Positions 1 through 41,147 are shown, numbered from the stretch's first letter. The stretch is 41,147 nt of DNA from Elusimicrobiota bacterium (GCA_043819795.1 JBDREN010000056.1:1-41147), one strand, 5' to 3'. Notes: generated from the sequence alone by a model not told the origin. A program made the numbers and translations.

Positions 1-72
1 CACCTCTCCGTTGCCACATTGGCCCGCTGGCGGGGGGGGGGCGGGCCCTTTATAACCCTGGGGTGCACGCGA

Positions 73-123
73 CCGGTGGGCGCGAAGCGGCCTCCCTGCC
101 GGGAGGCCGATTCGCGCAACCGG
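73..123. terminator. Long GC-rich hairpin just downstream of the last gene of the atp transcription unit
   Basis: CCGGT..GCGCGAA.CGGCCTCCC-TGCC-GGGAGGCCG.TTCGCGC.ACCGG folds into a long imperfect stem about 20 nt after the stop at 143. No clear U-tract, so it may be a stabilising or REP-like hairpin rather than an intrinsic terminator. Confidence 0.4.
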
Positions 124-142
124 CGCTAGTATATAAAGGAAC

Positions 143-1132
143 TCAGTCCAGGGGGATGTCGGAGCGGCCCGACAGGGAAAGCGGCGTCAGGTCGTTGCCC
201 GGGAATACGACAAGCCGGGGAACGCCGCGAGCCGACGCCCGGATGATGTGCAGGCTGCGCCAGTACTCCTCCAGGTCCTGTATCCGCTCTTTCACCGGAA
301 GCGCCAAGTCCAGATAGTTGTCGACCACGTACGCGACGCCTCCGGTCAGCAGCACCGGCCCCCCGTCCAGGTTCGCCCACAGGCCCATGTTGCCGGGCGA
401 ACGGCCCGGAAGGCTCACGAGGTACAAGCTGCCGTCCCCAAAGAGGTCCATGCCGTTCTCGAACGTGCCGAAAGCCGGGGAATTGGCGAGGTCCACGAGC
501 CGAAGCCGCAGCCTCCCCTCGAGCGAGGCGGGCGACAGCGGATCCGGCGGCGCGCCCCCGGAGACCCGGGCCTTGCGCCACTCCCATTCCCTCCGGGAAA
601 CCACGACCGTGGCCGCGGGGAACGCGTCGACCATTCCCGCGCTGTCGGGCTCCAGGTTCGGCACGACCACCCACCGGATGTCCTCCGGGGCCGTTCCGCC
701 CGCCCGCAACCGGCTGACGATATCCCGCCCCTTCTTCTGCTTGTAGCGGAACGCGTACGGCCGGACGGCGTCCAAGACGCTCCGCGGCCGCCTCCCCGCG
801 TCGGAGCTGAGACCCGTGCCGAAGAGGACGAGCCCCTGGGCGGAATGCCGGATGAGGAATACGGGGACATCCAGCTCGATCTTCGCGTGGTAGCTCTTGA
901 GGGCGGACACCGCCTCCCCGCGGGTCCGGATCGTGCCCGTATTGAAGACCCGCATCGTCACGCTGCCCGCCTCCCGCCCCGTGATCAGGCCCAGCGCGAA
1001 CGTATGCGGAAGATCGCGGATCCCCCCGGGCGGGGGGGGCGGCTCCAGGAGATGCGGGTTCTTCTGGGGGATTTCGGGTAGGCAGCCCGCGACGAGCACG
1101 GCAAGGACCGCCGCCAGGGGCCGCGCTCTCAC
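143..1132 (-). CDS. MBL-fold (AHL-lactonase-like) lipoprotein with metal-binding residues lost
   Basis: Lipobox LVAG-C. Lactonase-like scaffold (PVFLIRH..GLVLF.TG, DIRWVV, FP.ATVVVS..EW, DLFGDGSL.LVSLPG, VLLTG). The HxHxDH motif reads NLEPDS. GTG start lies 3 nt after the atpC stop. Confidence 0.8.
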   Translation of the reverse strand: MRARPLAAVLAVLVAGCLPEIPQKNPHLLEPPPPPGGIRDLPHTFALGLITGREAGSVTMRVFNTGTIRTRGEAVSALKSYHAKIELDVPVFLIRHSAQGLVLFGTGLSSDAGRRPRSVLDAVRPYAFRYKQKKGRDIVSRLRAGGTAPEDIRWVVVPNLEPDSAGMVDAFPAATVVVSRREWEWRKARVSGGAPPDPLSPASLEGRLRLRLVDLANSPAFGTFENGMDLFGDGSLYLVSLPGRSPGNMGLWANLDGGPVLLTGGVAYVVDNYLDLALPVKERIQDLEEYWRSLHIIRASARGVPRLVVFPGNDLTPLSLSGRSDIPLD

Positions 1133-1135
1133 CGG

Positions 1136-1588
1136 CTAAAGATCGGTCTTGGAAGCCCGGACGGGCGCCGCCCCTCTCGGCCGGCGGCGGAGCTTGGAGA
1201 CCCGCAGCCGCACTTGGGCGCGCTTGATGGCTGCTTCGGCCTGCGCCAGCGTAAGGTCGTCGGGCCGGCCCTTCGCCTCGGACTTCGCCCGCTCGAGCGC
1301 TTGTCGCGCCCTTTCGCTATCGATGTCTCCGGCCATCTCGGCCGTCTCGGCGAAGACCGAGACTTTGTCGCCGAGGATCTCGGCGAAACCTCCGGAGACC
1401 GCGAAGCACCGGCAGGCCCCGCCCGAGGTCACGCGGACCTCGCCCGCCTTCAGCTGGACCATGAAAGGCTCATGGCCGGGCAGGACGCCCATCTCCCCCT
1501 CGTGAGCGGGCAGGACTACGGACTCCGCCGGCATCTGCAACGCCACCTTCTCGGGCGTCACCATCTCGATGGTCAGATTCTTGCTCAT
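1136..1588 (-). CDS. atpC: ATP synthase F1 epsilon subunit
   Basis: VTPEK, GEMGVLPGHEP, AVSGGFAE and IDSERA motifs; follows atpD; basic C-terminal tail. Confidence 0.96.
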   Translation of the reverse strand: MSKNLTIEMVTPEKVALQMPAESVVLPAHEGEMGVLPGHEPFMVQLKAGEVRVTSGGACRCFAVSGGFAEILGDKVSVFAETAEMAGDIDSERARQALERAKSEAKGRPDDLTLAQAEAAIKRAQVRLRVSKLRRRPRGAAPVRASKTDL

Positions 1589-1614
1589 AAGCCCCTTTCC
1601 TGAACGGTCCGGCC

Positions 1615-4387
<2,773 letters not shown>

Positions 4388-4390
4388 AGG

Positions 4391-5318
4391 CTAGCGGGTT
4401 ACGAGCTGGGCCTTCCCCTCCAAATAGTCACGTATCCCCTCCTCGATGGAGAACCGCGCCTCGAATCCCAGCGCCGCGCGGGCGGCGGCCGGCTCGCCCT
4501 CCGTCTCGTCCTGATAGAAAGAATATGGATTGTCGAAGTACTCGGGCTCATGGGACGTCCCGAGGACCGTGTTGAGCACCTTGATGATGCGGTTGAAAGT
4601 CGCCGTTTTACCCGTGCAGACGTTGTAGACTCCGCTGGCTTCCGCCTCCGCGGACTTAAGGTTCGCCTCCACGACGTCCCGCACATAGATGAAATCGCGG
4701 AATTGCTCGCCATGCTTGAAGATGCGCGGCCGCCGTCCCGCCTCCATCTGACGGTAAAGCTGCCAGATCATGCTCGCGACCTTGCCCTTGCGGGCCTCGC
4801 GCGGGCCGTAGACGTTGAAGTAGCGCAAGCCCACCAGCCGCAACGAGGGCTCCTCCCGCAGGAAACCCGCCCCCCACGCGCTCCATCACCTTCTTCGAAA
4901 AGCCGTAGATGTTCATCGGCTCCCCGGCCTGCGTCTCCTTCATGGGGCGCGGGCCCGCGCCGTACACGCCGGCGGAAGAGGCGTAGACGACCCGCCGCAC
5001 GCCGGACTCCAGCGCGAAGGCGAGCACATTGCGGAACCCCTCCACGTTGACCTCCAGCATGCGGCGCTGGTCGGTCACCGTCGTGTCGGTGATGGCCGCC
5101 TGATGGAAGATCGTGTCCACGGCGCCGATGCGCCCGACCCACTCCCCGGGCCTGGCGATGTCGCCGGCCACCACGTCGCCGCGGTAGCCGTCCAGGTTCT
5201 CGAAATGGCCGACCGAAAAGTCATCGAGCACGACGACCTCGCGCCCCCGGCGCTCGAGCTCGAGAGCCAGGTTCGACCCGATGAAGCCGGCGCCGCCGGT
5301 GACGAGGACCCTGCTCAC
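4391..5318 (-). pseudogene. hldD: ADP-L-glycero-D-manno-heptose 6-epimerase (extended SDR), split by a single-base frameshift
   Basis: VLVTGGAGFIGSNL, FHQAAITDTT, YASSAGVYG and YGFSK lie in one frame; GLRYFNVYGPRE.RKG..ASM lies in another. Removing one base from the C6 run at 4870-4875 restores a 308-aa ORF. The GTG start overlaps the upstream TGA. May be a sequencing error. Confidence 0.8.
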
Positions 5319-5859
5319 TTGTTCGCCGCCCTCCGCTCGACGATGATCCGCAGGGGCAGCGGCTGCGCCAGGCCCATCCTGTTGACTTGCTTCATCAGCT
5401 TCTCCGGTATCCGCTCGATGCCCGCGGGAAGCCGCGGCTGCGCGTTGATGCCTATGAGAAAGAGGAAAACCTGCTTGTCCCACTCGTTGATCCCCTGGAC
5501 CTCCTTGAGGTCCTTCTCCCCCTTCTTGATGAACTTCGTGAGGGCCTTGCGGTTGTGCATGAGATAGTCCGCCAAGGCCATCGAGGACTGCATCTCGGGG
5601 ATGAACGAGAACACGCCCGCGAGGTCCGTCGCCCCGACCGCCACGAGGGCATCCATCAGGCTCAGGTTGATGACCTGAGGAGCGGCGGGGATCATCCCCT
5701 CCGCTCCCGGGCCGCCCTCCGGAGAGCCCGGCGGGACGCCCTGCCGCGCGGGCGCGCCGCTCTCCGGCCCCTGCGCCCCGGCCAGCGGCGGCGCCGCGAG
5801 GACGAGAGCCGCCGCGCACAGCGCGCCGGCGACGGCCCGCAAGCAGTGCCGCGAGCCGG

Positions 5860-5863
<4 letters not shown>
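5315..5863 (-). CDS. Hypothetical exported protein
   Basis: Signal peptide ending PLAGA-Q, a Pro/Gly linker, then a helical domain. ATGA overlap with the atpA stop and GTGA overlap with the hldD start. Confidence 0.75.
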
Positions 5864-7374
<1,511 letters not shown>

Positions 7375-7407
7375 AAGATGTCCCTCTACGGCTCCATTGA
7401 TGATTAG

Positions 7408-7941
7408 CTAAGCGGTCAGCCGGCCGCGCATCGCTCTCAGCTTGCCCTTAAGGCTCGCGTCGAACACCCAGTCCCCCAGGCGGACCACGGCGCCCGCCAA
7501 AAGATCCGGATCCAGCTTCACGTCCAAAACCACCGTCTTGCCGATGAAGGCGCCCAGGCGCTTCTTCAGCGTCTCGCCCTCGGCCTCCGAGAGCTCCATC
7601 GCCGTGCGCACCGTGGCGCGGGCGATGCCGCGCCCCTCGTCGTGGAGCCGCCCGAGCTCCACCGTCATCTGCGGCAGCAGCCCGAAACGCTTCCTGTCGA
7701 CGAGCAGCTCGAGAAATCGCAGCGTCCGGTCCGAGACCGACTCCCCGATCAGACGCCGCAGCAGCGCCTTCTTCTCCTGGGCGGATACGCGCGGATGCTG
7801 GAAGGCCGGCATGCTGTCCGCCAGAGCCCTGGCGGCCTTCGCCAGCTCTTCGTTCGCCTGCGCCTCTTCCCCGCGCTCGGCCGCGCTCTGATAGAACGCC
7901 AGCGCGTACCGGCGGGCGAGAACTCGTTCCGAGCTCAGCAT
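7408..7941 (-). CDS. atpH: ATP synthase F1 delta subunit
   Basis: ARRYALAF, FLELLVDRKR, DPDLLAG.VVR.GD.VFDASL; position between atpF and atpA. Confidence 0.95.
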   Translation of the reverse strand: MLSSERVLARRYALAFYQSAAERGEEAQANEELAKAARALADSMPAFQHPRVSAQEKKALLRRLIGESVSDRTLRFLELLVDRKRFGLLPQMTVELGRLHDEGRGIARATVRTAMELSEAEGETLKKRLGAFIGKTVVLDVKLDPDLLAGAVVRLGDWVFDASLKGKLRAMRGRLTA

Positions 7942-7943
7942 CG

Positions 7944-8450
7944 TCAGTTCTTCCCCTTCTCCCGCTCCAGCTCGCCGAAGAACCGGTCGAGCTCGCTCTT
8001 CTGCACGCCGCTGTCGACGCTCTTGCGCACGAGCCGCTCCGCGGCCAGCACCGACAGGGTCGCTACCTCGCGGCGGAGGTCGCCGATGGCCCGGCGCCGC
8101 TCCTCATCGAGCTGTGCACGCGTCTTCGCGAGGATGCCCTTGGCCTCCTCCTCGGCGCCCTCCCTGATGCGCGCTCGCAGCGCCTCGCCGTCCGCGCCGG
8201 CCTTTGAAAGAAGCCCCTTCGCCTCCTCAGCCGCGCCCGCGAGCCGACCCTCGAAGTCCTGCCGGATCCTCTCGGAATCCTGGCGCGCCTTCTCGGCCCG
8301 TTCGCGCTCCTCGCGCAGCCGCGCCTCGCGCGCCTCAATGGCGCCGAGCAGCGGCCCCCAGGCCTTCCATCTGAGGAGGCCGACCAGCGCCAGGAACGAG
8401 ACGATCGTCCAGAACATCAACCCGACGTCCGGCTGAATAAGCGTATCCAT
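7944..8450 (-). CDS. atpF: ATP synthase Fo b subunit
   Basis: N-terminal TM (FWTIVSFLALVGLL..KAWGPLL..IEARE) followed by a coiled coil. Confidence 0.95.
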   Translation of the reverse strand: MDTLIQPDVGLMFWTIVSFLALVGLLRWKAWGPLLGAIEAREARLREERERAEKARQDSERIRQDFEGRLAGAAEEAKGLLSKAGADGEALRARIREGAEEEAKGILAKTRAQLDEERRRAIGDLRREVATLSVLAAERLVRKSVDSGVQKSELDRFFGELEREKGKN

Positions 8451-8473
8451 TAAGCTCTCCGTCCCTGACGAAT

Positions 8474-8524
8474 ATAAAAAACGTGCCGGGCGGGAGGCGG
8501 CCTGAGGCCGCCCCCCGTTGCCGG
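8474..8524 (-). terminator. Stem-loop plus U-rich tract between atpE and atpF (partial terminator or mRNA-stabilising element)
   Basis: GGCGGCCT/AGGCCGCC stem extended by CGGG/CCCG (8491-8517), followed about 10 nt later on the mRNA strand by UUUUUUAUAUU. Confidence 0.55.
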
Positions 8525-8525
8525 G

Positions 8526-8819
8526 CTAGTGATGCACCGACGCTTCGACAGCCGTCGGGGCGGGCGCCGCCGCCTGCGGCACGCCCTTATTGAGGGCGAG
8601 CACCGCGAGCAGCGCGATCACGAGGGCGAAAAGCCCCAGCCCCTCGATCATGGCCGCCGGGATGATCATCATGGTCTGCAGCGAGCCGGCCGCTTCCGGC
8701 TGCCGCGCGGACCCTTCCAGAGCGGCGCTGGACAGCCTGGCGATGCCAAAGGCCGCGCCGATCAGGCACATGCCGGCGCCGATCGCGACGCCGACGTAAC
8801 CGAACGCAAGATGCCACAT
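8526..8819 (-). CDS. atpE: ATP synthase Fo c subunit (H+-type signature) with C-terminal extension
   Basis: GxGxxxxGAxxG helix, RQPE loop, ion-binding Glu in AMIEGLGLF; GGAGG RBS 8 nt upstream; no Q..ES/T..Y Na+ signature. Confidence 0.96.
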   Translation of the reverse strand: MWHLAFGYVGVAIGAGMCLIGAAFGIARLSSAALEGSARQPEAAGSLQTMMIIPAAMIEGLGLFALVIALLAVLALNKGVPQAAAPAPTAVEASVHH

Positions 8820-8968
8820 GATTGCTTCCTCCGTTTCTTTGTTCCGGTCACGGGAAACGCCTGTCGGACCGGGTGAGACCTCATGTCCGCAGTCCCGGCG
8901 AAGCCGGGCTGCGCATGGTTTACAGAGCCATTCCTTGCGACGTGCCCCTCCCGTAACTCAGAGGAGTA

Positions 8969-9000
8969 AGCGCGTCAGCGCCCGCTGGCGCTGACGCGCT
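8969..9000. repeat. Perfect 14-bp inverted repeat overlapping the atpB stop
   Basis: AGCGCGTCAGCGCC-cgct-GGCGCTGACGCGCT. Confidence 0.85.
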
Positions 9001-9781
9001 AGTGGGCATGCAGCACGCTGCCGACGAACACCGTGGTCAAAAGGGTGAAGATGAACGCCTGCAGCACCGCGACCAAGAGTTCGATCAAATAGACGAAAAC
9101 CACCAAAAGGACGGAAAACGGGGCCACGGTCAACCCGACCAGAGTGCTGGTCGCGCCGAAGATGAAGATCAGCGACATAAAGCCCAGCGCGACGATATGG
9201 CCGGCGATCATATTCGCGAACAGCCGGATCGTCAGCGCGAAGCACTTGACGAAAAGCCCCAGGACCTCGATGACCGGCAGGATCACATACAGCACCGGGG
9301 AGATCCACGCCGGCAGCCCGGGCGGGACCGGCGCGAAGTGCTTCAAAAACGGGATAAACCCCTGAGCGCGGATGCCCGCGATCACGATCAGGCAGAATGT
9401 GCATATCGCCAGGGCGGCCGTCACGGAGATGTTGCCCGTCGCGGTGGCGCTGCCCGGAATGAGCCCCGCCAGGTTGCACAAGAGGATGAAGAAGAACAGG
9501 CTCAGCAGGTAGTGCATGTAGCGCATGCCGCCGTGGCCGAGGATGGGCTCGAATACGGTGTCCCGGAGGTAGAGGACGACGGCCTCCACCCCCGTGCGCA
9601 GAAGCAGCCCGAACTGGGACCGGCTCCGCGCCGCGTAGGTGAGCACGCCGAGCAGGAACGCGCCCACGGCCCACATGACGACCAGGTGCTTGGTGAGCGA
9701 GAACTGGACGGGGCCGGCCGAGAATAGCGGCAGCAGCGTATGGTCGGGTATGTGGTGATCCAGAAGGGCCTTGAAATCCAT
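8999..9781 (-). CDS. atpB: ATP synthase Fo a subunit
   Basis: NLAGLIPG..TATGNISVT, essential Arg in LTIRLFANMIAGH, ELLVAVLQAFIFTLLT. Confidence 0.97.
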   Translation of the reverse strand: MDFKALLDHHIPDHTLLPLFSAGPVQFSLTKHLVVMWAVGAFLLGVLTYAARSRSQFGLLLRTGVEAVVLYLRDTVFEPILGHGGMRYMHYLLSLFFFILLCNLAGLIPGSATATGNISVTAALAICTFCLIVIAGIRAQGFIPFLKHFAPVPPGLPAWISPVLYVILPVIEVLGLFVKCFALTIRLFANMIAGHIVALGFMSLIFIFGATSTLVGLTVAPFSVLLVVFVYLIELLVAVLQAFIFTLLTTVFVGSVLHAH

Positions 9782-9784
9782 GGT

Positions 9785-10177
9785 TTATTTCCGCGTCAGC
9801 TGCCTATACTCGATCTGCAGAAGGAACAGCACCCCCAGGGCGTACGCGCCCCACATCGCGGCCTGCACCCGCCCCCCGTCCCGCCAAGCGACCGCCACCA
9901 AAGCGGCGAACACCGCGGCCCGAAGGGCCATCCCGCCCCCGAAAGCCCACCAGAACGCCCTCGTGGATACGGGGCGGGCGAAGACCATGCCCGTCACGCT
10001 CGCCGAACAGGCCGCCCAGGCCGACACCAGCCCCGTCAGGGCGGGTCCGAAGAGCGCCTTCTCAAGGAGCCACCACATCGGCAGCGCCGCGACCAGACTC
10101 AGCGCGACTCCTTCCAGCGCGCTACGGACGGCCGTTCGGACGGACCGACGCCGCTCGGATGAGTAGATATAGGCCAA
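9785..10177 (-). CDS. AtpI-like membrane protein (start uncertain, probably 10078-10120)
   Basis: Three to four hydrophobic helices, GMALR motif, position between atpZ and atpB. Confidence 0.65.
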   Translation of the reverse strand: MAYIYSSERRRSVRTAVRSALEGVALSLVAALPMWWLLEKALFGPALTGLVSAWAACSASVTGMVFARPVSTRAFWWAFGGGMALRAAVFAALVAVAWRDGGRVQAAMWGAYALGVLFLLQIEYRQLTRK

Positions 10178-10364
10178 CCGAGATCCCTAAAAAAGCCCCC
10201 ACCAGCATCAGCCAGGGGTGGGTCCCCAGTTTCTTGTCGGCATAGTAGCCGGCGAAGAAGCCCCCCAGCACCGAAACGACCAGCTCGGTCCCCGCGCTCA
10301 ATGCAACGGCCAACGGAGCGCGCCGGGGCGAGGTCCTGCCAGGTTCGGAGGGGTTCACGCGCAT
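10122..10364 (-). CDS. atpZ: AtpZ/AtpI-family small membrane protein
   Basis: GFFAGYYADKKLGTHPWLMLVGAFLG signature. Start placed at ATG 10364 because the predicted promoter overlaps the longer ORF start. Confidence 0.85.
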   Translation of the reverse strand: MRVNPSEPGRTSPRRAPLAVALSAGTELVVSVLGGFFAGYYADKKLGTHPWLMLVGAFLGISVGLYLLIRAASVRPNGRP

Positions 10365-10384
10365 CCAAAGAGCGACGTCGTGCG

Positions 10385-10414
10385 ATTCTAACAAAAGGCC
10401 CCGAAACCTGTCAA
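10385..10414 (-). promoter_or_regulatory. Sigma70-type promoter of the atp operon
   Basis: TTGACA (10414-10409), 18-nt spacer, TGn-extended -10 TAGAAT (10390-10385). Confidence 0.7.
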
Positions 10415-10475
10415 TTTATCCGCCTGCCACAAGCACATCCGACGATCGACGGGCGTACACGGGCGTTGACGATTC

Positions 10476-10504
10476 TTGTCAAACGACTGCCGATAAAGTA
10501 TCTT
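10476..10504 (+). promoter_or_regulatory. Putative sigma70 promoter of the REC-GGDEF gene (near-leaderless mRNA)
   Basis: TTGTCA, 17-nt spacer, TATCTT ending 10 nt before ATG 10515; no clear SD sequence. Confidence 0.5.
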
Positions 10505-10514
10505 AGCCCCGGAT

Positions 10515-11450
10515 ATGGTAACCTCCGCGCGCCTCATCGTGGCCGACGACGAGCCCGAGCTGCTCGTGATGATGAAGGAGGCCCTGCAGTCGCAAGGCTA
10601 CGAGGTGCGGACCGCCGCCAACGGCCAGGAAGCGATCGACCTCGTGCGCGCCGATCCGCCCGACATCGTCGTCGTGGACCTCTGGATGCCGGTCAAGGAC
10701 GGTTTCTCGGTCTGCCGGGAGCTCAAGGCCGAGCCCGAGTTCCGGCATCTGCCGATCGTGATCCTCTCGGCGTCCGGAGGCCGGGAGAACAAGATCCAGG
10801 GGCTCGACCTGGGAGCCGACGACTTCATCACCAAGCCTGTGGACATCGCCGAGCTTCGCGCGCGCATCCGTATGATCCTGCGCCGCACGCGCCAGGGCCT
10901 CGACGCGAACCCCCTGACGCGCCTGCCGGGCAACGTATCGATCCAGAACCGCATCACCGAGGCGGTCGACGCCCGCGCGCCCCTCGCCGTGCTCTACGTC
11001 GACATCAACAGCTTCAAGGCCTACAACGACGCCTACGGCTACGACGCGGGCGACCGCGTCATCCAGGCCGCCGCCGCCCTTCTGCTGCGCTGCGTGAAGA
11101 CGGCGGGCGGAAACGAGGACTTCGTCGGGCATATCGGCGGCGATGACTTCATCGTCGTCACCGACCCCTCGCGGATGGAGCGGCTGTGCGAGGAGATCGT
11201 CTCCGGCTTCGACGCGCTCGCGCCCTCCTTCTATAAGGAAAAAGACCGCGAGCGCGGCAAGATCATCTCGAAAGACAGGGCGGGCAACGTCGTCGAGTAC
11301 GCGCTCTTGTCCGTCGGCGTCGGGGTATGCCACAACAAGCTCAAGCCCCTCACCTCCTACGCCCAAGTCAGCGAGCTGGGCAGCGAGCTCAAGAAGTTCG
11401 CCAAACGCAGCCCGGGCTCCCACTACGAGATCGACCGCCGCCGCGAGTAA
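10515..11450 (+). CDS. Response regulator with GGDEF domain (REC-GGDEF, GGDDF variant)
   Basis: Intact receiver (ADDE, VVDLWMP, ITKP); DANPLTRLPGN, DINSFKAYNDAYG..AGD, HIGGDDF. Confidence 0.92.
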   Translation: MVTSARLIVADDEPELLVMMKEALQSQGYEVRTAANGQEAIDLVRADPPDIVVVDLWMPVKDGFSVCRELKAEPEFRHLPIVILSASGGRENKIQGLDLGADDFITKPVDIAELRARIRMILRRTRQGLDANPLTRLPGNVSIQNRITEAVDARAPLAVLYVDINSFKAYNDAYGYDAGDRVIQAAAALLLRCVKTAGGNEDFVGHIGGDDFIVVTDPSRMERLCEEIVSGFDALAPSFYKEKDRERGKIISKDRAGNVVEYALLSVGVGVCHNKLKPLTSYAQVSELGSELKKFAKRSPGSHYEIDRRRE

Positions 11451-11495
11451 AGAACCGACGGTCCCTGGTCAGGGGAGAAGACGCCGATGCGGAGG

Positions 11496-11669
11496 GGATG
11501 CGATGTCCCGCGCAATCCCCGTCTGGAGGGGGCCCATGCCCGCGTCCCTCCCCCCCGGGGGGTAGGGATCGCGCTTTGTAGCGGGGGGTAATCTCGCCCC
11601 CCGAACGGCAGCCCCCCCGTAGGGGGGCCCGCCGACCCGGCGCTCGGGAAGAAGCGGGACATCGCATCC
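11496..11669. repeat. Composite palindromic element with 16-bp terminal inverted repeats
   Basis: GGATGCGATGTCCCGC (11496-11511) and GCGGGACATCGCATCC (11654-11669) enclose several C-run/G-run hairpins. Confidence 0.75.
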
Positions 11670-11703
11670 AGTCCGCCCAAAAACGTCTTTCCTTATGGAT
11701 TGA

Positions 11704-11796
11704 CCTGCGTATCCTCCACTTGAAACCCCCGTCGGGCTTCTGATAGCCTGCCGCCGGTCCCCCCGAGGCGAGAGTTTCAAGTGGAGGATACGCAGG
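11704..11796. mobile_element. 93-bp MITE-like element
   Basis: Perfect 23-bp TIRs CCTGCGTATCCTCCACTTGAAAC / GTTTCAAGTGGAGGATACGCAGG, flanked by the direct repeat TGGATTGA (11696-11703 and 11797-11804). Confidence 0.85.
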
Positions 11797-11805
11797 TGGA
11801 TTGAT

Positions 11806-12510
11806 TCAGGAGTCTGCGAGGGTGTAGCCGACGCCGCGGAGGGTGCGGATGCGCTTGCCTTGCGGTCCCAGCTTCCGGCGCAGCGAGCCCACCTGCTTGT
11901 CCACGACCTCCGGGTTGACGTCGTCGGACCGCTCGCCCCAGACCCCGTCCATCAGCTGGGACCTGTCCAGGGGCCGCCCGGGATTCTCCAGGAACAGACG
12001 CAGAAGCTCGAACTCCTTGGGCGTCAGGCCTTCGAGAGCCTTCCAGCGCCCCCGAGCCTGACGCACGAGGACCTCCCAACGGCGCACGTCGACGCGCAGC
12101 CCGCCGCTCTCGAGCACTCCGGGCAAAGACAACCCGGGGCAGGTCCGCTTCAGGTGCACAAACAGCTTGTCCGCCAGGACTTCGTCGGGGGCCGAGCTCG
12201 GGAAGAAATCCATGGCCCCGGCGCCGAGAGCCTTCGCCACCGCCGGCCCCAGCAGGGCCTCTTCCTCGGCGAACACGATGACGCTTACCCCGGGTGCGTG
12301 CTCGCGCAGGCCCTTGAGCGCGGCTTGGGCGCCGCCGGAGAGAAGCCTCCAATCGATGAGCGCGAAGTCCTGTCCCTGTCCTCGGCGGCAGGCCTCGCGC
12401 TCGAGCGCCCTGAGGCCGTCCGCTCGGACGCACCTGAGGCCGAGAAAGCCGGTCACGCGCTGCCAGCGCGCCGCCTGCGCCGGGCGCGCTGTCGCGATGA
12501 ATATCCTCAT
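11806..12510 (-). CDS. OmpR/PhoB-type regulator with degenerate receiver domain
   Basis: Winged helix (LTPKEFELL..FLENPG, VDKQVGSLRRKLG, IRTLRGVGY). The receiver keeps ALIDW but lacks the acidic pocket and the conserved Lys. ATGA overlap with motB. Confidence 0.88.
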   Translation of the reverse strand: MRIFIATARPAQAARWQRVTGFLGLRCVRADGLRALEREACRRGQGQDFALIDWRLLSGGAQAALKGLREHAPGVSVIVFAEEEALLGPAVAKALGAGAMDFFPSSAPDEVLADKLFVHLKRTCPGLSLPGVLESGGLRVDVRRWEVLVRQARGRWKALEGLTPKEFELLRLFLENPGRPLDRSQLMDGVWGERSDDVNPEVVDKQVGSLRRKLGPQGKRIRTLRGVGYTLADS

Positions 12511-13202
12511 TCCTCCCGCAGCAGGCTGATCTCGATTCGGCGGTTCTTGGCCCGTCCCTCGGCCGTCGCGTTGTCGGCGACCGGGCGGTGCTCGCCGAAG
12601 CCGACTCCGGAGATGCGGGAGGAATCGACGCCGGAGCCCTCGAGCGTGCGGATCACGGCGTAAGCGCGGGCCATCGAAAGCTCCCAGTTCGAGCGGTATC
12701 GGCCGCGCCGGATCGGCACGTTGTCGGTATGGCCCTCGATCCGGATCTGGTTCCTGAGGTTCTTCATGTCCTTCGCGATGCTTTCCAGCACCGGCAGCGC
12801 CTTCGGCGTGAGCTCCGCATTACCCGAGTCGAACAGCACGCCCTCTCCCAGGTTGAGGGATATCCGCTTCACCGTCACCACCAGCTTGACCGCCTCCCCC
12901 AGCTCGCCGCCGTCGACCTTATCCTGGAGACTCTGGGAGACCAGGAGCTCCTGATCGCGCTGCTGGGCGCGCTCGGCGAGCTTGGGGTCCACCTCGCCGC
13001 CGAACACCCGCTGGATCTGGATCAAGGAGTCCTCGACCTTGTCCCGCTTGTGAATCTTGACGTCCTGGGAGAGGTTGTAGGACAGCATCAGGAGGAAGAG
13101 GATCATCAGGTAGCTCATCATGTCCCCGTAGACGATCGCCCACAGGGCATTGCGGTTCAGATGACCCTCGAGTTCCTCTTTTCGGAAGCGATAGACGGCC
13201 AT
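12507..13202 (-). CDS. motB: MotB-family stator subunit with OmpA-like peptidoglycan-binding domain
   Basis: W..YGDMMS.LMILF TM helix with the critical Asp; LFDSG.A, IEGHTDNVPI, NWELSMARA, GRAKNRRIEI. Confidence 0.9.
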   Translation of the reverse strand: MAVYRFRKEELEGHLNRNALWAIVYGDMMSYLMILFLLMLSYNLSQDVKIHKRDKVEDSLIQIQRVFGGEVDPKLAERAQQRDQELLVSQSLQDKVDGGELGEAVKLVVTVKRISLNLGEGVLFDSGNAELTPKALPVLESIAKDMKNLRNQIRIEGHTDNVPIRRGRYRSNWELSMARAYAVIRTLEGSGVDSSRISGVGFGEHRPVADNATAEGRAKNRRIEISLLREE

Positions 13203-13214
13203 GGGGTCAGCGCC

Positions 13215-13952
13215 TTATCGGAAGGCCTGCAGCCGCCGCTCCAGCACGAGGGGGACCGTCCCCTGCATCATGCCGATCACGCCCTCGACGACCATCGCCT
13301 TCATCTTGATCTCCTCCCAGAGGCGCATGCGCAGCTTGCCGGCCACCGGGATGCAGACGAAGTTCGCGAAGCTGATGCCGTAGAACGCCGCCGTGATGGC
13401 GATCGCCATCGCCGGCCCGACGGCCTCCGGATCGGCGATCTTCTGCAGGACGTCCACGATGCCGATGAGGGTCCCGATGAGCCCGAACATCGGCGAGATG
13501 ACGCCGGCGGTCCGGATCACGTTGATCACCTCGTTGGCCCGGTCCACGCCGTTGTTGACCTCGGTCTCCAGCACGCGGCGCACGAAGTCTGCGTTGTTGT
13601 ACTCGAGCGCCGTCGTGGCCGCTTCCGCGAAGAAGCCGTCGGCGATCTTCGGATCGACGTTGCGCAGCGCTCCGATGCCGTTCTTCTGCACCAGCTCGGC
13701 CGTGCGCGTGAGCACCGGCACCAGCTGGCCCGGCTGGGCGTACGGGTCCAGGCGCATTAGCGAAAGCATGGCCACGAACGTGTCGCGCACGTAGTGCATC
13801 GGAGTGTTGATGAGCATCGCGGCGGCCGTGCCGCCGAATACGATGCCCATGCTGTGGAAGTTCACGAATACGGCGCCCACCTCGCCGGTGAAGATGCCGG
13901 CCAGCACCAGCCCGATCGCGCCGCCGAGCCCGATGATTGTCGATGCGTCCAT
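13215..13952 (-). CDS. motA: MotA/PomA-family stator subunit
   Basis: MD.STIIG, IVFGGT, SPMFGLIGTLIGIV, GPAMAIAI...FYGI.FAN...PVAGKL, EGVIGM..G..P. Confidence 0.9.
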   Translation of the reverse strand: MDASTIIGLGGAIGLVLAGIFTGEVGAVFVNFHSMGIVFGGTAAAMLINTPMHYVRDTFVAMLSLMRLDPYAQPGQLVPVLTRTAELVQKNGIGALRNVDPKIADGFFAEAATTALEYNNADFVRRVLETEVNNGVDRANEVINVIRTAGVISPMFGLIGTLIGIVDVLQKIADPEAVGPAMAIAITAAFYGISFANFVCIPVAGKLRMRLWEEIKMKAMVVEGVIGMMQGTVPLVLERRLQAFR

Positions 13953-15125
13953 TCAGCTCCCCTTCCCCTTGTTGCGCTCGACCCAGGCCTGCAGGAGCGC
14001 GACCTGCTTTCCGAGCTTCTCCTGCAGCTCCGCCATGCGCTTCTGACATTCCGCGAGACGCGCCCGCAGCTCGGGGATCCTGGCCGATCCGGGCGGCTCG
14101 TCGCGCAGAGCGGCCACGGCCCGGCTCATCTCGACCTGCAGCGCGTCCCGACCCTTCAGAGAATCTACCATACTCTCCAGGGCGGCCTCCACCAGCAGCT
14201 CCGGCCCGCCCTTCTTCTGCCACTCGCGCCGGGTCTGATTGAGGGCCAGGAGGATGTCCTTCTCCCAAAGCCGGCGCGCCTTCCGCTCCCTGTCCCGCTC
14301 CTTGCGGGCCTCGTCGAGGAGGCGCTCGAGATCGGCGACGCGTCCCATGATGATCGAAAGCTCGGGGATGCGGGAGGTCTCCGGAGGGGGGACTCCCGGC
14401 GGAGGCGGGATCTGCTCGGGGGCCGGGGGTGCCGGGGGGCCGGGCTCCGGGGCCCGCTCGGACGTCGGGACGCCCGGCATCGATGGCTCCGGCGCCGAGG
14501 GCGCCTCCGTCTCCGCCTCGAGCCGGCCGAGCTGCTCGCGCAGCCGCCGCTCCAGCTCGCCCCGGCCCTCCTCGTCCTCCATGCACCGGAGGACATCCTC
14601 GGCCGGAATCATGCGCAGCTCGGCGAGGCTCAGCCTCGACTCGAGCTCGCGGATGCGCCCCTGCGCCGCGGAATACTGATCGCGAAGGGCGCGGTCCCAG
14701 GACGCGGCCCGCTGCTGCTCCCGGATGTTTCGGAACAGATCCTCGACCTCCCCCCGGGCCTTGCGCTGCGCCGCCTCCCGCTCGCGTAAAAGGAGGTTGG
14801 CGCGCAGGGCCTCTTCCTGGGCGAGCTGAAGCTTCCTTTCCAAAAGGTCCATCCGGGTCTGCAGAAACAGCGCCAGCTCGGTCGGCGGCTGCGGCGGCTG
14901 CGGCTGGGGCCGCTCCGGAGGAGCCACGACCTCCTCTTCGCCTCCGATGGGAGCCTCCTCCAGCGGCGGCGGAGCCGACATCTCCTCGATCTTGCGCTCG
15001 AGCTCCTGGATCTGCCGCTGCAGCGGCGCCAGGGCCTCCCCGGACGGCGCGGCGGCCTCGGGCGACGTCTCCTCCGGAGGCGTCTCTCCGCGCAGCGTCG
15101 ACAACAGATTATCTACTTTCGCCAC
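13953..15125 (-). CDS. Hypothetical cytoplasmic coiled-coil protein with Pro-rich linkers
   Basis: E/R/L/Q-rich heptad segments separated by Pro-rich spacers; no TM or signal peptide; its stop directly abuts the motA ATG. Confidence 0.75.
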   Translation of the reverse strand: MAKVDNLLSTLRGETPPEETSPEAAAPSGEALAPLQRQIQELERKIEEMSAPPPLEEAPIGGEEEVVAPPERPQPQPPQPPTELALFLQTRMDLLERKLQLAQEEALRANLLLREREAAQRKARGEVEDLFRNIREQQRAASWDRALRDQYSAAQGRIRELESRLSLAELRMIPAEDVLRCMEDEEGRGELERRLREQLGRLEAETEAPSAPEPSMPGVPTSERAPEPGPPAPPAPEQIPPPPGVPPPETSRIPELSIIMGRVADLERLLDEARKERDRERKARRLWEKDILLALNQTRREWQKKGGPELLVEAALESMVDSLKGRDALQVEMSRAVAALRDEPPGSARIPELRARLAECQKRMAELQEKLGKQVALLQAWVERNKGKGS

Positions 15126-15134
15126 GATATGTCC

Positions 15135-17621
15135 TTACCCCGCCTCGATCGCGGTCTCCTCCACGGCCTCGTCAAGGGGCGGCGACGTCGCGCGCTCCGC
15201 CTCGAGAGCCATGCCGCGGGGGACGGGGTTGCTGATCACTCCATCGGTGATGATCTGCATGACCGCTTCCACGACCCGCTCCTGGGCCTGCTCGCAAACG
15301 GATTCGCTCGGCCGCGAGGCTTCCATCATCTGCTCGAGGATCGCCCAGGTCTTCGGCAGCATCTGCCTCCGGGCGGCCTCCCGCATCGCCTCCTCGGCGT
15401 GGTGGAGCGCCATCGCCCAGTCCTCGATCTTGACCGTGCCGAGGACGAACGACCAGTCCCTCGGCTCGAGGAACTGGAGGTCCTCGAAGAGCAGCACCCG
15501 GCTGCGCGCCAGACGCGCCAGCTCAAGGTCGCGCGTCTCGAGCAGCTTCAAGATGTCCCTCTTCGCCTTCATGTCGGCCTGCTCGATCATCTCCAAAAGG
15601 TAGCTGCGGCCGCCGACGGCGCTCTCGAGCCGCCGCTCGAGCTCGTCTTTGACCGTGGCGACGAGGTCGGGCTCGACGAACCGGATGCTGCCGAGATGGA
15701 GGACCACCTCGCTGTAGACGGGAGTGGGAAGCTTCGAGAGGAACGCCCTCTTGACGTCCGGCCTGAGGTGCGCCACCACGAGAGCGACGTTCTCCGGGTC
15801 CTGGCGCTGCAGTATCTCGACGAGCGTGTCGACCTGCTCCGCCTTCACCTCGAAGAATATCTTGTTCCCGGGCTCGGCCGCGCCCGCCTCCCCGCCCCCC
15901 CCGCCGGCGCCGCCTTCGCCCCCGGCCCCCTCGCCGACGGCTTCGGCCCCTCCTCCCTGCCCGAACTCCATCTGCATCTGGTGCGACTGGGCCTGGGCCA
16001 TCGAGTCCATGGCCTCGGCGAGCTTCAGGAAGCAGATCGCGACGACGATCAGCGTGACCAAGGTCATCATCGTGATGAGCACGTACTTAAAGAGCAGGCT
16101 CATCGCCTCGGGCTGGTACCATATCGTCTTCCACGCGGGCGCGAACGGCGCCCGCACGATGGTCAGCGTGTCCCCCCGATCGGGCCGGACCTCGAGGATA
16201 TCCGCCACGATCCGCGAGAGCTCGTCGCCCTGCTCGACCGCGATGGTGTTGTCGAGGATGAGCGTCACGACGAGGCGCTTGACGAACGAGGTCGGGAAGG
16301 AGTTCTGGCGCTCGTAGGACTTGGCCCCCCCGAAGCCCGGCACGGGCTCGGGCATGGGAATGCCGGGCAGCAGCTCGCTGCGGCCCGCCGCCTCGGCGCC
16401 GACGTTCTGCCACAAGAAAACCGAGCCCGGCTCCGCCTCGGAGGTCGCCGCGCCGCCCTGGACGTCGAAGCGCTCGATGCGCGTGAAATCGAGGGTGGCA
16501 TCCACCACCACCCGGTACCGGCTGGGACCGAGCAGGCGCAGGAGCACGGACTCGGCCTTGGCCTCCATGGCGTGCTCGAACTTGGCCTTCTCCTCTAGCG
16601 GGATCGTCTGGGCCGACAGGGGCGCCGCCAGGCAGAGCGCCAGCAGCAGGGCATTGAGCAGCCGCCTTCCGTTAGCCAAGCGAGCGGGCTTCGTCGGGAT
16701 GCGGAACCAGAACGTCGCCCCCTTGCCGAGACCCGGCGAATCCAAGCCGATCTCGCCCTGGTGCCCGCGGACGATCTCCTGGGCGATCGCGAGCCCGAGC
16801 CCCCAGCCCTTCTTCCTCTCCTTTATCCCCTGGAACTGGGACTGGTAGAACTTCTCGAAGACGCGGCCGCGCTCCGACGGATGGATGCCGGGCCCGGTGT
16901 CCTTGACCGAGAGCGTGACCTTGCGGCCGATCACCGCGACCTTGAGCTCGACCCTCCCCCCGGCCGGCGTGAACTTGACCGCGTTGTTGAGGAAGTTCAT
17001 CAGCGCCTGCACCAGCCGGAAGCGGTCGCCGACGATTATGACCTCCGGCGGCGACTCCGGGGTGACGAACTCGACGCCGTTCTTCTCGGCGATGACGCCG
17101 ATCGCGGGGACGATGTCCTTGAGCATGCTGGGGAGGTCGAAGGAGGCCTTCTCGAGCCTCAGCTTGCCGGCCTCGATGACGGCCAGGTCGGTCAGGTCGC
17201 TCATGAGCCGGTTGATCTGGTCGGTACCCCGGACGATGTAGTCGACATACTTCTTCTGCGTCCCCTCGAGTACCTGGCGGCTGAGCATCTCGCCGAAGCC
17301 CTTGATCGACGCCAAGGGCGTGCGCACGTCGTGGACCGCCATCGAGAGGAACTTGGACTTCATGCTATTGAGCCGCTCGAGCTCCTCGTTGCTCACCCGC
17401 AGGCGCGCCGAGACCTTCTCCAGCTGCGTGCTGCGCTTCTGGACCTGGCTCTGGGCGACGGCCAATTGCGTCATGAAGTCCTGAATCTCCCGCCGGTCCT
17501 GTCGGCGCCTCTGCGAATACTTGCCGAACTGGAAGAACCCGGTCAGCTGGCTGACCACCAGCATGCTGGCCGCCAGCATCAGAAAGAGCACCGGCAACAG
17601 GCCGACGATCACGACCTCCAC
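15135..17621 (-). CDS. Fusion: membrane histidine kinase + FliF-like ring-building domain + FliG-like middle/C-terminal domains
   Basis: HisKA (AVHDVRTPL) and HATPase (NFLNNAVKFT, DTGPGI, FEKFYQ, GLGLAI). FliF-C-like segments LLGPSRYRVVVDATLDF and VKRLVVTLILD..RGDTLTIVRAPF plus a TM helix. FliG-like QDPENVALVVAHL, GG...L.EMIEQ.D, LLFEDL, WAMAL, EQAQERVVE. GGGAGG RBS before the GTG. Confidence 0.85.
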   Translation of the reverse strand: MEVVIVGLLPVLFLMLAASMLVVSQLTGFFQFGKYSQRRRQDRREIQDFMTQLAVAQSQVQKRSTQLEKVSARLRVSNEELERLNSMKSKFLSMAVHDVRTPLASIKGFGEMLSRQVLEGTQKKYVDYIVRGTDQINRLMSDLTDLAVIEAGKLRLEKASFDLPSMLKDIVPAIGVIAEKNGVEFVTPESPPEVIIVGDRFRLVQALMNFLNNAVKFTPAGGRVELKVAVIGRKVTLSVKDTGPGIHPSERGRVFEKFYQSQFQGIKERKKGWGLGLAIAQEIVRGHQGEIGLDSPGLGKGATFWFRIPTKPARLANGRRLLNALLLALCLAAPLSAQTIPLEEKAKFEHAMEAKAESVLLRLLGPSRYRVVVDATLDFTRIERFDVQGGAATSEAEPGSVFLWQNVGAEAAGRSELLPGIPMPEPVPGFGGAKSYERQNSFPTSFVKRLVVTLILDNTIAVEQGDELSRIVADILEVRPDRGDTLTIVRAPFAPAWKTIWYQPEAMSLLFKYVLITMMTLVTLIVVAICFLKLAEAMDSMAQAQSHQMQMEFGQGGGAEAVGEGAGGEGGAGGGGGEAGAAEPGNKIFFEVKAEQVDTLVEILQRQDPENVALVVAHLRPDVKRAFLSKLPTPVYSEVVLHLGSIRFVEPDLVATVKDELERRLESAVGGRSYLLEMIEQADMKAKRDILKLLETRDLELARLARSRVLLFEDLQFLEPRDWSFVLGTVKIEDWAMALHHAEEAMREAARRQMLPKTWAILEQMMEASRPSESVCEQAQERVVEAVMQIITDGVISNPVPRGMALEAERATSPPLDEAVEETAIEAG

Positions 17622-17699
17622 GGCGTCCTCCCGGCAAGGATAGAATTGCTCAAAAAGGTTATAGATTTATTAAACAACCCGGCATCTCCCATCGGCACG

Positions 17700-17875
17700 A
17701 CTCCCTCGTCAGCGGTCCCCCCGCGGGAGGATGTCAGCAGTCCCCCCGCGGGGGACTGCTCAAGCGGGGGGGCTGCCCCTCGCCGTTGGGCTCCAACGAC
17801 CATCGCTACTGACGCACGACACGACATCGGCCCCCTCCTACTCCCGCGTCCCTCCCCCCGGGGGAGAGACGCGCT
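17700..17875. repeat. Composite palindromic intergenic element related to 11496-11669
   Basis: Tandem GTCAGCRGTCCCCCCGCGGG (17708-17727, 17733-17752); hairpin CCCGCGTCCCTCCCCCCGGGGG..CGCGC shared with about 11539-11574. Confidence 0.65.
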
Positions 17876-19439
17876 ACAGGCCTTGCGCCTCCATGAACCG
17901 GCGCAGTTTCTCGTCGGCCGGGTCGAACTCGAGCGCCTTCCGGTAGGCCGCCGCCGCGCGCTGCTTATCGCCCATGCCGAAATAGGCCGAGCCGAGCCGG
18001 GTCCAGGCCTTGGCGTTGTTCGGCTCCAGCCACAGCGCCTCGCGCAGCAACTGCGCGGCCGGCGCGAACTGGCGGCGATAGACCGCCTCCACGCCGAGCT
18101 TCATCTTCAGGGCCGCCAGGCGGGCGGGCGGCAGGATCTCATCGTCCTTCTTCTCGCGTCCCGTGAGCTTCCCGACCGCGTCGAGCAGTCGCCGGTAGGC
18201 GCCCCTCCGCGGATCGGAGCCCTGGGCCGCGTGGGCCAGGAGCATCGCCCGGTCCTCCTCGTTGCCGATATAGGCCTGCACCGCCTGGTAGGCGACGAAG
18301 GCCGCGGGCGCGTTCTCCTGGAAGGCCTCCTGGTCCTCCGGATGGGTCTCGAGCTCCATGGCCTTGATGAGCCGCTTGAGCCGCTCGCCTTGCGGCTTCC
18401 ACTCCGCCCCGGAGACCCCGGGGTCGATCCCGTGCGCGGTGTCCATGTCCTGCGAGGCCTTGAGGTAGTTGCGCTTCTTGAGCTCCGCGACCGCGTTGTT
18501 GAGGTGCTCGGTCGCGTAGGCCCGCATCCTAGGCACCCGCGCGCCCTCGCGGTCCCGCGGCGAGTCGAAGCGGTAGCCGATCGAGATGCGCTGCGACATG
18601 CCGAGCTCCGAATGGTTCATGAGCGCGAAGTCTATCTTATACCTGTTCCGGAACATCAGGCCGCCCCCGAACGAGAGCGCCTCGTCGGCCATGCCCACCC
18701 GCAGCGCCGTGATGCCCCACGCGTACTCGGTGCCGACGCGGAACTCTCCGGAATCCGAGACGTCCATGGCGAGCGCCAGCGGCCCCACGATCTGGTAGGC
18801 GGCTCCGGCGCGGATCAGGGGATTGAGCTTATCGTCGGTGTCCCCCTGAGCCAGGCCGACGGCGTTGAGCGCGACCGCGCCGAGCATGAGCCTGCCGCCG
18901 AGCCAGGGGCCCCATTGGACGCCGACGTCCGCGCCGTAGAGCTTGTCCTTGGAGCCCCCCAGGTCGCGCTGCAGCATCTTCAGCTTGGCGCCCGCCGAGA
19001 GCTTGGGATGCAGGATGCCGCGCCAGCCGTGCGCGAGGCCAAGCGCCATCTCGGAGTAGCTGAAGCCGCCGGTGGGATTGTTGAACTCGTCGCGGCCCTC
19101 GGCGTCGCCGACGCCGAAACGGATCAGCTCAAACCCCCAGCCGCCCGCGCGCTTCCTCTTGTTCTGCGCGTAACCGATATAGTCGTAAGTCGCCCCCTCG
19201 AAGAGCTTCGCGCGCATGAGCGTGATCTCGCGGCTCGGCAGAAGCCCGAGCCCGGCCGGGTTGTAGTAGACCGAGGCGACGTCCCGGACCACGGCCGTGC
19301 AGGCGCTGCCCATGCCGAGAGCGCGCGCCCCCGCCCCGAAGGTGAAAAGCTCGCCGGGCTGTCCGGCCGAACCCTTGGCGAAGGCCGTGGGCATGGCCGC
19401 CGCCCAGGCGAACAAAAAGGCGGTGAGGAGCCGTAGCAC
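17874..19439 (-). CDS. PorV/FadL-like outer-membrane beta-barrel with C-terminal TPR domain
   Basis: Signal peptide (..PTAFA-K); GARALGMGSA.TAV..D..SVYYNPAGL motif; amphipathic strands ending ISIGYRF; TPR helices (ALWLEPNNAKAWTRLG, AYRKALEFDP). Start probably GTG 19439. Confidence 0.78.
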   Translation of the reverse strand: MLRLLTAFLFAWAAAMPTAFAKGSAGQPGELFTFGAGARALGMGSACTAVVRDVASVYYNPAGLGLLPSREITLMRAKLFEGATYDYIGYAQNKRKRAGGWGFELIRFGVGDAEGRDEFNNPTGGFSYSEMALGLAHGWRGILHPKLSAGAKLKMLQRDLGGSKDKLYGADVGVQWGPWLGGRLMLGAVALNAVGLAQGDTDDKLNPLIRAGAAYQIVGPLALAMDVSDSGEFRVGTEYAWGITALRVGMADEALSFGGGLMFRNRYKIDFALMNHSELGMSQRISIGYRFDSPRDREGARVPRMRAYATEHLNNAVAELKKRNYLKASQDMDTAHGIDPGVSGAEWKPQGERLKRLIKAMELETHPEDQEAFQENAPAAFVAYQAVQAYIGNEEDRAMLLAHAAQGSDPRRGAYRRLLDAVGKLTGREKKDDEILPPARLAALKMKLGVEAVYRRQFAPAAQLLREALWLEPNNAKAWTRLGSAYFGMGDKQRAAAAYRKALEFDPADEKLRRFMEAQGL

Positions 19440-19548
19440 ACTATAGTGTAACGCGCGCGCGTCCTGAAACACGAAGAGAATCCGAAGACGGGCCCATAAA
19501 AAACGCAGGCTCCGAAAGCGTTTTCCTTTAACAGCGGCTACTTCTTCG

Positions 19549-22500
19549 TCAGTGCTTTACGCCGATCTTGAGGATGACCTTGGCGCCGCCGGACCGCAGG
19601 ATGGCCAGGTAGACGCCCTTGGAGACCTTCCGGCCCGAATCGTCGGTCCCGTCCCAAGAGACGGTGTTCGAGCCGGCCAAGCCGCCGTTGGCGCCGGCCG
19701 AGTAGCTCATCTCCCGGGCCAGCCGGCCGAAGAGGCTGAAGATCTTGATCGAGACGTCGCCCGCGTCCTTGAGGACGTAGTGGATGTTCGCCTGCCCGGT
19801 GCGCGAGTCGAAGGGGTTGGGATAGCTGCTCGCCGCCGAGATCGTCTCGGCCGGCAGCGATCCGAGCTGGACCTTGATCGGGTCGCTCGGGTCCCCGAGC
19901 ACTCCCGAGTTCGAGACGCTCCGTATCCGGACGAAGAGCGTCCCCCGCGGAAGGCCCGTGGCCTGGTACGAGCCGCCCGAGACCAGGTCGCTCTGCGAGA
20001 GCGCCGCGGGCCGTGCCGAGGCCGAGACCAGGGCCTGGAGCCGGCTCTCCTCGAGTGTCTTCGCGTTGTACCAGACCGGGCTATCGCCCCGCCGGTACTC
20101 GATGAGGTAGCCCATGATGCCCGAGGGGCCCCCCGGGACCACCGCCCAAGTGATAAGTAAAGTATTGCCGCCCGGGGTGACGCTCGGCGCCGGCTTTTCC
20201 GGCACCACCAGGTCCATGAGCACGCCGATCGAGATGCCGACCGGACTATCGAAGGTATCGGCCCCGATCGTGGATTGGGCCTTCACCGCGACATAGTACG
20301 TCGTACCCTGCAGCAGGGGGAAGCCCGAGGCCTCCACGTCCCTCTGGCCGGCCGCGATCGCCGTGAACGGTACCACGTCCTGCCCGCCGGGCGTGGTGCC
20401 GACCGCGTAGAAGGCGCCGGTGATATCGCCGAGCGTCACCGTCGAGGACCACACGAAGTGGAGGTACTCGAAGTTGCTGCTGAAGGGGCCGTCCACCGTC
20501 ACGACCGGCTTGGTCGGCGTCTTCGCGTCGAGGACCGTGGCCACCGACCCGTTGATGAACGGCAGGCCGACCGAGGACACGTAGTCGGGGGTCGAGACCA
20601 CGATGTCGCCGGCGTCGAAGGTCAGCTTGAGGGTGTCGCCCGCCGGGGCGAAGAGGTCCAGCTCCACGGCGAGGAAGTAGGTCTGCGTGGAGAGCCCCAC
20701 GGTCTGCGCCGACGAGAGGAACACGGCCGCGGTGTTGCCCGCGAACATCCCGCTGCCCACAGCAAGGTCGTCGGCGCTCAGGTGTCCGGAAGCGTCCGAG
20801 TCGCGGTAAAGGCGGACCGCGCTCACGCCGCCGGCCGCCAACGAGCCCAGCTGCGTCAGGCTCAAGGACTCCCACCGGACCTTGTTGCGCGAGGAGCGCG
20901 CCTCCAGCTTGGCCACCGCCGCCTCGGTGCCCTGGTTGATCCCCTCCGGTATCAGGTCCGACGCCGTCACGGTCATGCCCTCGGCCAGCTTGCTGATCCG
21001 GGAGTTCGGGTCGGACTGATACGGGAAGCCCGCGTCGAGCACCGTGTTCGGGCTCGTCACCCCCAAGGACGCGGTGGACTGCAGGATCAGCGAGAACGTG
21101 CGCTCCGGCTCGGCGAAGGGCGCGATATCCACGGTCACCAGGAAGTCCGTGGCGTTGGGCGTGATCTCCTGGTTCAAGCCCAGCACCGCGACCCCGCCGA
21201 GCAAGGTGTTCAGCCCCGAGGTGAGCTTGGAGTCCAGGTCGTCCCACTCGCCCGGGACCCTCCCGTTGTCGTGGTACACGTTGATGCGCTGGATGTCCGC
21301 GTCCGAGGCGGTGCCGCTGCTCCGGAGAGTCAGCTGCGTCCAGGTCAAGGCGTGGTCCGCGGTGTAGAGGGACAAGTTGAGCAGGACCTGGTTGGTCGCC
21401 GCCTGCTTGAGCTGGCCCGGCGCCTGGTTCGTCACGACCGCGGACATCTGCGTATTGGTCGGCTGCACGGTGCTATACTCGGACTGCATGGGAAAGGCCG
21501 AGGTGTCCACCGTGTTCGGGTTGTCAACCTTGAAGTCCGTGGCCGCGGTGATCTCGGCTCCCACCAGCTGGCCGGATCGCGCCGTGTTCTTGATGTTGTA
21601 GGTGACGAAGAAGGTCTGCGGCGAGGAGGTGATCGTCTGCGTCGCGAACTTGATCTCCGCCAGGCCCGCGCTGAAGGCCGCGGCTCCCAGGTTCTCGTCG
21701 TTGAGGATGCTCAGCGCCCCGTTCCCGTCGTCCCGGAATAGGCGCGCCACCGGAACCTCCGCGTCCTGAAGCCCCCCCGTTCGCCGCACGGTCAGCTGGG
21801 AGAAGGCCGCGCTGTAGGCCGGGGTCCAGGCCTCGACCCTCAGCATGACCACGTTGGTGTCGCCCTGGGTCACCGTCGACGGCGCCACGCTGGTCCACGC
21901 GACGGATACTTGGACCGGCGGCGGAGTGATGCTCAGGGCGTCCGAGGCCCAGAGCGCGGACGCGGTGGCCGTGGAGACGAAGTTCGGAGCGTCCACCTTG
22001 TAGTCGCTGACGTCCACGGTGCGCAGGGAGAACGACCTCCCCGGCACGGCCGTCGTGGACAGGTCCACCACCACGAAGAACCGCTTGGGCGTGGGCGTGA
22101 TCGGAGGCGCGTTGAGGGCCAGGTCCACCTCCCCGGCCTGGGTCTCGCCGAAGGTATGAGTCATCGTGGAGGCGTTGATGAGCGCGTACTGCGCGAGGTT
22201 CGCCGGGTCCCAGTCGCCTATGTCGGTCACGTCGTAGTACACCCGGACCGCGGCCACGTCCCCGTCGGTGGCGTTGCCCGCGCGGTGGATATTCAGGCTC
22301 TGCCACGAAGCGCTCGAGATGTTCGTGTTGAGCGAGAGCTCCATCATCCCGATGTTCTGCGCGCCGGGCTCCTTGCCCGCCCCCGGGGTGATGCTCCGGG
22401 AGGAGACCGTCACCTCGTTGTCGAACTGCACGATCGACGGGACGTTCGAGACGAGAGGGAACAAGACGGCGCTGTCGCCGTGGACCCTGTTGGGCGCGAT

Positions 22501-25500
22501 CAGATTGAAGCTCGCGGTCGTGGGGATCCGCGCCCCGATGCTCTCCCCGGGGACCGCGCTCGGGCTGATGTCGAGGACCACGAAGAACGTCTGGGTGCCG
22601 GCCTGGACCGTCTGGGGCGGGGTCAGGCTCACCACCGAGCTCCCCCCGCTGAAGGCGTGGACCCCGGGCGTGACCTGGACGTCCTTGGCGATGTCGAAGA
22701 GCTGGTCGTCGTCGGACCGGAAGATCCGGATGTTCTCGACGATCGACTCCGAGGCCGTGCCCATGCTCTCCACCACAAGCCCGGTCCAGTTGAAGTTGTT
22801 CTGGTCCGAGAGCACGTCCAGGCGCAGGACCGGCACGCCCTGGGCCCCCTGCTTCACGCTCCCGGGGCCGACCGGCTGCGCCTTGGTGATCAGCATGTAG
22901 TTCGTCGTCGCCTGGACCGGAGACTCGGAGGTGATGATCGGGAAGGGCGCGGACGAGACCGTGGTCAGCGCGTCCACGGCGCGGATCGAGTCCTCGTTCG
23001 TCATGGACAGCGCCAGGGTGTTGCCGGGGTTCGCCGACGGGCTGATCTGGTAGGTGATGAAGAACACGCCCGTCGTGCCGGCGGCGATGGTCTGGGTGGC
23101 GATGTCGATCGCCGCCTCCCGCGAGGCGAACGTCGCCGAGCCGACCAGGACGTCCACCGCCATGTTCAGCGGCAACCCGTCCACCGCGGCGTCGCGCCAG
23201 ATCCCGATCTCCTCGACGTCCGAATCCTGCCCGGTGCCCGGCTGGCCTATCAGGAAGCGGTCGATCCGCGCGCTCCCCACATCCACGGTCATCGTGGCCT
23301 TGAGCACGGCGTAGGACCCGCCCTGGACGAAGGCGGCCGGGACCAGGTCCTCGTATCTCACTTCGACGATGTTCGGCTGGCGGACCGTCACCGTGCTCGC
23401 GATGATCGGCGCGGTGCTGAAGATGACCGCGTCCACGAGGTTGCCGACGCGCACGTCGCTCGGCGTGGCGATCCGCACCTGGAACGCGTCGTCGAGCGCC
23501 GCGTTGTTGCCGATGTTGACCGTGAGGAAGAACCGCTCCTCCACCGTGCCCACGGTGCGCCGGGCCGGATCCGCCGTCAGGGTCAGCGTGGCCACCCCCG
23601 CGGTGAAGAAGTCGCTCCCGCCGGTCAGCTGGACGTCGTCGCCCGCGTTGAACGCCGCGTCCGCGTTGTCGTCGCGCCAGATGTTCACGGCCGCGATCTC
23701 GTTGGAGGCCAGGGTGCCGGTCAGATGGACCACGATGGCGTCGATGAGGCTGGTCCCCGTGTCCGTGATGGCGTCGAGGCGCAGCAAGGCGACGTTGTTC
23801 CTCCCGGGCGCGGCCGTTTCCGGCGCGAGGTCCGCATAGTCCAACGACAGGTCGTTCGGGCCGTCCGTGATCGGGACGGGGTCCACCCAAATCGGGAAAG
23901 GCCCCTCGGCCTTGAAGGGATGCTGCAGGCCGACGTCGAAGGCGTCCGCGATCTTGAGCCCGACCGTATCCCCGACGGTCGCCTCCGGAGCCATCTGATA
24001 CGCCACGAAGTACGTGCTGGTGGTCACCGTGATGATCTGGGAGTTGCCCGCGAGGTCGATGTCGGCCACGCCCGACACGAACGCCGCCCCCGCCAGGGAG
24101 GTGTCCTGCTGGGGCTCGAAGGTGTCGTTGCCGTTGGTGTCCGCGTAGACGTGCGCCTTCGTGATGTCTCCGCCGGAGGCGGTGCTGTGGGTGCTCAGCT
24201 TCACGCGCAGGGTGTCGAACCTCGAGGTCCCCGCCTTGTTGGCCAGGGTGAAGCGCAGCATGGCCCCCGACGTGTTCTGGGGGATGCCCGCGCCCGCCAC
24301 CGACGCGGTCGTGAAGAACACGCTCCCGAACGTCGAGGTCGAAAGCGAGACCGAGGGTGTCGAGACGTTCAGTAGATAATCGCGCGCGGTCACGCGCACG
24401 AAATACGTGGTCGCTTCCAGAAGACCCGTGAAAGTATAGCTCGACTTCGACGGGATATTGATGCCCGTCCCGGGAGCGATGAATCCCGACGCGGATGCCG
24501 ACGCGGAGAAATCCGTGGAGGTCGACGCCTCGAAGAGGAAGTCTTTGATCGGCCGGGAAAGGTTGTCGACCGCGGTGGCCTCCACGTACAGAGACTCCGT
24601 GGTCAGCGGCGTCAAGGAGTTTAAGACCGGCAGGGGGACCGAGGTGTCCACCAGGATAGAGAAGGGCCCCGCCTCGAGGAGGTTGCCGGCCCGGTCGGGC
24701 ACGAAGAAGCGCACCTGGTTGGTGGCGAGGCAAGCCCCGACGCCGCCGCAGGTCGCGGTGCTGCTGGACTCGATGAGCTCCAGTCCCTCGATGCGCACGG
24801 TCTCGATCCCCGTGGAGCCGGAGGCCCCGGTGAATGCCAGACGCGGCCCCGCGGAGGGAGATGGGACCGTCGAGCTGACGACGGTCCATCGGTTGCCCTC
24901 GTCGGTCGAGTAGAGCGCGAAGCTCTGCGCCGCCGCGCGCTCCACGGCGAGCTCGGCCGCGGAGAGGGCCGCGCCGAAGACCCGAAGCTCGTCGAGCATC
25001 CCGTTGAGCGGGTCCGCGCCGCCGATGCCGCTGAGCCCGTCCTCTCCGAAGCGGAACCGGGAGTCGGCCGGAGTGCCCGCCCCGGAGCAGGATGCCGCGA
25101 GCGCGCCGTTGACGTAGAGCCGGTTCTCATTGAGGCCCGGGGCCATCACGAAAGCCACGTGGCTCCAGGCCCCGGCGTTGAACTCCTGGGCGGTCGTAAG
25201 CGGGCAGCCGGCCCCGGCCGCCGCGGCCGTGCTCGCCCGGAAGGCGACCTTCCCATCAGCGGAGTCATACTGTACCCGGACCTGCTCGGAGGCCCAGATC
25301 GTGGAGGAGCCCAGGTTCAGGTTCAGCGGCTTGGCCCAGAGCGCGACCGTGAGCCCCGGGGCCCCGGCCAGGCTGAGCGTGGACACGTCGATGGAGTTGC
25401 CCGGCGTCCCGCTGAAGCGCGCGCCGTTGCCCACGTAGCCCGCTTGCCCCAGGATGTTCCCCGCGAGGCCCCGCACGACCCCGGCGTTGCCCTCCTCCGA

Positions 25501-28500
25501 GAAGTCCCTCACCGTATCGGTGCTCCCCTCCAGGTGCCAGATCCCGAGCCGGTTGAGACTCGTTGCCGCGTCCAGGCCCAGGCCCGAGACCGGGTCCTGG
25601 ACCCGCAATTGGACCGTGACGCCTCCGCTCAGGTCGTTGAACACGTCCTGGCGAAAGACGCCTCCGGTCGAGCTGACGTGCGTGAAGCCCGCGGTGGTCG
25701 GCGCCTCGAGGTCCATCACGAACGAGGCGGGATCGGAGTATCCGGAATCGATGGCAGGGAGCTCTCGGTGGGCCCGTACGCGCCAATAATAAGTCGTGCC
25801 GTGGTCCAGGCTGGCGGATGAAAGCAGGCTCACCGCCCCCCCCGCAGCCGCATCATTGACTTTTAGGATCGAGAACGCGGGCGATTCGGCCACCTGCACC
25901 GTATGGTTCGGCTGCGTGCTGGCCTCGACCCAGGAGAACGTGGGCCGCTCCTCGCGCGCGAAGCCGCCGTCCGCCGGGTAATACGCGGCCGGCACGCTCA
26001 ATAGCGGGTCCACGAGGATCGCGAACGGCCCCGCGGTCCGGATCGAGCCCGCCCGGTCGCTGTAGGTGAGGCGGACCTGGTTGGTGGCGCCGCAGGGGAT
26101 GGTGCCGCCGCAGATGGCGCCGCTGATCGACGTCGCCAGGTCCAGCCCCCGCGCCTCGAGCGTCTGCGGCGCGGTCGTGCCGTCGGTCCCGGTCAGGGAG
26201 ACCGCGATAGGCGTGGAGACCAGCACGGTGGCGCTCGACGGGGCGATATGGGCCGCGGTGTAGAGCCGGCCGGCGTAGGCCTCGAAGGCGTACGGCCGGT
26301 CGTCGCTGGCGAAGTTGCGCGCGACCATCCAGGAGTTGCCGTCGTACATGTAAGCGCGGACCGACGAGCCCCAGATGCCGGCGTACAGGCGCCCGTCGTG
26401 GACGCCTAGGGCGCGGGTCTCATCCTCCGGCGGGTCGTAGCTGGAGTTCCAGCCCGTACCGTCAAAGACCTTGATTACGCCGCCGGCGCCGGTCCCGGCG
26501 TACAGCCGCCCGTTGTAGACCTGCATGTCGAAGGTCGGGGCGCTGATCGGCTCCGATAGGGTCCACGTGCTCCCGTCGAATACGTAGCGACTGAGGCTGC
26601 CGCCGGCGAAGAGCCGGCCCTCGTAGACCTCGAACGAATACATCTCGGAGTCGGAAGAATCGAAGGAGACGTGCCATCTGCCGGAATCCGGGTCGAAGGC
26701 CCAGACCCGGCCCCCGCTATCGGTCGCGGCGTAGAGCCGGCCGTTATAGCCCTTGAGGTCGTTGACCTTCATCGAGACCGTGGACACGGTCATCGAGTAC
26801 CAGCCCCCTCCGTCGAAGAAGTGGATGTCCGTACCCGCGCTCAATCCCGCGTAAAGCTTGCCCTGGAACTCCTCCAAGGCGAGCACTCCGGCGTCGGGCA
26901 GGTCCGCGGACTGGCCCCAGGAGCCGCCGTCGTAGACGAGGACGAGCGCCGACGGGTCGGTGCCCGCGTACAGCCTGCCCTGATACCTCGCCAGGGACGT
27001 GATCGCGTCCTCCGACGCGTGGGCCAGCGTTTCGGCCCATGTCCCGTCGATCCACTCGCTAAGTACGCCCCCGCCGACCGTATTATAGACCACCCCGAAG
27101 GCCCCGACGCCCGACACCGGGGCGATGGCCAGGCCGGCGGGGCCCGTGTCCTGCACGGTGATCTGGACCGTCACCCCGGAGAGCAGGTCCACGCCGAGAT
27201 TCTCGACGATCGCGCCTCCGGTCGAGTTCAGGGTCGCGAATCCCAAGGACGCGGGCGGGGTGAAGTCGGTTACGAAGCTCGACACCGTGAGGGCCGGGGA
27301 CAGGAACCCCAGGAAGCCCGGGCTGCGCACGCGCCAATAATAGGTGGTGTCATGAGCCAGGGTGAACGTCGAGACGTACGCTCCCAAGGCGTGCGCCGCC
27401 TCGGTGGTCGCGATGACCGCCGGCGTGGAGATGGATATCTCGGGGCTCAGGAAGTCCGGGGCGTCGTCCACCTCGAGGATATAGACCGGCGCGCTCCCGA
27501 TCGCGGTCACGGCGGACGTGCTCGGGCCCGTCCAGGCGAAGTTCGGGCGGGGCGCGCTCACGAACACGCCGCTGCCCGGGATGGTCGGCGTGGAGATCGC
27601 GGCCGCGGCGACCGTGTCGACGATGACGGCGTAGGGCCCGAACGTCCCGACGTTGCCGCGGCGGTCGCCCGCCACGAAGCGGAGCTGGTTGGTCGCCAGG
27701 CCGCCGGTCGCCGGGGTGGTCGAATGCGCGAGCCGGAGATCGCGCACCGCGAGGGTCTCGGGGCCGACGCTCCCGGGCGCCCCGCTCAGGTTCAGATAGG
27801 GATAGCCGGGGACCGGGACCGTCGTGCTGACCACGTTCCACGCCGTTCCGGCGGTCGTGGAGTACTCGACCGCGAACCGTCCCGGAGCCGCCGCCGCGTA
27901 GTGGGCCCCGATCTCGTCCGCGTCGGCCGCGTAGTCCAGGACCCGCACCTCGTCGATGACCCCCGAGAAGAGCCCGTCCCACACGCCGGCCGCGCTGATG
28001 CCGGCGCACAGCGAGAACGGCATGCTGGCTCCTCCCGAGTTCCCGCCCCAGGACCCCGAGTCGGTCAGCCTGCCGTCCACGTAGAACGAGGCCTTCGTCC
28101 CACTGGCCACGGCCGCGACGTGCTGCCAGGTCCCGATGGAGATCGTCCCGGCGTTCCCCAGGAGCCCGCCGAGCGAGGCGTTCGTCATGAACAGTCCCGA
28201 GCCGCTGACGCGGAAGACGTAGTTCACGTTCTGGCTCGCGCTGATGGCGCCGACGGCCGCGATCACGTGGTCCCCGCTGACCAGGTCCGGCTTGATCCAG
28301 GCCTCGAGCGTGAAGTCGCTGCCGGCCGCGAAATCGAACTGCCCGCCCAGCGCCGTGACCCCCTGGCCGGCCTTGCAGCGCACTCCCGCTCCGAAAGGCG
28401 TAGCCGCGTAGCCGGCCGGCTCGCAGCCGACGCCGGTGCAGGACAGCGTCGCGGTATTGCCGTTCCCGCCGGCGTCCCGGGCGCCGGAGCCGTCCGTCTC

Positions 28501-31500
28501 GTCGAAGTGCCAGAGGGCGACGGTGCCCGGCCCGGCCTCCGGGCCGGCCTCATGACCGAGCCCGGCGACTCCGTCCGAGACGGTGATCTGGGCCGTGACC
28601 CCGGTGAGCAGGTCGATGTAAGTCCCCTCCGGGAAGACGCCGCCCGAGGAGCTGTACACCCGGAACGCGCCCCCCGTGGGCGAGGACGCGTCGGTCACGA
28701 AGCTGGCGGCCGGGCTCCAGGGGCCGAGGATGCCGAAGCGGCTTTGCGAGCGCACGCGCCAGTAGTACGTCGCCCCCTCCGTGAGCGTGAAGGTGGAGAG
28801 GTAAACGGCGGTGACCCTCGCGAGGCCGGCGTCGCTCACCACGGCCGGGGTCGAGACGCTGATGACCATGTTCCCGGGATCGAACGCCGGGTCCTCCTGC
28901 GAGACCTGCAGCAGGAACTCGCCGCCCATCCCCCGGACCACGCCGGTGCTCGGCCCCGTCCAGGTGAAATCGGGCGCCGTCCCCGCGTACGTCCCCGCGG
29001 CCGGCAGGCTCGGCGTGGACACCGCCACGGGGGAGTTCGTGTCCACGAGAATCCCGAAGGGTCCCGCGGTGAACACGTTGGCCGCCGCGTCCGCCGCGTG
29101 GAAGCGCACCTGGTTGGTGGCCAGGGCCCCCGTCGCGGTGCCGGTGGACGTGACCAAGTCGAGCCCCAGGACCGTGAGCGTCTGGCTCGCGGTGGTCCCG
29201 TGTGCGCCCGTCATCGTGACATAGCCCCCGGTCGCCGGGGCCGTGGCCGCGACCACGCGCCAGGTGCTCCCGGCGTCGGTCGAGTAGGAGGCGTAATAAG
29301 GATGGCCGCGCTCATAGTCCGAGAGTACCTCGCCGGCCGGGAGCGCGCGGTCCAGGACGCGGAGCTCGTCGATCGTCCCCTTGAAGAACTCGCCTAGATC
29401 GGTCGCGCCGACGAAGAGCGTCCCGAGCCCCCCGCTGTGCCCCGCGAAGGAGTGCGTGCCGACCGACACCCCGTCGACGTAGAAGCTCCCGGCCCCGCCC
29501 TCGAAGGTGAACGCCACGTGCTGCCAGACCCCGGTGCTGAGCGCCGGACCCGCGGCCACCGGACCGGAGCCGAGATCGGCGGCCAGCCGGCCGTCGTCGA
29601 CGAGCAAGCGCGTCGGGTGGCCCCCGTCCGCCCCCCAAGACACCAGGCCCATGGCGCCCGAGGTCGACACCGGACGGATCCAGGCCTCGATCGAACGCCG
29701 GGCGCCGCCGGTCGGCAGCCCGGTTGGAGAGGCGTTGCGCAGGTCCTCGGCGCCGTGGAACAGCAGCCCCGCCCCGAAGCGGCCGGCCGCCCGCTGCGGC
29801 GTCCCGGCGCCGGGCGCGAGGGCCAGTCCGGCCGGCCCGGAATCCTCCCAGGCCGCCCCCGAAGCCTCGTCGAAGTCCCACAGGCTCACGGTCCCGCTCG
29901 ACGACGCGAGCGGGGCGGGGCCGTCCAGGTTCAGGCCCGCCATGGCGTCCGCCACCGTCATCTGCGCGGTGACGGCCGAAGCCAGATCGTTGAACTGCGT
30001 CTCGGAGAGGGCTCCCCCGGTCGAGCTGCGGCTCAGGAAGGCGCCGCCGCTGGGCAGGGTCCGGTCCACCCAGTACGGCCCTATGTCCTGCTGGGTCCCG
30101 AACTGGCCCGGCTGGTCGAACGCCCGCACGTGGAAGTACCAGTCGTCGGCGTCCGACGTCGCGGTCACGGTGGACTTGAGAGTGCCCGAGCTCCACAAGG
30201 TGTCCGCGCCGCCCACCAAGGTGCCCGGGCTCCGGTCCCAGACGAGGCGGAAATGGTCCACGTTGGCCGAGCCGAAGTTCCCCACGAACACGATGGAGGG
30301 GGTGTTGACCCATGCGCCGGGCGCGGTCTCGGCGACGACGGCGGTCTCGGCCGCCACCACCGTCCGCGTCGCGGACCGTATCGGGAACGAAGCCGCCGAC
30401 ACGATGTCGGTGGAGCCGGAGAGGACGAAATCGCTGGTCGCGGGGATCTCGATACCGAGGTCGGCGTCCAGCTCGGCGGCGTCGCCCACCTTCCAGGAGA
30501 AGAAGTACGTCCGCGTGGAGGTCCCAATGAGCTGCTCCTTGCCGTCGCCGGCCAGGTTGAAAATGGCCTCCCCGACCACGAAGTTCGGGATAGTGAGCAG
30601 GGCGCTGTCCGTCTCGGGATCGAAATCCCCGTCCCCGTCGTCGAGAGACATCCTGATGTCCGTCACGCCGGTCTCCGCCCCGGAGCCGATAGGCGCCACC
30701 GACAGCTGCTCCAGCGTGACGAAATCCGCGTCCGTCCGGAGCTGGAGCTTCAAGAGCGGCACGTTCTGCTGGTTCCGGAACATGATATCCGGCGTGATGT
30801 CGGTCCCGGTCGAGTAGAGCAGGTCCTGGTTGTCGTTGACGGCCGTGAACGTGGACTGGCCGTAACCCACCGGCCATCCCTCCAGGGTCCCGTGGTTGCC
30901 GAAGCCGGAGTCGTCCGCGATGCCCCCCGCCCCGGCGCCCGCGTCGAAATGATAAAGAACCCTCTCACCGCCCTCGAAGGAGCGGCGGCGCGAGGGCGTG
31001 AACGCCGTCGTCGTCGAATAGCGCACGAGCGCGGAGACGCGCACGTCGTCGATCGCGCCGTTGAGGTAGGCGCCCAGATAGTTGTTCGGGCCGCCGAGGG
31101 CGAAGGTGCCGGTGGAATCGGATATCGTGCCCAGGACCGAGCCCGTGGACAGCGGCACGCCGTCGAAGAAGATCGCCTTGCCCTGCTGGACGCTGTACGA
31201 GGCGGCCACGTGGTGCCAGCGGCCGTCGTGCACGGCGACGGGCGTCCCGTCGCGGTCGGCGCACAGGTAGTCGCTTCCGACGTAGAAAGTCGGCACGCCC
31301 GCGCCGCAGCCGGAGCCGTTGAGCCACAGCCGGTACCCCGTGCCGGACGTCCCGCGCGTGATGACGGAGAGGTCGCTCCCCGTGTCCGTGGTGTTGACCC
31401 AGGTCTCGAGAGTCACCTCCGTCAAGTCCAGACTCGATGAGTAGGGCGCCGTCACGCGGTCGTCCGTTCCGTCGAAGCTCATGCCGGGGAAGTCGACGCT

Positions 31501-34500
31501 TGAGATCCCGCCTCCCATCAGCGTAAACGCCTCTCCGTCGAGACGCAGCGAGACCGACGACCCGGGCACGGGAAGGAACGCCTGCTCGAACTCCAATCCC
31601 ACAAAGTAGGTCGCGGTCGTGCCCGTGATCGTCTCGCCCACGTTGATGGTCAGCGTGACCGCGCTCGAGACGAACACCGCCGCTTGGGAGCGCGTCGCGA
31701 TTTTTTCGGTGGCCGCGTCGAAAATCCCGTTTCCGTTGGCGTCCTTATAGACGGCGACCCGCGAGACCGCCGCGTCCGGCAGGGTCCCGACCTTGCGGAC
31801 CTTGAGCTTCTTCCAGGTCAGGCTCCCGTTCTCGCTCCAGAGCCGCAGGCGCAGGAAAGCCGCGACCTCGTCCTGCAGGGCGGAGGTCTTGGCCGCGTCG
31901 GTCGTTTCTTCGACGAGGTAGCTGGGGGCGACGCCGGTCGTGCCGTTCGAGAGGGCGGAACGCACGCCGAAGCTGTCCTTCGTGGTCAGCGCGAAGTAGT
32001 AGGGCTTGCCCGGGACCATGGGTATGAGCTTGCTGACGGCGGCGCCGGCGGGGCCCGCGGCCGCGATGGCCTCTTGCTGCGGCGCGGCGACATACTCGGC
32101 CTCGGTGTCGATGACCCCCGCGGTCGTCCAGCGAACGTCGTAGACGGCGCCCGGCCGCAGGGCGCCGGCCGCGCCGTCCGCGCCGGGCGAGGTCCAGGTG
32201 AGCCGGACCCAGGAGACCGAGGAGGTCTGCACGGTCGCGTCCCGCGCGGAGACCAGGTCACCGACCGCGGCCGGAGCGGCGAGATCGGCCCTCTGCTCGA
32301 CCGACTCCGGGCCGCGGCCGGACTCGCCGTCCTCCGCGGTCACGGCCCAATGGACGGTGGTCTCCTTCTGCATCTCGATCTCGATACCGGGCTGCGAGGG
32401 CGAGAGCCGGGTGCTGTAGAGGAACGACCCGCCTCCCGAGTAGCCGTCGAGGCCGTAGCGCTCGGGAACGGGAAGGATCCCGCTGCCCGCCGCGCTCGTG
32501 CCCACGCGCACGAGGTAGTTGAGGGTCGCCGTCGAAGTCTCGACGTCCGTCGCCGCGTCCCACCGCAGGGTCAGCACGCCGGAGCTCGTGAACGTTTCGT
32601 ACGCCTCGAAGGAGGCGGAGAAGCCGGACGCGGGCGCGGCCGGCGCGTTGTGGGCGACCTGGATGTCGTTTCGCAGCAGCCTGACGTCTCCGTCGCTCGC
32701 CACGGCCAGGTCCAGGTCCCCGTCGCCGTCATAGTCGCCCCACGATATGCCGGTGGAATTCCCGGTCGAGCCGGCCAGCGTGAAGGCCGAGAACGTGCCG
32801 TTCCCGTTGTTGACCGCGACGTACTCGTCCTCGCCGCCATGGTTGGCCACGGCCAGGTCCAGGTCCCCGTCGTTGTCGAAATCGGCCCAGGCCACGCCCC
32901 TCGAGGCCCCGCCCGTTCCCGTCAAATCGACCTTCGTGAACGTCCCTCCCCCGTCGTTGCGCAGGACGAACTCATCCTCGCCGCTCGCATTGGCGAAGGC
33001 TAGGTCCAGGTCCCCGTCCTCGTCGTAGTCGCCCCAGGCCACGCCGCGCGAGGTCCCTCCCGAGTCGGACAGCACGGAAGTCTCGAACGTCCCGTCCCCG
33101 TTGTTCTCCGAGATATAGTCGTTCCCGTCGTTGGCGATCGCGAGGTCCAGGTCCCCGTCATTGTCGTAGTCGCCCCACGCGATGCCGTAGGAGTTCCCGC
33201 CCGACCCGGCCAGCGTGGAGGTGGAGAAGGTCCCGTCCCCGTTATTGGTCGCGATGTATTCGGCCTGTCCGCTGGCGTTGGCCACCGCGAGGTCCAGGTC
33301 CCCGTCGTTGTCGTAATCGCCCCAGGCCACGCCCTGCGAGTCGCCGGCCGAGCCGGTCAGCGTGAACGTCGAGAAGGTCCCGCCGCCGTCGTTGCGCGCC
33401 ACGTACTCGTCCTCCGAGCCCGCGTTGGCAACGGCCAGGTCCAGGTCCCCGTCGTTGTCGAAGTCGCCCCAGGCCAAGCCCCGCGAGTCGCCGCCCGAGT
33501 CCGTCAAGGTGAACGTCGAGAACGTCCCGTCGCCGTTGTTGGTCGCGATGTACTCGTCCTCCGAGCCGCCGTTGGCCACGGCCAGGTCCAGGTCCCCGTC
33601 GCCGTCGTAGTCTCCCCAGGCGATGCCGTAGGAGTCGCCGCCCGTGCCTTCGAGAGCGAGGATATAGCTCTGCCCCGTGGCCGGGTTCGAGAGCCCGGAG
33701 CGCGCGCCGAAGGTGTCTTTGACGGTGAGCGCGAAGTAGTGGGTGGCCGACGCGTCGAGGCCCGTGACGTCGCGGGTCTGCCGCGTCCCGGGGGAGACCG
33801 TGGCCGTGAACGTCGATAGGAAGGGCGCGTTCACGTAGTCGGCCTCGGTCAGAATCGCCGCGATGGTCGAGTAGCGGATGTCGAACACCCCGTCCGTTAT
33901 GGTCCCGGTCAAGCCGTTATCGCCGGGAGCGGTCCAGGTCAGGGTCACCGTCATCTCGCCGGCTCCCAGCCCCGTGGACACGATGGCGGCGACGGCCAGG
34001 TCGGTCACGGCCGCGGGGGCGCTCAAGTCGGAGGTCTGCTCGACCGACTCGGAGCTGCGGTTGAACGCGCCGTCCTCGGTCACCACGCCCCAGTGGAAGG
34101 TCATCTCTTTCTGCGCGAAGAGCTTGATGCCCCGCTGGGTCGCGGAGACCCGCGTGCTATAGAGGAACGAGCCGCCGCTGGAGAATCCGTCGAGCCCGTA
34201 GCGGTCCGGGATCTTGAAAGTCGTACTGCTCCCCGAGGTCGTCGTGCCGACGCGCACGAAGTAGTTGAGAGCGGCCGTCGAGGTCTCCGCGTCGGTCGCG
34301 CCGTCCCACCGCAGGGTCAGGACCCCCGAATCGGAGAAGACCCCGTACTCGGCGAAGGAAGCCGAGAACGAGCTCGGGGCGACGGGGCTGGCGTTGGTGC
34401 CGGCGGCGTCGTTTCGCAGGATGAGCTCGTCTTGGGCGTTGAAGTTGGAGGCCGCCAGGTCCGGGTCGCCGTCGCCGTCGTAGTCCCCCCAGGAGACGCC

Positions 34501-37500
34501 CGGCGAGTCGCCTCCGGAGCCATCCAGGACGACCTTGATGAACGCGTCGCCCCCGTCGTTGCGCAGGATGAACTCGTCCTCGCCGTTGTCGTTGGCCAGG
34601 GCCAAGTCGAGGTCGCCGTCGTTGTCGTAGTCCCCCCAGGCGGCGCCCAGGGAGTCGCCCCCCGTGCCGGCCAGCGAGACGCCGACGAACGCACCGTCTC
34701 CGCTGTTGCGCCGGATGATCGTGTCGTTGCCGCCGGACCTCGCGAACGCGAGGTCCAGATACCCGTCGTTGTTGAAGTCGCCCCAGCCCACGCTCTGGGA
34801 GTAATCGGTAACGTTGAGCCTGGGCGCGCTGAATGTCCCGTCCCCGTTGTTGGTGGCGAGGACGGAATTCGGGCTGTCGGCCGCGATGGCCAAGTCGAGG
34901 TCGCCGTCGTTGTCGTAGTCGCCCCAGGCCACGCCGCGGGAGACGCCGGTGGTCCCGGCCACGGTGAACGTCGAGAAGCTCCCGCCCCCGTCGTTGCGCG
35001 CGATAAAATCGTACTCGGACACGTTGGAGTTGGCGAAGGCCAGGTCCAGGTCCCCGTCGTTGTCGTAGTCCCCCCAGGCCACGCCCCACGTATCCCCGCC
35101 CGAGCCGCCCAGCGGGTTGGGATCGACCTCGATGAACGTCCCTCCGTCGTTGCGGAGCAGCGCCGAGTCGCTGTCGGTCCTCGCCGCGGCCAGGTCGAGG
35201 TCGCCGTCGTTGTCGTAGTCGCCCCAGGCGAAGGACTGGGAGGTGCAGCCCCCGGCGAGGACCGACTGGGTGAACACCCCCCCGCCCTCGTTGGTGAACA
35301 GCTGGTCCTGGTGCGCGGCGTTCGGGTTCGCCACCACTAGGTCGAGGTCCCCGTCGCCGTCGTAGTCCCCCCACGCCAGGCCCTGGGAGTCGCGCGCGGA
35401 GCCTTCCACCGCGAGCACGTAGGCGTAGGCGGTCGTCGGGTTGGAAAGCTCCGAGCGCAGGCCGGCGCCGTCCTTGGTCGTGATCGCGAAGTAGTGGGTC
35501 TTGCCGTAGTCCAGGCCGGTCAGCGTGAGGACCTGCTGTTCCCCCGGGCTGACCGAAGTTCCCAGAACCACGCCGTACGACGCGCCCTCGTAGGCCGCCC
35601 CGCCGGTCATGGCCGCGTACGTCGAGTAGCGGAGGTCGTACGTCCCGCTCGAGATCGCGCCCGCGTAGCCGTCGTCGCCCGGAGCCGTCCAGGTGAGCGT
35701 AACCGACATGGTGCTCGCCCCGTAACCGTCGGTGCCGATCGTCGAGACCTGCAGGTCCGTCACGGCCCCGGGGACGAAGAGCCCCACCGACTGCTGGCCC
35801 GACTCCGGGCTGCGGTTGCGCCCGCCGTCCTCGCTCACCACGGCCCAGTACACCGTGTTCTGCTTCGGCGCGGCGACCCTGATCCCGCGCTGGGAGGTGG
35901 AGATCCAGGTGCTGTAGAGGAAGGAGCCGCCGCCCGAGTAGCCGTCCAGGCCGCAGCTTTCGGGAACAGGAAGGACCTCGCTTCCCCCGGGGTTCGTCCC
36001 GACGCGCACCAAGTAGTTGAGGGCGGCCGTCGAGGTCTCCAAGTCGGAGCCGTCGTCCCAAAGCAGCGTCAGGGTCCCGGACGTCGAGACCGCGGAGTAC
36101 TCCTCGAACGTCGAGGAGAATCCGGAGGCGGGCGCCGCGGGGACGCTGTTGACGGTGGTGGTGTCGTTGCGCACCAGGAGCACGTCCTCCCCGTATTTCG
36201 CGACCCCCAAGTCCAGGTCCCCGTCGCCGTCGTAGTCGCCCCAGGCGATGCCTTGGGTGTTGCCGCCGGTCCCCGCCAGGGTGATCCGCGCGAACGTCCC
36301 GCTCCCGTCGTTGCGCGCGATGTAGTCGTCCTCGCCGGCGCCGTAGTTGCCCACGGCCAGGTCGAGGTCGCCGTCGTTGTCGTAGTCCGTCCACGCGATC
36401 CCGTTCGAGCTGCCCCCCGATCCGGTGAGCGTGATCTGCGTGAATGCGCCGCCTCCGTCGTTGCGCGCCACGTACTCGTCTTCCGAGCCCGCGTTGGCAA
36501 CGGCCAGGTCCAGGTCCCCGTCGCCGTCGTAGTCGCCCCACGCGATGCCCCGCGAGTGTCCGCCGAACCCCGTCAAGGTGAACGTCGAGAACGTGCCGTC
36601 CCCGTTGTTGACCGCGATGTACTCGTCCTCCCCGGCGGTCCCGCTGTCGGCCACGGCCAAGTCGAGGTCGCCGTCGTTGTCGTAGTCGCCCCACGCCACG
36701 CCGTAGGACTCCCCGCTCGTGCCGTCCAGGCTGAAAGTGCCGAAGACCCCGCCCCCGTCGTTGCGGGCGATGAGCTCCGAGCCGCTCTTGGCCAGGGCCA
36801 GGTCGAGGTCGCCGTCGTTGTCGTAGTCGCCCCAGGCCACGCCGCGCGAGCCCCCGGTCGAGCCCGTCAGCGTGAAGGTGGAGAAGCTGCCGCCGCCCTG
36901 GTTGACCGCGATGTACTCGGCCCCGTTGCCCTCCGCGGCCACGGCCAGGTCCAGGTCTCCGTCGCCGTCGTAGTCGCCCCAAGCAACGCCGTGCGAGTCC
37001 CCGCCCGAGCCGCTCACGGTGGAGATCGAGAACGTCCCGTCCCCGTTGTTCGTCCCCACGTAGTCCGGCCCGTTGTTGGTCACGGCGAAGTCCAGGTCCC
37101 CGTCGCCGTCGTGGTCGCCCCAGGCGAAGCCCCGGGAGGAGCCCCCCGTGTCCGGCACCGCCGCGACGTAAGCCTGCGCGGTCGCCGGGTTGGAGAGCCC
37201 GGAGCGCAGGCCGACCGCGTCCTTGGAGGTGAGCGCGAAGTAGTGGGTGACCGCGGCGTCCAGGAAGTCGATGGAGAGCAGCTGCGGCTCGCCCGCGGCC
37301 GCCGTCGTCGAGCTCGGGGGGGCCTGGAACGACGCGCCCGTGTACGCGCCGGCGCTCGCGATGGGTCCGGTCGTCGAGTAGCGGACGTCGAACTCCGCGG
37401 CGTCGTGCGGCGCGGTCCACGAGAGGGTCACCGTCATGGAACTCGCCCCCAGGCCCGTGGAGACGATGGCGCTCACCGCCAGGTCCGTCACCGCGGGGGG

Positions 37501-39357
37501 TGCGGCCAGAGAAACCGTCTGCGTGGACGACTCGACGCTACGGTGGAGCTCGCCGTCCTCCGTGACCACGGCCCAGTAGACGGTGGCCTCCTTCTGCATC
37601 GCGATCTTGAGGCCGCGCTGCGAGGTGGAGATCTTCGTGCTGTAGAGGAACGAGCCCCCTCCCGAGTAGCCGTCGAGTCCGTACCTCGCCGGGATCTTGA
37701 GGGTCGTGCTGCTGCCCGCGACCGCCGTGGTCCCCATGCGCACGAAGTAGTTGAGCCCGGCCGTCGCGGTCTCCACGTCGGTAGCGTCGTCCCAACGGAG
37801 CGTCAACACTCCGGAGCTCGACGCTATCCCGTACTCCTCGAAGGAGGCCGAGAACCCGGAGCCCGGGGGCAGGGGATCGTTGTGGACAGCCGCGATGTCG
37901 TTGCGAAGGATCAGCTCGTCGTCTCCCGACCCTTTGGCCACGCCCAGGTCCAGGTCGCCGTCGTTGTCGTAGTCGCCCCAAGAAAGGCCGGAATTCGACC
38001 CCGTGCCGCCGAGCGTGATCTGGGTGAAGCTCCCTCCCCCTTCGTTGCGCGCGATGTAGTCCGCGCTGGAGGTGTTTCCCACGGCCAGGTCCAGGTCGCC
38101 GTCGTTGTCGTAATCCCCCCAGGCGGCCCCTCTCGAGTTCCCGCCGGTCCCCGCCAGCGCGGACATCGCGAAGGCCCCGCCCCCCTGGTTCTCGCCGAGG
38201 TACTCGTCGCCATTGTTCGCCGCGCCCAGGTCCAGGTCCCCGTCGCCGTCGTAATCGCCCCAAGCGATGCCGAAGGACCATCCGCCCAGGTCCGTCAGGG
38301 TAAACGTCGAGAACGTGCCGTCCCCGTTGTTCTCCGCGATGTAATCGCTCCCGAGGTTGGCTACCGCCAGGTCCAGGTCCCCGTCGCTGTCGTAGTCGCC
38401 CCACGCCACGCCCCCGGATTGCCCGCCGGAGCCCGTTAAAGTGAACGTCGAGAAAGTCCCGTCCCCGTTGTTCCGCGCGAGGACTTCGTCTTGGCCGCCG
38501 TAATTTCCCACGGCCAGGTCCAGGTCCCCGTCATTGTCGTAGTCGCCCCAGGAGACGCCGTAGGAGTCCCCGCCGGAACCCGTCAAGGTGAACGTCGAGA
38601 AGTTTCCGCCCCCGTCGTTCACGGCGATGTATTCGTCATTGTTGCTGCCGACGGCCGCCGCCAGATCCAGGTCCCCGTCGTTGTCGAAGTCGCCCCATGC
38701 CACGCCGCGCGAGAGTCCCGCCGTCCCCGGCAATGCGGACGGCGTAAACGTGCCGTCCCCGTTGTTCGTCACGACATAATCGCTCCCCTGGTTGCCCACG
38801 GCGAAGTCCAGGTCCCCGTCGCCGTCGAAGTCCGCCCAGGCGATGCTGTTCGAGATGCCGCCCGTGCCCGGGACCGCGATGATGTAGGCCTGCGCGGTCG
38901 CCGGGTTGGAGAGCCCCGATGTGAGGCCCTCGGAGTCGGTCGTCTTGATCACGAAGTAATGCGACGCGGCCGCGTCCAGGAAGCTGGTCGTGAAGGAGCG
39001 CAGGGTCCCGGCCACGGCGTCGGTGGGGATGTCCACCGAGAAGGGGGCGTTGTCGAACTCGGAGTCGTTGGTGATGGACGCTATCGTCGAGTAGCGGATG
39101 GTGAACGTGCCGCCGCTGATGTCTCCACTGTCGCCGTCGCTCGGAGCCGTCCACGTCAGCGTCACGGTCATGGAGCTGGCGCCCAGGCCCGTGGAGACGA
39201 TCGCGCTCACGGCCAGGTCGGTGACGGCCGAAGGAGGCAAGACCGCCGCGCACCGGACCGCCGGCAGCGCGAGCAGGGCTGCGGCGAGCCACGCGGTCCG
39301 CGCACGGCGGACCGCCGAGAAAGCGCGCCACAGCAGAAGAAGGATGCTCGACAACAT
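19549..39357 (-). CDS. Giant (~6600 aa) secreted surface protein/adhesin with FG-GAP propellers, FN3/Ig-like and LamG domains, and a T9SS-type-A/FlgD-Ig-like C-terminal domain
   Basis: Uninterrupted 19.8-kb ORF; N-terminal signal peptide; 28 WGDYDxDGDLD repeats; four LamG-like domains (W.HVA...G.IDE.RV); C-terminal YPNPF..IKIFSLFG...WDG.D..G..V..GVY. Start ATG 39357 (39414 possible). Confidence 0.9.
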   Translation of the reverse strand: MLSSILLLLWRAFSAVRRARTAWLAAALLALPAVRCAAVLPPSAVTDLAVSAIVSTGLGASSMTVTLTWTAPSDGDSGDISGGTFTIRYSTIASITNDSEFDNAPFSVDIPTDAVAGTLRSFTTSFLDAAASHYFVIKTTDSEGLTSGLSNPATAQAYIIAVPGTGGISNSIAWADFDGDGDLDFAVGNQGSDYVVTNNGDGTFTPSALPGTAGLSRGVAWGDFDNDGDLDLAAAVGSNNDEYIAVNDGGGNFSTFTLTGSGGDSYGVSWGDYDNDGDLDLAVGNYGGQDEVLARNNGDGTFSTFTLTGSGGQSGGVAWGDYDSDGDLDLAVANLGSDYIAENNGDGTFSTFTLTDLGGWSFGIAWGDYDGDGDLDLGAANNGDEYLGENQGGGAFAMSALAGTGGNSRGAAWGDYDNDGDLDLAVGNTSSADYIARNEGGGSFTQITLGGTGSNSGLSWGDYDNDGDLDLGVAKGSGDDELILRNDIAAVHNDPLPPGSGFSASFEEYGIASSSGVLTLRWDDATDVETATAGLNYFVRMGTTAVAGSSTTLKIPARYGLDGYSGGGSFLYSTKISTSQRGLKIAMQKEATVYWAVVTEDGELHRSVESSTQTVSLAAPPAVTDLAVSAIVSTGLGASSMTVTLSWTAPHDAAEFDVRYSTTGPIASAGAYTGASFQAPPSSTTAAAGEPQLLSIDFLDAAVTHYFALTSKDAVGLRSGLSNPATAQAYVAAVPDTGGSSRGFAWGDHDGDGDLDFAVTNNGPDYVGTNNGDGTFSISTVSGSGGDSHGVAWGDYDGDGDLDLAVAAEGNGAEYIAVNQGGGSFSTFTLTGSTGGSRGVAWGDYDNDGDLDLALAKSGSELIARNDGGGVFGTFSLDGTSGESYGVAWGDYDNDGDLDLAVADSGTAGEDEYIAVNNGDGTFSTFTLTGFGGHSRGIAWGDYDGDGDLDLAVANAGSEDEYVARNDGGGAFTQITLTGSGGSSNGIAWTDYDNDGDLDLAVGNYGAGEDDYIARNDGSGTFARITLAGTGGNTQGIAWGDYDGDGDLDLGVAKYGEDVLLVRNDTTTVNSVPAAPASGFSSTFEEYSAVSTSGTLTLLWDDGSDLETSTAALNYLVRVGTNPGGSEVLPVPESCGLDGYSGGGSFLYSTWISTSQRGIRVAAPKQNTVYWAVVSEDGGRNRSPESGQQSVGLFVPGAVTDLQVSTIGTDGYGASTMSVTLTWTAPGDDGYAGAISSGTYDLRYSTYAAMTGGAAYEGASYGVVLGTSVSPGEQQVLTLTGLDYGKTHYFAITTKDGAGLRSELSNPTTAYAYVLAVEGSARDSQGLAWGDYDGDGDLDLVVANPNAAHQDQLFTNEGGGVFTQSVLAGGCTSQSFAWGDYDNDGDLDLAAARTDSDSALLRNDGGTFIEVDPNPLGGSGGDTWGVAWGDYDNDGDLDLAFANSNVSEYDFIARNDGGGSFSTFTVAGTTGVSRGVAWGDYDNDGDLDLAIAADSPNSVLATNNGDGTFSAPRLNVTDYSQSVGWGDFNNDGYLDLAFARSGGNDTIIRRNSGDGAFVGVSLAGTGGDSLGAAWGDYDNDGDLDLALANDNGEDEFILRNDGGDAFIKVVLDGSGGDSPGVSWGDYDGDGDPDLAASNFNAQDELILRNDAAGTNASPVAPSSFSASFAEYGVFSDSGVLTLRWDGATDAETSTAALNYFVRVGTTTSGSSTTFKIPDRYGLDGFSSGGSFLYSTRVSATQRGIKLFAQKEMTFHWGVVTEDGAFNRSSESVEQTSDLSAPAAVTDLAVAAIVSTGLGAGEMTVTLTWTAPGDNGLTGTITDGVFDIRYSTIAAILTEADYVNAPFLSTFTATVSPGTRQTRDVTGLDASATHYFALTVKDTFGARSGLSNPATGQSYILALEGTGGDSYGIAWGDYDGDGDLDLAVANGGSEDEYIATNNGDGTFSTFTLTDSGGDSRGLAWGDFDNDGDLDLAVANAGSEDEYVARNDGGGTFSTFTLTGSAGDSQGVAWGDYDNDGDLDLAVANASGQAEYIATNNGDGTFSTSTLAGSGGNSYGIAWGDYDNDGDLDLAIANDGNDYISENNGDGTFETSVLSDSGGTSRGVAWGDYDEDGDLDLAFANASGEDEFVLRNDGGGTFTKVDLTGTGGASRGVAWADFDNDGDLDLAVANHGGEDEYVAVNNGNGTFSAFTLAGSTGNSTGISWGDYDGDGDLDLAVASDGDVRLLRNDIQVAHNAPAAPASGFSASFEAYETFTSSGVLTLRWDAATDVETSTATLNYLVRVGTSAAGSGILPVPERYGLDGYSGGGSFLYSTRLSPSQPGIEIEMQKETTVHWAVTAEDGESGRGPESVEQRADLAAPAAVGDLVSARDATVQTSSVSWVRLTWTSPGADGAAGALRPGAVYDVRWTTAGVIDTEAEYVAAPQQEAIAAAGPAGAAVSKLIPMVPGKPYYFALTTKDSFGVRSALSNGTTGVAPSYLVEETTDAAKTSALQDEVAAFLRLRLWSENGSLTWKKLKVRKVGTLPDAAVSRVAVYKDANGNGIFDAATEKIATRSQAAVFVSSAVTLTINVGETITGTTATYFVGLEFEQAFLPVPGSSVSLRLDGEAFTLMGGGISSVDFPGMSFDGTDDRVTAPYSSSLDLTEVTLETWVNTTDTGSDLSVITRGTSGTGYRLWLNGSGCGAGVPTFYVGSDYLCADRDGTPVAVHDGRWHHVAASYSVQQGKAIFFDGVPLSTGSVLGTISDSTGTFALGGPNNYLGAYLNGAIDDVRVSALVRYSTTTAFTPSRRRSFEGGERVLYHFDAGAGAGGIADDSGFGNHGTLEGWPVGYGQSTFTAVNDNQDLLYSTGTDITPDIMFRNQQNVPLLKLQLRTDADFVTLEQLSVAPIGSGAETGVTDIRMSLDDGDGDFDPETDSALLTIPNFVVGEAIFNLAGDGKEQLIGTSTRTYFFSWKVGDAAELDADLGIEIPATSDFVLSGSTDIVSAASFPIRSATRTVVAAETAVVAETAPGAWVNTPSIVFVGNFGSANVDHFRLVWDRSPGTLVGGADTLWSSGTLKSTVTATSDADDWYFHVRAFDQPGQFGTQQDIGPYWVDRTLPSGGAFLSRSSTGGALSETQFNDLASAVTAQMTVADAMAGLNLDGPAPLASSSGTVSLWDFDEASGAAWEDSGPAGLALAPGAGTPQRAAGRFGAGLLFHGAEDLRNASPTGLPTGGARRSIEAWIRPVSTSGAMGLVSWGADGGHPTRLLVDDGRLAADLGSGPVAAGPALSTGVWQHVAFTFEGGAGSFYVDGVSVGTHSFAGHSGGLGTLFVGATDLGEFFKGTIDELRVLDRALPAGEVLSDYERGHPYYASYSTDAGSTWRVVAATAPATGGYVTMTGAHGTTASQTLTVLGLDLVTSTGTATGALATNQVRFHAADAAANVFTAGPFGILVDTNSPVAVSTPSLPAAGTYAGTAPDFTWTGPSTGVVRGMGGEFLLQVSQEDPAFDPGNMVISVSTPAVVSDAGLARVTAVYLSTFTLTEGATYYWRVRSQSRFGILGPWSPAASFVTDASSPTGGAFRVYSSSGGVFPEGTYIDLLTGVTAQITVSDGVAGLGHEAGPEAGPGTVALWHFDETDGSGARDAGGNGNTATLSCTGVGCEPAGYAATPFGAGVRCKAGQGVTALGGQFDFAAGSDFTLEAWIKPDLVSGDHVIAAVGAISASQNVNYVFRVSGSGLFMTNASLGGLLGNAGTISIGTWQHVAAVASGTKASFYVDGRLTDSGSWGGNSGGASMPFSLCAGISAAGVWDGLFSGVIDEVRVLDYAADADEIGAHYAAAAPGRFAVEYSTTAGTAWNVVSTTVPVPGYPYLNLSGAPGSVGPETLAVRDLRLAHSTTPATGGLATNQLRFVAGDRRGNVGTFGPYAVIVDTVAAAAISTPTIPGSGVFVSAPRPNFAWTGPSTSAVTAIGSAPVYILEVDDAPDFLSPEISISTPAVIATTEAAHALGAYVSTFTLAHDTTYYWRVRSPGFLGFLSPALTVSSFVTDFTPPASLGFATLNSTGGAIVENLGVDLLSGVTVQITVQDTGPAGLAIAPVSGVGAFGVVYNTVGGGVLSEWIDGTWAETLAHASEDAITSLARYQGRLYAGTDPSALVLVYDGGSWGQSADLPDAGVLALEEFQGKLYAGLSAGTDIHFFDGGGWYSMTVSTVSMKVNDLKGYNGRLYAATDSGGRVWAFDPDSGRWHVSFDSSDSEMYSFEVYEGRLFAGGSLSRYVFDGSTWTLSEPISAPTFDMQVYNGRLYAGTGAGGVIKVFDGTGWNSSYDPPEDETRALGVHDGRLYAGIWGSSVRAYMYDGNSWMVARNFASDDRPYAFEAYAGRLYTAAHIAPSSATVLVSTPIAVSLTGTDGTTAPQTLEARGLDLATSISGAICGGTIPCGATNQVRLTYSDRAGSIRTAGPFAILVDPLLSVPAAYYPADGGFAREERPTFSWVEASTQPNHTVQVAESPAFSILKVNDAAAGGAVSLLSSASLDHGTTYYWRVRAHRELPAIDSGYSDPASFVMDLEAPTTAGFTHVSSTGGVFRQDVFNDLSGGVTVQLRVQDPVSGLGLDAATSLNRLGIWHLEGSTDTVRDFSEEGNAGVVRGLAGNILGQAGYVGNGARFSGTPGNSIDVSTLSLAGAPGLTVALWAKPLNLNLGSSTIWASEQVRVQYDSADGKVAFRASTAAAAGAGCPLTTAQEFNAGAWSHVAFVMAPGLNENRLYVNGALAASCSGAGTPADSRFRFGEDGLSGIGGADPLNGMLDELRVFGAALSAAELAVERAAAQSFALYSTDEGNRWTVVSSTVPSPSAGPRLAFTGASGSTGIETVRIEGLELIESSSTATCGGVGACLATNQVRFFVPDRAGNLLEAGPFSILVDTSVPLPVLNSLTPLTTESLYVEATAVDNLSRPIKDFLFEASTSTDFSASASASGFIAPGTGINIPSKSSYTFTGLLEATTYFVRVTARDYLLNVSTPSVSLSTSTFGSVFFTTASVAGAGIPQNTSGAMLRFTLANKAGTSRFDTLRVKLSTHSTASGGDITKAHVYADTNGNDTFEPQQDTSLAGAAFVSGVADIDLAGNSQIITVTTSTYFVAYQMAPEATVGDTVGLKIADAFDVGLQHPFKAEGPFPIWVDPVPITDGPNDLSLDYADLAPETAAPGRNNVALLRLDAITDTGTSLIDAIVVHLTGTLASNEIAAVNIWRDDNADAAFNAGDDVQLTGGSDFFTAGVATLTLTADPARRTVGTVEERFFLTVNIGNNAALDDAFQVRIATPSDVRVGNLVDAVIFSTAPIIASTVTVRQPNIVEVRYEDLVPAAFVQGGSYAVLKATMTVDVGSARIDRFLIGQPGTGQDSDVEEIGIWRDAAVDGLPLNMAVDVLVGSATFASREAAIDIATQTIAAGTTGVFFITYQISPSANPGNTLALSMTNEDSIRAVDALTTVSSAPFPIITSESPVQATTNYMLITKAQPVGPGSVKQGAQGVPVLRLDVLSDQNNFNWTGLVVESMGTASESIVENIRIFRSDDDQLFDIAKDVQVTPGVHAFSGGSSVVSLTPPQTVQAGTQTFFVVLDISPSAVPGESIGARIPTTASFNLIAPNRVHGDSAVLFPLVSNVPSIVQFDNEVTVSSRSITPGAGKEPGAQNIGMMELSLNTNISSASWQSLNIHRAGNATDGDVAAVRVYYDVTDIGDWDPANLAQYALINASTMTHTFGETQAGEVDLALNAPPITPTPKRFFVVVDLSTTAVPGRSFSLRTVDVSDYKVDAPNFVSTATASALWASDALSITPPPVQVSVAWTSVAPSTVTQGDTNVVMLRVEAWTPAYSAAFSQLTVRRTGGLQDAEVPVARLFRDDGNGALSILNDENLGAAAFSAGLAEIKFATQTITSSPQTFFVTYNIKNTARSGQLVGAEITAATDFKVDNPNTVDTSAFPMQSEYSTVQPTNTQMSAVVTNQAPGQLKQAATNQVLLNLSLYTADHALTWTQLTLRSSGTASDADIQRINVYHDNGRVPGEWDDLDSKLTSGLNTLLGGVAVLGLNQEITPNATDFLVTVDIAPFAEPERTFSLILQSTASLGVTSPNTVLDAGFPYQSDPNSRISKLAEGMTVTASDLIPEGINQGTEAAVAKLEARSSRNKVRWESLSLTQLGSLAAGGVSAVRLYRDSDASGHLSADDLAVGSGMFAGNTAAVFLSSAQTVGLSTQTYFLAVELDLFAPAGDTLKLTFDAGDIVVSTPDYVSSVGLPFINGSVATVLDAKTPTKPVVTVDGPFSSNFEYLHFVWSSTVTLGDITGAFYAVGTTPGGQDVVPFTAIAAGQRDVEASGFPLLQGTTYYVAVKAQSTIGADTFDSPVGISIGVLMDLVVPEKPAPSVTPGGNTLLITWAVVPGGPSGIMGYLIEYRRGDSPVWYNAKTLEESRLQALVSASARPAALSQSDLVSGGSYQATGLPRGTLFVRIRSVSNSGVLGDPSDPIKVQLGSLPAETISAASSYPNPFDSRTGQANIHYVLKDAGDVSIKIFSLFGRLAREMSYSAGANGGLAGSNTVSWDGTDDSGRKVSKGVYLAILRSGGAKVILKIGVKH
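32280..39230 (-). repeat. Four tandem ~1.74-kb intragenic super-repeats, each an FN3-like domain + 7 FG-GAP blades + a conserved linker domain
   Basis: AVTDL..LTWTAP..SNP, then seven DxDGDLD repeats, then GVLTLRWD..LNY.VR.GT..GLDGYSGGGSFLYST, recurring four times. Confidence 0.85.
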
Positions 39358-39478
39358 GGACCGGGGACCCTGGACCCTTCCTTGAAGCGTAGCCCCGAAA
39401 CGCGCGCGAATCACGAACAGATCATGAAGATTCGCCCCGCCCGCGGGCGGGTGCGCCCGGGCGCTCTTTAAGGAAAGA

Positions 39479-39853
39479 CTACTTTAGGATGCGCCGCTCG
39501 AGGACCTTCACGCGGGCAAGCAGCATCTTGCTCTCGAAGGGCTTGGTGAGGTAGTCGTCGGCACCCCGCTCGTAGCCGGTGACCTGGTCGTCGATGAGCG
39601 CGCGCACCGTGAGCATGAGTATCGGCATGTCCCTGAAGCGGGCGTCGTCGCGGATCTTGCGGGTAAGCTCCATGCCGTCCATCTTCGGCATGTTCAAATC
39701 GAGCACCGCCATGTCCACCGTCCGTCGCTGCATCGCGTCCCAGGCGGCCTGCCCGTCCCTGGTGCGGACGACCGTGTAGCCCCCCTGCGTCAGGATCTCG
39801 GTGACGAGGTCCAGGAAGATCGCGTCGTCGTCGGCCACCAGGATCGTTCTCAT
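39479..39853 (-). CDS. Single-domain response regulator
   Basis: ILVADDD, VLDLNMP, LMLT, YLTKPF; GAGGAGG RBS before ATG 39853. Confidence 0.92.
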   Translation of the reverse strand: MRTILVADDDAIFLDLVTEILTQGGYTVVRTRDGQAAWDAMQRRTVDMAVLDLNMPKMDGMELTRKIRDDARFRDMPILMLTVRALIDDQVTGYERGADDYLTKPFESKMLLARVKVLERRILK

Positions 39854-39873
39854 CGCACGGCCTCCTCGCCCCG

Positions 39874-40587
39874 TCAAGACTCCCGGAACGCGTACCCGAC
39901 CCCGTAGACCGTGCGGATCATCGAGCCGCAGCGGCCGAGCTTGCGGCGGAGGGACTCGATGTGCTTGTCCACGGTCCCGGGACGGACGTCGTCGTAGTTG
40001 CCCTTCCAGACGTTCTCAAGGAAATAGTGGCGCTCCAGCACCTTGCCCGGCTGCTCCAGAAACAGCGCCAGGAACCGGAACTCCGTTCCAGTGAGCCCCC
40101 GGACCGGGCTCCAGCGGCCCCGCGCGCCCTTGATCCAGGCCTCGTGCTGGGAGCGGTCCAGCTTGAGCTCCCCGCCGGGCGATTTCAGGACGTCGAGGGC
40201 CGAGGCCAGGCTCGGCAGGATGCGGCGCAGGTGCGCTTTGAGCTTCGCCAGGAAAAGGCGGTCGTCGATATCGTCGACGAAATGGTCGTCGGCCCCGGCC
40301 TCCAGGACCCCGATGACCTTCTCGGGGCCGAGCCCCGGGCCGGACACCAGGATGACCGAGATCCCGGCCGTCCGGGACTTGAGCCGCCGCAGCGCCTCCG
40401 CGGCCCGCGCCCGCAGCGCCGCCCAGTCCACGAGGGCGATCCCCAGCCGCCTCTCGGCGGCGTCGGCCAGCAGCGCCTCGAAATCGTCGGAGACCGAGAC
40501 CTGCCAACCCTCGCGCGTCAGAAGCGTCTCCCAGCGCTTCGCCCGCGCGCTCTCCACGCCGACGATCCAGAACCCGAGGCTGGTCAT
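39874..40587 (-). CDS. OmpR/PhoB-type regulator with degenerate receiver domain; paralog of 11806-12510
   Basis: Winged helix (LTGTEFRFL..FLEQPG, VDKHIESLRRKLG, IRTVYGVGY). The receiver keeps ALVDW but lacks the DD pocket and Lys. Confidence 0.88.
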   Translation of the reverse strand: MTSLGFWIVGVESARAKRWETLLTREGWQVSVSDDFEALLADAAERRLGIALVDWAALRARAAEALRRLKSRTAGISVILVSGPGLGPEKVIGVLEAGADDHFVDDIDDRLFLAKLKAHLRRILPSLASALDVLKSPGGELKLDRSQHEAWIKGARGRWSPVRGLTGTEFRFLALFLEQPGKVLERHYFLENVWKGNYDDVRPGTVDKHIESLRRKLGRCGSMIRTVYGVGYAFRES

Positions 40588-40654
40588 GGCGTTCAGCGGC
40601 GCCCCCCGCTCACGCTCGGGCCTTCTAGACGCGCGGTATGATCGGATCGCGGCA

Positions 40655-41146
40655 CTATTCGAGCGGGTTGTCCATGCCCGTCAGCTCGCGGATGCATGTC
40701 CTGAGCAGTTTCCAGTCCACCGGCTTATGGCAGAGGCGGACGTACGGATCGGTCTTGGGGACGATCTTTTGCGCCTCGGCGGGGGGCATGCCGGTGACGA
40801 AGATGACGGGGAGGTTCTTCGGGACATAGCTCGAGGCGCGCAGCCTCCGCAGGGCGTCCACGCCGCTGCCGAAGCCCGGCATCTCGATATCGGAGATGAT
40901 CAATGAAAGCCGCATCCCCTCCGCCTGGATCACCGACTGGGCGGCGTCCTCGGCGCAGGTCACCCGGTAGCCGGCCGACTCCAGCTTGCTGAGCAGCATG
41001 TCGCGGATGAGGGGATCGTCGTCGACGACGAGGATGAAGTTGCGTCCCGGCGACGGCTTCGGGGACGCGCCGGCGGGAGGCCCGCCGGCCGGCTGCCCTG
41101 GTGGGGCCCCGGCCGGGGACTGCGTCCCCGGCGGCGGCTGCTTCTG
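40655..41146 (-). CDS. Receiver-domain protein with Pro-rich N-terminal linker, 5' end outside the window
   Basis: The frame stays open to the window edge: QKQPPPGTQSP...NFILVVDDDPLIRDML, IISDIEMP, FVTG, CHKP. Confidence 0.85.
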   Translation of the reverse strand, partial: QKQPPPGTQSPAGAPPGQPAGGPPAGASPKPSPGRNFILVVDDDPLIRDMLLSKLESAGYRVTCAEDAAQSVIQAEGMRLSLIISDIEMPGFGSGVDALRRLRASSYVPKNLPVIFVTGMPPAEAQKIVPKTDPYVRLCHKPVDWKLLRTCIRELTGMDNPLE

Positions 41147-41147
41147 G

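Follow-up and report, generated by a model that had tools for sequence, protein, structure and literature searches.

A 41,147-nucleotide stretch of DNA from an Elusimicrobiota bacterium (GCA_043819795.1 JBDREN010000056.1:1-41147; hereafter the window) encodes a non-flagellar rotor-stator module in which ring and rotor, built from parts of FliF and FliG, occupy a single chain next to MotA and MotB, in line with the initial annotation. The best-conserved partners of this module, which that annotation missed, are an upstream PorV-like barrel-TPR protein and a protein with a T9SS-type sorting domain. We propose that MotAB, the FliF-RBM3/FliG chain, the barrel-TPR protein and the adhesin could form an ion-driven envelope motor that moves or tensions an adhesin and not a filament, with gliding-like surface movement or adhesion control as its output, a reading to which we give slightly less than an even chance.

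All features described here lie on the minus strand. Five tightly packed, co-oriented genes had been annotated at 11806..17621, and we recovered the same five open reading frames at the same coordinates, with intergenic gaps of exactly 9, 0, 12 and -4 nt. Third-position GC is 0.87-0.94 in each frame, as expected for real genes in a genome of 67% GC. While the genes stood, the extent of the unit did not, as the operon continues upstream through 17874-19472 and 19549-39414. In relatives, 21 of 24 orthologous loci carry the fused rotor gene as a single frame; in 2 it is split into two genes and in 1 a contig end interrupts it, so the fusion is not an assembly error.

The rotor gene (15135..17621) encodes an 828-aa precursor comprising a sensor-less histidine kinase, a predicted internal signal peptide, the FliF RBM3/collar region, a TM helix and the FliG M and C domains. 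Pfam searches matched every domain proposed for it, namely HisKA (residues 87-152), HATPase_c (198-311), YscJ_FliF_C (443-493; 23.9 bits, cut-off 23.8), FliG_M (599-669) and FliG_C (694-796), and the structural comparison agreed: an AlphaFold model of the ring part (pLDDT 81) matched FliG M-C structures at a best E of 5.5e-11 and the FliF RBM3/S-ring at 2.2e-4 (Foldseek). The periplasmic RBM3 (S-ring) domain with its collar loop, assigned by fold, spans 16122..16610, and a profile search matches FliF at E 2.7e-14. Within the collar loop, which is predicted to be disordered, lies a near-invariant Leu-Pro-Gly (16362-16370) whose Pro is present in 63 and Gly in 62 of 64 loci and whose Pro-Gly aligns with that of the collar-top loop of Vibrio FliF. 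The TM helix, a Gly-rich linker and the two FliG domains follow at 15222..16106, the linker being of low confidence in the model and taking the place of FliF-C/FliG-N. Pfam found no FliG_N in the rotor protein and no YscJ_FliF (RBM1-RBM2) in either this protein or the whole genome, for which the FliF of a flagellated relative scored 218.8 bits as a control. FliF contributes only RBM3 and the collar, and FliG only M and C.

The kinase part (16689..17621) consists of an N-terminal TM helix, a coiled coil, HisKA (His97) and HATPase; its H, N, G1 and G2 boxes are all intact and it contains no sensor domain, as had been noted. The accompanying claim that the kinase is carried on the ring as one chain fared less well, because the junction holds a segment (16611..16688) that by motif resembles a Sec-type signal peptide, with a basic n-region, a 14-residue h-region and small-x-Ala at -3/-1. 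Signal peptidase is likely to cut after Ala337, leaving Gln338 as the mature start and severing kinase from ring. Of 46 fused proteins, 36 have small-x-Ala|Gln directly ahead of the ring domain, where shuffles would give 4.1, and in split orthologues the mature protein begins at the position of the predicted cut, which makes cleavage likely.

The stator is of flagellar kind. MotA (13215..13952; Pfam MotA_ExbB) has MotA/PomA as its closest solved structures (E 1.8e-31), and the stator matched MotA/PomA models at E 9e-44 compared with 5e-8 for TolQ; in a tree, module and flagellar MotA fall on opposite sides of a weak branch (79/43). MotB (12507..13202) has the ion-binding Asp27, a plug and an OmpA-like peptidoglycan-binding domain (Pfam MotB_plug and OmpA). 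Flagellar-type stators (FIT) are recognized by a MotB with plug, OmpA-like domain and TM Asp and by a MotA closest to MotA/PomA (PMC12505986), and both the MotB features and the MotA/PomA kinship are found here. The MotB Asp is kept in 34 of 35 aligned sequences, the exception being N-terminally truncated, and MotA TM3 Pro154 and Thr161 are invariant (52/52); the TM4 Thr of flagellar stators is Ala189 here, with Ala in 44, Thr in 7 and Ser in 1 of 52. Torque in flagella involves pairing of MotA R90/E98 with FliG D288-289/R281 in E. coli numbering (PMC12505986). By positions mapped from alignments, the MotA equivalents here are Gln/Arg and those of FliG R281/D288/D289 are Lys757/Gln764/Met765, so that both classic charge pairs appear to be gone. 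Of 52 loci, 20 keep the R90-D288/289 pair; its two sides are kept or lost jointly in 39, which speaks for a motor, and break covariation in 13, counts in which related loci are not independent.

The two remaining genes of the annotated unit are less constant. A 390-aa cytoplasmic coiled-coil protein with Pro-rich linkers (13953..15125) gave no NCBIfam match and no Atlas match at or above 0.9; homologues occur in 16 of 20 orthologous loci, and other paralogue classes carry unrelated coiled-coil genes in the same slot. The OmpR-type regulator (11806..12510; Pfam Trans_reg_C) is a variable accessory with an atypical receiver, in which Asp53 is kept and the acidic pair, Thr/Ser and Lys are lost; the aligned orthologues are also degenerate. 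Of 15 orthologous loci for which 3 kb or more of downstream DNA was available, only 8 have this gene after motB. On both counts, two-component wiring to it, as first proposed, is not borne out. Nor does the suggested proton motive force and c-di-GMP context hold up: among the same 15 loci, 5 have atpB close by and 6 have the REC-GGDEF orthologue. Three further co-oriented receiver genes lie 5' of the adhesin (39479..40999), and their putative association with the module is drawn from this one locus: 39479-39877 encodes a canonical receiver, a candidate phospho-acceptor, and 39874-40587 is a paralogue of the atypical regulator (40% identical).

Upstream of the rotor gene, 17874..19472 encodes a PorV/FadL-type 14-stranded outer-membrane barrel with a C-terminal TPR, assigned by profile and model. 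It scores 81.7 bits against PorV_fam, below the cut-off of 90, and its model (pLDDT 87.7) has 14 strands and then helices. The best TM by target (0.62) was to chain F of the T9SS translocon entries 6h3i and 8gl6, which we take to be PorV; by E-value TodX ranks first, and FadL/TodX score like chain F. The even strand number predicts a periplasmic TPR. Next comes a 6,621-aa surface adhesin (19549..39414) with FG-GAP repeats, LamG, Fn3 (Pfam) and a C-terminal T9SS-type sorting domain (TIGR04183, 25.2 bits; cut-off 23). Of 20 orthologous loci, 19 have an adhesin orthologue upstream, and the exception has only 4.3 kb of upstream DNA. The genome also encodes a SprA homologue of 1,857 aa (E 8e-42; 142.6 bits, below the cut-off of 200), and a profile of 17 SprA homologues matches only SprA in the PDB (E 7e-32). 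Self-built profiles found 30 barrels and 34 sorting-domain proteins in this genome. Searches run without a positive control found GldL over the cut-off in none of 151 phylum genomes (one weak match) and no GldM in this genome.

We then surveyed conservation across 64 loci picked by the rotor gene alone. A barrel lies within 3.5 kb upstream in 57 of the 64, a situation shared by 1.4% of all genes in this genome; a sorting domain lies within 6 kb in 46, MotA is present in 52 and both MotA and MotB in 49. Such a barrel is missing from seven loci, among them three of this genome's five, and in the DNA covered MotA is missing from 12 and a sorting domain from 18. Because the first 45 loci supplied the sequences for the barrel, sorting-domain and Mot profiles, detection is favoured in them. 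Conservation is poor for the atpB and GGDEF neighbours. The module's gene order recurs on a distant metagenome contig, and named homologues include proteins of Margulisbacteria and Saganbacteria. Of 151 phylum genomes, 57 match the rotor profile, two of them through ordinary FliG only, and FlhA occurs in 4 of the 151 and in 1 of 61 near relatives.

Although the module shares the RBM3/S-ring fold, FliG M and C folds, collar-loop Pro-Gly and MotA and MotB with plug and OmpA domains with the flagellar motor core, and one class has flbD ahead of motA, it is one chain with a predicted cleavable signal peptide and one TM, and it lacks RBM1-2, FliF-C and FliG-N. In flagella RBM1-RBM2 of FliF house the export gate and FliG-N co-folds with FliF-C. 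The module further differs in its altered torque charges and TM4 Thr, in reaching five or six paralogues per genome, and in having no export gate, rod, hook, filament, FliM/N or CheW alongside. A profile search also matched an engineered Vibrio FliFG S-ring (PDB 8z4d), where FliF and FliG form a ring as one chain, and a Salmonella deletion fusion has reportedly been made; such engineered fusions are laboratory constructs that retain RBM1-2, whereas the module is natural and without them. A natural FliF-FliG fusion is said to exist in Chlorobium tepidum and was not recovered in our searches. We are aware of no case in which MotAB drives a FliG ring outside a flagellum, and our searches turned up no exception. 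With the T9SS/gliding machinery of Bacteroidota the system has in common a divergent SprA homologue, PorV-like barrels, cargo bearing sorting domains and, as proposed, a ring with a 5:2 motor, and the sprB-sprF order of adhesin then barrel (PMC9127263) parallels the order here. Unlike in T9SS, the ring would sit in the inner membrane and be driven from its cytoplasmic side, its barrel bears a TPR, its SprA has about 1,800 rather than 2,400 aa, and no GldL/GldM was found in those uncontrolled searches. ExbBD-TonB, TolQR-TolA, AglRQS-Glt and ZorAB likewise set an ion-driven pentamer-dimer motor to a trans-envelope job (PMC12204202), but have non-flagellar-type stators and no FliG ring. Section 13 of Uzun et al. 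(bioRxiv 10.1101/2022.07.08.499144) reports many motAB, flbD and fliG homologues in Elusimicrobiota without flagella and calls their role unclear; that section makes no mention of a FliF-FliG fusion, an operon, a barrel, an adhesin or a link to a kinase.

Motif conservation suggests that the 828-aa precursor would enter the inner membrane and be cut after Ala337, yielding a membrane-tethered kinase and a ring subunit in a 1:1 ratio. Judging from the fold, the RBM3 domains would close a periplasmic S-ring with FliG-M/C beneath; Salmonella RBM3 alone forms a ring (PMC11739650). A wall-anchored MotA5B2 would push FliG-C, consistent with the channel residues present, although the classic torque charges are not kept. 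The collar loop grips the rod in flagella, and here the conserved loop would hold on to something else, for which the TPR that the dedicated barrel is predicted to place in the periplasm is the simplest candidate. By analogy with T9SS, the divergent SprA would carry the adhesin out of the cell and the barrel would retain it by the adhesin's sorting domain, and the kinase may report assembly or load to some regulator. Several points count against a motor: no shaft or track protein was identified, S-ring and TPR together may not reach across the periplasm, both torque charge pairs are lost with covariation broken in 13 of 52 loci and TM4 Thr replaced by Ala, and the SprA and PorV scores fall under curated cut-offs. 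Surface movement also does not need the module, given six PilT paralogues over the cut-off in this genome.

That these are ordinary flagellar motor genes, decaying remnants or an assembly artefact is scarcely credible and largely refuted. The parts are flagellar homologues, some modules keep flbD ahead of motA, and the genome is 90.3% complete in 241 contigs, but FlhA, FliP, rod/hook N-terminus, flagellin, FliM/N, FliF RBM1-2 and CheW gave no match in it while each control was detected in known genomes, and neither an injectisome (T3SS) SctV/SctR export gate nor an SctJ ring was found, these families being shared with the flagellum. The absence of export, rod, hook, filament, switch and chemotaxis (CheW) genes first seen in the window therefore extends to the genome, and a full flagellar set lacking only fliF/fliG/motAB, which the initial annotation named as its refutation, was sought and is not there. 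The genome moreover has five rotor genes, all with open frames; RBM1-2 and FliG-N are missing throughout; rotor modules form at least 150 clusters at 50% identity (E < 1e-71); and a flagellated relative keeps canonical fliF, fliG and motAB as distinct genes alongside two modules that have motAB of their own. A non-rotary scaffold, static anchor or ion-gated platform, for instance for type IV pili, is improbable: the torque charges and TM4 Thr have diverged and RBM3-like rings without motor function exist, such as SpoIIIAG, but the MotB Asp and MotA TM3 Pro/Thr are kept. A role with type IV pili was suggested by Uzun et al. (bioRxiv 10.1101/2022.07.08.499144), and the six PilT paralogues would suit it; no recurrent pilus gene cluster appeared among the neighbour clusters inspected.

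A sensing role is unlikely as the main function, although it stays a live rival because a kinase gene lies within or adjoins at least 33 of 64 modules. Ring and stator would then report adhesin load, surface contact or an ion gradient, with the kinase as main output, as suggested by the intact, sensor-less kinase, the 1:1 synthesis of kinase and ring at 19 of 20 orthologous loci, the loss of torque charges in this clade and the receiver genes flanking the operon. Against this, the kinase is probably cut off the ring and in some orthologues has a gene of its own, an adjoining kinase is mostly lacking in the FlbD-type and two-MotB classes, and the degenerate OmpR-like receiver and sparse ATP synthase synteny (5/15) do not fit. 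Less probable again is a secretion energiser that replaces GldLM/GldKN and pulls cargo through SprA or hands it to the barrel with no movement. A divergent SprA-like gene in 141 and PorV-family genes in 144 of 151 phylum genomes, no GldL over the cut-off, and the often very large cargo beside modules (6,621 and 12,253 aa here) speak for it. However, two small-genome families keep SprA-like genes (f4 44/45, f12 35/44) and PorV genes and have the module in 0 of 45 and 1 of 44 genomes, a pattern that fits an accessory surface function; no rotor or motA gene lies in any of 16 sprA neighbourhoods of relatives or in that of this genome; and the majority of this genome's 30 barrels stand without a module alongside.

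Returning to the adhesin-moving motor, a fuller version, which we hold only tentatively and think rather unlikely as a whole, is that free-living Elusimicrobiota have a surface-motility engine of flagellar and type IX parts, in which a one-protein FliF-FliG ring, turned by MotAB, uses the rod-gripping loop of flagella to grip a PorV-TPR barrel and so moves giant adhesins, and in which signal peptidase frees the kinase from a shared polyprotein. If true, this would be the first FliG-MotAB motor at work outside a flagellum and a T9SS-like system beyond the Fibrobacteres-Chlorobi-Bacteroidetes group, running without GldLM. The conserved internal signal peptide would constitute a rare bacterial polyprotein that fixes kinase:ring stoichiometry, and a natural version with just three proteins would be the smallest torque-generating unit of its kind, allowing a test of whether rotor and stator can function in the absence of export gate, rod and switch and bearing on the origin or reuse of the flagellar motor. 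For the phylum, the findings point to a T9SS-like export route for its very large proteins and offer an answer to the question of Uzun et al. on orphan motAB/fliG, including those of flagellum-less magnetotactic Elusimicrobiota.

The initial annotation described five tightly packed, co-oriented minus-strand open reading frames, and all five were reproduced with gaps of 9, 0, 12, and -4 nt; their third-position GC was of the coding type. Pfam searches likewise recovered each domain proposed for the 828-aa product of the ring gene (15135..17621), namely HisKA, HATPase_c, YscJ_FliF_C (at the cut-off), FliG_M, and FliG_C, and identified MotA, MotB, and an OmpR-type DNA-binding domain after it. The intervening coiled-coil protein (13953..15125) had no family match in Pfam or NCBIfam searches and none scoring 0.9 or above in the Atlas. 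An AlphaFold model of residues 338-800, built on a 45-row alignment (pLDDT 81, pTM 0.43), matched the M-C region of FliG (E 5.5e-11) and the RBM3/S-ring of FliF (E 2.2e-4); RBM1-2, FliF-C, and FliG-N are missing from the ring protein. Searching the window against Rfam gave no match, and promoter and terminator scans gave matches at chance level. GC-rich inverted and direct repeats, possibly REP- or MITE-like, occupy the intergenic gaps at 11489-11797 and 17694-17866, with 29-nt arms that are 93% complementary. Separately, an NAD-dependent epimerase domain (Pfam; 4656-5819) lies within the ATP synthase operon, with atpA on one side and atpG on the other.

The kinase has intact catalytic boxes and no sensor domain. 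Kinase and ring share one frame at 21 of 24 orthologous loci and form two genes at 2 (1 was cut by a contig end), which rules out a frameshift or merge artefact. An alignment of the best 62 of 71 matches revealed at the junction a run of basic residues, a hydrophobic segment (17 residues on average), and, in 44 of 46 fused proteins, small-x-Ala at -3/-1, while stand-alone orthologues (n=12) carry their own N-terminal signal ahead of the same mature start. The junction has no conserved start codon, and an internal start before the signal segment (TTG in this genome) is no general explanation, since many fused orthologues lack a start codon before the hydrophobic stretch. From these sequence patterns we infer a polyprotein that would be cut by signal peptidase, with predicted cleavage after Ala337. 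The proposal that kinase and ring are one chain thus holds for the gene, but the protein is likely cleaved, as the strict small-x-Ala|Gln motif occurs in 36 of 46 fused proteins versus 4.1 after shuffling. A natural FliF-FliG fusion exists in Chlorobium, and Bradyrhizobium has the FbcH polyprotein; our literature search on these two yielded nothing relevant.

The proposed wiring to the OmpR-like regulator and the significance attached to the neighboring ATP synthase and c-di-GMP genes were not borne out. The OmpR-like protein keeps Asp53 and has lost the acidic pair, Thr/Ser, and Lys of its receiver, which is degenerate. Of 20 orthologous loci, 15 extend 3 kb or more downstream, and 5 were dropped for short flanks; among the 15, the gene of the OmpR-like protein follows motB at only 8, atpB is near at 5, and the REC-GGDEF orthologue at 6. 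The REC-GGDEF protein of the window (10515-11450) has GGDDF as its active-site motif, and its activity is uncertain.

Consistent with the claim of a flagellum-free operon, FlhA, flagellin, FliM/N, the rod/hook N-terminus, and FliP went unmatched in this genome (5.0 Mb, 90.3% complete), as did FliF RBM1-2 and CheW, whereas the controls matched in known genomes. Its five FliG_C loci each encode a signal peptide-RBM3-TM-FliG arrangement, with motAB at three. Six PilT paralogues scored over the cut-off. FlhA was present in one near relative out of 61 and in four of the 151 phylum genomes, and the ring profile matched 57 of the 151, two of these through ordinary FliG only. By group, the module was found in 0/45 genomes of family f4, 1/44 of family f12, and 53/61 others; f4 and f12 have small genomes and are probably host-associated lineages. 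The sole FlhA among the near relatives (G016:C59) belongs to genus g3, where the kinase and ring genes are split. Another locus (L132, G175:C9) has a canonical fliF and then a fliG broken over two reading frames, through either sequencing error or decay, in a genome that also has FlhA and modules. The closest named MotA (71% identical) comes from an Elusimicrobia MAG, and Elusimicrobia supply nearly all close named homologues of the ring protein. A word-based scan of genome contigs gave no match with the ring protein and two loci with MotA, and a metagenome search with one protein gave one locus. A MotA tree of 39 rows (31 of 53 module sequences plus 8 flagellar) leaves origin and direction unsettled.

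We examined the neighborhoods of 64 loci chosen by the ring gene alone (the window, 4 paralogues of this genome, 40 near-relative loci, and 19 phylum-wide). At 57 of 64, a same-strand PorV-like barrel gene has its end no more than 3.5 kb upstream, compared to 49 of the 3,473 genes (1.4%) of this genome; a sorting-domain protein is encoded within 6 kb at 46, MotA is present at 52, and MotA with MotB at 49. Some of the loci without partners lie at contig ends, and three are paralogues from this genome. Because the first 45 loci supplied the profiles and related genomes are not independent, these counts describe a pattern and are no statistical test. The barrel gene of the window (17874-19472) scored 81.7 bits against PorV_fam (cut-off 90). 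Its model has a 14-stranded barrel followed by TPRs (pLDDT 87.7) and is closest by TM (0.62) to chain F in two structures of the T9SS translocon, with TodX/FadL barrels scoring alike. Upstream is the adhesin gene (19549..39414), whose 6,621-aa product has FG-GAP, LamG, and Fn3 domains and scores over the cut-off for a T9SS type A sorting domain. Complex prediction of the barrel TPR with the periplasmic ring domain (score 0.58; a single control, 0.44) spoke neither for nor against contact. The gene order of the window recurs on one metagenome contig, with 35% identity between its ring protein and a Saganbacteria-named one, and ESM Atlas look-alike clusters (scores 0.90-0.92), mostly from Cloacimonadota, Bdellovibrionota, and Bacteroidota, serve as leads only. 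The MotB of one distant module (L124:12766-13476) has a LysM domain where an OmpA-like domain is expected.

The paralogous modules of this genome are varied. The second (G000:C218:52-36813, L037) is preceded by a 12,253-aa sorting-domain protein and comprises barrel-TPR, ring with C-terminal TPR, coiled coil, motA, and motB; relatives of its class have flbD before motA. In another (G000:C237, L040:6719-11446), a single motA is accompanied by two motB genes and a gene for a TPR protein; most of the classic torque charges are retained, and no barrel gene precedes the module. A divergent ring paralogue (G000:C214, L039:3531-8481) lacks motAB and barrel and is followed by genes for a TPR protein, a coiled coil, and an unknown protein and by groES/groEL-like genes. 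Function may differ between paralogue classes.

This genome also encodes a 1,857-aa SprA homologue (TIGR04189, E 8e-42, 142.6 bits against a cut-off of 200). It was overlooked by Pfam SprA_N and a single-sequence PDB search and found by the full-length TIGR model and a profile of 17 SprA-like proteins, whose PDB matches were all SprA (E 7e-32). SprA matches occur in 141 of 151 phylum genomes (0 over the cut-off) and PorV-family genes in 144, and self-built profiles count 30 barrels and 34 sorting-domain proteins in this genome. GldL was over the cut-off in 0/151 and GldM was not found in this genome, in searches run without a positive control. These data suggest a phylum-wide T9SS-like translocon without GldLM. 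The SprA homologue, ~1,800 aa at G000:C134:12952-18525 (L087) and loci L107-L122, is often encoded divergently from lptF/lptG-like genes and upstream of a comF-like gene, neighbors named by reading sequence.

Residue patterns bear on the motor reading in both directions. The MotB Asp is kept in 34 of 35 aligned sequences, and all 52 MotA sequences keep the Pro and Thr of TM3. Counting against a motor, the TM4 Thr of solved MotA/PomA is replaced by Ala in 44 of 52, most often directly preceded by Thr or Ser, and the window paralogue has Gln/Arg at MotA R90/E98 and Lys/Gln/Met at FliG R281/D288/D289 (E. coli numbering from PMC12505986; the mapping onto module proteins is our own). Charges at R90 and at D288-289 are retained together at 20 loci, lost together at 19, and discordant at 13. 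Leu-Pro-Gly is almost invariant (55, 63, and 62 of 64) in a loop for which disorder is predicted, and in the alignment it falls on the Pro-Gly in the collar-top loop of Vibrio FliF; in flagella, the flexible chain of the collar loop has been implicated in rod holding (PMC11739650; bioRxiv 10.64898/2025.12.04.692373). With no rod here, the collar loop likely binds some other partner.

The order of the genes, their domains, the folds, the residue patterns, and the distribution are observations. We give a little under an even chance to a motor that would move the adhesin or hold it under tension. In this reading, the precursor would be cleaved between kinase and ring, ring proteins would assemble into a ring engaged by the stator and coupled to the barrel, the adhesin would be exported by SprA, and the kinase would receive input. 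A sensor with the kinase as its main output is fairly unlikely; in its favor, at least 33 of 64 modules have a kinase gene inside or next to them. The module could also energize secretion, which we consider rather improbable: f4 and f12 retain SprA and PorV without the module, and sprA neighborhoods in 16 relatives and this genome contain no rotor gene or motA, which argues against a general secretion power source. Adhesin motor, sensor, and secretion energizer are mutually compatible. A static scaffold or pilus helper seems to us quite improbable. Ordinary or decaying flagellar genes are scarcely credible, since this genome has no flagellar set and a flagellated genome (G122) carries canonical fliF, fliG, and motAB side by side with two modules, each with its own motAB.

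Our searches, with subscription papers mostly outside their coverage, found no publication that describes the fusion or the operon or that reports a T9SS for this phylum. West-Roberts et al. (10.1101/2023.11.21.568195) point out that Elusimicrobiota have very large genes, and their main text never mentions T9SS, PorV, FliG, or MotA; Meheust et al. (10.1101/765248) never mention gliding, MotA, FliG, or a secretion system. Uzun et al. (10.1101/2022.07.08.499144, section 13) report numerous motAB, flbD, and fliG homologues without flagella in this phylum, and their supplement may list module genes. Further sources are PMC9127263, PMC12204202, and PMC13277936. Collectively, the module is a real, conserved machine made from known parts, for which we found no published description. 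It stands outside the flagellar motor family, as the export, axial, and switch features tested are absent, and is not a canonical T9SS; it probably works like a flagellar motor and serves a T9SS-like system.
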